Source: Dehalococcoidia bacterium (GTDB lineage Bacteria > Chloroflexota > Dehalococcoidia > Lucifugimonadales > UBA3495). Taken from it: 64,000 nucleotides of DNA. How positions within the stretch are numbered: position 1 is the first letter of the stretch; each line of letters opens with the position of its first letter. The notes beneath the pieces were generated by a model. It made no database searches and was not told the DNA's origin. It saw nothing but the letters and a program-made list of their open reading frames with translations. The stretch is taken from positions 2,709,945 to 2,773,944 of the forward strand of contig OZ220464.1 of assembly GCA_965115825.1 (NCBI GenBank), given 5' to 3'. Shown piece after piece: positions 1-64,000 of this stretch. The position numbers and the translations under genes were made by a program.

Positions 1-651
1 CACCTGGAACTGGTAGGTCGATCCGTCGCCGGCCAGCGACGAGACTGAGTAGCCGTCCCGGAAGCCATTGCCGGTAGAAGTCCAGTCTCCCCAAGTGCCG
101 CCGGTTCCCTTGCGCTGCCGATATTCGTAATCGGTGATGGCTTGGACCTCCCCATGCGACGGCCAAGTCCACCTCAGATAAACGGATTGATGCTGCGCAT
201 CGGCGGTCACCTGCGGCTTGGTCAACCACGGCGTGGCCTTCACGGATGCGCTCGAACCTTTGATGGTCGAGTGGACGGCGCGCAGCTCGAACGAGTACTC
301 GACGCCGGCGTCCAAGCCCGTCACGGTATATGTTCTAAGGAGGGCTGAATTCGAGATTGCCGTCCACGAACCCCAACCGGAGGCCGACGACTTCTTGTAG
401 CGCACCTCGTAGCCTGTTCTCGCTTCTGGCGGATGGAACCAGTTCAGCTTCACCTGCTTCAGCCCGGCCTGCGCCCATACAGGCTTCGGCGTGCTTGGCG
501 CGGTTTGTCCAAAAGCCGTATCCGCGTGGAACGGGACCAAGCAGGCCAGCAACGCGGCGACGGCCAACAGGCTCCAGCGAGTCGGGAACCGGGGCCGGCT
601 ATTAAGTCGGCAACGCGGTAAATGTATGTTTGCGAGAGAGGGTAGTGTCAT
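1..651 (-). CDS. secreted fibronectin type III (FN3) repeat protein; C-terminus runs off the window
   Basis: Absent from the ORF track (no stop inside the window). The reverse-strand frame is open from ATG (649-651) to position 1. It begins MTLPSLANIH...WSLLAVAALLACLVPFHADTAFG (signal-peptide-like). FN3-like modules follow (VKLNWFHPPEARTGYEVRYKK...YTVTGLDAGVEYSFELRAV; SVYLRWTWPSHGEVQAITDYEYRQRKG). Confidence 0.7.
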   Translation of the reverse strand, partial: MTLPSLANIHLPRCRLNSRPRFPTRWSLLAVAALLACLVPFHADTAFGQTAPSTPKPVWAQAGLKQVKLNWFHPPEARTGYEVRYKKSSASGWGSWTAISNSALLRTYTVTGLDAGVEYSFELRAVHSTIKGSSASVKATPWLTKPQVTADAQHQSVYLRWTWPSHGEVQAITDYEYRQRKGTGGTWGDWTSTGNGFRDGYSVSSLAGDGSTYQFQV

Positions 652-740
652 GATGCTGCTCCGGGAGGATGAATTTGCCGGCCAAGGTTTGGGGGCCGGC
701 CGGGGTAGATAATATACCGGGCGTTGGGGTTAAGCAATGG

Positions 741-1038
741 GGTTGTTAGAATCAGGATTTGGGGGATTAGGGGATTTTCAGGATGGGGTTGTGTTGGGGA
801 AGTGGGTTGTTAGAATCAGGATTTACGGGATTAGGGGATTTTCAGGATGGGGTTGCGCTGGGGAAATGGGTTGTCAGAATCAGGATTTACGGGATTAGGG
901 GATTTTCAGGATGGGGTTGAGCGAGCGGTGATGGGTTTTATGCTCGGGCTGGGGTTTTTTTAGGCAGGTTGGGTAGGGGCGGCGATGGGTTGTCAGAATC
1001 GGGATTTGGGGGATTTGGGGATTTACAGGATGGGGTTG
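741..1038 (+). repeat. 4 copies of the dispersed ~50-nt core repeat (GGTTGTCAGAATCAGGATTTACGGGATT(A/T)GGGGATTTTCAGGATGGGGTTG), first three at 64-bp period
   Basis: Direct reading gives cores starting at 741, 805, 869 and 988. A further 29-nt direct repeat GAACGACGGTGTGGGCGGGGGGTTGGGGC follows at ~1159 and ~1219. The same core recurs at 17751, 56649 and 58467. Confidence 0.9.
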
Positions 1039-1322
1039 CGGAGCGTATGGCTGGGGCCTCGGTTCGGGTTGCAGGGGGTGTGGGTTCCGGAGAAGTTTGG
1101 AATGGTGGTGTGGTTGGGGTTGGGGCTGCTTGGCGCACTTCACTGCGCCTGATATGGGGGAACGACGGTGTGGGCGGGGGGTTGGGGCCTCTACCTCTAC
1201 CACCCCCGCACCTTCGCAAGGAACGACGGTGTGGGCGGGGGGTTGGGGCTGCTTGACAGTGACGCGGGGGGTGGCTAGGCTTGCCGTATCCTGGCGCCGG
1301 AGACTGCGGAGGGAAACAGGCT

Positions 1323-2504
1323 ATGGCTGCGTATGACTTGCTTATCAAGGGCGGCACGGTGATTGACCCAGCGGAGGGTTGGCAGGGGGTTCTGGACGTT
1401 GGCATCGCCGGCGGCAGGATTGCCGCCGTAGCGGCCGACATTTCGGCGGATGAGGCTGCCCGCGTGGTGGAGGTGGCCGGCAAGTATGTTACGCCCGGCC
1501 TGATTGACCTGCATACCCACGTGTACGAAGGGGTCAACGGGAACGGGGTCAACGCGGATGTGGGCGGCGTGCGCGCCGGGGTTACCACGATGGTGGACGC
1601 CGGCAGCAGCGGGTGCGACACCTACGGCGGCTTTCCGGCGCATATCATTCCGAACAACCACACTGAGATTATTCCGCTGCTGCACATCTGCCGCACCGGA
1701 TTGGCAACGACGCCGGACATTTTCGCTCCGAGCAGCATTGACTTGGAGCGCACGGTGCAGGTGGTAGAGGAGAGCGGGGGCGTCATTCGGGGGATAAAGG
1801 CGCGGATGGTGTCTCCCGCTTTGGAAATTATGGGGATGGAGATGCCGCGCCTGGCCAAGCAGGCGGCGAAGGAGGCGGGCGTCCGTCTGATGGTGCATAT
1901 CGGGGACACGGAAAAGCGTTATCCCGCCGAGGTGATCCGCGAGCTGCTGCCCATCATGGAGCCGGGGGACATTGTTACGCACTTTTTCACGGCGAATCCG
2001 GGCGGCGTGCTGGACGGCGAGGGGAAGCTGGTTCCGGAGGCGCGGGAGGCGCATGAGCGCGGGGTATGGCTGGACACGGCGCACGGGCGCGCCAATTTCA
2101 GTTTTGACATCGGAGAGCGGGTGCTGGACCAAGGGGTGGAACCGCACTGCATCAGCACCGACCTTACGGTTCCGGGGCGCATGCGCACCGTACACAGTAT
2201 GACGGAGATGATGACTCGGTTTCTGGCGATGGGCTTTACTCTGGAGCGGGTGGTTGAGATGTGCACCATCAATCCGGCCCGGGCTATCGGAGAGGATGGA
2301 CGGCTGGGCAGCCTGGCGGTGGGCAAGCAGGCGGACGTGTCAGTGCTGGATATTGTGGATGGCGACTGGCAGGTGTTTGACGTGCTGGGCAACGGGCGAA
2401 AGTCGGAGCGGGCGGTGGTTCCGGTACTGGCGGTCAAGCGGGGTGAAGTGTTTGAGGCCGGCTGGGGGCCGCGCCCGTGGGGATGGGAGCCGGACCGGGC
2501 ATAG
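1323..2504 (+). CDS. amidohydrolase-superfamily metallohydrolase (dihydroorotase/deacylase-like)
   Basis: MAAYDLLIKGGTVIDPAEG...GKYVTPGLIDLHTHVY is the typical metal-binding HxH N-terminus of amidohydrolases. I prefer the internal ATG at 1323 over the track start at 1281. Confidence 0.85.
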   Translation: MAAYDLLIKGGTVIDPAEGWQGVLDVGIAGGRIAAVAADISADEAARVVEVAGKYVTPGLIDLHTHVYEGVNGNGVNADVGGVRAGVTTMVDAGSSGCDTYGGFPAHIIPNNHTEIIPLLHICRTGLATTPDIFAPSSIDLERTVQVVEESGGVIRGIKARMVSPALEIMGMEMPRLAKQAAKEAGVRLMVHIGDTEKRYPAEVIRELLPIMEPGDIVTHFFTANPGGVLDGEGKLVPEAREAHERGVWLDTAHGRANFSFDIGERVLDQGVEPHCISTDLTVPGRMRTVHSMTEMMTRFLAMGFTLERVVEMCTINPARAIGEDGRLGSLAVGKQADVSVLDIVDGDWQVFDVLGNGRKSERAVVPVLAVKRGEVFEAGWGPRPWGWEPDRA

Positions 2505-2519
2505 GAGAGGAGGGAGGAT

Positions 2520-3440
2520 ATGGTGGAAGTAATTCTCAGTTCGCCGCGAGGGTTCTGCGCCGGCGTGGTGCGGGCGATAGATGTGGTGGAGGAGTGCCTG
2601 GCGCGGTTCGGGCCGCCGGTGTACGTGAAGCATCAGATTGTGCATAATCCCTACGTGGTGGCGGAGCTGGAGCGCAAGGGCGCGATAACGGTGGAGGAAG
2701 TGGGGGAAGTGCCGGAAGGCTCGTTGGTGGTTTTCTCGGCCCACGGCTCGCCGCCGGAGGATTTTGAGCGGGCGGCGGAGCTGAACCTGCGGGTGATTGA
2801 CGCGGTGTGTCCGCTGGTAACCCGAGTGCACAACGAGGCCAAGAAGTACCATGGGGAGGGCAAGCGCGTGCTGCTGGTGGGACACCAGGGGCATCAGGAA
2901 GTGCGGGGGACTATGGGGCAGGCGCCGATGACGCTCATCAGCGATTCGGCGCCGCTGTCGGAGCAGACGGTGAGCGCGGAGCTGGATTTGCCGGCGGAAA
3001 CGGAGGTGGCGGTAATCACGCAAACGACGCTGTCGGTGGGGGACACTGCCAACGCGATTGGGACGATTCAGGAGCGATTTCCGGAAGCCGTGGTGCGCAA
3101 TGACATTTGCTACGCGACGACGAATCGGCAGGACGCGGTGACGAAGATGGCCGGGATGGTGGACGTGGTGCTGGTTATAGGGGCGCAAAATTCGTCTAAC
3201 TGCAACCGTCTGCGCGAAGTGGCGGAGGCTAATGGGACGCCGGCGTATCTGATTAACGGGCCGGACGAAATTGACGCGGGCTGGCTGGCCGGCTGCCGCC
3301 GGGTGGGGATAACGTCGGGAGCGTCGACGCCGGAGGTTCTGGTGGAAGCGGTGATTGAGGCGCTGGGGTCGGAGCGGGTAACCAAGCTGGAAGGGGCGGA
3401 CGAGGATATTACGTTCACGCTGCCGCGGGAGCTGCGATAG
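2520..3440 (+). CDS. ispH: 4-hydroxy-3-methylbut-2-enyl diphosphate reductase
   Basis: SSPRGFCAGVVRAIDVVE...VYVKHQIVHNPYVV...FSAHGSPP...DAVCPLVTRVH...ICYATTNRQDAV are canonical IspH/LytB blocks including the three cluster cysteines. Confidence 0.93.
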   Translation: MVEVILSSPRGFCAGVVRAIDVVEECLARFGPPVYVKHQIVHNPYVVAELERKGAITVEEVGEVPEGSLVVFSAHGSPPEDFERAAELNLRVIDAVCPLVTRVHNEAKKYHGEGKRVLLVGHQGHQEVRGTMGQAPMTLISDSAPLSEQTVSAELDLPAETEVAVITQTTLSVGDTANAIGTIQERFPEAVVRNDICYATTNRQDAVTKMAGMVDVVLVIGAQNSSNCNRLREVAEANGTPAYLINGPDEIDAGWLAGCRRVGITSGASTPEVLVEAVIEALGSERVTKLEGADEDITFTLPRELR

Positions 3441-3457
3441 TGGTCTGAGCTGCTGGG

Positions 3458-4477
3458 CTACCATTCGGAGCGGGGCGGGCGTTCCATAAGGGCGGGGATG
3501 CACTCGGTGGCCGGGAGATCCTCAAAGAGGACTTGGGCCATGAGGCGAGTGATGGGCATATCGACGTCCAGGCGGCGGGCGAGGGCGAGGGCGGCCATGG
3601 TGGTGTTGACGCCCTCGGCGACGGCGTCCATACCGGCGAGTATGTCGGGCAGTTTGCGGCCCTTGGCCAGCTCTTCGCCGACGCGGCGGTTGCGGCTGAG
3701 TGGGCTGCTGCAGGTGGCCATGACGTCGCCGATGCCGGCGAGGCCGGCGAAGGTGAGCAGCTGGGCGCCGGCGGCGATGCCGAGGCGTCCGATTTCGTTG
3801 AGGCCGCGGGTAATCAAGGCGGCTTTGGCGTTGTCGCCGGCGTGCAGTCCGTCGGCGATGCCGGAGGCCAGGGCGATGATGTTTTTCAGAGAACCGCCGA
3901 GCTCGGCGCCTACGAGGTCATCGCTGGTATAGACGCGGAAGGCCGGGGACATGAGGGTATCCTGGGCCAGGCGGCGGGCGGATTCATCGGCGGCGGCGAC
4001 TACGGTGAGGGCCGGTTTGCCGGCGATGATTTCGCCGGCCAGGTTGGGGCCGGAAAGGGCTGCGAAGCGTCCTGGCGGATGGCCGGGCAGTTCTTCCGCC
4101 AGCACCTGGCTCATCCGCAATCCGACGGGCAGTTCCAGGCCTTTGGTTACGCTGAGGGCTACGGCGTCCGGCGGTACGTAGGCGGCGATGCGTCGGACGT
4201 TGTGTCGAAAACGGTCGGAAGGCACGGCGAGGATGATGAGCCGGGCGCTATGGAGGGCGGCGGCCGGGTCGTGCTCAGGGCGCAGGGTCTTGGGGAAGAG
4301 GGTGCCGGGCAAACGCCGGGCGTGCTGGCCGTCTCGGCGGAGGGTGTCGGCTTCGTCAGCAGTGCGGCAGAGCAGGCGGACGGGGACGCCGGCGCGGGCG
4401 GCGAGGACGGCCAGGGTGGCGCCCCAGGTGGTGGCGCCGACGACGGCGACGGGGGTGGGTTGGGGTTCAGCGGGCAA
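3458..4477 (-). CDS. gpsA: NAD(P)H-dependent glycerol-3-phosphate dehydrogenase
   Basis: N-terminal Rossmann segment VAVVGATTWGATLAVLAA. Further GpsA blocks: LSGPNLAGEI, GGSLKNIIALASGIADGL..GDNAKAALITRGLNEI, GLAGIGDVMATCSSPLSRNRRVG. Confidence 0.92.
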   Translation of the reverse strand: MPAEPQPTPVAVVGATTWGATLAVLAARAGVPVRLLCRTADEADTLRRDGQHARRLPGTLFPKTLRPEHDPAAALHSARLIILAVPSDRFRHNVRRIAAYVPPDAVALSVTKGLELPVGLRMSQVLAEELPGHPPGRFAALSGPNLAGEIIAGKPALTVVAAADESARRLAQDTLMSPAFRVYTSDDLVGAELGGSLKNIIALASGIADGLHAGDNAKAALITRGLNEIGRLGIAAGAQLLTFAGLAGIGDVMATCSSPLSRNRRVGEELAKGRKLPDILAGMDAVAEGVNTTMAALALARRLDVDMPITRLMAQVLFEDLPATECIPALMERPPRSEW

Positions 4478-6224
4478 GGCGGGCTTCCAGCTCGTTTTTC
4501 AGCGAAGAGTGGGCGAGGACGGTAAGGACGCTGCGCGCCCGACTCATGCCGGTGTAGGCGTTGGGGAGGTCATGGCCGCGGTCGAGCCGTTCCAGGATTA
4601 GTATGACTACGTGGCTTTCCAGTCCTTTGAAGGACTGAACAGTGCAGAATTTCAGTGAAGGCGGTTGGTGGTCGGCATTTTGGGGATCGTCGGTTATGCG
4701 TTGGCCGCGTGAGTAATCGGCCAGTTGTCGCCCGCCGTAGGTACGATCAGCGTCAATGCCGGTGTTGTCCAGACGGCTTGTTGCCAGGGTTACTATTTCG
4801 CCGATGCGTACGTCCTGGGTCAACAGCCGATGGACTTCCTGGTCGAGCAGGTTGGACAGTTCATCTCCGTCGTCCCAGTAGCGATATTGTGGAGCCGGCC
4901 CATGGACTTGCCAGTAGGGTGTTTGAGGGATGTCGGAGCCGACGACCTGGGCAGTGTCCCGGGCGATGGCGGGGGTGTTCCGGCAGTTGATGCGCAGTTG
5001 CAGGCGGGTGGGATGGGGACAGTAGCCGAGGAGGTTTCCCTCCGGGTCTGTGGAATTGCTGATGTAAATGGCCTGGTTGGTGAAATCGCCGAACATGGTC
5101 CACCGACCGGAGGCCAAGCCGCCGGTCAGGGCCAGGTTGATTATTTCCAGATAGGGCTGCTGGCACAAATCCTGGGCTTCGTCGATAATCAGGATGTCAA
5201 ACTGGGGGCCGAGTTCGCGCAGGGCGCGGCGGGCGAATTCGGGATAAACGCTGTGAAAGAGCTGATTGGCGTCGGCGGCGTTTTTTTCGCAGTGGACGAA
5301 GTCGGTTCCCGCGGAGCTGCGCATAATTAACGGGCGCATGATGTTGTGCCAGAACCGTCCGGCGGTAATACTGCCGTCGGCGGCGGCGGCCTGTTGACTC
5401 AGCCAGTTGCCAAGGAGGGCATTGAAGCACATCAAGCCCACCCGTCGGTTTGACGCGACGGCGCGACGGGCGCACTCCAGGGCCAGCATGGTTTTGCCCG
5501 TGCCAGCCGCACCACGGAAGAGGCAGCGTTCATTGTCGCTGACCAGGTCCAGCAGGACGTATTGTTCTTCAGTGAATCGAATCAGCTGCCGGTCGATGAT
5601 ATCCAGCTGCGGGCCCACGGCGGGTAGCGGCGTCATGGTGAAGTCGGGGGCCAGGTAGCGGCGGAGGCTGTTGATGGTTGAGACAGTGAAAGGCTGGGTT
5701 GCGCTGGTCTTGCGTCCGGCAACGGGGCGCATTCGCCGAGCGACCATCTGCAAGCGGCGTCCCAGGGACATAGTGGAGTGAAGGTCTTCGTGGTCGATGA
5801 CGGTGCGGGTGGGACGGCGGATGTTATCGGGCCAGTTAGAGTCGGTGAATACGACGACGCAATCTATGGGGGGTAGATCTTCAGGGTCGACGTAGTACTC
5901 TCGCTCCAGTTCGTTTTTGAGGGCGTACATGGCCCGTTCCGATTGGGTAACGGGAGGCTCAACGGGACTGCCGGAAGGGAGGGAGCGCCATTGCCCGGCT
6001 TCTACATTGAAGCCGCCGCCTTTCACTTCGATGCAGATTAAGCCGTAATCGGGAACCATGGCGAGGAAGTCAATCTCCCTTGGCTTGCCCTGGGCGGGGA
6101 TATGGCCGGAGGAATGGATGACGACCCAACCACCGGTGTCGGTGTCGTCGCGCAATGAAGCGAAAATTTGTTTTTCAGATGGCGGAGCGGCCGGCGAGAT
6201 GATTTCAGGTATCATCGTTGCCAT
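4467..6224 (-). CDS. NERD-domain nuclease-like module fused to an SF1 (UvrD/AAA_30-like) helicase/ATPase
   Basis: The N-terminus has EIDFLAMVPDYGLICIEVKGG (NERD-type E-x-D...E-x-K). Helicase motifs follow: Walker A GAAGTGKTMLA, Walker B ILIIDEAQDL, and C-terminal FKGLESHVVILI / YTGMSRARSVLTV. The stop overlaps the gpsA start by 11 nt. Confidence 0.8.
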   Translation of the reverse strand: MATMIPEIISPAAPPSEKQIFASLRDDTDTGGWVVIHSSGHIPAQGKPREIDFLAMVPDYGLICIEVKGGGFNVEAGQWRSLPSGSPVEPPVTQSERAMYALKNELEREYYVDPEDLPPIDCVVVFTDSNWPDNIRRPTRTVIDHEDLHSTMSLGRRLQMVARRMRPVAGRKTSATQPFTVSTINSLRRYLAPDFTMTPLPAVGPQLDIIDRQLIRFTEEQYVLLDLVSDNERCLFRGAAGTGKTMLALECARRAVASNRRVGLMCFNALLGNWLSQQAAAADGSITAGRFWHNIMRPLIMRSSAGTDFVHCEKNAADANQLFHSVYPEFARRALRELGPQFDILIIDEAQDLCQQPYLEIINLALTGGLASGRWTMFGDFTNQAIYISNSTDPEGNLLGYCPHPTRLQLRINCRNTPAIARDTAQVVGSDIPQTPYWQVHGPAPQYRYWDDGDELSNLLDQEVHRLLTQDVRIGEIVTLATSRLDNTGIDADRTYGGRQLADYSRGQRITDDPQNADHQPPSLKFCTVQSFKGLESHVVILILERLDRGHDLPNAYTGMSRARSVLTVLAHSSLKNELEARLAR

Positions 6225-6344
6225 GGTGAAACCTTTCGGGCTGATAGTCCGGCGGAGGCGAAGCCACTGCGTTGTGGCCGGATGGCGATAGCGGGATTGC
6301 CATCGCTAACCGGCCACGGCGAACATTGGGCCGGAGATGGCCGG

Positions 6345-7529
6345 TCAGTGTTCCGCGCCCTGCTTGGTGAAGTGTGGCATCACGTCGCTGGCGAACCATT
6401 CTAGCTGCTCCATGGATGCGGCGGTGGGCATTCCCATATTGGTGACGCCGATGTTGATTTCTGCGAGGCCGGGGTAACGCTCCTGGACGGCCATGAGCTG
6501 CTCGACGATGCGGTCCGGGGGGCCGACCAGATACTGTCCGGCGGCTACGGCTTCTTCAATCGTCGGCATTTTCAATCCCTGGGGAACCGGGCGGCCAAAG
6601 GCGTTGAGGGCGTCGAGTTGTTCCTGGGTCAAGCCGGCGATGAAGCCCAGGGGGCCGAACATTTTGACGCGCTCTTCCATCCAGAGGCGGGCCTGGTCCA
6701 TGGCTTCTTTCTCGGAGTTGGCAATCTGCACGGAGTAGCCGACGATGAGGCCCTCGCCGAGTTTCCAGTCTTTGCCGTGCTCGGCGTGGATGGCTTGCCA
6801 GCGTTGGATGACGTCGTCGCTGGCGCCGCCGGTGGCCGCGCCGCCGCCGATGATGCCCTTGATGCCCCATTTGGCCATGAAGTTGATGGCGCGGTCGCTG
6901 GCCGAGACCACGGGCTGCCACCATTCGACATCGTACTTGGGCCGCGGCACGAGGGTGATTTCTGCCAGGTCGTAGCCGCGGTAAGGGACGTTGGGGGGGA
7001 TGTCATAGTGCTTGCCATGGTGTGAAAAGCTGCGCTGATTGAAGGCTTTCCAGATGACCTCAACCTGTTCTTCGAACAGTTCGCGGTTGGCGTTCTGGTC
7101 CATGATGGGGGCGCCGAAGGCTTCTACTTCGCGAGTGTGGTAGCCGCGTCCCACGCCGAAGCGGACGCGGCCATCGGTGAGCCAGTCGGCGGTGGCGTAA
7201 TCTTCGGCCAGGCGGAGGGGGTTCCACATGGGGTTGATGTTGAAGCCGCAGCCGAAGCGCAGGTTTTTGGTGAGGTGGGCGAGGTGAACCCAAAGCATGA
7301 GCAGGTTGGGGATGACTTCGTAACCTTCGCGTTGGAAGTGGTGTTCGGCGGCCCAGAAGGTATCGTAGCCCAGGCGGTCCATGGCGGTGGCGATTTCTTC
7401 GGCCTTTTTGATGCCGCCGCCGGCGAGTTCTTCGTCGGAGAGCCAGCGGTCATTGGCCGGCGTGCCCTGGTAGCCGGGGTTGTCCATATCGACGTTGCCG
7501 GCCCAAAGGCTGCCAAATTTGGTAATCAT
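6345..7529 (-). CDS. LLM-class (luciferase-like) flavin-dependent oxidoreductase
   Basis: AEEIATAMDRLGYDTFWAAEHHFQREGYEVIPNLLML...RFGCGFN...DGRVRFGVGRGY is the typical LLM TIM-barrel signature. Confidence 0.88.
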   Translation of the reverse strand: MITKFGSLWAGNVDMDNPGYQGTPANDRWLSDEELAGGGIKKAEEIATAMDRLGYDTFWAAEHHFQREGYEVIPNLLMLWVHLAHLTKNLRFGCGFNINPMWNPLRLAEDYATADWLTDGRVRFGVGRGYHTREVEAFGAPIMDQNANRELFEEQVEVIWKAFNQRSFSHHGKHYDIPPNVPYRGYDLAEITLVPRPKYDVEWWQPVVSASDRAINFMAKWGIKGIIGGGAATGGASDDVIQRWQAIHAEHGKDWKLGEGLIVGYSVQIANSEKEAMDQARLWMEERVKMFGPLGFIAGLTQEQLDALNAFGRPVPQGLKMPTIEEAVAAGQYLVGPPDRIVEQLMAVQERYPGLAEINIGVTNMGMPTAASMEQLEWFASDVMPHFTKQGAEH

Positions 7530-7611
7530 GTAACGGGTACCTCCTTGTGTGGCGGTGGCGCTTGCCAGCGTGTTGGTCGTATGTTAGCGGGTTTGGGGGA
7601 TGCTGTCAGCA

Positions 7612-8838
7612 TCAGCGCAGGGTGCGGAAGAACTCCCGCATATCGGCGACCAGCTCGGTCGGCTTTTCCAGGGCGGCGAAGTGTCCGCCGCTGTCCATCT
7701 CGGTCCAGCGCTGCACGTTGTAGGTACGCTCGGCCCAGGAGCGCGGCGGAGTGGACAGTTCTTTGGGAAAGACGGCGATGGCGCAGGGAACGTTGATGCG
7801 GTCATCGGGGCCGAAATACCACGGCGTCCGGCCGTTTTCGTAGTACAGCCGGGTACTGGAGTTGATGGTCTGCGTGACCCAGTAAATCATAACGGTGGTG
7901 AGCAGGTCGTCTTTGGTGTACACGCTTTCGATGTTGCCGTTGCAGTCGCTCCAGGAGCGGTACTTTTCCACAATCCAGGCGCAGAGGCCGACGGGGGAGT
8001 CGTTGAGGCCATAGGCCAGGGTCTGGGGTTTGGTGCCCTGGATGTGGGCGTAACCGCCCTCGGCGGCGGCCCAGGAAACGCGCCGGTCAATCATGGTCAG
8101 CTCTTCGTCGGAGAGGGTGGCGGCGAAATCGCGGCGATAGCCGCCCTGAGGGGTTCCGATGACCTGCTCGAGACGTTCGCGCATACTCAAACCCACCAGG
8201 CTGGCACCCTGGTAGGGGATGGCCTGGGTGACGGAGGTGGTGTGAATGCCCAGCACGTGGTCGGCGTGGTGGAAGCCGAGGCGGGCGGTTACGCCGGCGC
8301 CCCAGTCGCCGCCCTGGGCGGCGTAGCGTTGGTAGCCCAGTTCGTCGGCCATGAGCTTATCCCAAAGCTCTGCGATTTTGCGGGTATTGACGCCGCGGGC
8401 GCGGGTTTGGGCGCTGAATCCGTAGCCGGGCATTGACGGGACGATGACGTCGAAAGAGTCGGAGGGGTCGCCGTTGTGGCGGGCCGGGTCGGTAAGCATG
8501 GGGATAATTTTGTGCATTTCGTAGATGGATCCGGGCCAGCCGTGGGTTACGATGATGGGCATGGGGTTGGGGCCTTGGCCTTTTTCGTGAATGAAGTGGA
8601 TGCCCTGGCCGTCGATGGTGGTATAGAAATTGGCGAAAGCGTTGAGGCCGGCTTCGGCTTTGCGCCAGTCATAGCCATCGCGCCAGTAGGCGACCAGCTC
8701 CTTGATGTAGTTCAAGTTGGAGCCGTAATCCCATTCGGCGCCGGGGATCTCATCGGGCCAACGGACGTGGGCCAGCCGGTGTTTGAGGTCTTCCAGAACT
8801 GCGTCGGAAACGTTGATGGAGTAGGGCTGTACCGCCAT
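7612..8838 (-). CDS. epoxide hydrolase (microsomal-type, alpha/beta fold with EH N-terminal domain)
   Basis: MAVQPYSINVSDAVLEDLKHRLAHVRWPDE...GIHFIHEKG..PMPIIVTHGWPGSIYEM...QGGDWGA. The start is set at the internal ATG 8838, preceded by GGAGG. The upstream 93 codons of the track ORF run through a tandem DNA repeat. Confidence 0.88.
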   Translation of the reverse strand: MAVQPYSINVSDAVLEDLKHRLAHVRWPDEIPGAEWDYGSNLNYIKELVAYWRDGYDWRKAEAGLNAFANFYTTIDGQGIHFIHEKGQGPNPMPIIVTHGWPGSIYEMHKIIPMLTDPARHNGDPSDSFDVIVPSMPGYGFSAQTRARGVNTRKIAELWDKLMADELGYQRYAAQGGDWGAGVTARLGFHHADHVLGIHTTSVTQAIPYQGASLVGLSMRERLEQVIGTPQGGYRRDFAATLSDEELTMIDRRVSWAAAEGGYAHIQGTKPQTLAYGLNDSPVGLCAWIVEKYRSWSDCNGNIESVYTKDDLLTTVMIYWVTQTINSSTRLYYENGRTPWYFGPDDRINVPCAIAVFPKELSTPPRSWAERTYNVQRWTEMDSGGHFAALEKPTELVADMREFFRTLR

Positions 8839-8851
8839 GTGGAACCTCCAT

Positions 8852-8926
8852 TGGAAAGGGTTCGGGTGGAAAGGGTTCGGGTGGAAAGGGTTCGCTCTGC
8901 AAGGGTTCGGATTGTAAGGGGTTGTT
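8852..8926. repeat. 5 decaying tandem copies of a 15-bp unit (TGGAAAGGGTTCGGG) in the epoxide hydrolase 5' leader
   Basis: Read directly: units at 8852, 8867 and 8882 are near-identical, and 8897 and 8912 are degenerate. They sit immediately upstream of the SD/ATG at 8838 on the minus strand. Confidence 0.85.
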
Positions 8927-9096
8927 TGGCAAGGAGTTCCGGCGTAAGGGCCGGGGCGGGATTGTAGGCGGGGCGACAGCGCGCCGACGTTGTACGCTGC
9001 CGGCAGTTTAGCACAGGCGGCACAGGAGGAGCCGGCGGCGGCGTTTGTCAGCCGGTTTTGCCAAGTGGTAAGATAGAGGTCAGAGGAGGTGGCAAA

Positions 9097-9468
9097 ATGG
9101 CAACGCCAAAGGTACATGTCAGCTCTGGTGAGGCAAGTTCGCCATTGAACGACTCTCCCGGGTCTGTTTCTAACGGAGCGTCGCCGGATGGTACCGTAGA
9201 GCCGAAAAGTGGCGGAGCTGGCAGCAACAACTGGTTGAACTTCGCACTGTTCTCTATCGGTGGCGTTGCTGCCGTAGGCTTGGTGGTGATACTTTTCGGC
9301 GCCTATTTGATGGAACCGGAGAACACTGGCGCGATCGTTGCCGGCACTATCATTCTGATGCTGGCAGTAATCGCATGGGTATTTACGGCGCTGATCATGG
9401 TTGGGAACCTTATCTGGGGAATGATCACCTCTCGCGGTAACGAATCGCGTAAATCACCATCGCAATAA
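9097..9468 (+). CDS. small membrane protein, hypothetical
   Basis: GAGGAGG lies 7 nt before the ATG at 9097. The N-terminus is S/G/P-rich, followed by hydrophobic segments (FALFSIGGVAAVGLVVILFGAYL; AIVAGTIILMLAVIAWVFTALIMVGNLIW). Confidence 0.55.
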   Translation: MATPKVHVSSGEASSPLNDSPGSVSNGASPDGTVEPKSGGAGSNNWLNFALFSIGGVAAVGLVVILFGAYLMEPENTGAIVAGTIILMLAVIAWVFTALIMVGNLIWGMITSRGNESRKSPSQ

Positions 9469-9697
9469 CAATGACTACCAAAAGCCCTATCAATACGATA
9501 AGAGCAGCATCTACGCTGGTTGACAAAGGCTGGGTCAGTATGGTTGTCGGTTCGTCGTTGGCTTGGCTCCTGACGTAGAGCAACCCTCCCATCGCTCCCA
9601 GCGTAAAAATCCCTACTCCGATGAGGACGAGCAGTTTGGGGGGCAGTCTTCCCCACAAATCCTTCAGAATGGGCAGAGGATTGCTTGTGAAATCCAT
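9425..9697 (-). CDS. small membrane protein, hypothetical
   Basis: Two hydrophobic helices (LLVLIGVGIFTLGAMGGLLYV; AALIVLIGLLVVIVIAMVIYAI). It is convergent with the previous ORF and overlaps its 3' end by 44 nt. Confidence 0.5.
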   Translation of the reverse strand: MDFTSNPLPILKDLWGRLPPKLLVLIGVGIFTLGAMGGLLYVRSQANDEPTTILTQPLSTSVDAALIVLIGLLVVIVIAMVIYAIRYRER

Positions 9698-9701
9698 GCG
9701 T

Positions 9702-10901
9702 CTATTCTACCAAGAAGCGGGTGAAGACCTGATTGGCAAGCAGGTAGGCCTTTTCGGACAGACGCAGATTGCTCTCGTTTTCCCATAGCAGGAGGCCTTC
9801 CGCCGTCAGCTCGGCCAGCTCGCTGGCGTAGCGGGCCAGGAGGTTAATCCCGACTCTTTGCGACGCGGCGGTTATGTCCATGCCGTCCAGGAGGCGCAGT
9901 CCCAGGAACATCGTTTCCGCCGCCGCCGTTGCCTGGTCGATGATTTCCAGCCCGTCAACGGTTGTCGCCCGGTCTATGGCGGCCGGCGTCACCGAGGGCC
10001 AGGGCGTTGCGGTTGCCGCCCATTCGCCGGCACGGCGGGCGTACTCTCGGGGTGAGCGCACAGTCCAGAACCGGCAATGGGCCAGAGAGGAGTGGGCTCC
10101 CGGCCCGACGCCGAGCCACTGCCGGTTGCGCCAGTAAGTGAGGTTGTGCTCGGATGCTCTTCCGGGAAGGCTCCAGTTGCTGATTTCGTAGTGGTGATAA
10201 CCGGCGTCGGACAGGGCGGCGCGGGCGAAGTCGTACATATCGGCGGCCAGATCCGGGTCGGGTTCGGGCAGCCGCCCCTGCTCGACCCAACGCCGCAGCG
10301 GGGCGCCTTCTTCCAGCGTCAGGGAGTACAGAGACAGATGCTCGGGGGCCAGGGCAATGACACGGCCCACGGTATCCTCCCATTGCGCCAAGGATTGCTG
10401 CGGCAGGCCGTACATCAGGTCCAGGCTGATGTTGTCAAATCCGGCGCGGCGGCAAGCGTGGAAGGCGGCGACGGCTCCGTCGGCGTCGTGGCGGCGGCCC
10501 AGCATCGCCAGCAGGCCGTTATGCAGGCTTTGCACGCCGATGCTGATCCGGTTGATGCCGGCGGCGCGCAGCTCGGCGCAGCGGGCGGAGGTAAGGTCGT
10601 TGGGGTTGCACTCCGCCGTTATCTCGGCGTCGCTGCGGAGGGGATATGCGGCGGCGATGGCGTCAAGTATCCGGGCGGCGTCGCCTTGGGGCAGGTAGGA
10701 GGGAGTGCCGCCGCCGAGGAAAACGGTATTCACGGGGGGCCGGCCCAGGGCGGTGGCCCAGGCTGCAATCTCCCCGGTTATCGCGGTGAGGAAATCGGCG
10801 AACTGCGCTTCGATGCCCTGGTAAGTGTTGAAATCACAGTAGGGACATTTGGTGAGGCAGAAGGGGATATGGACGTACAGAGAGATGCTGTCTTGCTGCA
10901 T
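9702..10901 (-). CDS. hemW: radical SAM heme chaperone / oxygen-independent coproporphyrinogen-III oxidase-like protein
   Basis: LYVHIPFCLTKCPYCDFN is the CxxxCxxC radical-SAM motif. FLGGGTPS, RISIGVQS and the C-terminal HemN_C-like region match the HemW/HemN family. Confidence 0.88.
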   Translation of the reverse strand: MQQDSISLYVHIPFCLTKCPYCDFNTYQGIEAQFADFLTAITGEIAAWATALGRPPVNTVFLGGGTPSYLPQGDAARILDAIAAAYPLRSDAEITAECNPNDLTSARCAELRAAGINRISIGVQSLHNGLLAMLGRRHDADGAVAAFHACRRAGFDNISLDLMYGLPQQSLAQWEDTVGRVIALAPEHLSLYSLTLEEGAPLRRWVEQGRLPEPDPDLAADMYDFARAALSDAGYHHYEISNWSLPGRASEHNLTYWRNRQWLGVGPGAHSSLAHCRFWTVRSPREYARRAGEWAATATPWPSVTPAAIDRATTVDGLEIIDQATAAAETMFLGLRLLDGMDITAASQRVGINLLARYASELAELTAEGLLLWENESNLRLSEKAYLLANQVFTRFLVE

Positions 10902-10924
10902 AGTCCACCGCGTTAACTGCCGTG

Positions 10925-11299
10925 TCAGTGGTGGGTATCGTCGGTGGAGCGGGCCTGTCCGTCCACCACGCTGTCGGGGTCGCGGTCTTCGGGTCGCGGC
11001 GGCGGCGGTTCACCCATGTGTTCCCGAACCACTGCGGGAGGGCATAGCTTCCAGAAAATAAAGACTGCCAGCCCTAAAATGATGAAGTCGTCATAGCGAC
11101 CCAGGCCGTAGGGGAGATGGTCTCTGATAAAGTCCCACGGCCAAACTGCGTAAGCTACCGCCAGGGGCACCAGCAGCTTCAGCAGGAAATGCACTCTATC
11201 GTCCCGATGCAGCCGCCAGAGGGCCCGAGCGAACTTGAGGACTCTGGGGGCCAGCTGTGGGCCGAACATCAGGATGAATGGCCAGAGGAAACGCAACAT
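10925..11299 (-). CDS. YkvA/DUF1232-family membrane protein
   Basis: VPLAVAYAVWPWDFIRDHLPYGLGRYDDFIILGLAVFIF matches the DUF1232 pattern (P.D.IPD..P..G..DD). Confidence 0.7.
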   Translation of the reverse strand: MLRFLWPFILMFGPQLAPRVLKFARALWRLHRDDRVHFLLKLLVPLAVAYAVWPWDFIRDHLPYGLGRYDDFIILGLAVFIFWKLCPPAVVREHMGEPPPPRPEDRDPDSVVDGQARSTDDTHH

Positions 11300-11353
11300 T
11301 GCAACACCGCCTTGGCTGTTGATGTTAGCACATTGAGGCCGGGATTACGGGCG

Positions 11354-11383
11354 TTGACAAGCCGTGAATTATGGTTCTACAAT
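11354..11383 (+). promoter_or_regulatory. sigma-70-like promoter (TTGACA-N18-TACAAT) for the Cys4-HTH gene
   Basis: TTGACA is at 11354-11359 and TACAAT at 11378-11383. The GGAGG SD and ATG follow at 11422. Confidence 0.55.
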
Positions 11384-11421
11384 GCGCCCATTACCAGAAC
11401 TCAAGTTTGGGAGGAGTTGCC

Positions 11422-11763
11422 ATGTATGCTGTGAATGCAGTTGCGCCGAGCCGAAGCCAAAGGGCACAGGCGGGCAGGTCTATTTACGAAGATACGGGCT
11501 GCGAGGTGGCCGGCGCCTGCCTAGAGTGCCCGCTGTCGCGCTGCAAGTTTGACGATATGGAGTGGTTCACCAAGTACCGGCAGATGGCGCAGGATTTGCG
11601 GATAGTGGCTGCCGTCCGGAAGGAGAGACTGACCATAGCGCAGACCGCCGCGCGGTTTTCCATTACCAAGCGGACGGTGTTTCGCATTCTGCACCGCTGC
11701 CAGGATGCCTGGTGGGAATTGACTCCTGAGGAGGCTGCGGTGTTCGCATCGCTGGCGGACTAG
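11422..11763 (+). CDS. small DNA-binding protein with an N-terminal Cys4 cluster and a helix-turn-helix
   Basis: GCEVAGACLECPLSRCKF has C-x5-C-x2-C-x4-C spacing. LTIAQTAARFSITKRTVFRILHRC is HTH-like. GGAGG precedes the ATG at 11422. Confidence 0.6.
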   Translation: MYAVNAVAPSRSQRAQAGRSIYEDTGCEVAGACLECPLSRCKFDDMEWFTKYRQMAQDLRIVAAVRKERLTIAQTAARFSITKRTVFRILHRCQDAWWELTPEEAAVFASLAD

Positions 11764-11779
11764 GCGCTCCGGGAATTCA

Positions 11780-12955
11780 TCACCCCCGGGGGAGGGTCAG
11801 GCCGCGGCCGGCGATGACGCCGCGCTGCACTTCCGAGGTGCCGCCGGCGATTTTGTGGGAGAAGCTAATCATCCAGTTTTCGGGCAGACGCCCTTTCAGC
11901 GGCGCGCGGGGTTCTGGACGGGACAGCGCGCCGGGCAAGCCGGCGATTTCCAGGACGGAGTTGGCGGCGCGATGCAGGGTTTCGCTGCCAAAGGCCTTGC
12001 TCATGGAGGCTTCTTTGTTGGGAACCTGCCCTTCGCCCTGCATCCAGGCTACGTTGTAGGCCATCAGGCGGGCCACTTCGCACTCCACGTAGCGGTCGGC
12101 CAGCAGGTTGCGCACCCAGAGGATCTGAGTGGCCCGGCGGCCGTTGCGCGAGACCTTGTCGGCATACTCCCGGGTGTCGTCCAGCAGACGGCGGGCGATG
12201 GCGGAGTAGTCGATGCCGGAGCGTTCAAAGTCCAGCAGCGTTACTGCCACGTACCAGCCCCGATTTTCTTCGCCGACCACATTGCTGGCGGGCACGCGCA
12301 CGTTGTCGAAAATCACCTGGTTGAACTCATGGCCGCCGGCCATATTGATGACCGGACGGACCTCAACGCCGGGGGATTTCATGTCCACCAAGATGAAGCT
12401 GATGCCCCGGTGTCGCGGAGCCTCAGGGTCGGTGCGGGCCAGGCACATAATCCAGTCGGAGCGGTGCGCCAGGGTGGTCCAGATTTTCGCGCCGTTGATG
12501 ACGTACTCGTCGCCATCGCGTACGGCGCGGGTACTGAGGGAGGCCAGGTCGGAGCCGGACTCGGGCTCGCTGTAGCCTTGGCACCACTGGATTTCACCGC
12601 GCGCGATGGGAGGCAGGTGGGTCTGTTTCTGCTCATGGCTGCCGTGGAGCATCAGAGTTGGGCCGAGCATCCGCACGCCGAAAATATCCCGGCCGGGCGC
12701 GCGGAGATAGGCCAGTTCTTCGTTGTAGATGGCAGAGCGAACCGGGGATGCGTCCTGCCCGCCGTACTCTGCCGGCCAGTGCATGGTCAGCCAGCCTTTT
12801 TCGGCCAGACGGCCGCGCAGGCGCATGGTAAAGTCCCAGTCGTATTCTTCCGGCCAGCGACCGCCGCCCTCCCAGCCCGGGGGCAGCTGGGACTGGATGA
12901 ATTGGCGCAGCTCGCCGCGGAATCGGTCGTCGTCGGGAGTGAAGCGATACTCCAC
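11780..12955 (-). CDS. acyl-CoA dehydrogenase family protein
   Basis: WCQGYSEPESGSDLASL, GAKIWTTLAH and the C-terminal IAGGTSEVQRGVIA are classic ACAD blocks. Confidence 0.9.
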   Translation of the reverse strand: MEYRFTPDDDRFRGELRQFIQSQLPPGWEGGGRWPEEYDWDFTMRLRGRLAEKGWLTMHWPAEYGGQDASPVRSAIYNEELAYLRAPGRDIFGVRMLGPTLMLHGSHEQKQTHLPPIARGEIQWCQGYSEPESGSDLASLSTRAVRDGDEYVINGAKIWTTLAHRSDWIMCLARTDPEAPRHRGISFILVDMKSPGVEVRPVINMAGGHEFNQVIFDNVRVPASNVVGEENRGWYVAVTLLDFERSGIDYSAIARRLLDDTREYADKVSRNGRRATQILWVRNLLADRYVECEVARLMAYNVAWMQGEGQVPNKEASMSKAFGSETLHRAANSVLEIAGLPGALSRPEPRAPLKGRLPENWMISFSHKIAGGTSEVQRGVIAGRGLTLPRG

Positions 12956-13009
12956 GGAGCCTCCCTGCTATTGGCGCATTGGGTTGGAGTTGAGGAGTGG
13001 GCCGGGCAA

Positions 13010-13246
13010 TCAGGCGTCCACGGCGACGCAGGTTACGGTGCGAACCACTCCGGTAACGGTGTGAATTTTCTCTGTTACCAGGTTCCCCACGACGGACATA
13101 TCGTCGCCGGAGATGACGGCGATAATGTCGTAAGGGCCGGTGACTACGTCCACGGACTCGATGCCGCCCAGTTCGCGCAGGGTGGTGGCGACGTCGCGGG
13201 TGCGTCCAACGGCGGTTTCGACCAGCAGGAAGGCTTTGGTTGCCAT
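13010..13246 (-). CDS. stand-alone Lrp/AsnC ligand-binding (RAM) domain protein
   Basis: 78 aa. KAFLLVETAVGRTRDVATTLRELGGIESVDVVTGPYDIIAVI resembles the AsnC-type effector domain, and no HTH is present. Confidence 0.75.
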   Translation of the reverse strand: MATKAFLLVETAVGRTRDVATTLRELGGIESVDVVTGPYDIIAVISGDDMSVVGNLVTEKIHTVTGVVRTVTCVAVDA

Positions 13247-13384
13247 GGTTCAGGGTCTCCTATGTCTATTGTTTTTGTCGGGTGAGGGGCTGGCGGCGCG
13301 GCGCGGCCCCGATTGCCGGGCAATTCTACGGCGGCGGCGGCGGAAGTGTCAATTGATGTGGACGCGGGGGCCTGGGTTATAACG

Positions 13385-13415
13385 CATTGGGGCGACTGTA
13401 CCAGTCGCCCCAATG
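13385..13415. terminator. perfect 14-bp inverted repeat (CATTGGGGCGACTG-tac-CAGTCGCCCCAATG) 3' of the 528-aa FtsZ-like gene
   Basis: Read directly, 37 nt downstream of the stop at 13452. There is no strong U-tract on either strand, so terminator function is inferred. Confidence 0.5.
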
Positions 13416-13451
13416 CGGTTTGCCACAGGGTGGCGTGGGTGGCAGGTTTGT

Positions 13452-15038
13452 CTAGGGACGGAAGCCGCCGCCGGCGCCGTTCTCGTAGCTGCTGCCGTTT
13501 TCGTGACCGTAGCCGTTCTCGTGGCCGGCGCCGTTGCCGTTCTGACCGGGTGGGGTTTCAACGGCGGTGCGATGTTCCTGTTGGTGCCGCCGCCGCTGCC
13601 TCCGGTTCCAAATGTCCTCGCCGCGGGAGAGGAAGCCGTAGGAGTTTTGGGATCGCAGTTCTTCGGGGCTGACGCCAATGTAGTGGCCAGTGCCGAAGCC
13701 GATTGGCTTCAGGTCTCCGCTGGTCTGCGCCGTAGTGTCGCTGTTGAGCATGATGTTGGTGATGCTGCCGATGTTTTCGGTCTGCAATGGGTAGAAGAGG
13801 GATATGTGCATATGCCGGTCGTCCGGGTTTTCCTGGAAGTTGGCTGAAGCGAAGGACCAGGTGAGGTTGGGGTAGGCTCTTTCGAAATTCTCCCGGTCGA
13901 GCTGGTCGCGGACGTCGCTCTCGATTTCGCCGAGGCCAGTGGTTTCAACGGGGAGGGTAATGACCATCCGCATTGGAACGTCTTCTTCAAAGGGCCCGTG
14001 CTCGGCGAGGTTCATGCCTTTAAGATGCGGGTCGAGAATTTCCCACATGGACTTTTTGATGGTCCAGGTGAGTTGCTTGGCGTCGTCGTTGACGACGACC
14101 AGCTCGCGACCGCGCAACGGGCCGAACCAGCGGCTGCGCTGAGGCACGTCGGCCACGTCGAGGCGGCGGTTCATTACGCGCATACCGAACCAGCCGTTGG
14201 AGTAGTCGCCGAAGCTGGCTACGGTTTCGGACAAGGAGCCGCTGTCAATGCGGTCGCGCATTCCAGCTTCCATGGAGGCCAAGCCAATGGCCAAGTTGTT
14301 GTCCAGCCGCTGATAGTCCCGGGAGAGGCGGTTGTCGGTGACCAGAGCGGGGAACATTTTGACGTTGTTGCCGTTGGAGGCGGCCTGGTTGGTGTTGAGA
14401 TACCTGGGATCCTTGATGCCCATGGTTTCCTCGTAGGCACCCCAGGTTTCGCGGCGCATATTTTCCTCGAGGACGTGTTCGCGAGGCATGAGGATGATGG
14501 GAAGGAAAAGGGCGTCGGGGAACCTTTCGCGCAGCATACCGTGCAGGATTCCTCCCAGCTTGGCGTGGCCGCCGAAGCCGAGCCACTCCAGGATGATCTG
14601 GGGAGGAGAGCCTACTTCTTCGGAACGCCGGGCTACGGTGTCCACCATTTTCTCCATATCGCGGTGGATCAGGCCGTAGAATTCCTTGAAGGCGTTGGGG
14701 TCGCGCAGGAAGCCGTCGACCTTGGGGAGATATCCCGGCAGGATGATGGGCAGGCTGCCGGAGCGGACATTGCGACGCATGGACTGGGTTTCGGAGTCGA
14801 TGGCGTCGATGCTGCCCTGGTTGCAGTCGTACATGAGGAGGCTCTGGACGCGGTCAAGCACTCCGGCCTCGCCCATGCGCATGGCCCACTTCCAGCTGCG
14901 CTTGTAGCCGGCGGTTCCTACGGCCACGGATACGATGGGCGGGGGGACGCCGTCGCGTGCCCGGTCTTGCTGGTTCCCCAAACGATGGGGATTGTTGCGG
15001 CGGATATGGAAAATTCGGTTTTGCAGTTTCGGCGGCAT
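13452..15038 (-). CDS. divergent FtsZ/tubulin-superfamily-like protein (paralogue B), low-complexity G/N/E/H tail
   Basis: Ordered blocks match FtsZ landmarks: IVSVAVGTAGYK (T1), LLMYDCNQGSIDAI (FtsZ FFAVNTDAQAL), VDGFLRDPNAF (T3, GAGANPEVG), ILEWLGFGGHAKLGG (T4, GMGGGTGTG). Further blocks: FLPIILMPREH (S5/T5, VVTKPFNFEG), ALVTDNRLS (ITIPNDKLL), LDNNLAIGLASMEAGMRDRI (H7). The assignment is motif-level only. Confidence 0.55.
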   Translation of the reverse strand: MPPKLQNRIFHIRRNNPHRLGNQQDRARDGVPPPIVSVAVGTAGYKRSWKWAMRMGEAGVLDRVQSLLMYDCNQGSIDAIDSETQSMRRNVRSGSLPIILPGYLPKVDGFLRDPNAFKEFYGLIHRDMEKMVDTVARRSEEVGSPPQIILEWLGFGGHAKLGGILHGMLRERFPDALFLPIILMPREHVLEENMRRETWGAYEETMGIKDPRYLNTNQAASNGNNVKMFPALVTDNRLSRDYQRLDNNLAIGLASMEAGMRDRIDSGSLSETVASFGDYSNGWFGMRVMNRRLDVADVPQRSRWFGPLRGRELVVVNDDAKQLTWTIKKSMWEILDPHLKGMNLAEHGPFEEDVPMRMVITLPVETTGLGEIESDVRDQLDRENFERAYPNLTWSFASANFQENPDDRHMHISLFYPLQTENIGSITNIMLNSDTTAQTSGDLKPIGFGTGHYIGVSPEELRSQNSYGFLSRGEDIWNRRQRRRHQQEHRTAVETPPGQNGNGAGHENGYGHENGSSYENGAGGGFRP

Positions 15039-15189
15039 GGCGCTACAACCCCCTTGCAGGTTAGATATTCCCGCTTCTGGCGAAGCGGCTATTTACGGTT
15101 GGTCTGATTTGGAGTGTATCCGGCTGAACCGGGCTTGTTCGCTCTCTGAAAGTAGGTTTGGGCAGGGACGCCCCGCTGTGGCTTGGGGC

Positions 15190-15219
15190 ATTATAATGCA
15201 AAAAGATGTGGGGAGTCAA
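15190..15219 (-). promoter_or_regulatory. near-consensus sigma-70-like promoter (TTGACT-N18-TATAAT) between the two FtsZ-like genes
   Basis: On the minus strand, TTGACT is the reverse complement of 15214-15219 and TATAAT of 15190-15195. It lies in an AT-rich 224-bp gap, ~150 nt upstream of the ATG at 15038. Confidence 0.5.
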
Positions 15220-15262
15220 ATTGATTTCTCTGTCAATTATTTAGTAAAATTCCCATATTTTG

Positions 15263-16621
15263 CTAAATATAGCGCACGTTTTGCTCCCAGTCGTCATTGG
15301 GGGGGTTGGGCGACGGGAGGGAGCGGGCAGCGGAGGGCGCATCCATATGGTGATACGAGCCAAAGCCGGTGTCGCGAACCGATGCGGTTGAAGTATCGTC
15401 ATGGTTGATCCCGGGGTGGAGAATATCCATGACGGGAGCGAGCTGGCCCAGCACGGGATAGAGCCGCGATACGTGGAGATAAGGGTCTTTGGAAAGTCCC
15501 TCGCTGAAGCGGGCGGTATTAAAAGCAATGTCGACATTGGGGAGCTGGGTGAAGAAGTTGCTGCGCTCCAGCGCTTCCGCAGTATACGCGGCCATGGGTT
15601 CCAGCGAGTCCGGGTGCACGGGCAGGGAAACCATGATTTCCTGGGGGGAGTTGTACGGTTCGCGTACACCCGGCACCATTTGCGACGGTGGTTCGAGGGT
15701 GGCCCAAATGGCGTCGGCAATGGACATTGAGGGTCCGTTTTCCGAGCCGATGGCGGCGTATTCCTGCCACCAGGGTGGGAAGCGAAGCCACTCGAACTTG
15801 CGCGTAATCGGCATTTTGCGCCGCACGGTGCCCATGCCCAGCCAGCCCCCGGAGGCGGGGAAGACCCGGCCATAGGCAACGGCAAGCTGGCTGCTGCCGC
15901 CGAATCCCTCTGCCAGCTCGGCGGCCTCGAACCCGGCCAGGGCGGTGACGAGTCGGAGGTCTTCGTCGCCGTTGCTGCCGGGCGACAGCCCGGTCAGCAG
16001 GCAGTTGGCGTCTTCGAGCAGGTTTTCGTAGCGCTCCCAGATGTAGCGTCGGGTCCACTCTTTGGAGGCGTGCTCTTCCGGCAGGGTGAGCACCGGCAGC
16101 AGGACGCTGGCGGGAAAGGCTACGCGGAGCTTGCGATGGAGGCGTCCGCTGGGGACCGAATGGCCGGAGAACCCCAGAAACTCGATGATTGTGTCGGGGG
16201 CGCGCCCGGCGCTCTCGGACTGCGCGGTGATTTGGCTGACGATGTTGTCCATATCCCGTTCCAGCGGCCCCTCGTATTCTTCAAACCGTCGGGGGTTGCG
16301 CATAAAGCCGTTGGCCATGGGTATGTAACTGGGGAACAGAACCTGCACGCCCTGGCCATGCTTGGATTTGCCCAGAAACTTGCGCAGGAATCGCTGCACG
16401 TAAGAGATGGTCAGCTCGTTGCAGTCGTAGAAGACGGCGCTTTGAACCCGCCGCAGCTGGGAGAGTTCCGACATGCGCTGCAAAAACCATAGGGCCCGCC
16501 GGCTGCCGGCAGTGCCGGCGCCCAGCACGACGAGGGAAGACGGCCTGGCGTCCGTCTTGAGCTTGGTGGCGCGGAGCAGCGGGCCGCTCCGGTCGCGCGC
16601 TTTTACGTATATGCTTGGCAT
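15263..16621 (-). CDS. divergent FtsZ/tubulin-superfamily-like protein (paralogue A)
   Basis: Paralogous to 13452-15038: LVVLGAGTAGSR, AVFYDCNELTI, PSYIPMANGFMRNPRRFEEYEGPLERDMDNIV, IIEFLGFSGHSVPSG, LLPVLTLPEEH. The blocks have the same order and spacing as the FtsZ T1/NTD/T3/T4/T5 landmarks. Confidence 0.55.
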   Translation of the reverse strand: MPSIYVKARDRSGPLLRATKLKTDARPSSLVVLGAGTAGSRRALWFLQRMSELSQLRRVQSAVFYDCNELTISYVQRFLRKFLGKSKHGQGVQVLFPSYIPMANGFMRNPRRFEEYEGPLERDMDNIVSQITAQSESAGRAPDTIIEFLGFSGHSVPSGRLHRKLRVAFPASVLLPVLTLPEEHASKEWTRRYIWERYENLLEDANCLLTGLSPGSNGDEDLRLVTALAGFEAAELAEGFGGSSQLAVAYGRVFPASGGWLGMGTVRRKMPITRKFEWLRFPPWWQEYAAIGSENGPSMSIADAIWATLEPPSQMVPGVREPYNSPQEIMVSLPVHPDSLEPMAAYTAEALERSNFFTQLPNVDIAFNTARFSEGLSKDPYLHVSRLYPVLGQLAPVMDILHPGINHDDTSTASVRDTGFGSYHHMDAPSAARSLPSPNPPNDDWEQNVRYI

Positions 16622-16655
16622 GGCTGATTAGTTGTCCGGCGGGTTGGCGGCAAAG

Positions 16656-17456
16656 TCAGGAGCCCGGCTTCAGAAACGCAAGCAGGGCGCTGACGAAGCC
16701 TTCCGGGTCTTCGATCTGCGGGATATGACCGACGCCCGGCATGATGTGCTTGCGGGCGCGGACGATGTTGTTGTGGAGCAGTTCGGCGCCGTCGCGCAGG
16801 CGGTCAAGCTCGCCGTACAGCGCCAGGGTCTCGCGGGCCTTCACCAGGGGCAGTCGCGCCATGATGTCGTACCAGGCCAGGGATTCGTGGAGCTTCTTGA
16901 CCCAGGGGCCGGCCTGAGCGCGGGCGTCGTTGAGGGCGGCGATCCATTCCGGGCGCGGCTCGGCGAAGGTAGTGGCTGCTTTGGCCTGCTCCGGCGTGCG
17001 GGGAACGGGCAGGCCGTCGGCGTCGTAGCCGGCGGCGGCTTCAGCGAGGCGCTCCGGAGCAGAGCGCGCATCCCACACCGGGGCACCCACCAGAGCCAGC
17101 TTGTCCAGTCGGTCGGGGAAAGACGCCGCCATCTCAACCGCCAGCACGGCCCCTACGGAATTGCCCACGTAATGACCCCGGTGGATGTTGAGTATCTGAC
17201 AGGCATCGTCCAGCGCCTGAGCGTAATCCGGGATGTTGAAATGGCGGGCAGGCTTGTCGGATTTGCCGTGGCCCAGCATATCGAAGGCGTAGCAGGTATA
17301 GTGGCGGCTGAAAGCGTCAATGACGCCGCTCCAGGCCCAAGTGGAGGTTCCCAGTGGGTGGAGCATCACCAGCGGATAGCCGGAACCCTGCTTGACGAAG
17401 TGCATATTGCCTTCCCGGGTGGGTACGGTATCGGCAAGGTCGCGCCGCACGAACAT
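16656..17456 (-). CDS. alpha/beta-fold hydrolase
   Basis: PLVMLHPLGTS..W, FDMLGHGKSDKP, nucleophile elbow VGNSVGA, and C-terminal MPGVGHIPQIEDPEGF. Confidence 0.88.
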   Translation of the reverse strand: MFVRRDLADTVPTREGNMHFVKQGSGYPLVMLHPLGTSTWAWSGVIDAFSRHYTCYAFDMLGHGKSDKPARHFNIPDYAQALDDACQILNIHRGHYVGNSVGAVLAVEMAASFPDRLDKLALVGAPVWDARSAPERLAEAAAGYDADGLPVPRTPEQAKAATTFAEPRPEWIAALNDARAQAGPWVKKLHESLAWYDIMARLPLVKARETLALYGELDRLRDGAELLHNNIVRARKHIMPGVGHIPQIEDPEGFVSALLAFLKPGS

Positions 17457-17750
17457 AACGCTGGCCTCCTCTTCGCTGCCGGCGGAACGAAAAACGCCGG
17501 CCCGGCCGTCGGCTTATGCGGTAATTTCGGTAATTCAGGGCCCGGCCGGCTGCTACGGCGCATATGCTAACGATATGGCAGGTGTAATGTCAAATGCCGG
17601 GGCTTGTCCGGCCGCTTCATCCCGTGGGTTTCCCAAGAATTCCCCCAAAATTGGGCTAAATTGGCCCATTATCGTAATACTCCCGTAATACTTCCCGGTT
17701 TATAATGCGCCGCGAATGCCCGGCATACGCTGCAACCCGCATTAAGGAGG

Positions 17751-17815
17751 CAACCCCAGAATCCTGAGAATCCTGAAAATCGCAACATCCCGTAAATCCT
17801 GATTCTGACAACCAA
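17751..17815 (-). repeat. single inverted copy of the dispersed ~50-nt core repeat
   Basis: CAACCCCAGAATCCTGAGAATCCTGAAAATCGCAACATCCCGTAAATCCTGATTCTGACAACC is the reverse complement of the core seen at 741, 56649 and 58467. Confidence 0.85.
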
Positions 17816-17942
17816 CCCATCTCAACAAGGGGGAGCTACTCTCCTCCCTCCCGAGGTGGCCGCCCTGCCGGCCAATCTCACACCGTCGTTCCGGCTTATT
17901 ACGGAACCCCAGACCAATCCCAATGCTAGGGATTTACCTACA

Positions 17943-19064
17943 ATGAAACCTAAGCTGCAAAAAATTACGGGGTCAGGGCCCCTGACCATAACGGTCCTCG
18001 CCGTTGCAGGCACCATGGCCCTCTTCGGCCGCCTCGCCCGGCCTAACCCCGGCCCCGGCAGCGCTCAGCAAGGCGCCTGCGCTGAGGGTGGAACCGGTTT
18101 TCAAACCACTTCCACTACCGGGGGCCGGATGGCCTTTACCGGCACGATTACCGTCAACCAGCGCAACCTGTCCGGGGCGGCGCTGATTACCGGCCTCACC
18201 AACGACCAATCCTACCAGGTGCAAGTGCGCGTCACCTGCGCCGACACCTTCGGCCCCTGGAGCACTTCCGCATCGGCAACCCCGGCAACTGCGACAGCCG
18301 CGGATGGACCGCTCGGCAGGGTTGGGAGTTTGAAGGCCGCACAAACCTGGTGGGCGCCTGGAACGGTAAATCCGGCGGGATGGGAGTACAGCGTGTACGC
18401 CGACGGTTCCGGGCGTTGGTTCGTCGAGCATCAGGTGGACGGCAGCGCGCCCATCCCCTCAACCAGCGCAGTTGAAGCCAAGTACAGCGACCTGGTGCGG
18501 CTGGGCGAGTACGAAGCGCCGGCGTCCATCATTATGGTTGACCCCGGTGAAGGGCAGCCCGGCGATGAAATCACGCTGTCGGCGGGGAAGATGCCGGTGC
18601 ACTCCCGCGTCAGCCGGATTGAAATCGGCGGGCGGGACGTAATGCCGGCGGGAACGCCCGGCACCGACCGCGATGGGGCGGTCACGGTGGAGGATATTGT
18701 TATCCCGGGCTTTGACCCCGGCGATTACAGTGTCCTGCTGGAGGTCAACAACACGGTGGCCATTGGCAACGTGGACATCCTTCCCGAAGGGATCATCGGC
18801 TCCGGCGCCCCGGCGTCTGAGGCGCTGGATGAGCTGGGCGACGACTTGCTGGACGTCTTCTATTTTGACGGGGTGAGCAAGGAGAGGCTGTTCTACGACC
18901 CGCGTCCGGAGTTCGCCGGCCTCAACACCCTGGATGAGCTGGTAGCTGGCGAAGCCTACTGGGTACCGGTGACGGAGGATGTTGAGGATGTGGCGCTGGG
19001 CGGCAAGAGCCGCAGCCTGACGTGCAGCGCCGGCGGCAACTGCCGGAACCTGATGGTATGGTAG
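17943..19064 (+). CDS. secreted/cell-surface protein with FN3-like and IPT/TIG-like beta-sandwich modules
   Basis: MKPKLQKITGSGPLTITVLAVAGTMALFG is a signal/anchor. An FN3-like block follows (ITGLTNDQSYQVQVRVTCADTFGPWS), then an IPT-like block (GDEITLSAGKMP...IEIGGRDV...DYSVLLEV). The start is uncertain because the track ORF begins at 17856. Confidence 0.6.
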   Translation: MKPKLQKITGSGPLTITVLAVAGTMALFGRLARPNPGPGSAQQGACAEGGTGFQTTSTTGGRMAFTGTITVNQRNLSGAALITGLTNDQSYQVQVRVTCADTFGPWSTSASATPATATAADGPLGRVGSLKAAQTWWAPGTVNPAGWEYSVYADGSGRWFVEHQVDGSAPIPSTSAVEAKYSDLVRLGEYEAPASIIMVDPGEGQPGDEITLSAGKMPVHSRVSRIEIGGRDVMPAGTPGTDRDGAVTVEDIVIPGFDPGDYSVLLEVNNTVAIGNVDILPEGIIGSGAPASEALDELGDDLLDVFYFDGVSKERLFYDPRPEFAGLNTLDELVAGEAYWVPVTEDVEDVALGGKSRSLTCSAGGNCRNLMVW

Positions 19065-19256
19065 GCGGGCAAGCCACGCTGATCCAATCATCGGAAAACG
19101 GACAAGGAAGCGCCCCTCCTTATTTAATGGGGGAGGGGACAAACAACCACCAAAAGAGCGGGAGTGAGCAACCGGAAGCCCATCGTTCCCATACTGTTCA
19201 CTCCGCTCGCCCATCTGGTAAAATATCCACCATCAAAAAAACAGGAGCAGATTGTC

Positions 19257-19940
19257 ATGAAGAGATACGCAACCATTGCAGCGGCGGCCCTGGTGGCCCT
19301 GCTGCTAGCTCTCCCCTTTGGCCTGGCCGCTGCCCAGGAGACAGAGACGCCCAGCGTCAACCTCCCGCCGGCCTTCATTTTCGGCACGGCCTCCGCTGAC
19401 GGCATCCCCGTCCCCGAAGGCACCATGGTAGTAGCCATGGCCGGCAAGGAGGAGTTCGCCACCACCGAGACTATGCCCGGCGGCAAGTTTGAGCTGACGC
19501 TTATGCAGCCCCCCGCCGGCGAAAACACCATAACCTTTATGGTAGGCCAGCGGATGGCCGATTACAGTTTTGAATGGATGTCCGGACACCGCGCGGTGGT
19601 TAACCTCGCCGCCGACCTGGATGCACCCGGCGGCAGCGGGCCCAGCGCGCCGGGAAACCCCGGTGAGCCGGGACCCCCGGGCGAGCCCGGTGAACCTGGA
19701 GCCGTAGGCCCGGTCGGGCCGGCGGGCCCTCCCGGTGAGCCGGGCCCGCCGGGTAGAGACGGAGCGCAAGGAGCGAAAGGCATAAACGGCCCGCCGGGCC
19801 CTCCTGGTGCGGCGGGAGCTGCCGGCCCAATGGGGCCCGCCGGGAGTTCGGGATCCATGGGCATCATCGCGCTGATAGTGGCCATCATCGCCGCCATCAT
19901 CGCAATAGCGGCCGTCGTAATGGGCCGCCGCACCGCCTAG
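19257..19940 (+). CDS. membrane-anchored bacterial collagen-like protein
   Basis: Signal peptide [27 protein letters not shown], then a beta-sandwich-like domain. 23 uninterrupted G-X-Y triplets follow ([19 protein letters not shown]...[10 protein letters not shown], ~19653-19859), then a C-terminal TM helix [23 protein letters not shown]. Confidence 0.85.
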
Positions 19941-19975
19941 CCGCGGGTCTTACGCCAGGCAACCAACCTACTCGG

Positions 19976-20012
19976 GCAGGGGCGAGCCGAAAGGCTCGCC
20001 CCTGCTGTTCTT
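19976..20012 (+). terminator. rho-independent terminator
   Basis: GCAGGGGCGAGCC-GAAA-GGCTCGCCCCTGC followed by TGTTCTT, 36 nt after the collagen-like gene stop. Confidence 0.8.
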
Positions 20013-20207
20013 AAATCGGCCCCTGCCACACCACCTCCCAATGCCCTACACCGTCATTCCGGCGAAAGGTGGAACCTACCGGCCAGGGCCGCATCCTATA
20101 AGGCGCGCAGCCCAAGCACCCATAGATGACAGGGGAGGGTTTGCCTTGACATACGGCGGCCCCTGTAACAGAATAGCGGCATCCCTACCCTCGCACAGGA
20201 AAGCAGT

Positions 20208-21002
20208 ATGACCACAGTTCAGAGCGGTTCCCGCACTACGGTGAACGTCAACGGCGTCGCCGTGGAAATGTATTCCGGCGGCAATGGCCCTCCTCTGGTG
20301 TTCTTTCACGGCGCCGGCGGCTCCAACGGCTGGCAGCCCTGGCACCAGGACCTGGCCGCCGAGTACACCGTCTTCGTTCCCAGCCAGCCGGGCTTTAACG
20401 GCACCGAAGCCCCGGCTTGGGTGAAAACCATCACCGACGTGGCCCACTTCAACCATATGTTCATCGACGCTTTGGGATTACAAGACATCGTGCTTATGGG
20501 ATCCTCAATGGGCGGCTGGGTCTCCGCCGAAATGGCCGCCATGGGCGATCACAACATCGACGCACTTATTCTAGTGGACGCTGCCGGCATCAAGCCGCGG
20601 GAGAGCGAAATCGCCGAGGTCTTCATGGTCTCGGCCGCGACCCGCCTCAAGCAGCGCTTCTATGACCCGGACCAAGTCGAGAACTACGAACATTACACTC
20701 GCGAGCTGACCCCCGAGGAGCAGCTCGTAGTGCATTCCAACGCCATCATGGCCTCCCAGCTGTGCTGGAAGCCCTACCTCCACAACCCGAGCCTGCCCCA
20801 TACGCTTGCCCGCGTGGAAACGCCCACCTTAATAGTGTGGGGCAACCAGGACGCCATTATTCCTGTTGAGTGCGGCCACCTCTTTCAGCAGGCGATCCAG
20901 GGAAGCCAGCTCCGCATCATAGATAACTGCGGACACTCCCCGGCAGTGGAAAAGCGCGCCGAGTTCATCGCCGCCGTCACCGGGTTTCTGAACACCCTCT
21001 AG
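20208..21002 (+). CDS. alpha/beta-fold hydrolase (C-C bond / meta-cleavage-product hydrolase-like)
   Basis: PPLVFFHGAGGSNGW, nucleophile elbow MGSSMGGW, and C-terminal WGNQDAIIP...IIDNCGHSP. Confidence 0.85.
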   Translation: MTTVQSGSRTTVNVNGVAVEMYSGGNGPPLVFFHGAGGSNGWQPWHQDLAAEYTVFVPSQPGFNGTEAPAWVKTITDVAHFNHMFIDALGLQDIVLMGSSMGGWVSAEMAAMGDHNIDALILVDAAGIKPRESEIAEVFMVSAATRLKQRFYDPDQVENYEHYTRELTPEEQLVVHSNAIMASQLCWKPYLHNPSLPHTLARVETPTLIVWGNQDAIIPVECGHLFQQAIQGSQLRIIDNCGHSPAVEKRAEFIAAVTGFLNTL

Positions 21003-21069
21003 CCTCGCCGCTTCATTCCCGCCAGCCCGGCAAAGACGAGGCCGCCACCGCAAAAAAGGAGCAATCACT

Positions 21070-22221
21070 ATGGCGCACGAACTTGAAGTATTCTGGTTCT
21101 CGGAACAACCTTACGGCCATGTCACCGAAAGCGACCTGGAACCATACGAATCGGGGCGAATGCACTTCCCCAACACCTACTTTGACCCCGAGAAAGCCCA
21201 CGTCCTATACCGCAACTACCACGACCAGTACCAGCTGGCCGATGAAGTAGGCTTCGACGGCATCATGTCCAACGAGCATCACAGCTCCTACTGGTGCATG
21301 AAGCCGTCCGTGAATGTTGACGCCGCGGTCATCACCCAGCGCACCAAGCGAGCTAAAATCGCCATGCTGGGCAATGTCATCGCAGTCAACGACCCCGTGA
21401 AAATGGCCGAAGAAATCGCCATGCTGGACTGCATCAGCGGCGGGCGCATCATCTCCGGTTTCGTCCGCGGCACCGCCGTTGAAACCCTGCACGCCGGCTA
21501 CCCGCCCACCGAAAACCGCCCCCGTTTTGAGGAAGCCCACGACCTTATCGTCAAATGCTGGACGCAGCCCGGGCCTTTCCGCTGGGAAGGCGAATACTGG
21601 CCGCACCGCATGGTCAACCCCTGGGTGGTTCCCATTCAGAAGCCGCATCCACCCGTATGGTTCCCCGGCACGGGGAGTCCGGAGTCGGTAATCTGGGCCG
21701 CCAGGCATCGCTACCCGTATATGAACCTGGGGTCCCTGCTTGACCTCACTAAGCAGCTGAAGGGGATCTACCACGAAACCGCCGCTGAAGAAGGTTACGA
21801 AGCTGGGCCCGAACACTTCGGCTACCTTATTCGCTGCCTGGTCGCCGACACCGACGAAAAGGCTCAGGAGATTGGTCGAACGTTCCTGTGGACCGAAAAT
21901 CACCGCAACCGCGGCCCGATGGAGTTCAACGACCCGCCCGGCTACCAGTCCAGGGAAGCCCTGCGGATCAAAATGTCACGCCCTCTCATCGGCACCGGCA
22001 CCATGGGCCGGCGTATGACCTATGAAGATTTGCAAGCCGCCTACAACATTGTCGTGGGCAGCCCGGAAACCGTAACCGAAAAGCTGCGCCACATCCGCAA
22101 AGACCTGGAACCCGGCTACATCCTGATCTACGGCAACGAAGGGCATATGCCACACGAAGACGTCATGCGCTCCGTAGAGCTGCTGGGCACCAAAGTGATA
22201 CCGGCGCTGAAGGAAGGCTAG
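21070..22221 (+). CDS. LLM-class flavin-dependent oxidoreductase
   Basis: LADEVGFDGIMSNEHHSSYWCM.PS, MLDCISGGRIISGFVRG. It is paralogous to 49715-50938. Confidence 0.88.
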   Translation: MAHELEVFWFSEQPYGHVTESDLEPYESGRMHFPNTYFDPEKAHVLYRNYHDQYQLADEVGFDGIMSNEHHSSYWCMKPSVNVDAAVITQRTKRAKIAMLGNVIAVNDPVKMAEEIAMLDCISGGRIISGFVRGTAVETLHAGYPPTENRPRFEEAHDLIVKCWTQPGPFRWEGEYWPHRMVNPWVVPIQKPHPPVWFPGTGSPESVIWAARHRYPYMNLGSLLDLTKQLKGIYHETAAEEGYEAGPEHFGYLIRCLVADTDEKAQEIGRTFLWTENHRNRGPMEFNDPPGYQSREALRIKMSRPLIGTGTMGRRMTYEDLQAAYNIVVGSPETVTEKLRHIRKDLEPGYILIYGNEGHMPHEDVMRSVELLGTKVIPALKEG

Positions 22222-22245
22222 GCTTCGCTGTTGCTACCAGCGAAG

Positions 22246-22280
22246 AACCGGGGCTCGTTTCGGGCGGCCCCGGTTTTTTC
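22246..22280 (+). terminator. rho-independent terminator
   Basis: AACCGGGGC-(12 nt)-GCCCCGGTT followed by a T6 run directly after the LLM stop. Confidence 0.8.
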
Positions 22281-22301
22281 AAATTCTCCGGAGGCTGTCG
22301 A

Positions 22302-22598
22302 ATGGACGATGCCCAGTTGGAAAGAAGCTTGAGGAGTATTGGGAAGGGCTGCTTCGTTGAGTATTTTGATTACTTTGCTGACCGAAGCCTGTATGATCGC
22401 AACATAGTTGAAATGCTGATGCGCCATGAAGGCTACACGGAAAGCGGCAGTCGAACTCGTGTGAGCCAGGCGCGCAGGATTGTAAGAGCAGGACGGGCGG
22501 AAGATGCGCTCCGAAATGTAATCCAGTCGCAGCGTATCCCGGATTATGGGCGAGTTTCTGCCAGAGCTAGGGAATTACTGATCGATATAAGGCGTTGA
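22302..22598 (+). CDS. hypothetical protein (98 aa) in an AT-richer islet
   Basis: The ORF has a balanced amino-acid composition (MDDAQLERSLRSIGKGCFVEYFDYFADRSLYDRNIVEMLMRHEGY...). I recognise no family. Confidence 0.45.
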   Translation: MDDAQLERSLRSIGKGCFVEYFDYFADRSLYDRNIVEMLMRHEGYTESGSRTRVSQARRIVRAGRAEDALRNVIQSQRIPDYGRVSARARELLIDIRR

Positions 22599-22705
22599 AC
22601 CTGGATTGCACAGAATTTCCCTGACCGACGGCGGCGGAAAAGGAAAGGGCAACTACGGTTGCCCTTTGACACGAATTCGAGCTATCTCGACCGGCAAATG
22701 GCAAT

Positions 22706-23941
22706 TTACGGCGTTGTCCGGTCGTTCGGACGCTGTGGCGAGGCGTTGGGGTCGGGGAATTGGACTATGGTAACGCCCTGGGATGCTGCGAGTTCACGCT
22801 GTTGCGGGGCGACCGTCGGGGCGATGGCAACCGGGATATAATCTGTTTCCATAGCGACGCCCATGATTCCGGCGCGCTGGGCGGCGCGAGTAATATCGCT
22901 GTCAGCCAAGGTTTGCGACACCTCGGCAACGATAACGCGCTTCTGCCCGTCATCATCCTCCGCAATGACGATGATGTCAGTTTCAACGAGATCTATTATC
23001 TGCTCGCGGGAGATACGTCCGTCAATACGGGCTTGGCGCAGGATGCTGTCCAGTTCATTGGTCTGTGGCAAAATCCCGCTCTTCAGGACGTAGGCGCCTT
23101 CCAGCATCAGATAACGGTACACGATGCTGGAAATGTTCTTGTGCACGTCGCTTTCCAGTCGCCAGCCGTTGAGGTTGCCGAGTTGGCCTTCAATGCGGTT
23201 CAAACGGCGGTTGGTTGTGGCTTGTCCCGCTTTGAGTTCCGAAACATCGGCTTTGAGTTCCGAAACGTCGGCCTTTACCTCGACCATGTCGGCTTTGAGT
23301 TCCGAAACGTCGGCCTTAACCTCGACCATGTCGGCTTTGAGTTCCGAAACGTCGGCTTTAACCTCGACCATGTCGGCTTTGAGTTCCGAAACGTCGGCTT
23401 TAACCTCGACCATATCGGCTTTGAGTTCCGAAACGTCGGCTTTAACCTCGACCATGTCGGCTTTGAGTTCCGAAATGTCGGCTTTAACCTCGACCATGTC
23501 GGCTTTGAGTTCCGAAACGTCGGCTTTAACCTCGACCATGTCGGCTTTGAGTTCCGAAACGTCGGCTTTCAGTTCGACTATGTCGCCCTCCATGCGAGCT
23601 TGGCTTTCTCTTATTTCCTGTACGATTGCTTCCAGCCGGGCTTGGGCGGCCTTGAGTTCGGCGATGTCTAGCTCAAGGCGATCCTGGCGTTCAGCGGTGG
23701 TTGCGATAACCCGACTGCTGGCAAGCGCATAGCCTGAGATTTGCTCCGTGACGTTCCTGAGTGTTATCGCCAACTCGTCCAACCTTGCCAAGGACTGGGC
23801 AAGTTGGTCCCCTTGCTGGCGAACGATGGCCGGCAGTTGGCGGAGCTCTGCCCCCAGCACGTGGTTACGCATGGCCTCCTCGAGCTCAGGGTTCTGCTCC
23901 ATGGCCGATAGGATGTCAGAGAAGTCGTTGATGGTAGCCAT
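22706..23941 (-). CDS. coiled-coil protein with a 14-aa tandem repeat array and a C-terminal PD-(D/E)xK-like domain
   Basis: The N-terminus is coiled coil, followed by about 8 copies of ADVSELKADMVEVK. The C-terminal region ...IIDLVETDIIVIAEDDDGQKRVIVAEVSQTLADSDITRAAQRA resembles a restriction-endonuclease-fold core (E-x-D ... E-V-[K->S]). The nuclease fold is inferred. Confidence 0.6.
   Translation of the reverse strand: MATINDFSDILSAMEQNPELEEAMRNHVLGAELRQLPAIVRQQGDQLAQSLARLDELAITLRNVTEQISGYALASSRVIATTAERQDRLELDIAELKAAQARLEAIVQEIRESQARMEGDIVELKADVSELKADMVEVKADVSELKADMVEVKADISELKADMVEVKADVSELKADMVEVKADVSELKADMVEVKADVSELKADMVEVKADVSELKADMVEVKADVSELKADVSELKAGQATTNRRLNRIEGQLGNLNGWRLESDVHKNISSIVYRYLMLEGAYVLKSGILPQTNELDSILRQARIDGRISREQIIDLVETDIIVIAEDDDGQKRVIVAEVSQTLADSDITRAAQRAGIMGVAMETDYIPVAIAPTVAPQQRELAASQGVTIVQFPDPNASPQRPNDRTTP
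23229..23585. repeat. 8.5 near-identical tandem copies of a 42-bp unit (GCTTTGAGTTCCGAAACGTCGGCTTTAACCTCGACCATGTCG) inside the coiled-coil gene
   Basis: Unit boundaries were verified at 23250, 23292, 23334 ... 23544. There are only scattered single-base differences. Confidence 0.95.
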
Positions 23942-24048
23942 AGTACTTTGTTTCCGACGGCGTATGGTAGGGTTAATTTACCATACGCCGGCAGGCGCCG
24001 TCGCGCGCGACCGCGCTCAACTGCCGGCGAAACCCACTCCGTCGCGGC

Positions 24049-25353
24049 CTACTTCCCGTTCCGCCCTTGCGCACCATCCGGGTACAGGTCGTCCCACAGA
24101 GCGTCGCGCCAATCGACTCCTACCGGCAGGATGGCTTGGGCCGGACGCAGCATATAGTAGTTATCGCCGGCGCCGGGCGGGACGCCGCCCTCGGCTACCG
24201 TGCGTGTGGCCTGCAACAGCTGTCGGCGCGCGTACACGATGGCCATATCGGTGCGGCTCAGGTTCTCCCGCGAGCGGTCAACGATGTAGCCCATGCTCTC
24301 CTGCACCGCCACGTCCTGGGCGTTCACGCCGTCGATGCCGCTGAAAGTCTCTGTCTTCTGCACGGCCCGGTCAATCATCCAGTTGTTGCCTCGGTTAACC
24401 CTGGTGCGGAATCTGTCCATCATATGCTCGGGCCCGCGGCCATAGCTGCGGTCCATCTCCAGACGTTCCTCCGGTTCAATGGGGTCGTCGTAAGATAAAT
24501 CCCAGTTCCAGACCATCACGCTGTGGTCGTCCATCGGCACCCACATATGGCCGGACGCTAGGAAGCCCACCGGCCCTGGCTTGCCCCGATACCCCCGCTG
24601 GCTGGCTCGGATCTGGTGGAAGGGCATCACGAAGTGGTAGGCGCGCACATGGTTGCCCTCATCGCCCAGCGACCGTATGCCGGCGTAGCGATAGCCGTAG
24701 TCCGTAACGTCAACTTCCAGTTCCGGCGGACGGCCCTGCACGTGGGGAGTATCAATCCGCAGGCCGGCGTGAGTAGTCTCGGGCCGCAGCGTCCGGTGCA
24801 GGATGGTCGCGTGTGCCGAGTCGATGCCTCCCTCCAGGGCTTGGAGCCAGTTGCATTCCTGGATGTTCTTGGTCACGTGGCGGTGGGTCTCCGGGGCGGC
24901 GGCCCACTCGAACCGGGGCGGCGGCGGCAAATGCTCTTTCGGCCCCATGTAGGCCCAGATGACGCCGCCCAGTTCCACGGTCGGGTAGGCCGTGGTGGTC
25001 ATCTTGGACGGAAAGTCGCTGTCGGCCGGCTCGTTCATCATATCGGTGCACTGACCGTTGACGTCGAACTTCCAGCCGTGATAGACGCAACGCAGGCCGC
25101 ACTCCTCGTTGCGCCCCAGCCACAGAGAGGCCAGACGGTGAGGGCACAGCTCCTCCAGCAGCCCGATGCGTCCATCGGTGTCGCGGAAGGCTACGAGTTG
25201 CTCTCCCAGCAGCTTGACCCGCACGGGCGCGCCGTCGGGTTCAGCCAATTCCCAGGACAGCAGGGCCGGCATCCAGTAGCGGCGCAGCAGCTCGCCCATC
25301 GGAGAGCCGGGGCCTACCCGGGTCAGCGCGATGTTATCGGCCTGTGAAATCAT
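24049..25353 (-). CDS. Rieske [2Fe-2S] aromatic ring-hydroxylating oxygenase, alpha subunit
   Basis: CPHRLASLWLGRNEECGLRCVYHGWKF is the CxH...CxxH Rieske motif. The start is set at ATG 25353, preceded by AGGAGGTA. The 40 upstream codons of the track ORF are rejected. Confidence 0.9.
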   Translation of the reverse strand: MISQADNIALTRVGPGSPMGELLRRYWMPALLSWELAEPDGAPVRVKLLGEQLVAFRDTDGRIGLLEELCPHRLASLWLGRNEECGLRCVYHGWKFDVNGQCTDMMNEPADSDFPSKMTTTAYPTVELGGVIWAYMGPKEHLPPPPRFEWAAAPETHRHVTKNIQECNWLQALEGGIDSAHATILHRTLRPETTHAGLRIDTPHVQGRPPELEVDVTDYGYRYAGIRSLGDEGNHVRAYHFVMPFHQIRASQRGYRGKPGPVGFLASGHMWVPMDDHSVMVWNWDLSYDDPIEPEERLEMDRSYGRGPEHMMDRFRTRVNRGNNWMIDRAVQKTETFSGIDGVNAQDVAVQESMGYIVDRSRENLSRTDMAIVYARRQLLQATRTVAEGGVPPGAGDNYYMLRPAQAILPVGVDWRDALWDDLYPDGAQGRNGK

Positions 25354-25408
25354 AAGGCGTACCTCCTTTTGATGCGGTGGCAATACCAGTTGGCGGTCAG
25401 CGGCCGGT

Positions 25409-26395
25409 CTATTCCCAGGCGACGAAACCCATGCCGCAGCCGGTGCCAGCCGGCGAGCGATAGCAGGGCGCATAGTCCAATAGCCGGGCAGTCAAGTGTT
25501 CGGAGGCGCCGGCCGCCGCAATCCAGTTGCGTATTTCCGAATTGCCGGAGTTCAGCTTTTCCCGGGGCAGGTTGCACAGCGTATCGGCGTCCCGGTTGCG
25601 GAAGGCGTCAATAGATGTCATATCGAGGTCTTCATCCACCACAAAGTGGCTGAGGCCGCCGGATGCTATCACGCCCACCCGCAGGTCTTCGTCCCAGGAT
25701 TCCACCGCTCGACGCACCGCGCGCCCGAACTCGTAGCATCGCTGTGGCGTAACCTGGTTGGGAGGGTAGTAGGTGTTTATCATCAGCGGAACCGTGGGCG
25801 TCTGCCGGGGCGCCATTATCCGCTGGTACACGAACCCGAAGGCGTGGGCCATCCCGATGCCCTCCGGCAGGCGGCGGGTATGCGCCACGTCGAACTGCTC
25901 TTCCACCAGGGACTCGATAAGGTGCAGCGACAGGCGGCGCTGAACCGGGTAATCAATTTCCCGGTCGGCGGCCCAGCCCCAGGCGGATGCCTTGCGGCTG
26001 GCCGGCGCATTTGCCGGCACACGGGGAGGGACGTTCCGGATGGTCGCGCCCCAATATACGGCCAGGGCCGGCATATTGTCGTCGTGAAACTGCTCCTGCT
26101 GGTCGTTGCCCATGATGATAAGCGCGTCCAGGTTAGCCTCGGCAAAGGCGGAGGGCAGGCCGGCGATGCCCCGCTGGCAGGCTTCGTAACGAGCCGCAAA
26201 CTTCTCGGGCGTCAGCTCTCGCTCCATAGCCGAGTCGGTCATATCCAGCAGTTGCTCGTAGGTATAAACCTTGCCGTCAGGCGCGTGCAGGGCCGGATTG
26301 TTCATATCCCGTTTAGCGTGTTCCGGCCACAGCTCCGGCGGCGTACTCAGCTGCGGACTATGCGGCGTTCCCATTCCCGGTACGATATTCGCCAT
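25409..26395 (-). CDS. class III (LigB-type) extradiol ring-cleavage dioxygenase
   Basis: MGTPHSPQL, IIMGNDQQEQF..DNMPA and GGLSHFVVDEDLD resemble LigB/protocatechuate-4,5-dioxygenase-family blocks. Confidence 0.75.
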   Translation of the reverse strand: MANIVPGMGTPHSPQLSTPPELWPEHAKRDMNNPALHAPDGKVYTYEQLLDMTDSAMERELTPEKFAARYEACQRGIAGLPSAFAEANLDALIIMGNDQQEQFHDDNMPALAVYWGATIRNVPPRVPANAPASRKASAWGWAADREIDYPVQRRLSLHLIESLVEEQFDVAHTRRLPEGIGMAHAFGFVYQRIMAPRQTPTVPLMINTYYPPNQVTPQRCYEFGRAVRRAVESWDEDLRVGVIASGGLSHFVVDEDLDMTSIDAFRNRDADTLCNLPREKLNSGNSEIRNWIAAAGASEHLTARLLDYAPCYRSPAGTGCGMGFVAWE

Positions 26396-26545
26396 GATGT
26401 TGGCCTCCTCCGGGTAGTTCTGACGGCATTATACAAAAATCGCCCCCTCGTGTATTCTAGCGACCGGGCGTCGCGTAAGCCGGCGGGCGCGACGGGTTGG
26501 GAAAATGGGAGCGGCGGGCCAGGCGAACGAGAGTGAGCTTCCCTG

Positions 26546-27331
26546 GTGCAAATCGTTGATACGCACGTACACATTGGACGCGACCACTACGAGCCGGTAG
26601 AGATGCTGCTGGCGCAGATGGAGCTGAACGGCGTTGCCAAAGCGGCGTTGGTGCAGTCCACGGCAACGCTGGACAATTCATACGCGCTGGAATGCGTCCG
26701 GCGTTTCCCTGGCCGCTTCTCGGCAGTTTGCCGGGTTGACGTGAACGATCCGATGGCGCCGGACAGGCTGGCCGGCCTGCGCAACGCCGGCGCTGAGTCG
26801 CTGCGCATCCGCAACTTTCACCGCTCGCCAGGCAGCGACTCGCTGGCTCTGTGGCGCGCCGCCGCAGACCTGGATATGTCGGTCAGCGTGGGCGGCCCGG
26901 CCGACGTTTTCGCCTCCGCCGAGTTTGACGCTCTGCTATCCGCGCTGCCTAACCTGACGGTTATCATCGAGCATCTGGCCGGCATGGGCATCTACGCTGT
27001 TGGCGCTTCGGAAATGCCGCCGGAAGCAACATTCCGGCGGGCTTTGACTCTGGCGCGCCACCCCAACACGGTTATCAAGATTCACGGCATGGGTGAAATC
27101 AGCGCCCCGCCCTTTCCTTATCGCAAGACGCCGCCCTGGGTGCGAATGGCCTACAACGCCTTCGGCCCCGAGCGCATGATTTGGGGTTCCGACTGGCCGC
27201 GCTGCGCCAACCGGGAGGGTTACCGCAACTCCCTGCGCTACACGATGCGGCAGATGGAGGAATGGTGTCCGCCGCAAGATATGCGGAAAATCTTCGGCGG
27301 AACTGCGCTCAATCTCTGGCAATTCAGGTGA
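26546..27331 (+). CDS. amidohydrolase-2 family hydrolase (LigI/decarboxylase-like)
   Basis: MQIVDTHVHIG and C-terminal IWGSDWP are typical PF04909-type motifs. It is divergent from the ring-cleavage genes. Confidence 0.8.
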   Translation: MQIVDTHVHIGRDHYEPVEMLLAQMELNGVAKAALVQSTATLDNSYALECVRRFPGRFSAVCRVDVNDPMAPDRLAGLRNAGAESLRIRNFHRSPGSDSLALWRAAADLDMSVSVGGPADVFASAEFDALLSALPNLTVIIEHLAGMGIYAVGASEMPPEATFRRALTLARHPNTVIKIHGMGEISAPPFPYRKTPPWVRMAYNAFGPERMIWGSDWPRCANREGYRNSLRYTMRQMEEWCPPQDMRKIFGGTALNLWQFR

Positions 27332-27479
27332 ATTAATAGTGCGCCGTTCACGCAGCAGGGATTCCGCATAGTCTGTTCCAAAACCCGGCGCGAAGATCCG
27401 CAAGGCGTGGTACAATCGAAAGTGAAAAAATGGCGTGTTGCGCCACAAATCGCGCGACATCAACGGAGGATTGTCAAGA

Positions 27480-28694
27480 ATGAAACCGATAATCAAATAT
27501 GCGGCCGGCTTGGCTATAATGCTGGCTTTCGCAGCAGCCTTGGCCTGCGGAGATGATGAACCTCCGGCGCCTGCTGCCGGAACCGACCCCGCCGCTGCCG
27601 CTACCCCCACTGAGGCGATGCAGGGATCTACCGATGCGCCGGCCGCCACCGAGGCGATGCAGGAATCTACCGACGCGCCGGCCGCCACCGAGGCCACTTC
27701 AATGAACAACCAGGGCGAAAGCCGCCTGGATGCGATTCGGGCTCGCGATGAGGTAATCTGCGCCAGCCGCAACGACGTTCCCGGCTACGGCTACCTCGAT
27801 GGAGAGGGCAACAACGTCGGCTTTGACATTGACTTGTGCCGGGCTATTGCCGCCGCCGTTCTCGGCGACCCCAACAAAATCCAAATTCGCCTGATTACCG
27901 CGGCCGAGCGCGGCCCGACTATCCAGTCCGGGGAGGTTGACGTGCTGGTTCGCACCGTCACCTGGACGACCTCCCGCGATGCCCAGTGGGGCAACTACGC
28001 CCAAACCATGTTTTACGATGGCCAGGGCTTTATGATTAAAAAGGACCTGGGCATCACCAGCGCATACGATTTGCAAGGCGCCACCGTTTGCGTGACTCAA
28101 GGCACCACCACTGAGCTTAACCTGGCGGACTTCTCCAACCAGAACGCATTGAACATTGAAGCCCTGACTTTTGAAGACACTGCCGCAGTGATTGCCTCTT
28201 ACGAAGAAGGGCAGTGCGACGCCTTCACCAACGACCGTTCGCAGTTGGCGGCTTTGGGAACGTCGCTGAGCGACCGGGACGCCCACATCATTCTGCCGGA
28301 AACCATCTCTGAAGAACCGTTGGGCCCGGTGGTTCCCCACGGGGATGACCAGTGGTTCGACATCGTGAAGACCGTGATGTCCATTCTGATTTACGCCGAA
28401 GCCTACGGCATCAGCTCGACCAACCTGCCATCCGCCGCCACGGAGGACACCAAAGTCGACCGACTGCTGGGGTATGTAGAAAACTCCTTCGGTCAGGAAC
28501 CCTTGGGCCTCGACAACACCGTGGCACAGGACGTCATCCGGGCGGTCGGCAACTACGGCGAGATTTACGACCGCAACCTGGGGCCGAACGGCATCAACCT
28601 GCCTCGGGAAGGCGGACGCAACGCCCTGTGGGCCGATGCTCCCTGTGGAGACTGCCCAAAGGGTGGACAGATTTACGCGGCTCCGCTGCGCTAA
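27480..28694 (+). CDS. amino-acid ABC transporter substrate-binding lipoprotein (AapJ-like)
   Basis: Lipobox MLAFAAALACGDD. A duplicated A/T/E-rich linker (TEAMQGSTDAPAATEAMQESTDAPAATEA) follows. Type-3 SBP blocks are also present (GYGYLDGEGNNVGFDIDLCRAIAAAV; VDVLVRTVTWT). Confidence 0.88.
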   Translation: MKPIIKYAAGLAIMLAFAAALACGDDEPPAPAAGTDPAAAATPTEAMQGSTDAPAATEAMQESTDAPAATEATSMNNQGESRLDAIRARDEVICASRNDVPGYGYLDGEGNNVGFDIDLCRAIAAAVLGDPNKIQIRLITAAERGPTIQSGEVDVLVRTVTWTTSRDAQWGNYAQTMFYDGQGFMIKKDLGITSAYDLQGATVCVTQGTTTELNLADFSNQNALNIEALTFEDTAAVIASYEEGQCDAFTNDRSQLAALGTSLSDRDAHIILPETISEEPLGPVVPHGDDQWFDIVKTVMSILIYAEAYGISSTNLPSAATEDTKVDRLLGYVENSFGQEPLGLDNTVAQDVIRAVGNYGEIYDRNLGPNGINLPREGGRNALWADAPCGDCPKGGQIYAAPLR

Positions 28695-28942
28695 TCAACT
28701 ACCGTTCCCGCAGCGAGTGCAGTTTATGGGTGGTCGGCTTGGGCCGGCCACCCCAATTATTTGTCATAACCGTCATCCCCGCGGCCGCGGCCGTCATTCT
28801 CCCATAGGCGGGAACCGGATTTTACCCCGCGGTTTTCCGACGCGCGCGCCTCTCCGATTTGCGCTACAATGCACGCGAGTTTGTCATCGTTGCGACGCGA
28901 AGCGAGGGCGCGCGTTGGGACTACAGGCAAGCCGTGGCTGCA

Positions 28943-30139
28943 ATGCGTCAATATCTGAACCTGACCTACCAGGGTATCCCGGTCTGGCGACACGCCCAAG
29001 CGCTCCAGTGGACGGCGCAAATCGTGTCGGGGTTCCTGGTAGTGTTCCTGGTGGCCTGGTTTCTCCTCAACATCGCCAATGCCATTGAGGAGCGGGAGAT
29101 ACCCTACGGGTTCAGCTTCCTGTCCCGTTCTTACCAGGCGCCTATAGGCCAGCATTTCCTCCCTTATGAAACTACGGATACGTTCCTGTACGCATTCGCG
29201 GTAGCCGCCGTCAACACTATCGTGGTTTCCGTGGTGGGCGTTATTCTGGCCACGCTGCTGGGTATCTTCGTCGGCGTGGCGCGGTTGTCGAGCAACTGGC
29301 TGGTAGCCAGGCTGGCCCAGGCGTACATTGAGGTTTTCCGCAACGTGCCCCTGCTGATTCAGCTGTACTTCTGGTTCTATATGGTGCTGGCGCTGCCCCC
29401 GGTTCGGCAAGGCTATGCCATCGCCGACCGGGTGTATGTGAACAACGCCGGCATATCTGTTCCCTTTCCCTTCCCCGAAGGGTCGGCGGCGATCTGGTTG
29501 GCGCTGGCGGTAGGCGGCATCGTTGCCGGCGTCGGGGTTCACCGCCGGCAGATCCTGCGGGAAGTGGCTACCGGCGCTGCATCCTACCCGCTGATGTGGG
29601 GAATCACCACGGCAATAGCCATTGGCGCAGTGGCCTGGATAATCATCAGCGTAGCCGGTGGCGGCGCTCCTTTCGCAGTATCCCAGCCGGCGCCCCAGGG
29701 AACCTTCGGACGTATTACCGGCGGCTTCACCGTCTCGGGCGGCCTGCTCGCGCTGCTGATTGGTTTGGTGATGTACACTTCATCTTTCATCGCCGAAATC
29801 GTGCGGGCCGGCATTCAGTCCGTCGGCCGAGGACAGATAGAGGCGGCGCGGGCGTTGGGCCTGTCGCCAATGAGTACGCTGCGCCAGGTTACTTTTCCCC
29901 AAGCCTTGCGCGTTATCATTCCTCCGCTAATCAGCCAGTTCCTGAACCTCACCAAAAACAGCAGCCTGGCCGGGGCAATCGGCTACGCCGACCTGACCAA
30001 CGTTGCCAAAACCATGACGCAAACGGCGCCGGCCGTCTCCATTTTCATTCTCATCATGGCCGCATATCTGGCGATGAGCCTGACCTACTCGTTGATTGGC
30101 AACATATACAACCGTCGAATCCGTATTGTTGGAAGCTGA
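28943..30139 (+). CDS. amino-acid ABC transporter permease (AapQ-like)
   Basis: GFSFL...EAARALGLS...LRVIIPPLISQFLNLTKNSSL is the EAA loop. The start is uncertain: the track gives TTG at 28859, and I place it at the first in-frame ATG. Confidence 0.85.
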   Translation: MRQYLNLTYQGIPVWRHAQALQWTAQIVSGFLVVFLVAWFLLNIANAIEEREIPYGFSFLSRSYQAPIGQHFLPYETTDTFLYAFAVAAVNTIVVSVVGVILATLLGIFVGVARLSSNWLVARLAQAYIEVFRNVPLLIQLYFWFYMVLALPPVRQGYAIADRVYVNNAGISVPFPFPEGSAAIWLALAVGGIVAGVGVHRRQILREVATGAASYPLMWGITTAIAIGAVAWIIISVAGGGAPFAVSQPAPQGTFGRITGGFTVSGGLLALLIGLVMYTSSFIAEIVRAGIQSVGRGQIEAARALGLSPMSTLRQVTFPQALRVIIPPLISQFLNLTKNSSLAGAIGYADLTNVAKTMTQTAPAVSIFILIMAAYLAMSLTYSLIGNIYNRRIRIVGS

Positions 30140-30142
30140 CCC

Positions 30143-31411
30143 GTGTCGTCCGTAATTACAGAGCCGTCCGGCGCGCCAACGCTGCCGCCGCCCCGTTCGG
30201 AAACCGGCGTTGCCGGATGGGTTCGCGCCAACCTGTTCAGCAGCTGGTACAACGGCGCGCTCACCGTGATGGTTGGCGCGCTGGTTGCACCGGCCCTCTG
30301 GTTCGGGTTGAACTGGCTGCTGCTCGACGCCGACTTTACGGTCATCTCGACTCTGGGAGGGCTGCTGCTAATCGGCCAGTACAACACCGACCTATCCTGT
30401 CCGGGGCAGAACTGCTTCTGGCGGCCTCAGGTTGGGCTGCTGCTGACAACCCTGCTGCTAGGGATGGCGTGGGTCGTTCTGGGTGGTGGCTTGGCCAAAC
30501 GGATTGCCATCATAGTTGCCGCAGTGGTGGCGTTGTTCGCCTTCCTTCCCTACAGTCTGGAACGTATGGGGTGGGATGTGCGTCTGCTGCTGCTGGCAAA
30601 CGTGCCGTCATTGCTGATTGGTTATGCCTTGGCGCGATTCACGCCGCTGGGAACCGGGCGCTGGATTGCCGGGCTGAGCGTAGGCGGATTCGTACTTTTC
30701 CTGATCATCCTGCGCGGTATTCCCGGCGTGCCCGGTTTGCAGCCGGTGTCGGTGCTGCACTGGGGCGGATTGACGCTCAATCTGCTGCTGGCGGCGGCCG
30801 GCATAGTAGTGAGCTTTCCCATAGGCATTGCGCTGGCGCTGGGAAGGCGCAGCCGGTTGCCGGTGGTAAAGTTGCTGTGCGTGGCGTTCATCGAGGTGTT
30901 CCGCGGCGTTCCGCTGATAACCCTGCTGTTTATGTCGCAGGTTCTGGTGCCGTTGGCTTTTCCGGAGAACTTTCCCCTTAACTCCCTGTTGCGCGCGGCA
31001 ATTGTCATAACGCTTTTCAGCGCGGCCTATATGGCGGAGAACATCCGAGGCGGCTTGCAGGCGCTGCATCCCGGCCAGGCGGAAGCGGCGCGGGCGTTGG
31101 GCCTGCCCGGCTGGCAGACCACCATGCTAATCTCGCTGCCCCAGGCCATCCGCAACGTGATACCGGCCATCGTGGGCCAGTTCATCGCGCTGTTCAAAGA
31201 TACCAGCCTGGTGTACATTATCGGTATGCTGGACATAGTAGAAATCAGCCGCAAGTTCGCCACGACTTACGTTGAGAACGGGATGCTCCCCTATCTGGAT
31301 GATGTGCGCGAACTGTTCCTGTTCCTGGCGTTGGTCTTCTGGATTTTCACCTACGGAATGTCCTACGTCAGCGGGCGCATTGAGCGTCATCTGGGCGTCG
31401 GGGAGCGGTAG
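30143..31411 (+). CDS. amino-acid ABC transporter permease (AapM-like)
   Basis: GTG start 3 nt after the previous stop. FRGVPLITLLFM...QAEAARALGL...IPAIVGQFIALFKDTSLV. Confidence 0.88.
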   Translation: MSSVITEPSGAPTLPPPRSETGVAGWVRANLFSSWYNGALTVMVGALVAPALWFGLNWLLLDADFTVISTLGGLLLIGQYNTDLSCPGQNCFWRPQVGLLLTTLLLGMAWVVLGGGLAKRIAIIVAAVVALFAFLPYSLERMGWDVRLLLLANVPSLLIGYALARFTPLGTGRWIAGLSVGGFVLFLIILRGIPGVPGLQPVSVLHWGGLTLNLLLAAAGIVVSFPIGIALALGRRSRLPVVKLLCVAFIEVFRGVPLITLLFMSQVLVPLAFPENFPLNSLLRAAIVITLFSAAYMAENIRGGLQALHPGQAEAARALGLPGWQTTMLISLPQAIRNVIPAIVGQFIALFKDTSLVYIIGMLDIVEISRKFATTYVENGMLPYLDDVRELFLFLALVFWIFTYGMSYVSGRIERHLGVGER

Positions 31412-31458
31412 GCCCGGCTCTCTGCTAGAATAGGACTAACCGTCAAGTTCCAGGGACG

Positions 31459-31899
31459 ATGAACAAGCGCTTTTTCACGCGGGCCCTGCGCCTGTCCTTT
31501 TACGTCTGTTTAGATGCAGCTACTGGTACGATAATATACGCTGTCAGCTTTGGAGAGGCTGGCTTGGCGCCGGGGCAATTGGCGATTCGCATATTGACTG
31601 CCATGGCCCTAGCCAGCGCTATTGTAGGAGGCCCGGACATCATGCTCTACTGGCAAGAATCAGGACGACGCATCGCCGCTGAGGAGGGACGGGACGCTGC
31701 CCAAGAGGAGCGGGACGCTGCCCAAGGGGAACGGGACGCTGCCCAAGGGGAACGGGACGCTGCCCAGCAAAAACTAGCAGCGCGCGACCAGGAAATAGCG
31801 GAACTGCGCGCTCTCCTCTCCGACTTGCGGGAGCAGGTGGCCGCCGGGGAGCGACGGCCACGCCGCCGTGCCCGCCGGCATCTGCGCGACAGCGGCTAA
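31459..31899 (+). CDS. small membrane-anchored protein with 7-aa tandem repeats (RDAAQ[EG]E x4) inserted in the ABC operon
   Basis: The N-terminal half is hydrophobic, followed by GGPDIMLYWQESG. A 21-bp x4 repeat lies at 31690-31773, and the tail is arginine-rich. It is related in architecture to 61687-62247. Confidence 0.55.
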   Translation: MNKRFFTRALRLSFYVCLDAATGTIIYAVSFGEAGLAPGQLAIRILTAMALASAIVGGPDIMLYWQESGRRIAAEEGRDAAQEERDAAQGERDAAQGERDAAQQKLAARDQEIAELRALLSDLREQVAAGERRPRRRARRHLRDSG

Positions 31900-31934
31900 C
31901 GGCACTGCCGTCCAAACGCAATGGAGCGTCCATC

Positions 31935-32693
31935 ATGAGCGCTAACGGGCACATAGTTACCGATGAAGAGATTATCGTTTGCCGGGACGTGCATAAGTGG
32001 TTCGGCAATTTTCACGCTCTGCGCGGTATCACCACCACCGTGAAAAAGGGGGAGGTAGTTGTCATCATCGGTCCCTCCGGTTCCGGCAAGTCCACCTTCA
32101 TCCGCTGTATCAATCGCCTGGAGCAGCACCAGCGCGGGGACATCACAGTGGATGGCATAGAGCTGACTAACGACGTGCGCAACATCGACGCCATACGTCG
32201 GGATGTAGGGATGGTGTTCCAGTCGTTTAATTTGTTCCCGCACCTGACGGTGATGAAGAACATCACCCTGGCGCCTACGAAAGTGCGGCGCCTGCCGACA
32301 AAAGAGGCCGAAAACGTCGCTATGGAGCTGCTGGAACGAGTGGGGATTCCGGAGCAGGCGGACAAGTATCCGGCCCAGCTTTCCGGTGGTCAACAGCAGC
32401 GGGTAGCCATTGCCCGGGCCTTGGCAATGCAGCCGAACATAATGTTATTTGACGAACCGACCTCGGCGCTGGATCCGGAGATGATTAAAGAGGTTTTGGA
32501 GGTGATGCGGGAACTGGCGGCGTCTCAGATGACCATATTGGCGGTAACCCACGAGTTGGGCTTTGCGCGTGAAGTGGCGGACCGGATTGTAATGTTCGAT
32601 GAAGGGATCATCGTGGAAGACCAGCCGCCGGACGAGTTTTTCAATAATCCCCGTCACGAACGGGTCAAGCACTTTCTCTCTCAAATTCTGTAG
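31935..32693 (+). CDS. amino-acid ABC transporter ATP-binding protein (AapP/GlnQ-like)
   Basis: Walker A GPSGSGKST, signature LSGGQQQRVAIARAL, Walker B IMLFDEPTSALD. Confidence 0.93.
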   Translation: MSANGHIVTDEEIIVCRDVHKWFGNFHALRGITTTVKKGEVVVIIGPSGSGKSTFIRCINRLEQHQRGDITVDGIELTNDVRNIDAIRRDVGMVFQSFNLFPHLTVMKNITLAPTKVRRLPTKEAENVAMELLERVGIPEQADKYPAQLSGGQQQRVAIARALAMQPNIMLFDEPTSALDPEMIKEVLEVMRELAASQMTILAVTHELGFAREVADRIVMFDEGIIVEDQPPDEFFNNPRHERVKHFLSQIL

Positions 32694-32699
32694 CCTGCC

Positions 32700-32894
32700 A
32701 TGACATTGCTGACCAAGTTTCGCCGCTGGGTTTGGGCCGGCGGCGCGCCGGAAACCCAATGGGCCCGCGCGCGCCGGCTTCCCTTCTGGGAGCATCCCTG
32801 GTTCAACCGGCTGTATCGCATCGCTATGCTCGCCGGCTGGGCGGTGATAATCCTGTTCTTCTTGCTGTGGAACCTCTGGTGGGCAACGGGATGA
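32700..32894 (+). CDS. possible small membrane protein (64 aa)
   Basis: Hydrophobic/aromatic C-terminal half (LYRIAMLAGWAVIILFFLLWNLWW), 6 nt after the ATPase stop. No family recognised. Confidence 0.3.
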   Translation: MTLLTKFRRWVWAGGAPETQWARARRLPFWEHPWFNRLYRIAMLAGWAVIILFFLLWNLWWATG

Positions 32895-33050
32895 ACCGCC
32901 TTACGCCGGATAGCGGGAGCGCTGCCCAGTTGTTACAGCGCCTTGCTCCTTTCAAAACCCCGGCCATCTCCACGCTCTCACTCCCTCACGCGCCATTCCC
33001 GCAGCCGTCACTTCCGACCTCAAAGTCTCATAGCCACGAGGAGGGCCGTT

Positions 33051-33959
33051 ATGCCTGACTGTAATATGCAAATCGGCGTCGTCTTTCCCCAAACCGAGAT
33101 CGGCGCGGATCCTATCGCCGTGCGCGATTACGTACAGGCGGCGGAGGAGATGGGCTTTGCCCACATCATTGCCTATGACCATGTGCTGGGAGCCGATACC
33201 GCCTATCATCAACCGTGGATGGGCAGTTACACTAAAGAGAGTATGTTCCACGAGATTTTCGTGGTTTTCGGCTACATGGCCGCGCTGACTACCAAGGTGG
33301 AGCTGGTATCGGCCATAGTTATCCTGGGGCAGCGGCAGACGGCTCTGGTCGCCAAACAGGCGGCTGAGGTGGACGTACTCAGCGGCGGTCGGCTGCGCCT
33401 AGGCGTAGGCGTTGGCTGGAACCCGGTGGAGTACGAGGCCCTGGGAGAAGATTTCACTACGCGGGGTCGCCGGGCCGAAGAGCAGATGGAGTTGCTGCGG
33501 CGCCTCTGGACTGAGGACGTAGTGGACTTTCACGGTCGCTGCCACGATGTTACTCATGCCGGCATTAATCCCCTGCCGGTGCAACGACCCATACCTTTGT
33601 GGATGGGCGCCGGCAGTCGGGCCAGGGGCCCTATTCCCACCGACCGGGTGTTGAGCCGCGTGGGGCGTTGCGCCGACGGCTGGTTCCCGCAGTTCCGGTC
33701 GGATGACCCGCAGGCGGCGGCGGCCATCGCCAAAGTTCGCGAGGCCGCCGCCACCGCCGGCCGAAACCCCGACGCCATCGGCATGGAGCCGCGGGTCAAC
33801 TACGCCGACGGCAACCCTGAGTTCTGGCAGGCCCAGGCCGAGACCTGGCGGGGCTTGGGCGCAACGCACTTTTCCATCAACACCATGTCCGCCGGACTGT
33901 CCACTCCGGACGCGCACATCAACGCCATTCGCCAATTTCGGGAAGTCATCAGCGGCTGA
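33051..33959 (+). CDS. LLM-class (probably F420-dependent) oxidoreductase
   Basis: [42 protein letters not shown]...[21 protein letters not shown] precedes the ATG at 33051. Confidence 0.85.
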
Positions 33960-33973
33960 AAGGAGACAATATC

Positions 33974-34738
33974 ATGGGAAGGCTTGACGGCAAGGTAGCG
34001 CTAATTAGCGGGGGAGCGCGCGGGCAAGGCGCGGTGGAGGCGCGAATGTTCGCCGCCGAAGGCGCCTGCGTCGTGTTCGGCGACATCCTCGATGACGAAG
34101 GCCGCCGAGTGGAGGCGGAAATCCGCGAGCTGGGAGGTCGAGCGACCTACGCGCATTTGGATGTAACCAGCGAGTCGGACTGGGCGGCCGCCGTCAGCGT
34201 CGCCGTGTCGGAATACGGGAAGCTCAACGTGCTGGTCAACAACGCAGGCATAGTGATGGGCCGCAGCATTGAGGAGATGACGGTTGAGGAATGGGACCGG
34301 CTTTTTGACGTCAACGCCAAGGGGGTGTTCCTGGGCACGAAGGCGGCCTTGCCGGCTCTGCGAGAAGCCGGCGGGGGTAGCATTGTCAATATATCGTCAA
34401 CCGCCGGGCTAGTGGGCAACGACTATAACCTGGCCGGATACAGCAGCACTAAGGGAGCAGTGCGCCTGTTCACCAAATCCACCGCCATCCAGCACGCCGG
34501 CGAGGGCATCCGTTGCAATTCGGTTCACCCCGGCCCCATTGACACGCCGATGCTTCAGGAGTCGCGGCGCGGGCGCAACAGTGGTCTCAGCGATGAAGAA
34601 CAACGCCAGAGGGTGCCGCTGGGCCGCATCGGACATCCGGAAGACGTCGCTTACGCTGTCGTCTATCTGGCGTCGGACGAAGCGTCATTCGTCACCGGCA
34701 GCGAGGTGGTGGTGGACGGAGGCCGGACTGCCATGTGA
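33974..34738 (+). CDS. SDR-family oxidoreductase
   Basis: [14 protein letters not shown] (TGxxxGxG), NNAG, and the catalytic Y..K region (YSSTKGAV). Confidence 0.9.
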
Positions 34739-34745
34739 TAGGAAA

Positions 34746-34767
34746 AGGGCGTCCACAAGGACGCCCT
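34746..34767. terminator. perfect hairpin AGGGCGTCC-ACAA-GGACGCCCT between the SDR gene and tRNA-Pro
   Basis: Read directly, 8 nt after the SDR stop and 17 nt from the tRNA 3' end. It could serve either convergent transcript. Confidence 0.65.
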
Positions 34768-34783
34768 AGGCTTGGTCTGATAA

Positions 34784-34860
34784 TGGTCGGGGCGGCCAGA
34801 TTCGAACTGGCGACCCCCTGCACCCCATGCAGGTGCGCTACCTGGCTGCGCCACGCCCCG
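34784..34860 (-). tRNA. tRNA-Pro (anticodon GGG), CCA encoded
   Basis: Manual cloverleaf of CGGGGCGTGGCGCAGCCAGGTAGCGCACCTGCATGGGGTGCAGGGGGTCGCCAGTTCGAATCTGGCCGCCCCGACCA: 7-bp acceptor stem, anticodon stem CCTGC/GCAGG, loop AT-GGG-GT, T-loop TTCGAAT. Confidence 0.92.
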
Positions 34861-34952
34861 CCCCGACGTCTGTATCATAGCACGCCGGCCAACAATGTGC
34901 AACCCGCGAGATCTGCAATAGAAAATTGTCGGCTGTATCTGGCATAATTACG

Positions 34953-35618
34953 ATGATGCGACAGAACTGCTACAACGTCCTCGGCGTCCCGCGCACTGCA
35001 ACCACCGGCGAAATCCGAGCCGCGTATCGCCGGCTGGCCCGAATGTATCACCCTGACTTGAATTCCGGGCCGGAAGCCGAGGCGCGGATGAAGGAAATCA
35101 ACGAAGCGTACGACGTATTGTCAGACCCTCGGCTCCGGTTCCGGCACGATACCGACGTTGCCGCCAACATCCGGCAGCAGCGACAAAACCGACGGCGAAG
35201 AAACCGTGGGGGCAGCGAACCGAGTCGGGAGAACTCACCCCGCCGGGGTGAGGATATTGAAGTAACCTTGCTCATCAGCAAGAGAGACGCCATTCGGGGG
35301 GCGCGCAAGTCTTTCCCGGTCTCGCGTATGGAGACGTGCCCCCGCTGCCGAGGGGCCGGCATCGAGCCCGAAGAAACCGCCCAGACCGGCCCATGCTGGC
35401 GCTGTGGAGGCGAGCAGCGACTGCGTCGGGATATGAGTGTGAAAACCGCCATTCCCGCCGGCGTCGCGGCCGGCGGCCGGCTTCGGCTGCGCGGACGGGG
35501 AAACGACGGGCTGGACGGCGGGCCTAATGGGAATATCTACCTCACGGTACGCATCATGCCGAGGCAGGGGCTTAGACAAACGATTTCGTTTGTATTGCGG
35601 CTTATTTTCCCCGGCTGA
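34953..35618 (+). CDS. J-domain protein with a single DnaJ-type zinc-finger region
   Basis: CYNVLGVPRTATTGEIRAAYRRLARMYHPDLN...EINEAYDVLSDP contains the HPD motif. CPRCRGAGIE...CWRCGGEQ is CxxCxGxG-like. It is shorter than canonical DnaJ. Confidence 0.8.
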   Translation: MMRQNCYNVLGVPRTATTGEIRAAYRRLARMYHPDLNSGPEAEARMKEINEAYDVLSDPRLRFRHDTDVAANIRQQRQNRRRRNRGGSEPSRENSPRRGEDIEVTLLISKRDAIRGARKSFPVSRMETCPRCRGAGIEPEETAQTGPCWRCGGEQRLRRDMSVKTAIPAGVAAGGRLRLRGRGNDGLDGGPNGNIYLTVRIMPRQGLRQTISFVLRLIFPG

Positions 35619-35627
35619 ACTGCGGTT

Positions 35628-37284
35628 ATGGGAAACTACCGAGCGCTTGCCGAGTACCTGCGTCGCTGGCTGGCCGCCGGCCCGGCGGCGGGATTGGCTA
35701 TAGGGCTTACCGACCGCAGGCAGACGCTCTACACCGCAGGGATAGGGTACGCTGACCTGGCCTCGCGCAGCCCGGTAACGTCGGATACGACTTTTCAAAT
35801 TGGCAGCATCGGCAAGTCGATGACTGCCTTGGCTGTGCTGCAGCTGGTAGAAAGAGGTCGCCTCGACCTGAACGCTCCGCTGAGCACGCATCTGCCCTGG
35901 TTCGCCATGCCCTCGCGGTACGGGCCGATTGCGCTGCGGCATGCGCTCAGCCATACGGCGGGCCTGCCGTCGGGAACCGACTTCACTCCCGCCGCGCGCT
36001 ATGAAGGCTTCGCCTTGCGTGAAACGGAGGCTGCCTGGGAACCGGGATCTCGGTTCCACTACTCCAACACCGGCTACAAGCTGCTGGGCTGGCTGCTGGA
36101 AGATGTTACGGGACAGAGTTACGGGAGCATCATTCGGGAGCGGGCGCTGGAACCGCTGGGCATGACCGCCACCGACCCGGTAATGACCCATCAAACCCGC
36201 CATCGCATGGCTACCGGATACGTTCCCCTCCACGACGACCGCCCCCTATCGCCGGAACGATACGATGATTCCCGCCACCTGGATGGAATACGGGGCAGGC
36301 GACGGCAGCCCGGCCTCTACCGCCGGCGACATGGCGCGCTATGTCCGGTTGTGGCTGAACGACGGACGGGGCGACGCCGGCCCTTTGCTGTCTCCGCCAA
36401 TGTACCGGCTGATGACTACGCCGGCCATTAATATGTCCCGGGGCGAGGACTATGAGCACGATTATGGGTATGGATTCGGCGTCGTATCGCATGACGCCGA
36501 CGGGCGCCATTTCATCGGACACGGCGGCAGCACAGTAGGCTTTCGCGCCATTATGATGGCCGACCAAACGGATGGCCTGGGCGTAGTCATCCTCTGCAAC
36601 GGCGGCGAGGTGGACACTTACGAGCCGGCCCGCTACGCGCTGCAATTTGCCGCGGCGGCGCGCAGAAGCCAGCCGCCGCCGGAGCCGCCTGAGATTCCCG
36701 ACGCTACCCGCATCGCGGATGCCGCCCGCTACGCTGGCGACTATGTTGACGAAGCAACGGGCGGCGTCCTGTCGGTGCGCGCTTTAGGCGACGGGCTGCG
36801 GCTGGCTTGGGCCGGCAGAGACATCGGGCTGGAGCGCATCGCAGGCAACGTTTTCTGTGTGCCCGACGATGCTTTTGACCCGTTTCCGCTCCGCTTTCGC
36901 ATGGCCGAGGGAGATGGCGACTACAGGCCGGCGGTTGAAATCCATCACGGGCCGGCGGTGTACTCGCGTCGCGGCAGGGCTGCGCCGGAGACTGAAAAGC
37001 CATATCCGCCGGAATGGGCGGCTTTCCCCGGCTATTATCGCAGCCATGCGCCTTACGTAGCGAACTTCCGGGTCATCCTGCGGCGGGGCCGTCTGTATCT
37101 GGCTTGGCCGGACGGGGGTGAGCTGCCGCTGACGCGGCATCCGTCCGACTCCGGGCCGTCGGCGCGTTTCCTGGTTGGGCCGGCGGGTGAGCCGTCGGCG
37201 GAGTGGGTGCGGTTCCATCCGGTGGCGGCGGGCCGGGCGCTGCGGGCGCTTTGGGCCGGCGGGGGCAGTTTTTACCGGGTGTGA
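35628..37284 (+). pseudogene. serine hydrolase / beta-lactamase-family gene split by a frameshift
   Basis: ORF 35628-36431 carries the SxxK motif (FQIGSIGKSMTALAVLQLVERG), then loses family resemblance after ...PLHDDRP. ORF 36265-37284, in another frame, continues with the expected ...IPATWMEYGAGDGSPASTAGDMARYV. The frames can be joined at the C5 run at 36242-36246. Confidence 0.7.
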
Positions 37285-37294
37285 GGGATCCCCG

Positions 37295-38233
37295 TCAGTG
37301 GATGACCAGGACGGGCAGGTTGGAGTGGCGGATGACCCGGTCGGTTATGCTGCCCAGGGTCATACGGCGGAGGCCGCTGCGGCCATGGGTTGACATTACC
37401 ACCATAGAAAGCTGGGCGCTGGCGCGCTCGATGATGGTTTGCGCGATGTTGTCGTGGGCGATGTGTTCCGCAATCACGCCGTGGGCGTGGTCAATGGCCA
37501 TGCGGTTGCGCACGTCTTCCAAGTAGGCGCCGGCTTCCGACGTGTCCTCGGCAACCAAGGCGTTCGGCTCCAGCGGCTCAAAGTTGGGAATGCTGCCCAT
37601 CTCCGCGGTGACCGCGCTCAGTTCATGGCGATAATGCTCGGCGGTAGGCGTAACCCGCAGCACGGTGATGCTTGCCGAGAGAACCGCCGCCATGCTGACG
37701 GCATGAGGCAAGGCCAGCTCGGAGCGGGGGGAACCGTCCAGCGGAACCACCACCGACTTCAGCGATGTTTCCGGAGAGGCCGGGCCCATCACGTTGGCCC
37801 GGACGATGAGCATCGGGTTGGGTATCGTGTGGAGCACCTTGTCGGCGATGCTGCCCAGCGCCCAGCGGGATATGCCGCCCCGTCCGTGGGTGGAGATTAC
37901 CACCAGGGCGGAGGGGTCGCTGCCGGCCAGCGCGCTGACCACGTCGGCGGCGGGCCCGCGCTGGGCGGTGGCGCTCACGGTATGTCCGGCGGCCTGGAGC
38001 CGTTGCAGAACGGGTTGCAGGGAGGCTTCGGCCTGTTCCCATGCGATTTGATGCAGCTGCTCGGTGATTTCGTGCCGGTGATAAGCGGCCGGCAGGCCGG
38101 CCGGCATCAGAGGGTGGTAAGCCTGCACCAGTTCAATGGGGGCCGACAGGGACTTGGCAATCAGCTGAGCGTAGGGTAGAACCTGCTCGGAAAGTTCCGA
38201 CCCGTCAAGGGGAACGATTATTTTAGAGTACAT
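37295..38233 (-). CDS. tandem-domain universal stress protein (UspA family)
   Basis: Two Usp modules, each ending in a G-x2-G-x9-G(S/T)-like block (STHGRGGISRWALGSIADKV; STHGRSGLRRMTLGSITDRV). Confidence 0.9.
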   Translation of the reverse strand: MYSKIIVPLDGSELSEQVLPYAQLIAKSLSAPIELVQAYHPLMPAGLPAAYHRHEITEQLHQIAWEQAEASLQPVLQRLQAAGHTVSATAQRGPAADVVSALAGSDPSALVVISTHGRGGISRWALGSIADKVLHTIPNPMLIVRANVMGPASPETSLKSVVVPLDGSPRSELALPHAVSMAAVLSASITVLRVTPTAEHYRHELSAVTAEMGSIPNFEPLEPNALVAEDTSEAGAYLEDVRNRMAIDHAHGVIAEHIAHDNIAQTIIERASAQLSMVVMSTHGRSGLRRMTLGSITDRVIRHSNLPVLVIH

Positions 38234-38238
38234 AGCGC

Positions 38239-39150
38239 TTACTCTCCAACTTGCAACTGCACGGTGTCCGGGCTGACGCCGCAGTGGTTCAGTAGCTTTT
38301 TCGTGTTGTTCACAGCTGCTGTGACACTAATGTTGCCTTCTATTACAAACGGCGTTCCGGCAATGAAATGCTGCTGCTTGAACGGTTTGCCAGTAGGATG
38401 TATAGGCCTTATATGGACTATAAAGCGCTGGTTGCTTGACGCAATAGGCACCTTATCTTCTGTTAAGATCCCCTGTGTCGACAGCCATTCAACTGCGTAC
38501 TGAACCAATTGCTTCCAGCTCCGCATCTGACGCTCATTCCCGTCTCGAAATCGGATAGACTTGGGACTCGCATCGCGCGTCTTGGCGACAAGGGATGATA
38601 GCGACACCCAACCCGGTTGGGGGTACGGGGGATTTGGTATTCTGTCCACAATCGGCTTCTCCGTCTTTATCGGCCGGCCGGATGCCAAGTTGGGCCGCCA
38701 GAGCAGTAGCAGCTTCAATGCGCATTCGTAGGCCTGGGTGGTGGCGATGGATATATCTAGGATCCGCCGATCTTCCAACTGACCACGCTGGAACACTTCG
38801 TACAACTCCCAGTGGTCGCCATCGGTCAGTCCGGCGTATTCAACCCCTGATGCGTTGGAATAGTTGAGCATCTGCATCCGGTGGGATACCAGCGCTTCGC
38901 CCAACTTCTTGGCTTCAACAGTGGCGGCGGGCTTACCGTTAGGATGCAGTAAAGCGTAGTCGGCCCGATGGCCGCTCACGCTGTACTCCAGAGTTACCAG
39001 CGCCGGGTCTGATACTTCCCAGCCCAAGGCTGTGAGCAGTGGGTCAATGAGGGCCACACGGGTGCGCGTTTCATTCTCGCGCAGCGTGGGATTGTGATCG
39101 CGGATGCGTTTTTGCAGGGTTTCAATCAGGGTTACCAGGTCGTCCAGCAT
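38239..39150 (-). CDS. HsdR-N-terminal-like (PD-(D/E)xK) domain protein with an uncharacterised C-terminal domain
   Basis: NETRTRVALIDPLLTALGWEV...SGHRADYALLHPNGKPAATVEAKKLG resembles the type I restriction enzyme R-protein N-terminal fold (D...E-x-K). The stretch is AT-richer than its neighbours. Confidence 0.6.
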   Translation of the reverse strand: MLDDLVTLIETLQKRIRDHNPTLRENETRTRVALIDPLLTALGWEVSDPALVTLEYSVSGHRADYALLHPNGKPAATVEAKKLGEALVSHRMQMLNYSNASGVEYAGLTDGDHWELYEVFQRGQLEDRRILDISIATTQAYECALKLLLLWRPNLASGRPIKTEKPIVDRIPNPPYPQPGWVSLSSLVAKTRDASPKSIRFRDGNERQMRSWKQLVQYAVEWLSTQGILTEDKVPIASSNQRFIVHIRPIHPTGKPFKQQHFIAGTPFVIEGNISVTAAVNNTKKLLNHCGVSPDTVQLQVGE

Positions 39151-39227
39151 TGTATCGCCTCCGGTACGGTGGGCAGCTTATCACGGTTGTCTAACATTGC
39201 GGCGCCTCCGGTACGGTGGGCAGTTTA

Positions 39228-39680
39228 TCACGCTGCGCGCTCGGATGCGTTGGCAGTTGCGATATTCTGCTCTTGCCCGACGGCTTGTAGGGCTTCCAGG
39301 ACTCGGGCGATGGGCGTGCAGTAGTCCAAGCGGAGCAGCGGCGCCGCGTCCGGTTCGCTGATGCCCAGGCGGGTTGCCAGTTCCGGCAGGCTGATGCCTT
39401 GCTGTCGCATGGCGGTGTAGAGGTCGAGCTGGGCGGCGATGACGGGCTGGACGGTGAGCAACTCCTGCCCTTTTTGGTAAGGGCTGGGAGTGGGGAGTTC
39501 GCGCTCACGGTCAACATAGACGGACAGCGCGACTACCATACAATCCTCGGCGAGAATGATGGATTCCTTGAAGGTTTTGCCGCCGGTATGGGCGAATGGT
39601 ATGTCGGGGAAAGAGACTACAAACCCCCATCCCCCTTCTTCGTCGTCCGGTCTGATGTCGCACGGAAAGGTGTAGCGCAT
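39228..39680 (-). CDS. hicB: HicB-family antitoxin with a C-terminal HTH
   Basis: MRYTFPCDIRPDDEEGGWGFVVSFPDIPFAHTGGKTFKESIILAEDCMVVAL is the HicB N-domain. GISLPELATRLGISEPDAAPLL is the HTH. It lies 3 nt downstream of hicA. Confidence 0.85.
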   Translation of the reverse strand: MRYTFPCDIRPDDEEGGWGFVVSFPDIPFAHTGGKTFKESIILAEDCMVVALSVYVDRERELPTPSPYQKGQELLTVQPVIAAQLDLYTAMRQQGISLPELATRLGISEPDAAPLLRLDYCTPIARVLEALQAVGQEQNIATANASERAA

Positions 39681-39683
39681 GGT

Positions 39684-39890
39684 TTAGAACCTCCGTCGGT
39701 CGATGTTTAAATCTCTGAGCATATCCAGCAGCAGTCCTCTCCCAATTTCGCCGTGCTGCACGACAGTATCTCGGTCGCCAAGATAAAATGTCCCATGGCT
39801 ACCCTTCCCCCGCGCTGGGTCAAAGTGCCATTCCAGCCCGTTGCGGCGGGCATAGCGGCGGGCGCGCCTTACGAACTCTCTGCCGTTCAT
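39684..39890 (-). CDS. hicA: HicA-family mRNA interferase toxin
   Basis: 68 aa. MNGREFVRRARRYARRNGLEWHFDPARGKGSHGTFYLG is the typical HicA dsRBD-like pattern with a conserved GSH. Confidence 0.85.
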   Translation of the reverse strand: MNGREFVRRARRYARRNGLEWHFDPARGKGSHGTFYLGDRDTVVQHGEIGRGLLLDMLRDLNIDRRRF

Positions 39891-39898
39891 TTTTGACG

Positions 39899-40270
39899 GG
39901 TTTCAATCAGGCTTACTAAGTCGTCCGGCATTGCGGCACCTCCGGTACGGGGGGCAGTTTATCACGCTGCGCGCTCGGATGCGTTGGCGGTTGCGATATT
40001 CTGCTCTTGCCCGACGGCTTGTAGGGCTTACAGCACTCGGGCGATGGGCGTGCAGTAGTCCAAGCGGAGCAGTGGCGCAGCGTTCTGTTCGCTGATGCCC
40101 AGGCGGGTTGCCAGTTCCGGCAGGCTGATGCCTTGCTGTCGCATGGCGGCGTAGAGGTCGAGCTGGGCGGCGATGACGGGCTGGACGGTTAACAGCTCTT
40201 GCCCTTGTACCATTCAGCCCGTTGCGGCGGGCATAGCGGCGGTCGCGCCTTACGAACTCTCTGCTGTTGA
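39899..40270 (-). pseudogene. decayed duplicate of the block [5' end of 38239-39150 gene + spacer + hicB 3' part + hicA 5' part]
   Basis: 39899-40200 aligns nearly base-for-base with 39119-39460 (minus one copy of a 43-bp internal duplication). 40214-40270 aligns with the hicA 5' region 39832-39890, with the start codon lost. Only a 61-aa HicB C-terminal fragment ORF (40028-40213) remains. Confidence 0.8.
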
Positions 40271-40321
40271 TTGGGAGATTTCAGGATCCGCAAGGCGCGC
40301 GTGCGCAATGTTAATCCTCGG

Positions 40322-42226
40322 CTAATCCTCCAGGGTGGTGATGTCTCCCGGGTCAAGGCCAAGCTCCTGGGCTTTGAGGAGACGGCGCATTATTTTGCCG
40401 GAGCGGGTTTTGGGTAGGGTCGGCGTGAACTCGATTTCGGCGGGTACGGCGATGGGGCCGAGTTCCCTTCGCACGTGGAGTTGCAGGTCGTTTATCATGC
40501 GGTCGGAGCCTTCGCTGCCCATGCGCAGAGTTACGAAGCCTTTGATGACTTCGCCGCGCAGCTCGTCGGGTTTGCCGATGACGGCGGCCTCGGCGACGTC
40601 GGGATGGGACACCAGGGCGGATTCCACTTCGGCGGAGCCGATGCGGTGGCCGGCGACGTTCAGCACGTCGTCGGCGCGGCCGACCACCATATAGTAGCCG
40701 TCGGCGTCGCGGAGGGCCACATCGCCGGAGAAATATACGCCGGGGATCTGCTGCCAGGTGTCGGCGTAGCGGTCGGGGTCGCCCCATACCGTGCGGGAGA
40801 AGTGGGGGAAGGGGCGGCGGATGACGAGCATCCCGCCCTTGTCCGGTTCCTCAATAGGCTGGCCTTCACGGTCAACGATGTCCATTACCGCGCCGGGCAG
40901 AGGTTTGCCGACGCGCCCGGGGCGGGCGGTCATAGTGGCGGTGGTGCCGAGGCAGGGGCCGCCGGTTTCGGTCTGCCACCAGTTATCGACCATATGGGCC
41001 CACTGGCCGTTGCCGCAGATGTGCTCGTAGGCCCAGCGGAGGGCTTCGGGGTTCAGGGGTTCGCCGGCGCAGGTGAGGAAACGAAGGGAGCGCAGGTTGT
41101 AACGTTTGGCCGGCTCTGCTCCGTAGCGCATGAGCATTCGCACTGCGGTGGGGGCGGTGAAAATCACGTTGACGCCGTACTTTTCGATTATCTCGTAGAA
41201 GACGGCGTTGTGGGGGAAATCGGGAGCGCCTTCGCGGAACACGGTGGTGGCGCCCGCCACCAAGGGAGCATAGACGATGTAGCTGTGGCCGACGACCCAG
41301 CCGATGTCGGACATACACCAGAAAACGTCGTTGTCCTTCACGTCCCAGAAGTTCTTGAAGTGGTAGTGGGTGCCGACCATGTAGCCGCCGTGGACGTGGA
41401 CGACGCCCTTGGGTTTGCCGGTGGTGCCGCTGGTGTAGAGGATGTAGAGCGGGTCTTCGGCGTCCATGACTTCGGCAGGGCAGTCGATGGGGCTGTTGGC
41501 CAGGAGTTCGTTGAAGTCGGTTTCGTTGTCGCGCAGGGCTTCGCGGGGGAGTTCGCGCCGGAAGACGATTACGCTGGTCAGGCTGTGGCAGCCAGCGACG
41601 GCCTGGTCGGCGATGCTTTTGAGGTCGACGCGGCTGCCCCGGCGATAGCCGACGTCGCCGGTGATGAGGGCTTTGGCGTCGGCGTCCTGGATGCGGTCGC
41701 GGAGGGAACCGACGCTGAAGCCGGCATAGACTACGCTGTGGATGGCGCCGATGCGGGCGCAGGCGAGCATACTGATGGCGCCCTCGGGGGTCAGGGGCAT
41801 ATAGATGACGACGCGGTCGCCCTTGCCGATGCCGAGGGATTTCAGCCCGTTGGCCATGCGGTTAACCTGCTGGGCCAGGCGGGCGTAGGTATAGACCTGT
41901 TCCGTGCCGTCCTCGCCGAGCCAGATGAGGGCGGCTTTGTTGCGGCGCTCGGTGGACAGGTGCCGGTCGAGGGCGTTGTAGGCGATGTTGGTACGGCCGC
42001 CGACAAACCAGCGGAATTGAGGATAATCCCACTGGAAGACGGAATCCCACGGGCGGAACCAGTGGAGCTCCGCGGCGGCTTCGGCCCAGAAACCTTCGGG
42101 GTCGGCTACGGAGCGGGCATAGGCGGCGTCGTAGTCGGAGAGGGTGGCCTGGCCGGCGACGTGAGGGGGCGGCGGAATCTCGCCGACTTCCTGCAAAAGA
42201 TGGTCGATTTGTCCCTGCTGAACCAT
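40322..42226 (-). CDS. acs: acetyl-CoA synthetase (AMP-forming)
   Basis: YTSGTTGKPKGV, WWQTETGG, and C-terminal LPKTRSGKIMRRLL are canonical Acs/ANL blocks. The start is set at ATG 42226 (MVQQGQIDHLL...). The 68 upstream codons in the track ORF are rejected. Confidence 0.93.
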   Translation of the reverse strand: MVQQGQIDHLLQEVGEIPPPPHVAGQATLSDYDAAYARSVADPEGFWAEAAAELHWFRPWDSVFQWDYPQFRWFVGGRTNIAYNALDRHLSTERRNKAALIWLGEDGTEQVYTYARLAQQVNRMANGLKSLGIGKGDRVVIYMPLTPEGAISMLACARIGAIHSVVYAGFSVGSLRDRIQDADAKALITGDVGYRRGSRVDLKSIADQAVAGCHSLTSVIVFRRELPREALRDNETDFNELLANSPIDCPAEVMDAEDPLYILYTSGTTGKPKGVVHVHGGYMVGTHYHFKNFWDVKDNDVFWCMSDIGWVVGHSYIVYAPLVAGATTVFREGAPDFPHNAVFYEIIEKYGVNVIFTAPTAVRMLMRYGAEPAKRYNLRSLRFLTCAGEPLNPEALRWAYEHICGNGQWAHMVDNWWQTETGGPCLGTTATMTARPGRVGKPLPGAVMDIVDREGQPIEEPDKGGMLVIRRPFPHFSRTVWGDPDRYADTWQQIPGVYFSGDVALRDADGYYMVVGRADDVLNVAGHRIGSAEVESALVSHPDVAEAAVIGKPDELRGEVIKGFVTLRMGSEGSDRMINDLQLHVRRELGPIAVPAEIEFTPTLPKTRSGKIMRRLLKAQELGLDPGDITTLED

Positions 42227-42546
42227 GAAAGCGCACCTCAGAATCATAGAGTATTGAGCGCGCCCATTATACCGGGATTGTCGCAGCAGGGTTGGCGTCA
42301 GCCGTTTGCGCCGGGGCCTGGCGGTTGTTTTGGCGGATGAAGGGCAGCAATGAAGGAGCGGAGGCGGTGGAGATAGCGTTGCGGGAGGATGGGAATGTCC
42401 GGGGCTTGCGAAGATGGAGGGCCGTGGCAAGTGTCGGCGGCGCGGGTAGCGGCGGCGCTGCCGGCGAGGAGGTAGAACGTACCCAATGTGGGGAGTTCGT
42501 TTATACTGGCAAGCGATACACTGTTTGGTTGAAACGGAGGAAGATT

Positions 42547-43602
42547 ATGAAATTGTTGCCGGGAATCAAGATAACCGCCACTGCGGTGATAGGGCTAATC
42601 GCAGCGGCGGCGCTGGCCTGTGGCCCCGCGAGTCAACCGGCTGCTCCGACAGCGACGACGGCCCTTGCGATGGGGACTGACGACCCGACGGTTACGCTGG
42701 CGTCGCCGGTTGCGATGGGAACTGCCGACCCGACGGTTACGTTGACATCGCCGGTTGCGGACCCGACGGTTACGCTGGCGTCGCCGGTTGCGACGGCGGT
42801 TGCGGACCCGACGGTTACGCTGGCATCGCCGGTTGCGACGGCGATTGCTGAGGGGCCCACTCCGCCAGTCCATACTTGCGACGACCCGAACTACTACCCG
42901 GAGCACCGGGACCGGCCTGATCTGGTGGCGTTTTACGATGCCACGGGCGGGGAGAACTGGGTCAACAACGACAATTGGCTGAGTGATGAGCCATTGGGGG
43001 AATGGTATGGAGTCAGTATTAACCGAGATGATTGTGTCACCGGATTAGACCTCAGCGGGAACGGGTTGACGGGTGAGATACCGGCGGAGCTGGGGGACAT
43101 CTCCTACCTGGAATTGTTGCGGCTCGACGGCAACGAGTTGGTGGGAGCGATACCGGCGGAGCTGGGCAATCTCGATAACTTGGGGCGGTTGTATCTTTAT
43201 GATAACCGGCTGACGGGTAAGATACCGGCGGAGCTGGGAAAGCTCCGCCACATGATGTGGTTAGACTTCAGCGGGAACGGGTTGACGGGGGAGATACCGC
43301 CGGAGCTGGGGAATCTCGGCAACGTGGAACAGTTGAATATCCGCGATTTGGCATTGCTAAACCTCAGCGATAATGAGTTAACGGGGGAGATACCGGCGGA
43401 GCTGGAGAAACTCGGCAACCTGGAAGCGCTGCTCCTCAACGGTAACGGGTTAACGGGAGAGATACCGTCAGGGTTGGGGAATCTCGGCAACTTGAAAGAG
43501 TTGAAGCTCCGCGACAACCAATTGACCGGGTGCGTGCCGGCGGCCTTGCGCGATGTCGAAAAGAACGACTGGGACGACGTGGGGTTGTCGTTCTGTAACT
43601 AA
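42547..43602 (+). CDS. lipoprotein with plant-specific-type leucine-rich repeats and a 12-aa repeat linker
   Basis: Lipobox LIAAAALACG. An ADPTVTLASPVA-type repeat linker follows, then an LRRNT-like cap (LVAFYDATGGENWVNNDNWLSDEPLGEWYGVSINRDDCVTGLDL). About 7 x 24-aa LRRs follow (L.L..N.LTGEIPAELGNL). GGAGGA precedes the ATG at 42547. Confidence 0.85.
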   Translation: MKLLPGIKITATAVIGLIAAAALACGPASQPAAPTATTALAMGTDDPTVTLASPVAMGTADPTVTLTSPVADPTVTLASPVATAVADPTVTLASPVATAIAEGPTPPVHTCDDPNYYPEHRDRPDLVAFYDATGGENWVNNDNWLSDEPLGEWYGVSINRDDCVTGLDLSGNGLTGEIPAELGDISYLELLRLDGNELVGAIPAELGNLDNLGRLYLYDNRLTGKIPAELGKLRHMMWLDFSGNGLTGEIPPELGNLGNVEQLNIRDLALLNLSDNELTGEIPAELEKLGNLEALLLNGNGLTGEIPSGLGNLGNLKELKLRDNQLTGCVPAALRDVEKNDWDDVGLSFCN

Positions 43603-43766
43603 GGCGTCAGCTGCCGAGGGTGGTTGAGCCGCATTTAGCGGCGGCTGTTGATGGGACGCTGCCAACAAGCGCCGCGCTTACCTTGACAGTTTCGCCGCTT
43701 ATTGGCTAGGATAGGGATGTGCAAAGGGCTGCCAGCGGTACGGTCGGCTCCCGCCACACATCGCGT

Positions 43767-43842
43767 GGGGATATAGCTCAACTGGGAGAGCGCGGCGTTC
43801 GCAATGCCGAGGTTGCGGGTTCGAGCCCCGCTATCTCCACCA
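43767..43842 (+). tRNA. tRNA-Ala (anticodon CGC), CCA encoded
   Basis: Manual cloverleaf of GGGGATATAGCTCAACTGGGAGAGCGCGGCGTTCGCAATGCCGAGGTTGCGGGTTCGAGCCCCGCTATCTCCACCA. The G3:U70 identity pair is present and the anticodon loop is TT-CGC-AA. Confidence 0.92.
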
Positions 43843-43857
43843 CATGATTTTGCGCCT

Positions 43858-43933
43858 GCCCCTGTAGCTCAGAGGATAGAGCGGCGGCGTCCTAAGTCGC
43901 GCGTCGGGGGTTCGAGTCCCTCCAGGGGTACCA
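43858..43933 (+). tRNA. tRNA-Arg (anticodon CCT), CCA encoded
   Basis: Manual cloverleaf of GCCCCTGTAGCTCAGAGGATAGAGCGGCGGCGTCCTAAGTCGCGCGTCGGGGGTTCGAGTCCCTCCAGGGGTACCA. The anticodon loop is GT-CCT-AA, and G at position 32 is unusual. Confidence 0.85.
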
Positions 43934-44023
43934 AATTACTGCTGATGCCCGTTGCAGATCCGCCGCCTAGCGGCAGTACAAGGGCAACCGGCGCGGCGCG
44001 GTTAGTTCCGTCTTGGTTCTGCT

Positions 44024-44920
44024 CTATCGATAGCGTGGCTGCATCGGTTGCGCGTCGCCCTCCGGCGGCACGTCCCACGGATTCTCGCCCGTCAGCCGCG
44101 CAATTTCCCAATAGATGCGATGCAGGTCGTCGGTAAGCCGGTTGGCCATTTCCACATAGTCGTGAATGGGAGTAAGCAGCGGCCCATAGCGGTTGCCCCC
44201 GGCAAAGTTGCTCAGTTGGCGCAGGTCGCTGGCTGGCTGCCATTGCAGTCCGGCGTCGTTGGAGCGTATCTGCGCCAGCAGTTGGTCAAGTTCGTGAACG
44301 TGACGGTATTCGCGCCCTTGCGCCGAAATCAGCGCTTTCATCGCGTGTTCCAGCGCCTGATGCGCGTTGTAGGCGGTAACCATGTTGGTGACGCCTGCGT
44401 CCATCATAGTGTGCATTGCCCAATAGTACGTATTTGCGTGGACAATGCGCAGCGTGCGCTCTTCCCGCTCGTCGCTGGAATCCGCTTCGTAGTTCATCCC
44501 GTCGTCTCTGATGAAGCCGTCCGAGTTCCGGGACACTGCGATGCCGTCCCTTCTGGCGAAGCGGGCGACGTGGTTCAAGGTGTGCCGGCTTTTTCGCTCG
44601 TACTCGGCCAGCGCCAGATAAACGAAGTCGATGCTAACGGGCTCCTGATACGCCAGCCGCGCCAGTTCGCCGGCAGTCCGCTCAATATCCGCCGCGCGAC
44701 GCTTCAGTGCGCAAAGCTCCGGCTCAATGACCATCAAGTCTATGTCCGAGGAGTCCGTCCAGTCGCCCCGCGCGCGAGACCCGAACAGAATGACGCGCTC
44801 AACGTCGAAGGCGTTCCGTAGGGCCCGGGCCACCTGCAAGGCCCTGGCGTCCGCCACGCCGGCGCCGCTGCCGCCATGGGATGCCGTCCCTTGCTCGGTG
44901 TCCGCGATTTGCGTAGTCAT
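44024..44920 (-). CDS. fused minimal nucleotidyltransferase (MNT) - HEPN domain protein
   Basis: N-terminal VILFGSRARGDWTDSSDIDLMVI is the GS-x9-DxD polymerase-beta-type NTase motif. The C-terminal helical domain has AHQALEHAMKALISAQGREYRHVHELDQL, a candidate HEPN R-x4-6-H. Confidence 0.75.
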   Translation of the reverse strand: MTTQIADTEQGTASHGGSGAGVADARALQVARALRNAFDVERVILFGSRARGDWTDSSDIDLMVIEPELCALKRRAADIERTAGELARLAYQEPVSIDFVYLALAEYERKSRHTLNHVARFARRDGIAVSRNSDGFIRDDGMNYEADSSDEREERTLRIVHANTYYWAMHTMMDAGVTNMVTAYNAHQALEHAMKALISAQGREYRHVHELDQLLAQIRSNDAGLQWQPASDLRQLSNFAGGNRYGPLLTPIHDYVEMANRLTDDLHRIYWEIARLTGENPWDVPPEGDAQPMQPRYR

Positions 44921-44947
44921 GCGACTATCCTACCAGCTTGGGCTGTG

Positions 44948-45745
44948 CTACTGGCCGGTAAAGTTCGGCGCGCGCCGCTCTCGAAATGAGGCTGCCGCCT
45001 CCGCCACGTCGTGGGGCGCCCGGCGGGCGAATACGATGCTGTGAGTTTCGTACCGCAGCTGCTCTTCCAGGTCGGCGTCCAGGCTCCGTTGCAGCGCGCG
45101 CTTGGACATCTGCATGGCCACCGGGGGCCAGAAAGCAATCTGACGGGCCAGCTCTTTGGCCTCGGCCAGCAGATTTTCCGCTTCCGTCATACGGTCCAGC
45201 AGGCCCAGCCGCCATGCTTCATCCGCGTCCACGTTCCGGCTGGTGTACACCAAATCCATGGCCCGGCTGACCCCCACGATACGCGGCAGAAACCACGACA
45301 GCCCGGAGTCCGGGCTCAGGCTGCGCTCGATGAATACCGTTTTGAAGCGCGTATTTTCGCAGCCTACGCGCAAGTCGCAGGCCAGGGCTAAGCCCATGCC
45401 GGCGCCGGCGGCTACCCCGTTCACCGCGGCAATCGTCGGCTTGTCCAGCTCCTGATAGACCATTAACGCCTGCCGGCCTACCCAGTTGTATTCGTCCAGC
45501 CGCTGGCTCCGGGGCGGATGCTCCGGAGGGTTGCGGTCGGAGGTAAGGTCGGCCCCGGAGCAGAAGCCTCGCCCGGCGCCGGTGAAAATCACAACCCGGA
45601 CTCCGTCGTCATCCCGCAGCTCCCGGCAGGCGTCCATCATTTCCCAGTGCAGGGCGCGGTCAATCGCGTTGAGTTTTTGGGGCCGGTTCAGCGTAACGAC
45701 GGCGGTCTGCCCGTCCCGCTCCACCGTCAGGTTGTCGTAAGCCAT
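44948..45745 (-). CDS. enoyl-CoA hydratase/isomerase family protein
   Basis: VVIFTGAGRGFCSGADL and TIAAVNGVAAGAGMGLALACDLRV are crotonase-fold oxyanion-hole blocks. Confidence 0.92.
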   Translation of the reverse strand: MAYDNLTVERDGQTAVVTLNRPQKLNAIDRALHWEMMDACRELRDDDGVRVVIFTGAGRGFCSGADLTSDRNPPEHPPRSQRLDEYNWVGRQALMVYQELDKPTIAAVNGVAAGAGMGLALACDLRVGCENTRFKTVFIERSLSPDSGLSWFLPRIVGVSRAMDLVYTSRNVDADEAWRLGLLDRMTEAENLLAEAKELARQIAFWPPVAMQMSKRALQRSLDADLEEQLRYETHSIVFARRAPHDVAEAAASFRERRAPNFTGQ

Positions 45746-45746
45746 A

Positions 45747-47111
45747 TTACCTCGTCGCCAGCATATCGACTGCCAGCCCCAGCATTATCTTCGTGCCGCT
45801 GACCAGGCTCTTGATGCCTATCGACTCGTTCGCTCCGTGGGTGAAGCTGAGCATGGGGTCGTCGTCGGGGTGGGCGCCGGAGAAGCCGTAAGTTACGGTT
45901 CCCAATGGCCGCGTGAACCGCGAATCGGTGAAGCCGTTGCTGATGGCGGGCACCCACTGGATGTTATCCCGTTGCAGCGCCCGCGCCGTTACGCTGCGGA
46001 TGCTGTCGGCCAGAGGAGACTCAAAAGGCGACGAGTTGGGTCGAGCCATGTAGTCTATTTCGTAGGATACGCCGGGAATGTCGGCCAGCACTTCATTCAG
46101 CTGCGTCCGCACGTACTCCTCATCCTGGTGGGGCAGCGTGCGCACGTCGCAGGTCAGCCGGATGGACTCGGGCACGCTGTTGGACTTGACGCCGCCTTGC
46201 ACCATCGTCGGCGTCAGCGTCATACGCGACAGGGCCCGCAGCATTGACGCAAAACGGGGATTCGCCGGCTGTATCTCAGCGATGATGTCGTCCACGTTCT
46301 CCGCCGATGGCTGGCGCTCGATGGCGAAGGTGGACAGGTGGTCGAAAATGCCGGTGGTCGTGTCCCGGTCGGGCTCGTACCGTTCAATGGAGGCCAGCGC
46401 CCGGTTGAGCCGATACAGCGCGTTGACGCCTTGCCAGGGCAGAGATGCGTGGGCGCTGGTACCTTTCACGTCAATCTCGACTTGCAGGCGCCCCTTTTCG
46501 CCCACGCCCAGGATGTACGTCAGGGCGCCGGCCGCGGGGATCGGAGCGCCGCCACCCTCGTTCACCGCGTAGGGCGCGGCCAGTTTCTCCGGGCGATGCT
46601 CCGCCAGCCAGCCGAATCCGTAGCGTCCGCCGTGCTCCTCGTCCGCGCCGGCCGCAAGGATCAGGCCGTCCCGCAACGGGATGTCGTTGCGCTTGAGCAG
46701 GCGCAGGGCCATCAGCTGGGCGGTCAGCAGCCCTTTACAGTCTGATGCGCCGCGTCCGAAGATGCGCCCGTCGGCGATGGCGGCGCTGAATGGGTCAAAG
46801 CGCCACTCGGCCGGGTCTTCCACGGGCACCACGTCGGTGTGAGACATGAACATCAGCCCCGCCTTGCCGGAGCGTCCTTCCATGCGGGCGATGAGGTTTC
46901 CTCGATTTGGGGCGGATTCCAGGATCTCCGACTGAATGTCGTCCTGCGCCAGAAAATCGCGCGCGTACTCACAAACCGGGGTCTCGTTGCCGGTGGGCAT
47001 AAATCCGGTGTTGACTGAAGGAATGCGAACCAGGGCCTGCTCCAGCGCGATGATATCTTCCTGAGCTGCGTCAACCTGGGCAAACAGCTCGGCAAAATCC
47101 GGCACAGCCAT
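45747..47111 (-). CDS. M20-family metallopeptidase/deacylase (ArgE/DapE/CPG2-like)
   Basis: LMFMSHTDVVPV, GRGASDCKG and GADEEHGG are the M20 metal-binding blocks. Confidence 0.9.
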   Translation of the reverse strand: MAVPDFAELFAQVDAAQEDIIALEQALVRIPSVNTGFMPTGNETPVCEYARDFLAQDDIQSEILESAPNRGNLIARMEGRSGKAGLMFMSHTDVVPVEDPAEWRFDPFSAAIADGRIFGRGASDCKGLLTAQLMALRLLKRNDIPLRDGLILAAGADEEHGGRYGFGWLAEHRPEKLAAPYAVNEGGGAPIPAAGALTYILGVGEKGRLQVEIDVKGTSAHASLPWQGVNALYRLNRALASIERYEPDRDTTTGIFDHLSTFAIERQPSAENVDDIIAEIQPANPRFASMLRALSRMTLTPTMVQGGVKSNSVPESIRLTCDVRTLPHQDEEYVRTQLNEVLADIPGVSYEIDYMARPNSSPFESPLADSIRSVTARALQRDNIQWVPAISNGFTDSRFTRPLGTVTYGFSGAHPDDDPMLSFTHGANESIGIKSLVSGTKIMLGLAVDMLATR

Positions 47112-47516
47112 ATCCGGCCTCCTGCCGCGTAGAATAAAGCGGCCCCGGCAGTGTACGAACCTCTCCCGCCGCCTGTCAACGCAAATACGCTGCCTCTTGA
47201 TGACCTTCCCGCTCCACGTATGCCAGCGTGCTACGATGGGCTGGCGCGCGTAACCCGTCGGGAGCCATTACAGCCGGCAATAATGAGGCAGCCGGAACCT
47301 GCTGCTACTAACCCCGGTTCGTTCGGGCGGCGACGGTTACAACCGTTAGCAAGTCAACACTGGGAGCCGGCCCGGCGACGCGGCGTCGGCTTTTCCGGTT
47401 TATGCCCGGCAACTGCGACGGTATGGGTCGGCGGAACGATGCGGCGCGATGCCAGACTGGGGCCGGAATGGGGTCTCGCCGGTGTCGCGTTGGGTTACAA
47501 TTGGCCGGAGATTGGG

Positions 47517-47912
47517 ATGTCCAACGCGGCCAAGGAGGTCAGCGAGCAGATTATGACGACACCTAACGACTGCCCCGAACCATTTGACCCCGACTGCGTT
47601 TTCTGCGCGATAGTCGCCGGGCGGGAACCTGCCCGCATCCGCTACCTGGACAACGATATTATTGCCATTGTCAACCGCCTGACGTGGGTTCCGATTATGC
47701 TGCTGGTCATGCCCCGCCGCCATATGTCGCAGCTGGAGATGTGGAGCAACGGTATGATGGCCCGGCTGGGCCACGTGGCGGCGACGCTAGGCTGTATGTA
47801 CTGCCCGGACGGGTTTCGCATCCTGTCCAACTTCGGCTATGATGGGCTGCAAAGCCAGCCCCACGGTCACCTGCACGTCATCGGGGGGCAATACCTGGGA
47901 CATTACGCCTGA
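47517..47912 (+). CDS. HIT-family protein
   Basis: CVFCAIVAGREPARIRYLDNDIIAIVN and the histidine triad QPHGHLHVIGG. The start is uncertain (ATG 47517 or 47553). The long upstream extension of the track ORF is rejected. Confidence 0.8.
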   Translation: MSNAAKEVSEQIMTTPNDCPEPFDPDCVFCAIVAGREPARIRYLDNDIIAIVNRLTWVPIMLLVMPRRHMSQLEMWSNGMMARLGHVAATLGCMYCPDGFRILSNFGYDGLQSQPHGHLHVIGGQYLGHYA

Positions 47913-47979
47913 TTTGCCGGCGTAATCCATGCCGGTGTAACCCATCCGTGAATCTCAACCCGCACAAGGAGCGCGCGCT

Positions 47980-48768
47980 ATGCCCGAGACCATTCTGTAC
48001 GAAAAGACCGGCGTGGACAGCCACGTGGCCGTCATTACGCTGAACCGGCCGGAGGCTTCCAACGCCATTAACCGGCAGCTGCGCCGGGAATTGCAAGAGG
48101 TCATCAACCATTTTGACAACGAGGACGAGGAGGCGTGGGTGGCCGTAATCACCGGCGCGGGGCGCAACTTCTGCGCCGGCCGGGACCTGAAGGAACGGGC
48201 GGCGGACAATGCCGAGGGCGTGCAGGCGCGGGCCGAAAACAGTATGTCGCCCAACAAGCCGCATATGTGGGAGCGACCGGTCAAGCCGCTGGTGGCTGCG
48301 GTCAACGGGGCGGCGGCGGCCGGCGGGTGGTCGATTGCCCAGATGTGCGATGTGCGCATTGCCGCCGACAACGCCCGCCTGGGGATTACCGAAACCAAGT
48401 GGAGCCTGATGCCGCCTTTTGCGGTGGAGTTGACCAAGATGATTGGCATCGCGAACGTGCTGGAGCTGGTGATGACCAGCGAGCTGCTTCCCGCCGAGCG
48501 GGTCAAGGAGATGGGCTTCCTGAACAAGGTGACGCCGGCGGATGAGCTGCTGCCGGAGGCCGTCAAGATGGCGGAGAGCATCGCCCGGAACGCGCCGCTG
48601 GCAGTCCGCGCCATCAAGGAGCTGGCTTACAGCAGCCTGGATATGTCCATTGCCGAAATCAGCGCCAAGACCTACGTGGCCTACGATTACATCCTCACGA
48701 CCCAGGACAGCAAGGAAGGGCCCCGGGCTTTCGCCGAGAAGCGCCGTCCCAACTGGCAGCTTAAGTAA
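47980..48768 (+). CDS. enoyl-CoA hydratase/isomerase family protein
   Basis: VAVITGAGRNFCAGRDL and LVAAVNGAAAAGGWSIAQMCDVRI. Confidence 0.92.
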   Translation: MPETILYEKTGVDSHVAVITLNRPEASNAINRQLRRELQEVINHFDNEDEEAWVAVITGAGRNFCAGRDLKERAADNAEGVQARAENSMSPNKPHMWERPVKPLVAAVNGAAAAGGWSIAQMCDVRIAADNARLGITETKWSLMPPFAVELTKMIGIANVLELVMTSELLPAERVKEMGFLNKVTPADELLPEAVKMAESIARNAPLAVRAIKELAYSSLDMSIAEISAKTYVAYDYILTTQDSKEGPRAFAEKRRPNWQLK

Positions 48769-48781
48769 AGGAGCAACCCAA

Positions 48782-49624
48782 ATGACCACCCAGGTACAAC
48801 CCAAAAGCCAGACCGTAACCGCCAACGGCATCAACCTGCACTACTTTGACTGGGGCGGGGAGGGCAAGCCGCCGCTGGTTCTGCTGCACGGATTGCGGGG
48901 CCACGCCCGCGTCTGGGATGACGTGGCCGAGGCCCTGTGCGCCGATTATCACGTGTACGCGCTGGACCAGCGGGGCCGGGGCGATACCGACCACGCCCCC
49001 GGCGGCGATTACTCTACCGACGCTTTCGTCGCCGACTTGGCGGGATTTGTGGAGGCCATCGGGTTGGACAGGTTCATCCTGTTCGGCCACTCCATGGGGG
49101 GACGCAACAGTATGGCCTTTGCCGGCAAGTATCCGGAGCGGCTGGAACGGCTCTGCATCGTGGACATCGGCCCGCGGATTGAGCCGGCCGGGGGCAATCG
49201 CATTACCGAAGAGCTGCGCGCCATACCGCCCCAATTTGACAATTTTGAGGATGCTCTGGCCCACGTGCAGGCCGGCAATCGGTTCGCGTCGGAGCGCGTG
49301 ATGCGCCGCCGCCTGGCCGGACAGACTCGGGAACTGCCCGACGGCAAGGTTGCCTGGAAGTTTGACCCGGCCATCCGGGAGCAGCGTATCAACGGGACTG
49401 CGGCGCCGGCCGTTGACCTCTGGCCGGCCCTGGGGCGCATCAGCTGCCCTACGCTGCTGGTACGCGGCACGGAGACCGACCTGCTTACGGAGGAAACCGC
49501 CCAACGGATGATTGACACCCTGGCGCAAGGCGCGCTGGCGGAAATCCCGCGCGCCGGGCATATGGTGTTTGAGGACAATCCCGCCGATTTCATCGCAGCG
49601 GTGAAGCGATGGCTGGCCGATTAG
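48782..49624 (+). CDS. alpha/beta-fold hydrolase
   Basis: PPLVLLHGLRGHARVW, LDQRGRGDTD, nucleophile elbow FGHSMGG, C-terminal IPRAGHMVFEDNP. AAGGAG precedes the ATG at 48782. Confidence 0.9.
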   Translation: MTTQVQPKSQTVTANGINLHYFDWGGEGKPPLVLLHGLRGHARVWDDVAEALCADYHVYALDQRGRGDTDHAPGGDYSTDAFVADLAGFVEAIGLDRFILFGHSMGGRNSMAFAGKYPERLERLCIVDIGPRIEPAGGNRITEELRAIPPQFDNFEDALAHVQAGNRFASERVMRRRLAGQTRELPDGKVAWKFDPAIREQRINGTAAPAVDLWPALGRISCPTLLVRGTETDLLTEETAQRMIDTLAQGALAEIPRAGHMVFEDNPADFIAAVKRWLAD

Positions 49625-49714
49625 GGGGGCCGGCTGTGCTACAATCCGAGCGCTCAACGCCGAGCGGTTAACGCACTCAACAGGGGCGGCAACGGGGCCG
49701 CTGAGGTACACGCC

Positions 49715-50938
49715 ATGAAAGTCTCTTTCTTCCATCTGATGCCCTATCAGGATCTGCCGGACGATTTTGCGAAGCAGCATCATTCCGCCTGGGTTGACCT
49801 CCCCAACGAGAATTTTGACCCGGTGAAGGGCAGCCAGTATTACGCCGACTACATTGACCAGCTGCGCTATGCGGACGAGGCGGGGTTTGACGGCATCTGC
49901 GTGAACGAGCATCACAACAATGCCTACGGGATAATGCCGTCGCCCAACCTGATTGCGTCGGTTCTGGCCAACAGCACCAGGAAGGGCGCGGTGATTGTCC
50001 TGGGCAACAGCCTGGCGCTGTACAATCCGCCGGTGCGGGTTGCGGAAGAAATGGCGATGATTGACGTCATTTCCGGGGGCCGGCTGGTCGCCGGCTTTCC
50101 GGTGGGGACGTCCATGGATACCACCTTTTCGTATGGGCAGGTTCCGATAACGCTGAGGGAGCGGCACACGGAGGCTCACGATGTGGTGATGCAGGCGTGG
50201 ACGCAGCGGAAGCCGACCATTTTTAATGGGAAGTACAACAAGCTCCGCTACATCAGCATCTGGCCGCGCCCGATGCAGGAACCGCACCCGCCGGTGTGGG
50301 TTCCCGGCTCGGGCAGCCTGGAGACCTGGGACTGGGTGCTGGATCGGGACTACGTGTACTGCTACCTGTCTTACTACGGGTACCTGCGCGGCTACAACAT
50401 AGTCAAGGGCTACTGGGAGCGGGTGGCCGAGCGCGGCATTGACGATAATCCCCACCGGCTTGGGTTCCTGCAACTGGTCTGCGTTTCGGAGACTGATGAA
50501 CAGGCGGAGCGGGACTACGCGGAGCATGTCAAGTACTTCTACGAGAAGATGCTGCGGGTCTATCCGCCCTTTGCGGAATCTCCGGGATACCGCTCTTTGG
50601 ATTCCATACGCAAGTCGCTGCGCCCGCAGATGGGAGAGGAATCTCAGCGGGCCGCGACCGAAAATACGTGGCAGGATTACATTTCCCAGGGGCATATCAT
50701 CGCCGGCAGCCCGGAGACGGTGCGCCGGAAGCTCACGGAAGCCTGCGAACTGCTCCGCATCGGGCATCTCATGGTGTTGTTGCAGATTGGGAGTATGCCG
50801 CCGGAACTGGTGCGCAAGAACACCGACCTGTTCGCCGGCGAAGTGATGCCGCACATCAAAGGGCTGTTCGGCGAGTATGATGATCCCTGGTGGCCGGAAC
50901 GCTTGAAGTCGGAGGCCGTGGAGGCGGGAGCGGACTGA
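49715..50938 (+). CDS. LLM-class flavin-dependent oxidoreductase
   Basis: YADEAGFDGICVNEHHNNAYGIMPSPN and MIDVISGGRLVAGFPVG. It is paralogous to 21070-22221. Confidence 0.9.
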   Translation: MKVSFFHLMPYQDLPDDFAKQHHSAWVDLPNENFDPVKGSQYYADYIDQLRYADEAGFDGICVNEHHNNAYGIMPSPNLIASVLANSTRKGAVIVLGNSLALYNPPVRVAEEMAMIDVISGGRLVAGFPVGTSMDTTFSYGQVPITLRERHTEAHDVVMQAWTQRKPTIFNGKYNKLRYISIWPRPMQEPHPPVWVPGSGSLETWDWVLDRDYVYCYLSYYGYLRGYNIVKGYWERVAERGIDDNPHRLGFLQLVCVSETDEQAERDYAEHVKYFYEKMLRVYPPFAESPGYRSLDSIRKSLRPQMGEESQRAATENTWQDYISQGHIIAGSPETVRRKLTEACELLRIGHLMVLLQIGSMPPELVRKNTDLFAGEVMPHIKGLFGEYDDPWWPERLKSEAVEAGAD

Positions 50939-50987
50939 ATTACGGCCAATGCGAATGCCGGCATCACTACCGCAGCGAGGTGAGATT

Positions 50988-51479
50988 GTGAATGAGAAAC
51001 TGCAACAGGGCGACCGGCTGCCGGGACTGACGCTGAACCTGATTGACGGCGGGAAGCTGGCTCTGCCTGAGGAGATGTCTTCACGCTATCTGGCCCTTTT
51101 ATTCTATCGCGGGGTCTGGTGACCGTACTGCGCGCGGCAGTTGGCCGCGTGGCAGTCTCAGCAGGAGGCTCTGGCGGAGATGGGGTTGGCGATTGTAGCG
51201 GCCAGCGTGGAGCCGAAGGAGGCGGTGCAGGAGATGGCCGAGAAGGCGGGGGCGTCGTTCCCGATGGCTTACGGCGTTACCCGCGCGGATGCGGACCGAC
51301 TGGGTTCGTGGTGGTCTGAGGCGCACGATGGCCACATTCAGCCGACGGAGTTTCTGCTGGGGCGCGGCGGAACCGTGCTGGGCGCGATGTACGCCAGCGG
51401 GCCGGTAGGGCGCGTCAGCCCGGATGAGGCCGTGCACTTTATTGAAGGGAGAGAGCGGGCGCGTCTGCGCAGCAGTTAG
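50988..51479 (+). CDS. AhpC/TSA-redoxin family protein with in-frame TGA at the first Cys of the CxxC motif (candidate selenoprotein, UPYC)
   Basis: Translation across TGA 51120-51122 gives ...SSRYLALLFYRGVW-U-PYCARQLAAWQSQQEALAEMGLAIVAASVE..., the standard redoxin (F)YRG.WCP.C..(Q)L block. The track lists only the downstream part (51141-51479). GAGGTGA lies 4 nt before GTG 50988, and alternative ATG starts exist at 50949 and 50955. Confidence 0.65.
51127..51156 (+). promoter_or_regulatory. SECIS-like stem-loop immediately 3' of the in-frame UGA
   Basis: An approximately 12-bp stem pairs 51127-51138 with 51144-51156, with one bulged G (51151) and one G:U pair. The apical loop is AGUUG. The stem starts 5 nt after the UGA and the loop lies 17-21 nt after it. 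Confidence 0.5.
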
Positions 51480-51521
51480 CTCCGGGGCGGGCAGTTCCGG
51501 GCGAGGCTACTCGTACCGGAG

Positions 51522-52733
51522 CTATCCGTTGAAGAAGCCTTCTTCCCGGAAAAGCTCGGCCAGGCGGCCTACTCCCTCGTGGATTTCTTCGGGGGAGTTG
51601 TGGCTGTAGGTAAGGCGCAGGTAGTTGTTGCGGCCCCGGTCGGAGCGGAACACGCCGCCGGGGTTGTACTTAACATCGCGGGCTACGGCTTTGGGGAGCG
51701 CGGCCCAAGTGTCGGCGTTTTCGGGCAGGCGGACGAAAATCAGCATACCGCCCTGGGGATGGGCCCATTCGCAGGATGAGGGGAAGTTGTGGGCCAGGGC
51801 TGCCAGCATTGCGTCGCGGCGGGCGGCCAAGGCGAGCCTGACTTCCTCGATGTGATCGGGCCCGCGCTGGCGCAGATATTCGTACACCAGCATGGTGGCC
51901 AGGTGGCTTACGCCGCGCCGGGGAGGTACGCCGCCGTTGACCTGACGCAATGCCTGACCTACGGCCGGGGGCATGACCCCGAACCCGACCCGCAATCCGC
52001 AGCCGAGCAGCTTGGTGAATGACGATACATAGATGACGTCGTCGCGGTGGGTGAGGCCGGAAAAGGCGGTAGGGAGAGCGGGGCCGTCAATGCGGAAGTC
52101 GGCGTAGGATTCGTTTTCCAGTATGGGGACGTCGTAGCGCTGAGCGACGTCGAGCAAGGCGCGCCGCCGGGGTTCGGGCACGGTAAATCCGAGGGGGTTC
52201 TGGTACACGGGGATCATCCAGACGAATTTGGGGCGGCGGCCGGCGTCGGTTAAGGAGCGCAGGGCGCTTTCCAGGGCGTCGGGGAGCATGCCGTGTTGGT
52301 CGCAGGCTACGTGGATGGGTTCGGCTCCGCGCTCGAGCATCATGCGGAGGCTGCCGAGGTAGGTGAATTCCTCTACCAGGATGGGGTCGCCGGGGTTGAC
52401 GAAGGCTTCCAGGATGATGCTGACGGCCCCGCCGGCGCCGTCGGATATGAAGACGTCATCGGGGGATGGCGCGAAACCTCTGTTGGCGGCGAGGCGGTTG
52501 GCGATGAGTTCCCGCAGGCCGATGTGTCCGCCGGGCGGGGGATAGGCGGCCAGGGAGTTGGGGCCGCCGGCGTCGAGTCCGGCGCGGACGGCGGTGAGGT
52601 ATTGGTCGAAGGCGATGACTTGGGGCACCGCGTTGGTGATGGAAAAGACGTATTTGGCGGGAGCGTCCGCGCCGTCCGGCATGGCTACGGGCCGGGGCAG
52701 GTTGCGGGAGAAGAGGGCTGAGTAATCTACCAT
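51522..52733 (-). CDS. PLP-dependent aminotransferase (class I/II, MocR/2-aminoadipate transaminase-like catalytic domain)
   Basis: YPPPGGHIGLRELIA, ENESYADF and the SSFTKLLGCGLRVGF lysine block. Confidence 0.85.
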   Translation of the reverse strand: MVDYSALFSRNLPRPVAMPDGADAPAKYVFSITNAVPQVIAFDQYLTAVRAGLDAGGPNSLAAYPPPGGHIGLRELIANRLAANRGFAPSPDDVFISDGAGGAVSIILEAFVNPGDPILVEEFTYLGSLRMMLERGAEPIHVACDQHGMLPDALESALRSLTDAGRRPKFVWMIPVYQNPLGFTVPEPRRRALLDVAQRYDVPILENESYADFRIDGPALPTAFSGLTHRDDVIYVSSFTKLLGCGLRVGFGVMPPAVGQALRQVNGGVPPRRGVSHLATMLVYEYLRQRGPDHIEEVRLALAARRDAMLAALAHNFPSSCEWAHPQGGMLIFVRLPENADTWAALPKAVARDVKYNPGGVFRSDRGRNNYLRLTYSHNSPEEIHEGVGRLAELFREEGFFNG

Positions 52734-52770
52734 TATCAGAGTCTCCGGGTTTGGCCGATTGTGGGTGAGA

Positions 52771-53970
52771 TTATACTTGGGTTTTGCGGCGGGCGGCTAC
52801 GCCTTCGCGGAGTCTGGGGATCAACTCGCGGCCGTAGTCGGCGGCGTCGGCGAGGGGGGCGAAACCCCGGATGATGAAGGCGGAGCAACCGAGGTCGTAG
52901 TAGGCGAGGAGGGAGTCCGCTACCTGCTGGGGGGAGCCCACGAGGCAGGTTGTGCTGCCGGAGGCGCCGCTGGCGGCGGCGATGGGCATCCACAGCCGCT
53001 CGTCGTGGATGCTGCCTTCGGCGGCGAAGCGCAGGAGACGCCAGGCGCCTTCCGATTGGGGACGGGTAGGCACGCCCGGGGAGATGCGGCCGGCGGTGGC
53101 CTGTTTGACGCGGGAGAGGATCTGCTCGGCGCGCTGCCAGGCTTTGGATTCGGTGTGGGCGATGATGGGGCGGACGGACAGGCTGAAGCGCATTTCATGG
53201 GGGTTGCGGCCGGCGGCGGCGACGCGGGCGCGCACGTCGGCGATGCGCTGGGCGATGGAGGCGCGGGGCTCGCCCCACAGGGCGAAGAGGTCGGCGCGAC
53301 GGCTGGCTACGTCGAGGGCGATGTTGGACGCGCCGCCGAAGAACAGGGGCAGGTGGGGGCTTTGACGGCAACGGGCCTGGCTGTAAGCGCCCTGCAATTG
53401 GTAGAATTCGCCGTGGTGGTCGAAGGGTTCGGTTTCGGTCCAGACGCGGCGCATGACGTGGAGGTATTCATCGGTGCGGCGATAGCGGGCGTCGTGGTCG
53501 AGCCAGTCGCCATCCTGACGCTGCTCGAGGTCGTTGCCGCCGGTGATGATGTGGAGGGCGATGCGGCCGTTGGTGAGCTGGTCGAGGGTAGCGGCCTTGC
53601 GGGCGGCGAGGGTGGGAGCGACGAAGCCGGGGCGATGGGCGATGAGGTAGGCGAGGCGTTTGGTGTGGGCGGCGGCGTAACCGGCGACTTCGAAGCCGTC
53701 GGGGGTTGAGGAGGAGTAGCCGGTGAGGACCAGATCGAAGCCGGCGGCTTCGTGGGTGCGGGCGAAGTCGAGGATGTAGTCGGGGTCGACGCCGGAGGGG
53801 ACTTCGGCGCCGGGGTTGATGCCGCCACCGAAGAGGCTGAGGGTTGCGCCGCGGTTGTCGGGGGCTTCTGGGACTACGCCAATCATTCCGATGACGGTAA
53901 GGCCGTCGGCGGAGTACACGCTGGGAACGGTTGGGGTCGGCGCGATGGCGCTGCTTTCAGCGTTGGACAT
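52771..53970 (-). CDS. LLM-class flavin-dependent monooxygenase (alkanesulfonate/dimethylsulfone monooxygenase-like)
   Basis: FARTHEAAGFDLVLTGYSSS, LIAHRPGFVAPTLAARKAATLDQLTNGRIALHIITGG. Confidence 0.85.
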   Translation of the reverse strand: MSNAESSAIAPTPTVPSVYSADGLTVIGMIGVVPEAPDNRGATLSLFGGGINPGAEVPSGVDPDYILDFARTHEAAGFDLVLTGYSSSTPDGFEVAGYAAAHTKRLAYLIAHRPGFVAPTLAARKAATLDQLTNGRIALHIITGGNDLEQRQDGDWLDHDARYRRTDEYLHVMRRVWTETEPFDHHGEFYQLQGAYSQARCRQSPHLPLFFGGASNIALDVASRRADLFALWGEPRASIAQRIADVRARVAAAGRNPHEMRFSLSVRPIIAHTESKAWQRAEQILSRVKQATAGRISPGVPTRPQSEGAWRLLRFAAEGSIHDERLWMPIAAASGASGSTTCLVGSPQQVADSLLAYYDLGCSAFIIRGFAPLADAADYGRELIPRLREGVAARRKTQV

Positions 53971-54087
53971 ATTGGGACAGCTCCTGATTTGGGATGCTTG
54001 GCCGGGCCAGTTTAGACGATTCGGGGTTGATGGGGATAGGGCGGGCGAATTGTCTGAAATTCGTTTGAAAATTGGGTGACGGGGGTA

Positions 54088-54116
54088 TTGACAAGCATCA
54101 TTGGACGCTATACTAT
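54088..54116 (+). promoter_or_regulatory. strong sigma-70-like promoter (consensus TTGACA; -10 TATACT at N15 or TACTAT at N17)
   Basis: TTGACA at 54088-54093, then TATACTAT at 54109-54116, in a short AT-rich patch. Confidence 0.55.
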
Positions 54117-54120
54117 GTAT

Positions 54121-54485
54121 TCAAGGCGCTGGGGTTGCAGGGAAACCCCGCCCGCCGGGATCCCGATGGCCAGAGAAGAGCCGTCGTCATTGCAGGAGGT
54201 TGAAGTGGTTTCGCTGATAACGCTGAACCATAGTTGGCATTTCCCCTGTAAGCGCCCCGTTGGCGGGGCCGATGCGGTATGACGATGCCGGGAGGACGCC
54301 AAGCGGGGCGAAAGCTAATCGGGTGGGCCATTGGTTGGCACTGACGATGCCAGACGCCCAGAGCAGCGCAGACGAGGCGCTCCCAGAGGGCGGGCACATC
54401 GGTCGTAAAGACCGACAGGCGGATGGCCGCAGCCGATGAGAAACGGAGCCAGCGCACCGACTGTTTATCGGGCGCTGGCTTTTCT
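54121..54485 (+). ncRNA. candidate ~365-nt structured RNA of unknown class, ending in an intrinsic terminator
   Basis: No credible ORF is present. Many local hairpins occur (GGGGTT-GCAGGGA-AACCCC; GCCCCG-TTGG-CGGGGC; CGGTC-GTAAA-GACCG; GGCA-CTGACGA-TGCC). A long-range pairing links CGTCGTCAT (54183) with ATGACGATG (54278). A 12-bp terminator hairpin at 54448-54479 is followed by TTTTCT. The strand is inferred from the promoter. Confidence 0.4.
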
Positions 54486-54564
54486 GGTGGGTCATTCTGA
54501 TGCTCTGACTGCGATTCCGGGGATTTAATTGTGGTTGCGTGGGAAAGGGGGGCATTGGGGGCGG

Positions 54565-55419
54565 CTATCGGGTTTGGTCGGGATGGGCGGCCAGCGCGGC
54601 CTGGTATTGCGCCGGCGTATTGATGTCGCAGAGCAGTTCCGGGGCGGCGAGTTCGACTCTTTGGGTTGTGGTTGGGCAGTTTTGGACGACGGCGCGGATG
54701 CCCTGGGTGGTTTCGGTTATGGCGAGGAGTTGCGGGTAGAGGGCGCGGCTGATGGCAATGGGGTGTCCGCCTTTGCCGTTGCAGGTGGGGATGGTAATCA
54801 GCGCGGCGGGGTTATTGAGGTGGGCGAGGAGCACTTGGCGGATGATGGCGGCGCTGCGGGGCTGGTCGACGTTGAGCAGCAGGATGGGGCCGGGCGGGAG
54901 GTGGGGAGGGTTGGAGATAGCGCGGAGGCCTGCTTTGATGGAGGTAGTTTTGCCCTGGGCGTAGTGGGGGTTGACGACACAGCGGACGCTGCCGGCCTGG
55001 TGAACATCGCGGTTGGCGCCGATGCGGGCCTGCAACTCGTCGGCTCGGTGTCCGAGGACTACGATGACTTCATCGGCGCCGGCCTGGCGCAGGGCGGTTA
55101 TCTGGTGGATGATGAGGGGGCGGCCGTGCCAGTCGAGGAGGGCTTTGAGGGATCCCATGCGCCGGGATACGCCGGCGGCGAGGAGGATGGCGGAGGTGTA
55201 TTGGGGATGGTGGATCGGAGGGTGGGTATGGGACGCGGAAGCCGGGGTAGGTTCCGCAGGTTGGCCGGGCGCGGGGTCGGGCCGGGCCGATGGGGGCTGC
55301 CGAGAGGAGGTTGCCGGGGGGCGCCGTTGGGATGACACGGGGATGTGGCTGTGGGGGTTATCGATTGGGAGGGATGGCAGGATGATGCGGATGCGGTGGG
55401 TAGTCGGGAGGGATGACAC
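54565..55419 (-). CDS. MobA-like NTP transferase (molybdenum cofactor cytidylyltransferase MocA-like) with a P-rich N-terminal extension
   Basis: AILLAAGVSRRMGSLKALLDWHGRPLI...VIVVLGH is the NTP_transf_3 N-terminus. The only in-frame start codons upstream of this block are GTG 55419 and GTG 55339, which gives a 60-87 aa P/S/H-rich extension. Confidence 0.75.
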   Translation of the reverse strand: MSSLPTTHRIRIILPSLPIDNPHSHIPVSSQRRPPATSSRQPPSARPDPAPGQPAEPTPASASHTHPPIHHPQYTSAILLAAGVSRRMGSLKALLDWHGRPLIIHQITALRQAGADEVIVVLGHRADELQARIGANRDVHQAGSVRCVVNPHYAQGKTTSIKAGLRAISNPPHLPPGPILLLNVDQPRSAAIIRQVLLAHLNNPAALITIPTCNGKGGHPIAISRALYPQLLAITETTQGIRAVVQNCPTTTQRVELAAPELLCDINTPAQYQAALAAHPDQTR

Positions 55420-55441
55420 GGGGATGCCGGTGTGGGGGTTA

Positions 55442-56578
55442 TCAGTCGGCGGTGAGGCCCATGGCGCGGTGGGCGCGGCGTTCGGCGCGTTCGAGGTACC
55501 AGTCGTCCATGGTCATGGGGCTGCCTTTGCCGCCGCGACGGGCCATGATGATTTCGGACATTATGCTTACGGCGAGTTCATCGGGTTCGAGGGCGCCGAT
55601 GTCGAGGCCGATGGGGGCGTGGACCTGGGCGAGGCGTTCTCGGGGTATGCCTTCTTGCAGCAGGCGTTGGTAAATCATGAGGGTTTTGCGTCGGCTGCCG
55701 AGCAAGCCGATGTAGCGGGCCCGGGTGGTCAGGGCGGATTCGAGGGCTACGTCGTCGAACCAGTGGCCGCGGGAGGCGATGACGATGAAGCTGTTGACGT
55801 TGATGTCCAGATGCTCGGCCCAGCCGGCGTAGGGGGTGACGATGGCGCTCTGGGCGTAAGGGAAGCGCTGGGGGTTGGAGAAGTCGGGTCGGTCGTCGAC
55901 GATATGGACGCGGTAGCCGAGGCGGTGGGCGAGGTCGGCGGTGGCTTTGCCGACGTGTCCGCCGCCGACCATTATGAGAGTTGGGGGGGTGGTGAATCCT
56001 TCGACGAAGAGCTCGGTGTGGTCGTCGATGGCGATGGATTCGTTGGCGCCGACGGCGGCGACGCGGCGACAGGCGTCGATGGCGATTTGGTCGAGTTGGG
56101 CTGTGCCGATGCTGCCGGTGATGGAGCCGTCGGAGCGTAGGAGGAGTTTGGCGCCGAGGGGGGAGGCGTCGGCGTCGGAGCGGACGATGGTGGCGAGGGC
56201 GGCGGGTTCGGCGCCGTCGTAGGCGTTGAGGAGTTCGTGTCCGATGTGGGAGAAATCGGCGGGGTTCCAGAGGGGATCCAAGTAGAAGTACATGGTGCCG
56301 CCGCAGACGAGGCCGTCGCGGGCGGCGATGTCTTCGTTGAGGTAGTAGTCTTTGAATTGCGGGCCGCCGTGGGAGCGGAGGATTTCGCGGGCGGCGAACC
56401 AGATGTCGCCTTCGACGCAGCCGCCGCCGAGAGTGCCGACGGCGCTGCCGTCCTGTCGCACGAGGAGCATGGCGCCGGCTTTTTGGGGAGTGGAGCCTTT
56501 GGTGCGAACTACGGTGGCCAGCACGCAGGGGCTGCCGGATTCCAGCTGGTTGACCGCTTCCTGAATTACGTCGCGCAC
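55442..56578 (-). CDS. XdhC/CoxI-family molybdoenzyme maturation protein
   Basis: N-terminal XdhC_CoxI block (CVLATVVRTKGSTPQKAGAMLLV..DGS..GTLGGGCVE) and Rossmann block (LIMVGGGHVGKATADLAHRLGYRVHIVDDR). Confidence 0.88.
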   Translation of the reverse strand: MRDVIQEAVNQLESGSPCVLATVVRTKGSTPQKAGAMLLVRQDGSAVGTLGGGCVEGDIWFAAREILRSHGGPQFKDYYLNEDIAARDGLVCGGTMYFYLDPLWNPADFSHIGHELLNAYDGAEPAALATIVRSDADASPLGAKLLLRSDGSITGSIGTAQLDQIAIDACRRVAAVGANESIAIDDHTELFVEGFTTPPTLIMVGGGHVGKATADLAHRLGYRVHIVDDRPDFSNPQRFPYAQSAIVTPYAGWAEHLDINVNSFIVIASRGHWFDDVALESALTTRARYIGLLGSRRKTLMIYQRLLQEGIPRERLAQVHAPIGLDIGALEPDELAVSIMSEIIMARRGGKGSPMTMDDWYLERAERRAHRAMGLTAD

Positions 56579-56648
56579 GCTGTCACCTGTTTGATGCCTG
56601 GTTGGGGTGGGTTGTTGGGGTTATTATACCTTGAAATGGGGTGGTGGT

Positions 56649-56956
56649 GGTTGTCTGAATCAGGATTTACCGGATTTTGGGATTTTCGGGATTGGGGGCC
56701 GGTTCCCGGAGTGGGGGCCGGCTTTCGGTGGGGTGACTTTGGGGTGGGTGTGGTTGTCAGAATCAGGATTTACTGGATTTTGGGATTTTCAGGATTGGGG
56801 CCGGCTCTCGGAGTGGGAGCCGGCTTGCGGAGGGGTGACTTTGGGGTGGGTGTGGTTGTCTGAATCAGGATTTACTGGATTTTAGGATTTTCGGGATTGG
56901 GGGCCGGCTCTCGGAGTGGGAGCCGGCTTTTCGGTGGGGTGACTTTGGGGTGGGCT
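56649..56956 (+). repeat. 3 tandem ~103-bp units, each starting with the dispersed core repeat
   Basis: Units start at 56649, 56752 and 56854 (GGTTGTC[TA]GAATCAGGATTTAC[CT]GGATTTTGGGATTTTCGGGATTGGGG...). They lie between the xdhC start and the 3' end of the 57016-57993 ORF. Confidence 0.9.
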
Positions 56957-57015
56957 CCGGGGTGATTGGTTGTGGGTCCGGAGCTTGGGGGTGGTGTTGG
57001 GTGTTGGGTGTTGGG

Positions 57016-57993
57016 TTAGATGCGGAGGGGTAGGGGGGTGGGTAGTTTGATGTGGAAGGTCTTTTCCAGGGCCCTCCGCCAGAGGGGGGAGAGGGTGATG
57101 AAGGCTGAGTTGGTGGTTATTTTGCGCGGCTTGGGGTGGCAGTAGCAGGGTACGGGTTCCTGGCGTAAGAACTCGTAGTGGCCGTGAGGGTCGGTTTTGG
57201 CGGCTAGTTCGTTGGGGAGGCGGAAGTGGCTGCGGATTTTGGCGAAGTTGGGTAGGCCGGTGATGTCGCGGACGGAGTAGAATGTGGGAGGGCTGATTTC
57301 GTGGGGTTTGCGGAGGTAGCGTTGGGTAGGTCGGACGGGTAGGGGTTGTCCGGCGATGATGGCGTTGGCGGCTTTGAGGAAGGCGGCGGCGCGACGGCGG
57401 AGGCGGGTCAGGGAAGTGAAGGTGTTGCGTTGGTGGTGGGTGTTGGCTTGGGTGTCGTTGATGTGGGTTACGTTTTGGCGGCGGTTGGTGTTGGCGTGGC
57501 TGGTGTCGTGGGCGGCGTCGATATGGGTGGCGTTCTGGCGGCGGTTGGTGTTGCCGTGGCTGGTGGCGTCGCTGTTTTGGCGGCGGCGGGTTTTCCCGTC
57601 GCTGTTGGCTTGGGTAGCGTCGATATGGGTGGTGTTTTGGCGGCGGCGGGTTTTCCCGTCGGTGTTGGTGTGGTTGTTGTGGTGTTTGGATTTGGGTAGG
57701 TGTGGGGAGTTGTAGATTTCGCGGAAGGTTTTGACGTGGGAGCGGCTGAGGTCTCCGTCTCTGACGTACCATCTGAGGGCGCCTTCCATTTGGCGGGGGG
57801 AGCGGTGCCAGAAGGGACGGTTTTCGGCCAGGGCCGTGGCGGAGTGGGATATGCAGCGGGCGATGGCCTGGATGGCGCGCTCGATGTTGCCTTCGGCGAT
57901 GTTGGTTTGGGCGTGTTTGAGGAACCGGTCGGCGCAGCTTTGGTGGCGCGCGATGGTTTCCGGGTCGATGGTATCCCGGTAGATGGTTTCCAT
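57016..57993 (-). CDS. hypothetical highly basic protein with an internal ~20-aa repeat region; coding strand strongly G-depleted
   Basis: AGGAGG lies 11 nt upstream of the ATG at 57993. The N-terminal ~95 aa (METIYRDTIDPETIARHQSCADRFLKHAQTNIAEGNIERAIQAIARCISHSATALAEN...) and C-terminal ~130 aa are non-repetitive and look helical/globular. The middle is (GKTRRRQN..THIDA)-type repeats. Caveat: stop codons are rare on this C/A-rich strand, so long ORFs can arise by chance. Confidence 0.45.
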   Translation of the reverse strand: METIYRDTIDPETIARHQSCADRFLKHAQTNIAEGNIERAIQAIARCISHSATALAENRPFWHRSPRQMEGALRWYVRDGDLSRSHVKTFREIYNSPHLPKSKHHNNHTNTDGKTRRRQNTTHIDATQANSDGKTRRRQNSDATSHGNTNRRQNATHIDAAHDTSHANTNRRQNVTHINDTQANTHHQRNTFTSLTRLRRRAAAFLKAANAIIAGQPLPVRPTQRYLRKPHEISPPTFYSVRDITGLPNFAKIRSHFRLPNELAAKTDPHGHYEFLRQEPVPCYCHPKPRKITTNSAFITLSPLWRRALEKTFHIKLPTPLPLRI

Positions 57994-58065
57994 TGGCTGG
58001 GTGGCCTCCTGGTTGGGTTGGTTGGTGTTTGGTGTTGTTGGTTTGGTTGGTTGGTTGGGGTTCGT

Positions 58066-58306
58066 GGGGGTTCAGGATGTCGGCGCTACGGTCTGAGAGC
58101 GTGGCTTGCTATTTACGTCCTAGTCTTGCGCGTGCTGACGGCTGCTTGGGCAGCGCTCGTCCTCGCGCAGCGGTGGTGACGCCCGCCGTGCTGGGTGCGC
58201 CAGCCGGGTAATGTGACCGACCTCCGGCGCACCTACAGTGGTGCAATGGATCCGACGTGCCGCAGAGTACTGGTTGCGGCGGTTTAGACCGTGTTATCCT
58301 GAACCC
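58066..58306 (-). ncRNA. ~240-nt highly structured element within the long 5' leader of the 57016-57993 ORF (unknown class)
   Basis: A perfect 12-bp closing helix joins GGGGTTCAGGAT (58067-58078) and ATCCTGAACCCC (58295-58306), extended by ACGGTCT/AGACCGT. Internal helices include GGTGCGCC...GGCGCACC, GCCGC...GCGGC and GCTGC-CCAA-GCAGC. It sits between the promoter at 58432-58460 and a C/A-rich linker plus SD. Confidence 0.45.
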
Positions 58307-58431
58307 CGTTGAACTCCTGTTTTAGCCTCCTGGCTGGATTTTGGTGTCGGGCTGGTGTCCTGGCCGGTGCACCGGGCTGGGACGGTATCCGGACGGTTCG
58401 CGAGGGGCCGTTGGATTAGCCTGACGGGGGT

Positions 58432-58460
58432 ATTATAGCGTACTGGCGTGCGTGGTGCAA
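58432..58460 (-). promoter_or_regulatory. near-consensus sigma-70-like promoter (TTGCAC-N17-TATAAT)
   Basis: On the minus strand, the -35 element is the reverse complement of 58455-58460 and the perfect TATAAT is the reverse complement of 58432-58437. It would start a transcript ~430 nt upstream of the ATG at 57993. Confidence 0.55.
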
Positions 58461-58466
58461 TAGGGG

Positions 58467-59000
58467 ATTGTCAGAATCAGGATTTACGGGATTTTAGGAT
58501 TTTCAGGATGGGGTTGTGGAGTGTTGCGGAGGGTGGGGTGTGGTGTTGGAGTGGGGGGTGGTGGTTGGGTTGGCGGGTTTGTTGGTGGGGGGATTGTCAG
58601 AATCAGGATTTACGGGATTTTGGGATTTTCGGGATGGGGTTGTGGGTGCGTTGCGGAGCGTGGGTTGCGGTGTTGGAGTGGGTGGATAGTGGTTGGGTTG
58701 GCGGGTTTGTTGGTGGGGGGGTTGTCAGAATCAGGATTTATGGGATTTTGGGATTTACAGGATGGGGTTGCGGGTTGTTTTGCGGAGCGTGGGTTGTGGT
58801 GTTGGAGTGGGGGGTGGTGGTTGGGTTGGCGGGTTTGTTGGTGGTGGGATTGTCAGAATCAGGATTTATGGGATTTTGGGATTTACAGGATGGGGTTGCG
58901 GGTTGTTTTGCGGAGCGTGGGTTGTGGTGTTGACGGGTTTGTTGGTGGTGGGATTGTCAGAAGCGGGATTTACGGGATTTTGGGATTTTCGGGATGGTGG
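58467..59000 (+). repeat. 4.5 tandem ~126-bp satellite units, each starting with the dispersed core repeat
   Basis: Units start at 58467, 58593, 58721, 58849 and 58953 (ATTGTCAGAATCAGGATTTACGGGATTTTGGGATTTTCGGGATGGGGTTG plus a G/T-rich remainder). Confidence 0.92.
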
Positions 59001-59114
59001 TCTGGTTAGGGAGAGGCGGTTCAGGATGGGGTTGTGGCGGGGAGGTGGTTGCGGAGGATGGGGGTGTGGGTGGTGACCGGTGGGAGGATTGGTTCGGGTT
59101 TGGGGAGCGGTGGC

Positions 59115-59503
59115 GGTGGCTCTGGGAGCGGGGGCGTTAGCACCCCTGCGCCCGCGGTCAGCGTCCTGGTAAGAGGGTGGCTCTGGGAGCGGTGGCGTTA
59201 GGCAGCGTCGCCGACAGCGCGCATGCCCGTAGAGTGGTGGCTCTGGGAGCGGGGGTTTTAGCGAATCGGTTTATTGATCGGCGCGGCGGAGTCTGTGGTG
59301 GCTCTGGGAGCGGGGGTTTTAGCCTTGTTCATAAACGGCGTTCCCGTAAGCAGCAGGATGGTGGCTCTGGGAGCGGGGGCGTTAGGAGTTGCGGGATGAT
59401 GCTGACTATCACATAGTGGGGGTGGCTCTGGGAGCTGGGGCGTTAGGCCCGCGTGGCGCGTCTTACCGAGGCTGAGATGGGGGTGGCTCTAGGGGGGCGT
59501 TAG
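59115..59503 (+). CRISPR. small orphan CRISPR-like array: 7 repeats (26 nt, consensus GGTGGCTCTGGGAGCGGGGGCGTTAG) and 6 unique spacers (34-37 nt)
   Basis: Repeats are at 59115, 59176, 59236, 59297, 59360, 59421 and 59482. The last is truncated to 22 nt and degenerate, so it is taken as the trailer end. Spacers are 35, 34, 35, 37, 35 and 35 nt and are mutually unrelated by eye. Several repeats carry 1-3 substitutions. No cas gene is recognisable in the window. Confidence 0.6.
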
Positions 59504-59584
59504 GATGGGGGTGGGGCGTGTTACACTAGACGCCAATTTTTGCTGTGGGCCGGCGGCTTTTGCGGGGCCCGAGAAGGCTTGGCT

Positions 59585-61657
59585 ATGGTTCCCCCTGATG
59601 ATTTTATTGGAGTGATGCCTGCTTGGGTCGGGGTGTATGGGCTGACTTTTGTCGTTCTTGCCGTGGCCGGCTGGGCGGTGTATTACCGCGTTTTCCGGTT
59701 GGTACTGCAAGGGACGTCGTCGGCCCGATTTGACCGTCCGTTGACGCGACTGGCGGGGGCGGTTGGCATAGTGCTGGGGCAGCGCAAGGTGCTGCAACGA
59801 GTGGGACGCACGGACCCGCGTTCTCGTCGCATTGACTTGGCCGGGATAGGGCACGCCGCTATTTTCTGGGGGTTCCTGTCTTTCAGCCTGTCCTATCTGA
59901 TTTTCATATTCGGGGGGGCGATCTGGCATCCTTTGGGGGAAACGATACTGACGAAAACCGGGGTATTGGCGTACAGCATCTACCTGGATATTCTGGCGGT
60001 AGTGGTGCTGGCGGCGCTGGCGTGGGCATTGTTCCGCCGCTGGGTGGCGCAGCCGCATCGTTTGAGCTTTGACCTGACTCGCAAGGGGGAGTCGGTGATA
60101 ATTGTGGGGCTGACGGCGGGATTGATGATAGCAACGCTGCTGACGCACGCCTGCTATGTGGCTGCCGGCGGGCAGGGGCCGGAGGCGGAGGTGATTATCG
60201 GCGGCGCGATTGGCGGATGGTTCACGGGTATGGGAATGTCGGCGGCTACGGCGTGGGCGCTGCACGGGGCGTTCTGGTGGATTCATCTGCTCATCATACT
60301 GGGTTTTGCGCTGTACATTCCGTTTTCCAAGCACATTCACATGGTGGCGGCGCCGGTTAACGCGTTTTTCCGGAACTTGGGGCCGCGGGGAGGGCTGGAA
60401 GTTCCGATTATTGACTTGGAAAGCATGGATGAAAACGCGCGGTTCGGGGCGTCGCGGGTGCAGGATTTTACCTGGCGGCAGCTGCTGGACGGGTATGCCT
60501 GCGCGGTGTGCGGACGGTGCACGGACGCCTGCCCGGCGAATGTTACGGGCAAGGTTTTGTCGCCCATGCATATTGTGGAGAATTTGAAGGAGCATATGAT
60601 AGCCATTGGGCACCAGGGGCCGCGGGACGCTACTCATGTGGAGCCGATGCCGCTGATTGACGGGGCGATACCGGAGCAGGCTATTTGGGACTGCGTGTCG
60701 TGCGGGGCGTGCATGGAGGAGTGTCCGGTGGTGGTGGAGCATATACCGACGATTATGGATATGCGGCGGAGTCTGACGCTGGAGGAATCGCGCATTCCGG
60801 AAACCGGGATGAATGCGTTGATCAGCATGGAGCAACGGGGCCATCCGTGGCGGGGCACGACGTTTGGGCGGACAGACTGGGCTGCGGGTCTGGATGTGCC
60901 CACGATTGCGGAGAAGCCCGACGCGGAGGTGCTGTTCTGGGTGGGATGCACCGCGGCGTTGGAGCAGAGGAGCCAGGGGATCGCGCGCTCGATGGTGAAG
61001 GTGCTCAAGTCGGCGGGGGTGGATTTTGCGATTCTGGGGGAGGAGGAGTCGTGCACGGGGGATCCGGCGCGGAGGATGGGCAATGAGTATCTGTACCAGA
61101 TGCTGGCGCAGCAGAATGTGGAGGTGATGAACAGGTACAACATCAAGACGGTGGTTACCATTTGCCCGCACTGTTTCAATACCATCCGCAACGAGTATCC
61201 GCAGTTTGGCGGGGACTATGAAGTGCTGCATTACAGCCAGTTTGTGGACGGGCTGATTAAGCAGGGTCGGGTCAAGCCGGTGAAGGTGATGGATGTGACG
61301 GTGGCGTACCATGATCCCTGCTTTTTGGGTCGGCACAACGGGGTTTATGATGAGCCGCGGAACGTGGCGCGTGCGGTTCCGGGTCTGCGGCTGGTGGAGA
61401 TGTCGCCGCGATGTCGGGAACGGAGTTTTTGCTGCGGCGCGGGGGGCGGCCATATGTGGATTGAGGAGAGTCAGGGTGAGCGCATCAACCACGTCCGCAC
61501 GGACCATTTTCTGGAGACCGGGGCCGACACGGTGGGGGTCTCCTGCCCATTCTGCCTACAGATGATGAATGAGGGCATCCAGTCCAAAGGGCAGGCGGAC
61601 AGCAAGGAAGCCCGGGACGTGCTGGAGTTTCTGGCGGACAGCCTGGGGGAGGACTGA
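59585..61657 (+). CDS. membrane-bound (Fe-S) oxidoreductase: NarI/DsrM-like heme-b membrane domain fused to an HdrD/DsrK-like domain
   Basis: The N-terminal ~260 aa has 5-6 hydrophobic helices. Two ferredoxin-type motifs follow (CAVCGRCTDACP; CVSCGACMEECP), then two CCG-type cysteine-rich domains (FWVGCTAA..., YHDPCFLGRH..., CCGAGGG). Confidence 0.85.
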   Translation: MVPPDDFIGVMPAWVGVYGLTFVVLAVAGWAVYYRVFRLVLQGTSSARFDRPLTRLAGAVGIVLGQRKVLQRVGRTDPRSRRIDLAGIGHAAIFWGFLSFSLSYLIFIFGGAIWHPLGETILTKTGVLAYSIYLDILAVVVLAALAWALFRRWVAQPHRLSFDLTRKGESVIIVGLTAGLMIATLLTHACYVAAGGQGPEAEVIIGGAIGGWFTGMGMSAATAWALHGAFWWIHLLIILGFALYIPFSKHIHMVAAPVNAFFRNLGPRGGLEVPIIDLESMDENARFGASRVQDFTWRQLLDGYACAVCGRCTDACPANVTGKVLSPMHIVENLKEHMIAIGHQGPRDATHVEPMPLIDGAIPEQAIWDCVSCGACMEECPVVVEHIPTIMDMRRSLTLEESRIPETGMNALISMEQRGHPWRGTTFGRTDWAAGLDVPTIAEKPDAEVLFWVGCTAALEQRSQGIARSMVKVLKSAGVDFAILGEEESCTGDPARRMGNEYLYQMLAQQNVEVMNRYNIKTVVTICPHCFNTIRNEYPQFGGDYEVLHYSQFVDGLIKQGRVKPVKVMDVTVAYHDPCFLGRHNGVYDEPRNVARAVPGLRLVEMSPRCRERSFCCGAGGGHMWIEESQGERINHVRTDHFLETGADTVGVSCPFCLQMMNEGIQSKGQADSKEARDVLEFLADSLGED

Positions 61658-61686
61658 CCAGGTGAGGGAGAGAGGCGGGCAGGATT

Positions 61687-62247
61687 ATGGCAGGGCAGCG
61701 CTCGGAACAATCTGAACAGACTGAATCGTTGTTCAACGTAACGCCGGCGCGACGGCGCGTTTATCTGGTATCGTTCGTTGCGTACAGCCTGATTGGTTAC
61801 GGAGTGGTAATATGGCATCATGCGTCCGATGGGGCAGCGGCGGTGAGTGGTGGGGACGGAGTTGCCAGTGTCAGCGCGGCGGCGATGGTTATGTCGGTTA
61901 TGCTGGGCTTTGCGATTGCCCATGCGGCGGCGCTGGGGTTGGCGTTGACAACGGCGGAAACGACGGGAGGAACTATGGTAATAGCAGATTGGCTGAGAGA
62001 GAAGTGGCTGATCCCTCTGCAAGAGCAGAGGCGGGCTGAGGGGAGAGCTGAGGGGAGAGCTGAGGGGAGGGCCGAGGGGCAGGCTGAGGGGAGAGCTGAG
62101 GGGAGGGCCGAGGGGCAGGCTGAGGGGAGGGCTGAAGGGCAGGCTGAGGCTAACCGCGCTTGGCGTGAGTGGAATCGTAGGCGCAGGGAGACGGAGGAGC
62201 GGGGTGAACGATTTGATGAGCCGGAGCCGTATGAGGATGATGAGTAG
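61687..62247 (+). CDS. small membrane-anchored protein with a (R/Q)AEG tetrapeptide repeat array and an acidic tail
   Basis: Hydrophobic N-terminal half, then GGTMVIADWLREKWLIPLQEQR. About 10 x 12-bp units (~62034-62148) encode RAEG/QAEG, followed by NRAWREWNRRRRETEERGERFDEPEPYEDDE. Confidence 0.55.
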   Translation: MAGQRSEQSEQTESLFNVTPARRRVYLVSFVAYSLIGYGVVIWHHASDGAAAVSGGDGVASVSAAAMVMSVMLGFAIAHAAALGLALTTAETTGGTMVIADWLREKWLIPLQEQRRAEGRAEGRAEGRAEGQAEGRAEGRAEGQAEGRAEGQAEANRAWREWNRRRRETEERGERFDEPEPYEDDE

Positions 62248-62410
62248 CAGTGGGTGGGAATGGGATGGGAGGGTGTCCGGTGTGCTGCTGGGGATTTTGG
62301 GACGCTTGCTGCTGTTTTGGCCTCAGGCGGGATGCGTAGGTGGGCTTGTGTGCGCCTTGCAGTTTAGGCTCGGCCGGGTTGTGTGGGCCGGCTGACTGAC
62401 TTGGGATGGA

Positions 62411-62671
62411 TTGGGCTTTGCGATTGCCCATGCGGCGGCGCTGGGGTTGGCGTTGACAACGGCGGAAACGACGGGAGGAACTATGGTAATAGCAGATTGG
62501 CTGAGAGAGAAGTGGCTGATCCCTCTGCAAGAGCAGAGGCGGGCTGAGGGGAGGGCTGAAGGGCAGGCTGAGGCTAACCGCGCTTGGCGTGAGTGGAATC
62601 GTCGGCGCAGGGAGGCGGAGGAGCGGGGTGAACGATTTGATGAGCCGGAGCCGTATGAGGATGAGGAGTAG
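62411..62671 (+). pseudogene. N-terminally truncated duplicate of 61687-62247 with only 3 tetrapeptide repeat units
   Basis: Near-identical to the 3' two-fifths of the upstream gene (GFAIAHAAALGLALTTAETTGGTMVIADWLREKWLIPLQEQRRAEGRAEGQAEANRAW...EDEE). The only start is TTG, and the first TM segments are missing. Confidence 0.5.
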
Positions 62672-62749
62672 CAGTGGGTGGGAACGGGAGGGGAGGGTGT
62701 CCGGTGTGCTGCTGGGGATTTTGGGACGCTTGCTGCTGTTTCGGCCTCA

Positions 62750-62977
62750 GGCGGGATGTGTTGGTGGGCTTGTGTGGGCTGTGTGGTTTAGGATGATGAC
62801 GGAGTTTTGGCTTTGGGCGGGATGTGTTGGTGGGCTTGTTGTGTGCGCTGTGCGGTTTAGGATGATGACGGAGTTTCGGCTTGGGCGGGATGTGTTGGTA
62901 GGCTTGTGTGGGCTGTGTGGTTTAGGATGATGACGGAGTTTCGGTCTCGGGCGGGATGCGTTGGTCGGCTGACTGAC
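62750..62977 (+). repeat. 3.4 tandem copies of a ~66-bp unit (GGCGGGATGTGTTGGTGGGCTTGTGTGGGCTGTGTGGTTTAGGATGATGACGGAGTTT...)
   Basis: Units start at 62750, 62816, 62884 and 62950. A single diverged copy lies at ~62326-62400 after the first gene copy. Confidence 0.88.
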
Positions 62978-63036
62978 GTTGTAGGACATTTGGGGATGTT
63001 GAGGGCTGCTTTGGATGTGTTGCTGGGGCTCTGAGG

Positions 63037-63822
63037 ATGTTGAGGGCTGTTTCGGTTATGCTGTTGGAGATTTTGGAGCGGCGGCTGCTGTTTCGGCCTC
63101 GGCCGGTTTGCGCGGGTAGGCCCACGGACTTGGACATGGATTATGAGGAGAGCTGGGCGGAGACCGGGGACGGTCGGCGGCTGCAATGCTGGTATATTCC
63201 CGGTGATACGCAGCCGGATTTGACATGGTTGTGGTTTGGCGGCGTCGGCGGCAACCTCAGCCTTCGCGTTGGCGAGTTTGCGGCGGTGCGTAAATATACG
63301 GGGGCCAGTATCCTGGGGTTTGACTACGGCGGATTTGGGAACAGCCTGGGCAAGGCGTCGGTGCAGAACACCGCGGTTGACGCGCGAACTGCCCTGGGAC
63401 ACCTGCAAGAGCGATACGGGGTCGAGCCGCAGCGCACCTTGTATTTGGGGGTTTCAATGGGAGCGGCGGTAGCGATTCGGCTGGCGTCGGAAGGGGTTTC
63501 GCCCGGTGGTGTGGCGCTGGTGGGGCCTTTTGCGTCGCTGCGGGATATGGCGCGGCGGCAGTATCCGGCTCTGACGCTGGGCGGCTGGATGGTAGGCAAC
63601 CGTTACGACTCGCTGGCTTATGTGGGGGGCATAGGCTGCCCGCTGCTGATACTGCATGGCACGGAGGACGCAACTGTGCCGGTGGGGCAGGCGCGCAAGC
63701 TCTATGCGGCGGCGGCGGATCCCAAGGAGTTTGCGGAAATCGCCGGCGCGGGGCACCTGGATATTGGCGAGGCGCCGGAGTTCTGGGATGCGCTGTGTCG
63801 GTGGATGGACGGTTATTCTTAA
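63037..63822 (+). CDS. alpha/beta-fold hydrolase (BEM46/ABHD13-like)
   Basis: N-terminal LERRLLFRPRP, nucleophile elbow GVSMGAA, and C-terminal ILHGTEDATVP...AGAGHLD. Confidence 0.85.
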   Translation: MLRAVSVMLLEILERRLLFRPRPVCAGRPTDLDMDYEESWAETGDGRRLQCWYIPGDTQPDLTWLWFGGVGGNLSLRVGEFAAVRKYTGASILGFDYGGFGNSLGKASVQNTAVDARTALGHLQERYGVEPQRTLYLGVSMGAAVAIRLASEGVSPGGVALVGPFASLRDMARRQYPALTLGGWMVGNRYDSLAYVGGIGCPLLILHGTEDATVPVGQARKLYAAAADPKEFAEIAGAGHLDIGEAPEFWDALCRWMDGYS

Positions 63823-64000
63823 TATGCAATGACATTGGATTTTGCCCACTGTCGCCAGCACAGCGGCGCTGCGCTCCTGCCGTACACTTTGGTACGCTGA
63901 TGCTGCCGCCATCGGCTCAACTGCTTACGCCGCGCCGAATGCAGTCTCTCTTCAGGTTGCCGCTCCTCGTTTGGTTGCCACGCTCGGGTATGCTGGCAAC

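Follow-up and report, generated by a model that had tools for sequence, protein, structure and literature searches.

In the genome of an uncultured member of the Dehalococcoidia (Chloroflexota), structure models show that two adjacent genes, here called A and B, represent an unannotated and very divergent branch of the tubulin/FtsZ superfamily, with the two-domain tubulin/FtsZ fold in both predicted proteins. In the window, which is the whole stretch of 64,000 nucleotides that was analysed, gene A (452 aa) is located at 15263..16621 and gene B (528 aa) at 13452..15038. Both are on the minus strand, at the coordinates given in the first-pass annotation, and both are documented by the ORF list, AF2 models, Foldseek searches and motifs. 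BLASTP aligns A and B over ~448 aa with 29% identity (E = 8e-55). They are paralogues, and every matching block that had been quoted for their paralogy is found in this alignment.

Sequence searches and structure models

The curated libraries Pfam, NCBIfam, PADLOC and PHROGs do not recognise A or B, and sequence and profile searches find no PDB match for either of them. No Pfam link of the family to tubulin/FtsZ is seen even at E <= 10, and PF13809 (Tubulin_2) matches neither A and B nor any of 39 distant members. The hhalign comparison of the family with FtsZ is not significant (probability 0.4%). Its sole local alignment pairs S1/T1, T2, and T3 in a register that agrees with the structural mapping. 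The fold assignment of A and B is based on predicted structure because sequence-profile methods miss the relationship.

The AF2 models, both built on one shared alignment of 69 sequences, have pLDDT 76.9 and pTM 0.83 for A, and pLDDT 78.5 and pTM 0.79 for B. The order of their elements is S1-H1-S2-H2-S3-H3-S4-H4-S5-H5-S6-H7-H8-S7-H9-S8-H10-S9-S10, which is canonical and agrees with the earlier placement of T1-T6 and H7 from the sequence. Foldseek against PDB yields 765 hits for A and 858 hits for B at E <= 1e-3, with the best E values of 2.5e-12 and 8.7e-12, respectively, and probability 1.0. The top 50 hits belong without exception to the tubulin superfamily, for A (50/50) as well as for B (50/50). 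The PDB matches include alpha-, beta- and gamma-tubulin, BtubB, CetZ, FtsZ, TubZ and OdinTubulin. The alignments span 405-430 of the 452 residues of A and cover both domains. TM values of the two models against the PDB top 50 are only 0.5-0.58. In BFVD, the viral set, all significant hits (10/10) are phage FtsZ/PhuZ/tubulin-like proteins.

It is hardly credible that AF2 and Foldseek have given an artefact here and that A and B have some other fold, such as that of an ordinary Rossmann enzyme. Although sequence-level support for tubulin/FtsZ is absent and A has a weak Pfam noise match to Pyr_redox_2 (E 0.25), the two pTM values argue against an artefact, as do the register of the hhalign alignment and the tubulin superfamily membership of the top 50 per model and of all significant viral matches, over both domains. 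The models match the tubulin superfamily alone, as the first-pass annotation had proposed.

Nucleotide-pocket loops, the T7/H8 face and the C-termini

In FtsZ and tubulin, the nucleotide pocket is made up of the loops T1-T6 and H7. Residues invariant across A and B cluster at these positions: among 30 columns invariant in both paralogue families, 22 fall in T1-T6/H7. They outline a candidate pocket with different chemistry. The family signature is GTAG at T1, YDxN at T2, GFxRxP at T3 and GFGGH at T4 instead of GGGTG(S/T)G, and the invariant arginines in H1 and T3 also depart from the canon. Nucleotide binding by A and B is uncertain because both have lost the canonical T4 signature for phosphate binding.

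The following loops are all on the minus strand. In B, T1 and the start of H1 are GTAGYKR at 14898..14918 (residues 41-47), and T3 is DGFLRDP at 14697..14717 (residues 108-114). G41, G44, and R47 of the former and G109, F110, R112, and P114 of the latter are invariant across the A and B families. T4 is GFGGH in B at 14565..14579 (residues 154-158), invariant among 50 orthologues, and GFSGH in A at 16160..16174 (residues 150-154), so that the degradation of T4 noted earlier is visible in both. T6 of B is TDN at 14331..14339 (residues 234-236), kept in B and the single-copy relatives; its equivalent in A is TGL at 15986-15994. Among 50 orthologous genomes, T1, T2, and T4 of B are 100% conserved, and T1-T5 of A are conserved at 0.82-0.99 versus a core mean of 0.77.

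At T7/H8, FtsZ and alpha-tubulin insert a catalytic Glu/Asp into the nucleotide site of the neighbouring subunit. The T7 loop and the start of H8 in B are IDSGSLSE at 14226..14249 (minus strand; residues 264-271). D265 and E271 are conserved at >= 90% in the B family, and almost every distant member shows the pattern G[ST]LxE. As candidate for the catalytic acid we take E271, placed at the H8 N-terminus by secondary-structure position only. The corresponding region of A, AELAEGFGGSSQLAV at 15878..15922 (minus strand; residues 234-248), contains no conserved acid, and its pLDDT is low in part. The conservation of T7 and H8 is 0.60 and 0.65 in A, the lowest among its core elements, versus 0.77 and 0.85 in B. 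The first-pass annotation reported T7 as absent from both proteins. This holds only for A; in the B family, D...GSLxE is conserved and falls precisely on the T7/H8 junction.

Like B, almost all of the distant single-copy members keep both TDN and G[ST]LxE, which are absent from A-type proteins. B holds the full ancestral motif set of the family, including T6 TDN and E271. A is a derived, faster-evolving copy, which has kept the pocket loops T1-T5 and lost the DN of T6 and the T7/H8 acid. It is taken as the derived copy because its distance to singletons (1.89) is larger than that of B (1.25); the distance between A and B is 1.55.

The extreme C-terminal peptide of A is WEQNVRYI at 15266..15289 (minus strand). 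W.Q.VRY[IF] is conserved in most members after a variable acidic linker. The C-terminal extension of B at 13455..13625 (minus strand) comprises a basic helix, RGEDIWNRRQRRRHQQEHRTAV (residues 472-493), and then a low-complexity tail of Gly/Asn/aromatic composition that ends in GGFRP. This tail had been recognised before and is found at residues 494-528; both its character and its terminal [FY]R[PR] are conserved. The C-terminal peptide of FtsZ recruits partners and mediates contacts, and by analogy the conserved C-terminal peptides of A and B, past disordered linkers, would probably serve to recruit partners or to make contacts, either lateral or with the membrane.

Genomic context and distribution

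An alpha/beta hydrolase of 266 aa (16656..17456, minus strand; PF00561, E 2.7e-26; GNSVG nucleophile motif) is located 34 nt upstream of A, and a stand-alone AsnC/Lrp ligand domain of 78 aa (PF01037) at 13010-13246. Both neighbours had been named in advance and are confirmed by these Pfam matches. A promoter-like site, TTGACA-18-TAGCAT (10/12 positions), is seen upstream of the hydrolase at 17564..17593 (minus strand), and A is probably co-transcribed with the hydrolase.

The A-B intergenic spacer (15039..15262, minus strand) is 224 nt long, and 218-262 nt in most orthologous loci. It is AT-rich as described earlier, with 48% GC versus ~62% in the window, and has no Rfam match. It contains a promoter-like site for B, a ~150-nt 5' leader and a Shine-Dalgarno sequence. 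The promoter-like site is TTGACT-18-TATAAT at 15190..15219 (minus strand; 11/12 positions), as the first-pass annotation had indicated for this gap. Across 51 distinct orthologous spacers, its -35 and -10 are conserved, as is the AGGGGGT Shine-Dalgarno further downstream. At one locus (L191), where an IS has inserted between A and B, the site survives downstream of the IS. Judging from the sequence, B would be transcribed from this conserved site, and strict co-expression of A and B is not guaranteed because B has its own promoter.

The family is rare, with 100 cluster representatives among 1.84 billion. About 50 Dehalococcoidia species share the gene order hydrolase-A-B. A and B co-occur in about 50 species-level Dehalococcoidia genomes, adjacent and in unchanged order in every locus with sufficient flank. 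The evolutionary distances of A and B are correlated (r = 0.79); the partial r is 0.61 when controlled for one slowly evolving gene, the hydrolase, a value reached by 0/2000 permutations. A and B evolve 4-5x faster than the adjacent hydrolase. Core cytoskeletal proteins do not usually evolve at such a rate. All single-copy relatives are of the B type, and no plasmid or phage copies of the family were found. We infer that the pair has been passed on vertically, as a chromosomal module, within one Dehalococcoidia/SAR202-type subclade. The hydrolase is a conserved neighbour of A/B, not an obligate partner.

Distant members are found in other contexts. One is fused to a receiver (REC) domain (P0112), and another is fused to a trypsin-like protease and adjoins an XRE regulator (P0149). 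STAS/anti-sigma-kinase partner-switch genes adjoin distant members in two unrelated loci, and a HisKA kinase adjoins one distant member. A CHAT-STAND-TPR protein, a Uma2 nuclease and a type IIG restriction-modification enzyme are near the distant single-copy member(s) at L061.

Known systems and possible functions

Similar to alpha/beta-tubulin and BtubA/BtubB, A and B are adjacent paralogues with a predicted two-domain tubulin/FtsZ fold. Beta- and gamma-tubulin are among their best Foldseek hits, as is BtubB (5o09), and the G-x-A-G of T1 resembles tubulin GQ[AC]G. However, the identity to tubulins and BtubA/B is 10-14%, PF00091 and Tubulin_C do not match, and T4 is GFGGH versus GGGTGSG in tubulin. 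The models have no H11/H12; S10 is followed by a short helix and a disordered tail. A btubC-like TPR gene is missing at A/B, and the duplication is limited to one Dehalococcoidia subclade. FtsZ shares the fold (M. jannaschii FtsZ, 1w5e, is among the top hits of A) and the layout of core, variable linker and conserved C-terminal peptide, which the C-terminus of A resembles. Unlike FtsZ, A and B are outside the division (dcw) gene cluster, evolve fast, match neither PF00091 nor PF12327, give no significant hhalign result, and contain neither the canonical T4 signature nor the NxDxxD T7 motif. TubZ, PhuZ, and CetZ share the fold as well, with Foldseek hits to CetZ (3zid, 4b45), TubZ (4ei7) and phage PhuZ. 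They are single-gene systems with canonical GTP motifs, and TubZ and PhuZ are plasmid- or phage-borne, whereas A and B are chromosomal and paired, with no PF00091 match and no plasmid or phage copy.

FtsZl1 and FtsZl2 (Tubulin_2, PF13809) are likewise highly divergent prokaryotic families of the tubulin superfamily with unassigned function and sparse distribution. They keep GGGTG(S/T)G and were discovered via HHpred or PSI-BLAST (Makarova & Koonin 2010, PMC2875224). A VWA-domain neighbour was reported for FtsZl1 (PMC2875224), and one is seen at one distant locus of the A/B family (L005). The A/B family differs from both in having no GGGTG(S/T)G, no PF13809 match and no coiled-coil domain, and OmpA or GTPase neighbours are absent from the window.

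The favoured reading, to which we give about an even chance, is a new tubulin-superfamily family in which A and B co-assemble, with B catalytic and A inert. A and B would assemble head-to-tail. The T7/H8 face of B would dock onto a nucleotide-side face and activate hydrolysis there, and the T7 face of A would be catalytically inert. Of the two interfaces in such an assembly, only one would be hydrolysable. This division of labour would be as in alpha/beta-tubulin, where the T7/H8 acid is also present in one paralogue and missing in the other (alpha-tubulin E254 versus beta-tubulin K254). In L005, an independent pair lacks this asymmetry, which counts against this reading.

It is rather unlikely that B alone self-assembles and is active, with A as a non-catalytic pseudo-subunit capping, nucleating or inhibiting B polymers. 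The conserved nucleotide-side face of A would meet the T7 face of B, and its degenerate T7 face would stop growth or hydrolysis, like a gamma-tubulin or T7-mutant FtsZ cap. The single-copy relatives, being all B-type, must self-assemble under this reading. It is also consistent with the conserved nucleotide-side loops of A (T3 0.82, T5 0.84, H5 0.90) beside its least conserved T7/H8 face, with an independent B promoter permitting non-stoichiometric expression, and with A as the accelerated copy. However, the presence of A at the same position in every genome with B and the co-variation of their distances fit an obligate heterodimer equally. A repurposed tubulin fold, forming no cytomotive filaments and serving as a ligand-binding switch, scaffold or enzyme pair, is improbable to a comparable degree. 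Some ligand other than GTP would occupy the remodelled pocket (GFGGH, YDxN, invariant R47 and R112), and the proteins would serve in signalling or regulation. The family-wide loss of canonical T4, the gain of the invariant His and arginines, and the fast evolution agree with this, as do the REC and protease fusions and the STAS/anti-sigma-kinase, HisKA, or CHAT-STAND-TPR neighbours of distant members; yet the REC/kinase contexts also fit a regulated polymer. The two-domain architecture is whole, including the H7 core helix, the B-type T7/H8 acidic motif and the C-terminal activation domain, which argues against repurposing because polymerisation-coupled hydrolysis needs them and simple ligand binding does not. 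Cys72 is not conserved in distant members, against a Cys-based enzyme.

The hydrolase, A, and B might work together as a single three-gene unit: the pair could serve to scaffold, localise or regulate the serine hydrolase, or the hydrolase could do so for the pair. We regard this as distinctly unlikely. The three genes are on one strand in 50/50 loci with a hydrolase >= 83% identical, and the hydrolase-A gap is just 34 nt in the window, but one ancestral, vertically inherited arrangement can explain the adjacency. Besides, 29/29 hydrolase orthologues at 72-79% identity have other neighbourhoods, without A/B within 4.5 kb, no hydrolase adjoins any of the distant family members, and the hydrolase evolves 4-5x more slowly than A/B. 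Membership of the pair in an anti-phage or other conflict system is very improbable. The fast evolution of A and B and the contexts of L061 (CHAT-STAND-TPR, Uma2, type IIG) and P0149 (trypsin-like fusion, XRE) would fit it; against it, the pair has no PADLOC match, no plasmid or phage copies and no effector domain, and in about 50 species it occupies a stable syntenic metabolic neighbourhood rather than a variable island.

The original interpretation of A and B is supported by these results. The pair may constitute a cytoskeletal or membrane-remodelling module, and the signalling or conflict-like contexts and the REC/trypsin fusions of distant members hint at non-cytoskeletal roles in the family.

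Genes A and B and their surroundings

The first-pass annotation proposed two same-strand FtsZ/tubulin-like paralogues in tandem, and both ORFs are present on the minus strand. Gene A (15263–16621) encodes 452 amino acids and gene B (13452–15038) encodes 528. BLASTP aligns the two proteins with 29% identity over ~448 residues (E = 8e-55), which puts their paralogy far above chance. Every matching block listed in the annotation lies within this alignment. The neighbours are also those described in it. An alpha/beta hydrolase gene (16656–17456; PF00561, E 2.7e-26; GNSVG nucleophile motif) is located 34 nt upstream of A on the same strand. Downstream of B lies a stand-alone AsnC/Lrp ligand domain of 78 aa (13010–13246), and then an acyl-CoA dehydrogenase gene. 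Neither ftsZ, an FtsZ-like ORF nor a third paralogue was found in the window.

The gap between A and B is 224 nt long, with 48% GC versus ~62% for the window. It contains the near-consensus promoter noticed earlier, TTGACT-18-TATAAT, which matches at 11 of 12 positions. The spacer is 218–262 nt in most loci, and among 51 distinct spacer sequences the only conserved blocks are the -35, the -10 and the Shine-Dalgarno sequence AGGGGGT. With these blocks and no Rfam match in the spacer, a riboswitch or other RNA is rejected. In one Dehalococcoidia locus (L191, OZ244251.1), an IS4/5-family transposase (DUF4096 + DDE_Tnp_1, split by a frameshift) is inserted in the spacer on the opposite strand at 6890–7700. 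Both A and B are intact despite this insertion, and the 11/12 promoter is kept between the IS and B. The conserved blocks and the promoter retained downstream of the IS indicate that B has its own predicted promoter. A is probably co-transcribed with the hydrolase gene. In two MAGs, IRC4_bin_11 (L012/L059) and jk18x22bins.99 (L013/L062), the pair is split over two contigs, and the assembly breaks are located in this lower-GC spacer.

Two genes on the plus strand (17856–19940) are transcribed divergently from the hydrolase gene. They encode a 402-aa protein with no Pfam match and a 258-aa protein that combines collagen triple-helix repeats (PF01391, E 5e-13) with a hydrophobic segment at its C-terminus. 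An epoxide hydrolase gene (EHN + Abhydrolase_1) is seen at 7612–9117 on the minus strand. The longest ORF of this gene is extended at the N-terminus by ~95 aa with NPFHPNPFHPNPF repeats, and the true start may thus be further downstream. GC skew takes strongly positive values (+0.28 to +0.42) at 52000–64000, and AT skew drops to -0.37 at 56–60 kb. This skewed region contains an XdhC-family gene (55442–56578, minus strand). Long ORFs without Pfam matches are present at 57016–57993 and 59489–61507, both on the minus strand.

When one genome per GTDB species was scanned, 57 loci were recovered; with the exception of one contig, they come from Dehalococcoidia, Chloroflexota or SAR202 MAGs. This 4.8-kb contig (L060, JAAXHH010000081.1), labelled Candidatus Latescibacterota, carries a hydrolase 87% and an A 55% identical to those of the window, and is probably a mis-binned Dehalococcoidia contig. 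The family is otherwise confined to a Dehalococcoidia subclade and rare metagenomic relatives. The annotation had made its proposal depend on co-occurrence in other genomes. A and B are adjacent in ~50 genomes, and the order hydrolase-A-B on one strand is seen in every locus with enough flanking sequence. Conservation of the AsnC domain, acyl-CoA dehydrogenase and HemW is limited to closer relatives. tblastn detected no family copy in 72,556 plasmids or 50,697 phages. Plasmid or phage carriage is thus rejected; the locus is chromosomal and syntenic.

The hydrolase orthologues fall into two groups. All 50 orthologues with at least 83% identity precede A, and also B where the contig allows. None of the 29 orthologues with 72–79% identity has a family member within 4.5 kb. 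The latter (L200–L229, 29 Dehalococcoidia loci) are in different, non-syntenic neighbourhoods, with no clean insertion or deletion. This split shows that the hydrolase is an older gene existing without the pair, and that its adjacency to the pair belongs to one subclade. The idea that the hydrolase is an obligate partner is weakened by the 29 orthologues lacking the pair. Relative to the hydrolase, A evolves 5.2 times and B 4.3 times faster. The pairwise distances of A and B remain correlated after control for the hydrolase (partial r 0.61, reached by 0 of 2000 permutations), which weakly and indirectly suggests co-evolution of the two proteins.

Sequence searches and predicted fold

Searches of A and B against Pfam (E <= 10), NCBIfam, PADLOC and PHROGs returned only noise. 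The first-pass annotation had proposed a check against the PF00091 (Tubulin), PF12327 (FtsZ_C) and PF13809 (Tubulin_2) profiles; at E <= 10, neither protein matches any of these or PF03953 (Tubulin_C). None of the 39 full-length distant members matches any tubulin or FtsZ Pfam model. Sequence searches of the PDB, run with B by itself (phmmer) and with a 69-sequence family profile, were empty. Matches of A to PrimPol/BT4734 (E 0.009–0.12) are dismissed, as they cover ~50 residues of helix H3 and are well below threshold (here T1–T7, S and H denote loops, strands and helices named after the tubulin/FtsZ fold). A collection of 5.8 billion proteins yielded 37 homologues of B and 70 of A, each unnamed or "hypothetical". 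They come from Chloroflexi/Dehalococcoidia MAGs and an assembly of the sponge Geodia barretti. An exhaustive HMMER profile search matched 100 of 1.84 billion cluster representatives at E <= 1e-3. A non-exhaustive literature search found no description of this family.

The alignment of the family with FtsZ by local hhalign is not significant (probability 0.4%, E 0.16). The FtsZ alignment used here consists of 76 sequences from Gammaproteobacteria only, and a more diverse tubulin/FtsZ/CetZ profile might score better. The sole alignment, not significant itself, pairs S1/T1 (VGTAG-VGGGG), T2 (YDCN-VNTD) and T3 (GFmRDPn-GAGANPEV). The register of landmarks proposed in the annotation thus recurs, without reaching significance. 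Given the non-significant Pfam, PDB and hhalign searches, membership of the superfamily is not demonstrable at the sequence level.

The predicted structures place A and B in the tubulin/FtsZ fold. The AlphaFold2 models, both derived from one combined alignment, are confident, with pLDDT 78.5 and pTM 0.79 for B, and pLDDT 76.9 and pTM 0.83 for A. The order of elements in both is S1-H1-S2-H2-S3-H3-S4-H4-S5-H5-S6-H7-H8-S7-H9-S8-H10-S9-S10. This topology is that of tubulin/FtsZ, with a nucleotide-binding domain (S1–S6, H1–H5), the core helix H7 and an activation domain (H8–H10, S7–S10). At E <= 1e-3, Foldseek against PDB gives 858 matches with the B model and 765 with the A model. The best 50 of each set are exclusively from the tubulin superfamily, among them beta- and gamma-tubulin, BtubB, CetZ, M. 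jannaschii FtsZ, TubZ and OdinTubulin, so the ordinary Rossmann enzyme considered in the annotation as the opposing outcome is not what the models resemble. The matches have E values of 1e-11 to 1e-12, probability 1.0, moderate TM-scores of 0.5–0.58 and sequence identities of 10–14%. The alignments extend across both domains and cover 405–430 of the 452 residues of A. Among viral predicted structures (BFVD), only phage FtsZ/PhuZ/tubulin-like proteins are significant. Based on the models, A and B appear to belong to the tubulin/FtsZ superfamily at the fold level only, which agrees with the identity first proposed, and they are best classed as a highly divergent new variant within it.

Pocket loops, asymmetry and tails

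Proteins of the tubulin/FtsZ superfamily have central roles in cell division and in the cytoskeleton across all domains of life, and the T4 signature of the superfamily, GGGTG(S/T)G, binds phosphates. To our knowledge, the known prokaryotic families (FtsZ, CetZ, TubZ, PhuZ, BtubAB, FtsZl1/2, artubulins and OdinTubulin) all keep this signature. It is absent from A and B: the T4 sequence is GFGGH in B and GFSGH in A. With loops placed by the AlphaFold2 elements, conservation was computed for three separate groups, namely B-family proteins, A-family proteins and distant members. The family-wide motifs are G[TS][AT][GQ]xx[RK] for T1, YDxN for T2, [DE]GFxR[DN]P for T3, [LF]GFGGH[AS] for T4, LP[VI]..xP for T5, xTDN for T6, LDxRLAxxLAxxE for H7 and G[ST]LxE for the T7/H8 junction. 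T1 is located between S1 and H1 with invariant G41 and G44, and resembles GQ[AC]G of tubulin in form only. Arginines R47 in H1 and R112 in T3 are also invariant. Of 30 columns invariant in both paralogues, 22 fall in T1–T6/H7, which indicates that the canonical pocket is the most constrained part of the protein, with a changed chemistry. D71, C72 and H158 are invariant among the Dehalococcoidia proteins. A role of the cysteine in a Cys/His/Asp catalytic centre is rejected, because distant members have I, S, Y, F, T, V or L there.

The two paralogues differ at T6 and T7. TDN at T6 and the T7/H8 motif are kept in B and in nearly every distant single-copy member. In B, the latter motif reads I264-D265-S-G-S-L-S-E271, with E271 as the third residue of predicted H8. 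Placed by predicted secondary structure, E271 presumably corresponds to the catalytic acid of alpha-tubulin (E254) and FtsZ. The B-type T7, D...G[ST]LxE, differs from the canonical NxDxx[DE]. A-type proteins have TGL at T6 and have lost the conserved acid from T7/H8. The earlier statement that neither protein has a T7 synergy loop thus holds for A and fails for B. Across 50 genomes, conservation in B is 100% for T1, T2 and T4, 0.77 for T7 and 0.85 for H8. Across the same genomes, the pocket loops of A score 0.82–0.99 versus a core mean of 0.77, and its least conserved core elements are T7 (0.60) and H8 (0.65).

The distance to the single-copy members is 1.89 for A versus 1.25 for B, and the distance between A and B is 1.55. 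The longer distance of A shows that it is the accelerated, derived copy. A neighbour-joining tree in which A falls outside every other member is probably distorted by long branches; it was set aside, and distances alone were used. In a distant metagenomic locus (L005), the two members of another pair, with 38.5% mutual identity, both keep the full set of motifs. The asymmetry is therefore specific to the Dehalococcoidia pair.

The tails differ as well. After S10, the models contain one short helix and then a low-confidence tail. A TGFG motif directly after the globular core is common to both families. In A, it leads into a variable acidic linker, and at the extreme C-terminus most members share a conserved peptide, W.Q.VRY[IF]. 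In B, a basic helix, RG.Q.R.ERE... (RGEDIWNRRQRRRHQQEHRTAV in the window), precedes a low-complexity tail of Gly, Asn and aromatic residues, which ends in [FY]R[PR]. FtsZ has a parallel layout, with a core, a linker and a conserved peptide.

Relatives, possible function and significance

A and B can be compared with the known systems. FtsZ is set apart by the division (dcw) cluster with ftsA/ftsQ, the FtsZ_C domain and its universal conservation as a single copy. Because A and B have neither this context nor this domain, the family is not FtsZ. They resemble BtubA/BtubB and alpha/beta-tubulin in being two adjacent paralogues, but the models lack helices H11/H12 and there is no Tubulin_C match, so the family is not of this type. 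TubZ and PhuZ are encoded by plasmids or phages with TubR/tubC partners, while A and B are chromosomal; being absent from mobile elements, the family is neither of these. FtsZl1 and FtsZl2 retain GGGTG(S/T)G and define PF13809 (PMC2875224). The A/B family has neither the signature nor the match, and is not one of these two either. FtsZl1 has a coiled-coil and alpha-helical C-terminal domain, and VWA, OmpA and GTPase genes neighbour FtsZl1/FtsZl2 (PMC2875224). A VWA neighbour is shared by the A/B family only in the distant locus L005. The latest broad survey of the superfamily gathered members via PF00091 (PMC9871819), and would miss the A/B family since it has no match to that profile.

Single-copy B-type metagenomic relatives occupy gene settings other than that of the A/B pair. 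STAS and HATPase_c_2 partner-switch genes adjoin members in two unrelated loci, L005 and L064. In L005 (ENA ERZ21861969 ctg21324l, 5500–15400), the independent pair (8001–9503 and 12768–14174) flanks a VWA/YfbK_C gene, with a STAS/SpoIIE-receiver/HATPase_c_2 module upstream and a HisKA kinase downstream. A 664-aa ORF beside the L005 member P0036 was rejected as a paralogue (hhalign probability 0.2%). In L064, the STAS and HATPase_c_2 pair precedes the member P0109. The member of locus L063 adjoins ParA-like and CHAT-like genes. On a Dehalococcoidia chromosome (L061, OZ242043.1, 3869–16642), a single-copy 617-aa member with an acidic repeat tail (PESPEAHAPEDDPEPQES...) adjoins a divergently transcribed 1244-aa CHAT-AAA(STAND)-TPR protein, a Uma2 nuclease and a type IIG (Eco57I/MmeI-like) restriction-modification enzyme. 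This neighbourhood looks like a defence island. Two members are fusions: P0112 (L068) has a C-terminal response-regulator receiver domain (residues 452–562), and P0149 (L069) has a C-terminal trypsin-like protease (residues 602–759) and adjoins an XRE-type HTH gene. From these settings, the wider family seems to be connected to signalling and possibly also to conflict systems.

It can be speculated that A and B form an obligate alpha/beta-tubulin-like heterodimer of independent origin in Dehalococcoidia. They would derive from a hitherto unrecognised deep-branching family with its own nucleotide-binding signature (GFGGH, GTAG, GFxRxP), and would polymerise into bacterial cytomotive filaments of a new class, in which one nucleotide site is catalytic and the other structural. 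We regard this reading as a whole as rather unlikely. The mechanism that we favour, with moderate confidence, claims less: A and B would co-assemble head-to-tail, the T7/H8 acid of B would activate hydrolysis at the pocket of its partner, and the T7 face of A would be inert. By analogy with alpha/beta-tubulin, the assembly would have one hydrolysable and one structural interface. There are two main rivals. A might instead be a cap or nucleator for homopolymers of B. Otherwise, the tubulin fold might have been repurposed as a non-polymerising ligand switch, a reading kept mainly because of the signalling and conflict-like settings of the distant members. We infer the function of the pair; its alpha/beta-tubulin-like asymmetry is experimentally testable. 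A and B are small and soluble-looking, and recombinant work is feasible although the host is uncultured.

With the fold and a conserved pocket kept and the signature replaced, the known sequence space of the superfamily would widen, to include a family that surveys based on PF00091 or PF13809 would miss. The asymmetry of A and B would be an independent, recent and tractable case of a tubulin-like protein changing from homomeric to heteromeric with one dead catalytic loop, the step that gave alpha/beta-tubulin. If the heterodimer reading is true, the principle of the tubulin heterodimer would have been invented a second time, by convergence, in uncultured, partly sponge-associated Chloroflexota.

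Follow-up and report, generated by a model that had tools for sequence, protein, structure and literature searches.

A previously undescribed structured RNA paired with a predicted HEPN-fold gene in Dehalococcoidia, a possible toxin-antitoxin-like module

The window analysed here is a stretch of 64,000 nt from contig OZ220464.1 of assembly GCA_965115825.1 (Dehalococcoidia bacterium; positions 2,709,945-2,773,944), and the unit described below lies on its minus strand, where a predicted promoter, a long structured RNA, a C/A-only linker and an open reading frame of 325 aa follow one another. The promoter (58432-58473) was read directly from the sequence and comprises an upstream TGACAAT (58467-58473), a -35 element TTGCAC (58455-58460), a 17-nt spacer and a -10 element TATAAT (58432-58437). 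The initial annotation had called it near-consensus, and the TTGCAC-N17-TATAAT arrangement is present, but only 3 of the 6 bases of the -35 element agree with the consensus, for which reason the site was not listed by a consensus scan. The promoter is identical across the six close copies of the unit, and its layout is kept in 14 other genomes (TGACAC, ~8 nt, TTGCCC/TTGACA, 17-18 nt, TAcACT/TATAAT, 7-9 nt, GTCAGGC). The last of these motifs, GTCAGGC, is conserved in nearly all loci; in the window it lies 7 nt past the -10 hexamer, and GUCAGGC is the predicted start of the transcript (58425).

Beyond the RNA, an unstructured, G-poor linker composed of C and A only (58011-58066) leads into the Shine-Dalgarno sequence AGGAGG (58005-58010) and the ATG that begins at 57993 (57991-57993), an arrangement noted at the outset and upheld by direct reading; Shine-Dalgarno sequence and start codon are kept in the close copies. 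The base composition of the spacer from the RNA to the ATG (57994-58066, AGGAGG included) is A 0.44, C 0.48, G 0.08 and T 0.00, and a search for intrinsic terminators gave none in the stretch from RNA to ORF at the window locus. In relatives, the linker varies in both sequence and length (55-542 nt from RNA to ATG), and its G content is 0.08-0.20 in most loci and 0.23-0.26 in L007, L014 and L015.

Because a second ORF of 296 aa overlaps the 325-aa ORF (57016-57993) in another frame, and a spurious ORF of 672 aa lies nearby, we considered that the reading frame had arisen by chance in DNA poor in G and T. This explanation was dropped: the ORF has homologues, its frame is conserved and dN is below dS (dN/dS of 0-0.2 among close copies, from 0/0.04 to 0.010/0.050), so it is a real gene. 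Loss of the frame in relatives was one of the outcomes that the initial annotation had named as refuting its proposal, and the frame is kept. The extreme basicity described at first also stands (pI 10.9, within a family range of 10.4-11.3), and the protein is probably nucleic-acid-binding. Less remained of the claim that the composition of the gene is unlike that of its neighbours. Third-position C reaches 0.73 in the ORF, but its minus-strand neighbours have values of 0.74, 0.73, 0.64 and 0.63 and plus-strand genes in the window are rich in third-position G, so that the C-ending codons reflect a regional strand bias common to the minus-strand neighbours; the sole composition trait particular to the ORF is its low overall G content (16% vs. 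20-25%). Exact-sequence database look-ups with the window ORF and two paralogues from the same genome returned no record, nor did the protein, its profile or a profile of its C-terminal domain give any significant match in sequence searches against Pfam, NCBIfam, PADLOC, PHROGs and PDB.

Structure prediction places the protein in the HEPN fold. Residues 11-94 (57712-57963) form helices 1-4 of the modelled bundle (AF2 pLDDT ~90) and have HEPN proteins as their top Foldseek matches; H17, R46, H50, A54 and R67 are near-invariant in these helices, and H86, K88 and R91 are conserved in the closer family. The ~20-aa repeats noticed mid-ORF were recovered by TRF with a period of 60 nt: this basic block (GKTRRRQN..THIDA; residues 99-185, 57439-57699) is predicted to be disordered (pLDDT < 40) and, in the models, is a variable loop insertion between HEPN helices 4 and 5. 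Its length differs among paralogues, whose total length ranges from 274 to 419 aa, and distant homologues are without it. The last HEPN helix, LTRLRRRAAAFLKAANAIIAG (residues 186-213; 57355-57438), carries the conserved R201. In the model of the repeat-free homologue P0017 (pLDDT 83), this helix packs against helices 1-4, and the best match of that model is AF0298 (2hsb; TM 0.83, E = 4.6e-4, 123 columns), followed by 1wol, 1ufb, 1o3u, 4nqf, the HepT toxins 7bxo/6m6w/5yep/7ae6 and 2q00 (TM 0.6-0.83, target-normalised). The AF2 model of the window protein itself has the same top HEPN matches, more weakly. On these models, the N-terminal bundle together with the helix after the repeat block is a HEPN fold. 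A Pfam search of the window protein gave no match at E <= 10, neither to HEPN nor to PaREP1; among 56 distant relatives collected with the family profile, four match Pfam HEPN (PF05168, best 8.6e-4) and three match PaREP1 (PF05942, best 3.1e-7). The faint PaREP1/HEPN likeness first offered as an impression has thus been borne out both by structure and by distant relatives. A Foldseek search against viral structures returned nothing significant.

The canonical Rx4-6H catalytic motif is absent: the last helix reads LRRLRRRxAAF, with no His 4-6 residues past R201, and R201 is near-invariant across the wide family. HEPN-T families of the AF0298 type have a conserved Arg without the catalytic His (Anantharaman et al. 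2013), and since the loss of the motif matches that state, the protein may bind RNA without cleaving it. The rest of the protein (residues 214-325 and the stop codon; 57016-57354; alignments A1, A7 and A10) is an orphan domain with no match in Pfam, PDB, NCBIfam, PADLOC or PHROG. Its invariant residues are D268-P-H270-G-x-Y273, P280-x-P-C283-x-C285-H286 and L-S-P-L-W305, and the domain is a possible zinc site.

The leader is a genuine structured RNA of ~360 nt that has not been described before. Its 5' domain (58308-58425) begins with helix P0, in which GUC.GGC pairs with GCC.GAC around a variable hairpin, followed by a small hairpin (AGCC-AGGA-GGCU); most homologues are predicted to form P0, which is maintained despite base changes in L009 and L017. 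The ~240-nt, multi-helix core (58067-58307) was delimited from an alignment of 18 RNA sequences (A5), with a consensus structure by RNAalifold. It is closed by P1 (58298-58306 / 58068-58076), which is part of a perfect 12-bp helix, GGGGTTCAGGAT/ATCCTGAACCCC, as described in the initial annotation except that the 5' arm lies one base further along, at 58296-58307 rather than 58295-58306 (3' arm, 58067-58078). The 7-bp helix said to extend it is likewise present as P2 (ACGGTCT/AGACCGT; 58286-58292 / 58088-58094). The consensus further contains a three-part stem (58218-58239 / 58190-58207), a hairpin GGCGG/CCGCU (58183-58187 / 58169-58173), P5 (58157-58168 / 58128-58141) and, as an optional element, another hairpin. 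A candidate pseudoknot, GUCGG/CCGAC, would join 58252-58256 to 58079-58083 and is invariant in the alignment, and many unpaired bases of the fold are invariant as well.

Several measures support this structure. Folding of the leader is more stable than that of shuffled sequences (z = -3.2). Covariation, counted conservatively on MAFFT alignments of the 233-position core, gave 96% paired cells vs. 26-39% in slid controls and 21 pairs altered on both sides vs. 4-7, and none of 500 shuffles attained the observed level, so that the structured leader, proposed from one sequence, has the covariation that was to be looked for. The core is conserved at least as strongly as the coding domains (identity in aligned columns of 75-86% vs. 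68-78%). An Rfam 15 scan, which had also been suggested, assigned the leader to no family: at gathering scores the whole window yielded only tRNAs and noise, and at E <= 10 the region from 56.5 to 59.3 kb yielded nothing relevant, neither the abiF motif (RF03085) nor any other described antitoxin RNA.

RNA and gene form an obligate pair, which answers the question of co-occurrence raised at the outset. By HMM search, one RNA core lies directly upstream of the ORF on the same strand at 26 of 26 loci, drawn from 14 genomes, one other assembly and two metagenome contigs, and in these loci and in a metagenome pattern search the RNA was seen solely ahead of this HEPN gene family. Homologues of the ORF occur in 14 Dehalococcoidia/Chloroflexi MAGs, and the protein family is narrow, with 104 cluster representatives among 1.84 billion. 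A 22-nt pattern from the RNA matched four times in metagenome contigs, two of these being true units; the other two were discarded as chance matches, inside an apparent TPP riboswitch before cytX-thiD. At four loci from three genomes (the L016-L019 clade), the protein lacks the C-terminal domain and consists of HEPN only, yet the RNA is still present; the conserved pair is therefore HEPN plus RNA. This clade has ATC at the position of the start codon, which suggests weak translation.

Copy number differs across the family. The window genome carries at least 10 copies of the module on one 3.27-Mb contig, and a related assembly carries five further copies, with differing gene neighbourhoods in both assemblies, whereas distant relatives have one to three copies per genome. 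The expansion in the window genome is lineage-specific; its copies have a loop that is hypervariable, and their haplotypes recombine. In at least seven loci (on distinct contigs, most from separate MAGs), the module occupies a syntenic position among genes for a luciferase-like monooxygenase, an SDR, a flavin monooxygenase and an MFS protein, with no defence island or mobile element; in these loci the flavin monooxygenase gene is co-oriented and begins ~90 nt past the ORF. No MNT partner gene was found near the module.

Transcript data bear on the RNA in particular. In two sponge metatranscriptomes, the contigs that derive from a close relative of locus L002 are restricted to the RNA, and one of them, of 404 nt, spans nearly the whole predicted RNA and stops ~30 nt into the spacer; against L012, matches are limited to conserved fragments. 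No contig fell on the ORF, although these are low-depth, assembled contigs of a relative. A third run, X6, whose kind is not established as DNA, likewise has no ORF contigs at 90% identity and low coverage, so that the absence of the ORF may reflect divergence or coverage. In the DNA runs X1-X3 (contigs > 100 kb), depth rises 10-20-fold precisely at the borders of the RNA core. Solo RNA copies or accumulation of the RNA were dropped as explanations, since the peaks coincide with the segments of greatest conservation; it is likelier that they stem from short unitigs contributed by many family members.

A possible model for these observations, and the one that we tentatively prefer while placing it at somewhat less than an even chance, is that the module works like the HEPN-RNA pairs AbiF/RCd22 and AbiV/abiV2, which resemble type III toxin-antitoxin systems. 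By analogy with these, the RNA would be transcribed first and in excess, and most transcripts would end or be trimmed in the C-rich, G-poor spacer, either through Rho or through an exonuclease stalling at P1, such that little protein is made; the folded RNA would then bind the basic HEPN protein and block its activity up to the point at which the RNA disappears or is displaced. In favour of this model are the invariable pairing, the covarying and conserved RNA, the HEPN fold and the basic protein family, as well as the retention of the RNA beside a HEPN-only protein and the lineage expansion with its hypervariable loop and recombining haplotypes. So, too, are the shared promoter ahead of the RNA, a linker too short and uniform for a second promoter, the ATC start in L016-L019, the RNA-only metatranscriptome contigs and the two precedents themselves. 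Disfavouring it are the lack of the Rx4-6H motif, the metabolic, non-defence context in at least seven loci, an RNA that is not repeated and is far bigger and more intricate than the known RNA antitoxins, which are 36-nt repeats or abiF hairpins of ~35 nt, and the lack of an intrinsic terminator.

In the case of AbiF, a HEPN toxin has been shown experimentally to have an RNA antitoxin that is co-transcribed on its 5' side (PMC12373285), and in AbiF/RCd22 of C. difficile (abiF motif, RF03085), as in the module, a structured RNA precedes a HEPN gene on the same strand behind one sigma-70-type promoter. In AbiF/RCd22, the RNA is the product made in greater abundance, and a genome may carry several copies; the module is likewise multi-copy, and it would resemble AbiF in an excess of RNA and in its type-III-like logic. 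However, AbiF needs RxxxxH for toxicity, whereas the HEPN of the module is of the AF0298/PaREP1-like HEPN-T kind without that motif; the AbiF RNA consists of two ~35-nt hairpin motifs, whereas that of the module is a multi-branched RNA of 240-360 nt with no Rfam match. The module also differs from AbiF in having no intrinsic terminator after the RNA, in adding an orphan C-terminal domain and a repeat loop to the protein, and in a chromosomal, syntenic context instead of a prophage or plasmid. AbiV/abiV2 of Lactococcus, in which a HEPN RNase is inhibited by an RNA antitoxin, provides a second experimental precedent (bioRxiv 10.1101/2024.05.05.592566): it too is a two-part pair of HEPN protein and RNA, and in AbiV the RNA inhibits the protein and is anchored by a large basic surface. 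In contrast to that pair, the RNA of the module is much larger, with covariation in support of its complex, putatively tertiary structure, and we found no sequence or profile similarity between AbiV and the module protein.

Other relatives share the fold or the gene order. AF0298 (2hsb), TM0613 (1o3u), ST0689 (1wol), TT1696 (1ufb), PaREP1 (2q00) and the HepT toxins of type VII HEPN-MNT systems have the same fold as the module protein; families of the AF0298 type likewise conserve the Arg of the last helix and miss the catalytic His, and PaREP1 families likewise show multi-copy expansions. Unlike minimal HEPN-T/HepT proteins, the module has no adjoining MNT gene, its HEPN fold is split by repeats and fused to an orphan domain, and its partner is an RNA. 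Classical type III systems (ToxIN, CptIN, TenpIN) share the order of promoter, antitoxin RNA and toxin gene and the proposed resting RNA-protein complex, but in those systems a toxin that is not of the HEPN type cuts an antitoxin made of tandem repeats of 34-36 nt, and a terminator separates the two; in the module the RNA is large and single, the protein has a HEPN fold and a terminator is missing.

The same position of the RNA, always in the 5' untranslated region, on the same strand and behind the sole visible promoter, also lends itself to a second explanation, the main rival, which we consider somewhat unlikely: the RNA could be a cis-regulatory leader, i.e., a riboswitch or a protein-binding autoregulatory RNA that sets the level of read-through or of translation for an RNA-binding protein that is not toxic, for example by Rho-dependent termination in the spacer. 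The complex multi-helix fold with its invariant unpaired bases and possible pseudoknot is like that of ligand-binding RNAs; however, the RNA is tied to one protein family and not to several genes of one pathway. Similarly, the C-rich, G-poor spacer resembles a Rho loading site, but no terminator-like hairpin follows the RNA, and the distance of 55-542 nt to the start codon, filled with unrelated sequence, leaves no conserved expression platform; such variation speaks against the RNA being a simple leader whose role is to drive or occlude the ribosome-binding site. The metabolic neighbours in at least seven loci, with the co-oriented flavin monooxygenase gene ~90 nt past the ORF, and the missing catalytic His suit this explanation, whereas a metabolic regulator would not usually be expanded to at least 10 copies that are near-identical and carry a hypervariable loop.

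The strict co-occurrence of RNA and HEPN, even without the C-terminal domain, is also consistent with a stable ribonucleoprotein, in which the RNA would be the scaffold, sensor or guide in a lasting HEPN complex that acts on other RNAs. Such a particle could have a housekeeping or stress function or could be an RNA-directed HEPN nuclease. An RNA conserved at least as well as the very basic protein, a synteny in at least seven loci that probably reflects vertical inheritance, and RNA-only metatranscriptome contigs agree with it, and AbiF-ncRNA complexes have been proposed as ancestors of Cas13 (PMC12373285). Nevertheless, we judge it unlikely: the six close RNA copies, which are ~97% identical, contain no guide-like hypervariable segment in the core, the canonical HEPN active site is absent, no tie to the nearby array or to other partner genes was seen, and a family of only 104 representatives among 1.84 billion speaks against a housekeeping role. 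More doubtful still is a reading in which the RNA goes beyond the part of an antidote and, as a programmable partner or as a sensor, directs a HEPN effector or gates it or, alternatively, is a ribozyme or ligand sensor that frees the protein on a signal.

In proposing an RNA-guided or RNA-regulated system, the initial annotation had pointed to the CRISPR-like array that lies 620 bp upstream. This array is real (seven 26-nt repeats with unique spacers), but its repeat is absent at all 28 other loci, so it is no part of the architecture and a CRISPR link of the module was rejected. Regulation by RNA is the half of that proposal that has gained support, from the precedents of AbiF/RCd22 and AbiV; guidance has not, since the six close RNA copies show no hypervariable segment and domain searches gave no nuclease or recombinase domain of guided systems. 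Effectors of RNA-guided systems (CRISPR-Cas13, IscB/TnpB omega-RNA, IS110 bridge RNA) have two HEPN domains or RuvC, HNH or DEDD domains; the protein has a single HEPN fold and no domain match in Pfam, NCBIfam or PADLOC.

Satellite arrays bracket the unit on both sides in the orientation of the ORF, as was noted at first. Upstream, ~128-nt units with the core AAATCC..AAATCCCGTAAATCCTGATTCTGACAA occupy 58463-59075 (repeat families D1/D2; TRF period 128, 3.7 copies, 92% matches; the array runs on more loosely as far as 59075), and downstream, 102-nt units extend over 56637-56954 (TRF, 3.1 copies). The core flanks all five close paralogous loci, and in all six close loci its orientation is that of the ORF; but it also occurs distant from any unit (743-990 and 17794 in the window), i.e., the satellites are a dispersed genome-wide repeat and are not specific to the unit. 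They probably promoted duplication through recombination and would not be part of the machine itself. That the whole satellite-promoter-RNA-ORF-satellite unit transposes, with the ORF as an unrecognised, perhaps RNA-assisted transposase and the satellites as its ends or footprints, seems to us very improbable. The at least 10 copies on the 3.27-Mb contig and five in the related assembly, in differing neighbourhoods and bracketed in the close copies by same-orientation satellite, would fit such an element, but domain searches found no transposase, recombinase or nuclease domain, and the flanking repeats are direct, vary in number and occur without any unit. Moreover, distant relatives hold one to three copies, syntenic in at least seven loci, and the 22-nt RNA pattern had no match in viral contigs. 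One contig from a DNA run links 56800 to 59503, skipping the unit, and may represent an empty site, although on one side the joint has only 24 nt behind it, and it falls within repeats.

HEPN proteins restrained by a co-transcribed RNA have been shown experimentally only recently, in AbiF and AbiV, and it has been proposed that Cas13 arose from them. The module described here would add to these an independent HEPN clade, the third to be paired with an RNA, and its RNA is more complex than the known partners and exceeds them in size several-fold. If the model that we prefer were confirmed, RNA control of HEPN proteins would be a recurrent solution that extends beyond Firmicutes and phage defence islands, and the module would offer a new class of large structured RNA and an orphan Cys/His domain for structural work. 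If the RNA were instead to gate a HEPN effector, the module would be a HEPN system under RNA control that is independent of CRISPR, and the AbiF-to-Cas13 type of trajectory would have a second example; if it were a ligand sensor, it would represent a new riboswitch-like class in an uncultivated lineage. Confirmation would also provide a handle on why symbiont-type Chloroflexi amplify the module to 10 copies or more and, along with it, a dispersed satellite.

The almost uniform C-ending codons of the basic open reading frame (ORF) on the minus strand (325 aa; ATG at 57993, end at 57016, as first described) had been regarded as special to it. However, its third-position C frequency of 0.73 is matched by every minus-strand neighbor (0.63–0.74), and third-position G reaches 0.45–0.52 in the plus-strand genes of the window; the bias belongs to the strand and region rather than to this ORF. 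Strand asymmetry is strong at 50000–64000 and at 1–17000, with GC skew of up to 0.5. Because long spurious minus-strand ORFs arise easily under such a bias, the coding status of the window ORF needed testing: A 296-aa ORF in another frame overlaps it, and a spurious 672-aa ORF (59489–61507) lies opposite the real Fe-S oxidoreductase gene (59540–61657). Among six close copies, dN is lower than dS, with dN/dS of 0–0.2 in the C-terminal domain (lowest 0/0.04, highest 0.010/0.050), and the N-terminal region occurs as two recombining haplotypes. Judged from these sequence comparisons, the window ORF is a real gene and a member of a small family.

Among 5.8 billion proteins searched, 21 relatives of its product were found. 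Nine (274–419 aa), not counting the window protein itself, share the 3,265,669-bp contig and are 70–87% identical overall and more than 90% outside the repeats; five are on contigs of one other assembly, and several are repeat-free homologs with 35–59% identity. A scan of 185,579 species genomes detected 19 loci in 14 Dehalococcoidia/Chloroflexi MAGs, look-ups added five near-identical loci (L020–L024), and an exhaustive profile search produced only 104 matches in 1.84 billion cluster representatives. In alignments, conserved regions at the N terminus and at the C terminus, the latter with the invariant motifs DPHGxY, PxPCxCH and LSPLW, enclose a variable repeat block (60-nt period by TRF, in keeping with the repeats first described), which differs in length among paralogs and is missing from distant homologs.

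The initial annotation had noted the basic character of the protein, which holds (pI 10.9), and a faint likeness to HEPN or PaREP1 helical bundles, which structure prediction bears out. AlphaFold2 predicts a four-helix bundle (residues 11–94, pLDDT about 90), a disordered repeat block (99–185), a long helix (180–213) and, at moderate confidence, a small C-terminal domain. All top Foldseek PDB matches of this model are HEPN proteins. The window protein has no Pfam match; of 56 distant relatives, four match Pfam HEPN and three match PaREP1. For the repeat-free homolog P0017 (pLDDT 83), the best match is 2hsb (AF0298; E = 4.6e-4, TM 0.83), followed by 1wol, 1ufb, 1o3u, 4nqf, the HepT toxins 7bxo and 6m6w, and the PaREP1 representative 2q00. 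As the match spans the entire HEPN domain and takes in the helix located after the repeats of the window protein, the repeats are an insertion into the loop that connects HEPN helices 4 and 5. There is no canonical Rx4-6H motif: R201 in the last helix is near-invariant and no His follows, exactly the state described for the AF0298-type HEPN-T family (Anantharaman et al. 2013, PMC3710099). Other near-invariant residues (H17, R46, H50, R67) could contribute. Searches of Pfam, PDB, NCBIfam, PADLOC and PHROGs detected no relative of the C-terminal domain, whose invariant His/Cys/Cys/His set suggests a putative zinc site.

Upstream of the ORF, direct reading of the minus strand recovers TTGCAC (58455–58460), 17 nt and TATAAT (58432–58437), then the expected leader of about 430 nt free of ORFs, the C/A-only linker, AGGAGG and the start codon. 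"Near-consensus" overstated this promoter, as its −35 hexamer agrees with consensus at 3/6 positions and the site was skipped by a consensus scan. All relatives share the layout TGACAC, TTGCCC/TTGACA, 17–18 nt, TAcACT/TATAAT, 7–9 nt and GTCAGGC. The perfect 12-bp helix GGGGTTCAGGAT/ATCCTGAACCCC is present with its 58067–58078 arm as placed, but the 5′ arm is at 58296–58307, one base off; its prolongation by an ACGGTCT/AGACCGT helix stands.

The leader is a conserved structured RNA. It folds better than shuffled controls (z = −3.2), as its presumed structure implied, and was found upstream of the ORF in distant loci too by blastn and nhmmer; with a core HMM, exactly one copy lies on the same strand directly upstream in 26/26 ORF-bearing loci. 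The consensus of an 18-sequence alignment has 47 pairs, and 21 of these show compensatory changes. Some 96% of cells pair in the named structure versus 26–39% with slid partners, pairs changed on both sides number 21 versus 4–7 in slid controls, and 0/500 shuffles match the observed pairing values. The core (58067–58307, minus strand) comprises helices P1 and P2, which enclose an optional hairpin; next come a stem in three parts, an invariant hairpin (GGCGG/CCGCU, 11-nt loop) and a long stem that carries a variable insertion. There are several invariant single-stranded stretches, and the invariant segments GUCGG and CCGAC could form a pseudoknot. At the predicted start, GUCAGGC pairs with GCCCGAC as a 5′ stem that is kept through changes in L009 and L017, so that the whole RNA would be about 360 nt in the window. 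No Rfam 15 family matches this RNA, and we found no paper that describes it. Conservation of the core equals or exceeds that of the coding domains (75–86% versus 68–78% identity in aligned columns). In the DNA runs X1 and X2, contig depth is 10–20-fold higher exactly within the core borders (58067–58307) than in the linker and ORF; this most probably reflects short unitigs of many family members in the community that match the conserved core, with solo RNA copies a less likely source.

In four loci of three genomes (L016–L019, about 4995–5480), the protein is HEPN-only (about 150–165 aa), without the C-terminal domain, and the start position is ATC behind a GGAGA Shine-Dalgarno. The core upstream of this gene is intact in L017–L019 and only partly detected in L016, and it contributes compensatory changes to the alignment. 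A more distant HEPN-only relative (P0063; L029, 2600–3000) has the same promoter layout, and its transcript start GTCAGGT can pair with ACCTGAC just before the Shine-Dalgarno. The core model has no match in L029, whose leader RNA may be diverged or of another kind.

The distance from P1 to the start codon ranges from 55 to 542 nt. This spacer is unrelated in sequence between loci and low in G in most (0.08–0.20; 0.23–0.26 in L007, L014 and L015), and a scan found no intrinsic terminator between RNA and ORF. The window's own sequence is in no RNA run, and two sponge metatranscriptomes hold contigs 95–97% identical to the RNA of the related locus L002: one of 404 nt, from about 33 nt past the predicted start to about 30 nt beyond P1, and one of 265 nt that ends at P1. 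An L002-like RNA is thus transcribed. Neither metatranscriptome, at low depth and as assembled contigs, has a contig of the ORF, which faintly suggests that the RNA builds up separately from the ORF mRNA; X6, a run whose kind is not established, also lacks ORF contigs at 90% identity, which weakens this reading.

In at least seven distant loci (distinct contigs, mostly separate MAGs), the unit occupies one shared neighborhood: Upstream, on the opposite strand, are a luciferase-like monooxygenase and an SDR, and downstream are a flavin monooxygenase and two MFS transporters. It is therefore an old chromosomal resident there, and these genomes carry one to three copies each. It is multi-copy in the window genome and a related assembly, where the neighbors differ between copies, and each copy is flanked by same-orientation satellite arrays with a GGATTT-type core. 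Those on both sides of the window unit are recovered by TRF (56637–56954 and 58463–59075). The satellite (GGATTT/AAATCC) is not confined to the unit: It also occurs with no unit nearby (743–990 and 17794), as a repeat dispersed over the whole genome. Upstream of the promoter, eight loci of distant genomes (L005, L008, L009, L012, L013, L025, L028, L029) carry related ATCC(T/C)GT motifs at a roughly 10-nt phase, hinting at a putative protein-binding site, and the satellite may derive from this upstream region. That the unit is itself a mobile element, as its scattered copies might invite, is very improbable given the shared neighborhood, and no copy was found in viral contigs. A 143-aa fragment of an IS110-type DEDD transposase (L021, 2970–3401), the only one among the related loci, is located about 600 nt upstream of a paralogous copy of the unit. 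In the DNA run X3, one contig joins 56800 in the satellite to 59503 before the Fe-S gene, skipping 2702 nt with the entire unit and the CRISPR-like array; supported by only 24 nt on one side, this joint may be an empty or deleted allele of another strain.

The CRISPR-like array (59080–59507, minus strand; seven copies of the 26-nt repeat CTAACGCCCCCGCTCCCAGAGCCACC, unique 33–35-nt spacers), once proposed as part of the architecture, is real, but we rejected the link: Its repeat occurs in 0/28 related loci and is private to the window locus. No cas gene was noticed nearby. The window also holds a 12-nt-period GCTGAGGGGAGA array, a 424-nt duplication and 65–69-nt units at 61900–63100. In L026 (7100–7230) and L027 (250–360), a cytX-thiD operon leader reads like a TPP riboswitch (CUGAGA ... 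ACCUGA ... GGGUAAUGCCAGCG), with nothing in an Rfam gathering scan.

What is firm is that a large structured RNA and a HEPN-fold protein are obligately paired in this unit; the two very probably function together. Among systems studied by experiment, AbiF with its 5′ ncRNA and AbiV with abiV2 come closest. [quoted passage not shown] By analogy, the RNA might limit read-through into the ORF and keep the basic HEPN protein inactive, an antitoxin-like mechanism that we favor tentatively. A purely cis-regulatory leader is the main rival and only somewhat less likely. A conflict-type module fits the expansion in particular lineages, the surface loop with its hypervariability, the near-cognate start codon of one clade and the RNA-only contigs; against it speak the missing catalytic His, the metabolic, syntenic context, and an RNA whose size and complexity would suit a sensor. 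A stable RNP with a different role seems improbable. The pairing of a HEPN protein with an RNA is a known architecture; what had not been described before are this clade of HEPN proteins, this class of RNA, the C-terminal domain and the unit's expansion within satellites.

Follow-up and report, generated by a model that had tools for sequence, protein, structure and literature searches.

A small CRISPR-like array at positions 59115 to 59503 of the window (by which we mean the whole 64,000-nucleotide stretch of DNA analyzed here) is probably a leaderless "neo-CRISPR" array, created by off-target integration on the part of the type I-E system resident in the same genome, and probably unable to yield working guide RNAs. 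Its repeat matches that of neither CRISPR-Cas system encoded in the 3.27-Mb single-contig genome. Isolated units of type I-E size, found at many unrelated sites, show that off-target type I-E integration has been frequent in this lineage. We infer that the array originated by the same process, in what order its parts were added, and that it lacks function.

Architecture and setting of the array

The array has seven copies of a 26-nt repeat, six of them full and one shortened, read on the plus strand with unique spacers of 34 to 37 nt between them. The full copies occupy 59115 to 59140, 59176 to 59201, 59236 to 59261, 59297 to 59322, 59360 to 59385, and 59421 to 59446, and the seventh (59482 to 59503) is 22 nt long, with a 4-nt internal loss in this genome. 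Spacers 1 to 6 (59141 to 59175, 59202 to 59235, 59262 to 59296, 59323 to 59359, 59386 to 59420, and 59447 to 59481) measure 35, 34, 35, 37, 35, and 35 nt from core to core, and the start-to-start spacings of the seven repeats are 61, 60, 61, 63, 61, and 61 nt. A previous sequence-only reading had counted seven repeats and six spacers of 34 to 37 nt, and we find the same. The repeat variants that it listed are present as well: repeats 1 and 5 have the consensus core, repeat 2 carries G>T at position 18, repeats 3 and 4 both carry CG>TT, and repeat 6 carries G>T at position 16. All substitutions are toward T, and 5 of the 156 positions in the six full copies depart from the consensus. With up to two mismatches allowed, the repeat occurs six times in the genome, every time within the array, and the reversed control does not occur at all. 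The seven-repeat pattern is far from chance. The spacers are mutually unrelated, again as had been proposed; the five compared by BLAST share no stretch longer than 7 nt and are unique in the genome, with best non-self matches of 12 to 19 nt.

A CRISPR array in the generic sense has at least three near-identical direct repeats of 23 to 47 nt, with unique spacers of similar length, and this locus has them. It lacks adjacent cas genes. The 28 open reading frames (ORFs) from 40322 to 63835 were negative for cas families in Pfam searches, and whole-genome searches for Cas1 and Cas2 place none in the window. Both the CRISPR architecture and the orphan status are upheld. Also lacking is an AT-rich leader with a promoter. 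The left flank, the putative leader side, is G-rich (GC skew, 0.73), as had been remarked, and a consensus scan of the flanks found no promoter-like site on either strand. The repeat itself has a GC skew of 0.58 and the right flank one of 0.33. The six spacers together have a skew of 0.11 and are foreign-like in composition; the spacers of the large resident arrays have skews of 0.02 (type I-E) and 0.06 (type I-C). The 61-nt unit is no multiple of three, and the ORFs that cross the array have no Pfam family match.

To the right of the array lies a conserved Fe-S/CCG oxidoreductase gene (59585 to 61657), matched in all 40 genomes searched for it. Its extended -10 element (TGT TACACT, 59519 to 59527, plus strand) is kept in the upstream sequences of 29 relatives in the genus, and the array ends 15 nt ahead of this conserved promoter. 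Homology to the relatives starts at about 59504 to 59510, at most about ten bases past the last repeat. To the left, in order, are a 128-nt satellite, a minus-strand ORF (57016 to 57993) with a long leader, a 102-nt satellite, and xdhC. Tandem Repeats Finder (TRF) gives the nearer satellite a period of 128 nt over 58463 to 58932, and the repeat family extends to about 59040 to 59075. The array had been described as abutting a 126-bp satellite; the satellite is indeed its neighbor, with a period of 128 nt and an end about 39 nt before repeat 1.

Such surroundings raise the question of whether the locus is a CRISPR array at all. It could be a minisatellite, or a set of protein-binding sites upstream of the oxidoreductase promoter, in a region full of G-rich satellites, with a repeat as G-rich as its flanks and an end so near the promoter. 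We consider this very unlikely. A minisatellite would diverge evenly, whereas here the repeats are nearly uniform and the spacers have nothing in common. The spacers also have their foreign-like composition, and spacer 5 is homologous to genuine spacers, as described below. Finally, 29 relatives have no such array ahead of their oxidoreductase gene, and it is also missing from the contigs of a still closer relative (X3). Derivation of the repeat from dispersed satellites was considered and rejected, the best other genomic match being 20 of 26 nt, the same as for the reversed control.

The minus-strand ORF 57016 to 57993 had been put forward as the only nearby candidate for a non-canonical partner of the array. 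It is adjacent, it has a ribosome-binding site and a long leader, and it gives a weak HEPN-like signal (0.76 to 0.80), which is a lead only. This ORF belongs to an element of about 2.4 kb (56637 to 59075, minus strand) that comprises a satellite, the ORF, its long leader, and the 128-nt satellite, and that is present in 11 genomic copies; the ORFs of the other ten align to this one at 70 to 87% protein identity. The copies cease to be homologous at about 59075, short of the array, which is therefore outside the element. The 26-nt repeat is absent from the other copies and found nowhere else in the genome. That the array works with this ORF is therefore scarcely credible.

Two relatives, G057 and G003, have pyrG and the oxidoreductase gene back to back, with a gap of about 160 nt in G057. 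In the present genome pyrG is at 358464, beside another copy of the element, and retains the half of the former intergenic DNA that adjoined it. Judging from this gene order, the element and the array occupy the old pyrG/Fe-S intergenic spacer, and a rearrangement involving two copies of the element would later have split that spacer. When the left flank plus repeat was aligned with the orthologous intergenic DNA of G003, G006, and G057, the results were no better than those of shuffled sequences, and a search for a single-copy proto-repeat at the orthologous site of relatives gave no significant homologue. G003 does have a GCGTTAG about as far from the promoter, but so short a match carries no weight.

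Contigs of one study provided two further samples. In the first (X2), from the same species, the last repeat is full-length. Spacer 4 is 34 nt there, with 3 nt missing at 59349 within the AGCAGCAG run and C>G at 59336, so that the 63-nt unit of our array is one of 60 nt. One X2 contig has the short spacer 4 and a repeat followed by the start of spacer 1. Another joins a partial repeat copy in the left flank (59103 to 59115, plus strand, equal to positions 10 to 22 of repeat 2) to repeat 2, skipping 82 nt, with repeat 1 and spacer 1 gone. In the second sample (X3), a related organism with 90 to 95% identity in the gene, the match begins only at 59503 to 59506 and runs rightward, and G-rich DNA without an array lies to the left. 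By these contigs, the array is both polymorphic and specific to its lineage.

Resident systems and type I-E-sized units across the genome

The genome encodes two CRISPR-Cas systems. A complete type I-E operon (cas3, cse1, cse2, cas7, cas5, cas6e, cas1e, and cas2e) lies at about 1701346 to 1710383, and its cas1e (282 bits) and cas2e (95 bits) adjoin an array of 338 repeats of 28 nt, in which 332 of 337 spacers are 33 nt long. A type I-C operon (cas3, cas8c, cas7c, cas4, cas1c, and cas2) lies at about 3145981 to 3153676 with 115 repeats of 37 nt, spacers of 34 to 40 nt, and a period of 71 to 77 nt. The two loci are about 1.06 Mb and about 384 kb from our array, respectively, and they hold the only two Cas1 loci in the genome. 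Whole-genome searches found no TnpB/Cas12f zinc ribbon, no Cas10, and no generic Cas6. A Cas9 model matched four HNH-containing ORFs, of which the two examined with Pfam are methylase-HNH fusions, and no Cas9 was found in the genome. There are also three smaller arrays: one with the canonical type I-E repeat at 3165281, and two, array A at 1667303 and array B at 2438364, that each have their own 28-nt repeat and 33-nt spacers. The repeats of arrays A and B are absent from 53 other genomes of the genus.

Because the 61-nt unit of our array equals the type I-E unit (28 + 33 nt), we scanned the whole genome for further repeat pairs. Known arrays were masked, and a non-tandem direct-repeat pair was recorded if it had an exact run of 20 to 40 nt, an insert without periodicity, and few copies in the genome. 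The scan returned 26 pairs with periods of 60 (6 pairs), 61 (16 pairs), and 62 nt (4 pairs), against 17 pairs in total for the 58 other periods between 40 and 100 nt. A typical isolated unit is a 28- to 29-nt duplicate around an insert of 32 to 33 nt, and one such unit is found within the window itself, at 1159 to 1249. Some sites have three or four repeats with spacers of 33, 32, and 33 nt, and the repeats of the other multi-unit examples are exactly 28 nt long, with spacers of 32 to 33 nt.

The inserts resemble spacers. Their GC skew is 0.04, and two of the 26 match spacers of the large type I-E array (18 of 18 nt for one and 21 of 23 nt for the other), where shuffled spacers reached at most 15. 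One unit, at genome position 1222933, has a clean empty site in each of two relatives: G003 and G057 have a single copy of the repeat there, with 63 and 67 alignment columns missing, respectively. Four units were examined for empty sites; for the other three, the relatives either align over a single flank or have different DNA between the two. The duplicated sequences also have a feature in common with the type I-E repeat. Its stem motif, CCCCGC, is found with at most one mismatch, starting 3 to 9 positions from one end, in 19 of 28 unit repeats, compared with 455 of 3,000 random genomic 28-mers (15%). In the repeat of our array this motif is exact and at the canonical offset. Taken together, the excess at periods 60 to 62, the spacer-like inserts, the empty site, and the CCCCGC motif show that off-target type I-E integration has been frequent in this lineage.

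These results bear on where the array came from. The sequence-only reading had offered a decaying remnant as one option and, as another, an array that a remote cas locus serves in trans. The second comes closest, as the genome has both type I-E and type I-C systems, and it holds for the insertion of spacers only. Given the 26 further units of type I-E size, a decaying remnant is less likely than birth at a site that was not CRISPR.

The remnant would be an orphan piece, left behind or horizontally acquired, of a lost third CRISPR-Cas system with a 26-nt repeat and spacers of about 35 nt. Consistent with this, all seven copies share exactly 26 nt, the spacers are 34 to 37 nt long, and the substitutions, all toward T, are what slow decay on this strand would produce; with two Cas1 loci present, a third would have to have been lost. 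Against it, the period is that of the resident type I-E unit, and further units of that size are present at unrelated sites. Nor does the repeat seem to have a home elsewhere. It was not found as an array in 40 to 53 genomes of the genus or in 150 genomes of the family, where BLAST of the array gave weak single matches only. It was likewise absent as an array from a species-genome collection and from metagenome contigs, in scans that required the exact core and would miss diverged relatives; these returned only single chance matches, at 4 loci in the former and 8 in the latter. A look-alike in an antitoxin promoter of G057 was judged to be chance; BLAST aligns it over 30 nt with 27 matches, and inspection by eye gives 22 of 25 for the part inside the repeat. 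The array has no match in Rfam at E values up to 1; the type I-C repeat was recognized there as CRISPR-DR9, and the type I-E repeats were unmatched too, so the blank says little. A further point against a lost system is that spacer 5 has a target in common with resident arrays, which argues for acquisition in this lineage. On balance, we regard a lost third system as a minor possibility, although the foremost among the alternatives.

Origin and polarity of the spacers

Spacer 5 is homologous to a spacer in array A and to one in the type I-C array. It matches the array A spacer at 22 of 26 positions, with a score of 18; the maximum in 150 shuffles was 15, and of 150 random genomic 35-mers, 2 scored as high as 18. 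Between that array A spacer and the type I-C spacer, 21 of 25 positions match, and spacer 5 matches that type I-C spacer at 21 of 35 over the full 35 nt, with the same start, end, and polarity. This last alignment was the best of 34,200 comparisons, the next best having 20 matches. In one frame, the three spacers (spacer 5, array A, and type I-C) read as HYVIVSIIPQL, VVSIIPQHDS, and QDEVVAILPEH. Spacer 5 also has a 16-nt exact match to a host gene for a 1155-residue protein with an NPPF methyltransferase-type motif, which reads DIVIVSIAQ. A peptide-level scan of the six spacers against all resident spacers gave a value of 34, where shuffles gave a mean of 30.9 and a maximum of 40. Because the 21-of-35 match taken by itself is barely the best and the peptide scan did not beat shuffles, we put the weight on the consistency among the three spacers. 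This gives good, though not conclusive, support for a shared source, in which spacer 5 was drawn from the pool of mobile-element genes that also supplied genuine spacers.

No protospacer was found for any of the spacers. In phage records the array had BLAST matches only at E values of 2 or more, and in the large collections the search was for spacer 5. A 21-nt consensus sequence that combines this spacer with its array A homologue had no match in viral and genome contigs. A codon-degenerate pattern had one match, in an AT-rich viral contig, which was out of frame and was rejected.

The same homology could be taken to mean that the resident type I-C module (Cas1c-Cas2-Cas4) inserted the spacers, at a non-cognate 26-bp repeat. 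The spacers of 34 to 37 nt lie within the type I-C range of 34 to 40 nt, spacer 5 shares the register of a type I-C spacer, and the type I-C locus is the nearer of the two. The match on which this leans is, as noted, hardly above the next best, however, and the duplicated sequence is 26 to 28 bp rather than 37. In the genome-wide scan there was no excess near the type I-C unit (two pairs at 72 nt and one at 73 nt), and both the CCCCGC motif and the bias in spacer first bases point to type I-E. Insertion by the type I-C module is thus improbable.

The first bases also bear on polarity. Type I-E spacers begin with C in 160 cases, G in 96, T in 64, and A in 12 (n = 332), that is, with C or G in 256 of 332. 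Read on the plus strand, the array spacers begin with C, G, C, C, G, and G; read on the minus strand, three of the six begin with A. As the first bases fit the type I-E bias on the plus strand only, we take this to be the forward strand. The left-to-right direction proposed earlier therefore stands, on the evidence of the first bases, whereas the argument originally made for it, that the truncated repeat marks the trailer end, does not, since repeat 7 is full-length in the second sample of the species.

A proposed route to the array and its meaning

Returning to off-target type I-E integration as the preferred origin, we propose the following course of events. The resident type I-E Cas1-Cas2, encoded some 1.06 Mb away, would have repeatedly inserted captured 33-nt fragments into a native G-rich site. 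The site would mimic part of the type I-E repeat, with its GGT start and a GCGGGG followed by 6 to 7 nt. Both repeats do start with GGT, and GCGGGG is followed by six bases in the array repeat and by seven in the type I-E repeat. Over their whole length the two are only marginally similar (p about 0.02), and all repeat-to-repeat alignments are marginal (p of 0.01 to 0.06).

Each insertion would have duplicated about 28 bp, made up of the core and two flanking bases. If the cut register slid by up to 2 nt between events, the copies would be left with a common core of 26 nt, and core-to-core distances would be 33 + 2 = 35 nt. Insertions would have been non-polar, hitting left, internal, and right copies, and an insertion into an internal copy would duplicate its variant, as may have happened with the CG>TT of the adjacent repeats 3 and 4. 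Several details of the flanking bases can be read in this way. Together with a GT on its left, repeat 3 shares 28 identical nt with repeat 4, and spacer 3 may be read as a 33-nt insert plus the GT of a 28-bp duplicate. Repeats 5 and 7 have a GA on the right in common, and repeats 6 and 7 a TGGG on the left; 28-nt identity is found for the pairs 3/4, 6/7, and 5/7 only. Spacer 2, at 34 nt, starts with a G that matches the base after what would then have been the right-hand copy, and may be one duplicated G plus a 33-nt insert. Spacer 1 is the sole unit that the 28 + 33 register model leaves unexplained, and it would fit only if the left flank had later been remodeled; the partial repeat copy at 59103 to 59115 suggests a later deletion there. 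This register-shift account is post hoc, and by our rough estimate flank sharing of the kind observed would arise by chance in about 1 to 2% of cases.

With respect to dimensions, two observations run counter to a type I-E origin, namely a common core of 26 rather than 28 nt, and spacers of 34 to 37 nt that would also fit the type I-C range. Also weighing against this origin are the misfit of spacer 1, the shared ends of spacer 5 and a type I-C spacer, the negative searches for a proto-repeat and for protospacers, and the yield of a single informative result from four empty-site comparisons.

How the array compares with those of the two resident systems can be summarized as follows. Like the type I-E array, it has a 61-nt unit, a GGT repeat start, GCGGGG in the 3' half of the repeat, and spacer first bases biased to C and G. 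Unlike that array, it has no stable hairpin, its repeat folding at -7.5 kcal/mol on the plus strand (z of -1.0; -3.6 kcal/mol on the minus strand) as opposed to -15.4 kcal/mol for the type I-E repeat, and it has a different 3' handle and no AT-rich leader. With the type I-C array it shares the range of spacer lengths and one spacer in the same register with a homologous target. It differs in the length and sequence of the repeat, in its period (60 to 63 nt as opposed to 71 to 77 nt), and in having no match to DR9; the type I-C repeat folds at -16.4 kcal/mol. The 3' end of the array repeat resembles neither the type I-E nor the type I-C handle. Because it has neither this nor a strong hairpin, transcripts of the array, if there are any, are probably not processed or loaded. 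Judged by these features of its sequence, the array is probably a record of off-target adaptation and not a working immune memory.

Orphan arrays, that is, arrays without adjacent cas genes, are commonly reported by array finders, and a typical one has a repeat of a recognizable cas-associated family. Ours resembles them in being small, in having no cas genes in the window, and in showing some degeneration of the repeat. It is unlike the typical case in that its repeat has no Rfam family match and no match in the other genomes searched. To our knowledge, only a few putative natural cases of array creation by off-target integration have been put forward.

In the type I-E system of E. coli, off-target integration can spawn new arrays (Nivala, Shipman and Church 2018, as cited in 10.1101/148544, PMC6698737, PMC7054753), which, in the accounts given by these three sources, was shown mainly in cells overproducing Cas1-Cas2. 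As far as the E. coli neo-CRISPR loci are described there, our array is like them in several respects: a resident type I-E integrase is at hand, the unit is the repeat plus spacer of that system, and the site resembles the native repeat. The genome also has many further single units, and for one of these the relatives show an empty site. Set against the same descriptions, the array differs in being natural rather than induced by overexpression, in having six spacers, in having a 26-nt rather than a 28-nt core, and in that the empty-site allele is known from elsewhere in the genome only.

The main interest is the genome-wide picture, more than the array alone. It is about an even question whether the genome is a natural nursery of arrays, in which at least two dozen units have been seeded by the type I-E integrase at sites that mimic half a repeat, and a few of these, our array and perhaps arrays A and B among them, have grown without a leader, in a non-polar way and with a sliding register. 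If so, the birth of CRISPR arrays would have been caught at several stages in one wild genome. For annotation, there is a warning in these results that small arrays with odd repeats are no evidence for CRISPR types or partners as yet unknown. This genome, from a wild marine member of the Chloroflexota, has about 25 isolated units and several multi-unit arrays, and for at least one unit the empty site can be verified. It would offer natural material for studying the origin of CRISPR arrays, the sequence features that draw the integrase, and the cost of promiscuous adaptation to the host.

Isolated units and orphan arrays in the source genome

Pairs of repeats flanking a single insert outside the known arrays were found across the source genome (the 3.27-Mb contig G000) at the spacing of its resident CRISPR-Cas system of type I-E, in which a 28-nt repeat and a 33-nt spacer form a 61-nt unit. 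Counts of non-tandem repeat pairs rise sharply at periods 60 to 62, which hold 26 pairs, compared to 17 in the remaining 58 periods. Examples lie at G000 positions 64059, 159293, 384396, 463638, 1017732, 1222933, 2070329, 2608092, and 2608970, and for the unit at 1222933 the genomes of two relatives, G003 and G057, have an empty site. Two of the inserts match I-E spacers. The window itself contributes one of the 26, at 1159-1249, where a 30-nt G-rich duplicate stands on both sides of a 31-nt C-rich insert (period 61).

Two orphan arrays, A (G000 1667303-1667880) and B (G000 2438364-2438880), carry 9 to 10 repeats each with 33-nt spacers. Each has its own 28-nt repeat, with a weak hairpin or none, and neither repeat was found in 53 other genomes of the genus. 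Two spacers of array B are similar to spacers of the large I-E array.

Spacer 5 and HNH-containing ORFs

Spacer 5 (window 59386-59420) of the seven-repeat array is identical over 16 nt to part of a 1155-residue ORF on the minus strand (G000 1661910-1665377), which bears an NPPF methyltransferase-type motif and had no match in Pfam or NCBIfam. Spacers of three arrays target a gene family homologous to this ORF. Also, four ORFs of ~470 to 505 residues (G000 553445, 637936, 1252034, and 3237604) were hit by the Cas9 model in its HNH part; Pfam scans of two of them showed a DNA methylase fused to an HNH nuclease.

A repeated element in a strongly skewed region

The right part of the window (52000-64000) has a very strong GC skew, 0.28 to 0.42 per 2-kb window, which spans genes of both strands. 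It includes, at 56637-59075, one of 11 copies of an element of ~2.4 kb, the other ten being elsewhere in G000. The element consists of an ORF of 325 to 420 residues flanked by G-rich satellites, in which a GGATTT-periodic motif is present. The ORF product has a weakly HEPN-like N terminus and an internal repeat of the NSDGKTRRRQN type. In the window copy, the ORF starts at 57993, and a leader of ~400 nt (58060-58440, minus strand) separates this start from a TATAAT-like box at ~58431. It seems that recombination between copies of this element split the old neighborhood in which pyrG stands back to back with an Fe-S oxidoreductase gene.
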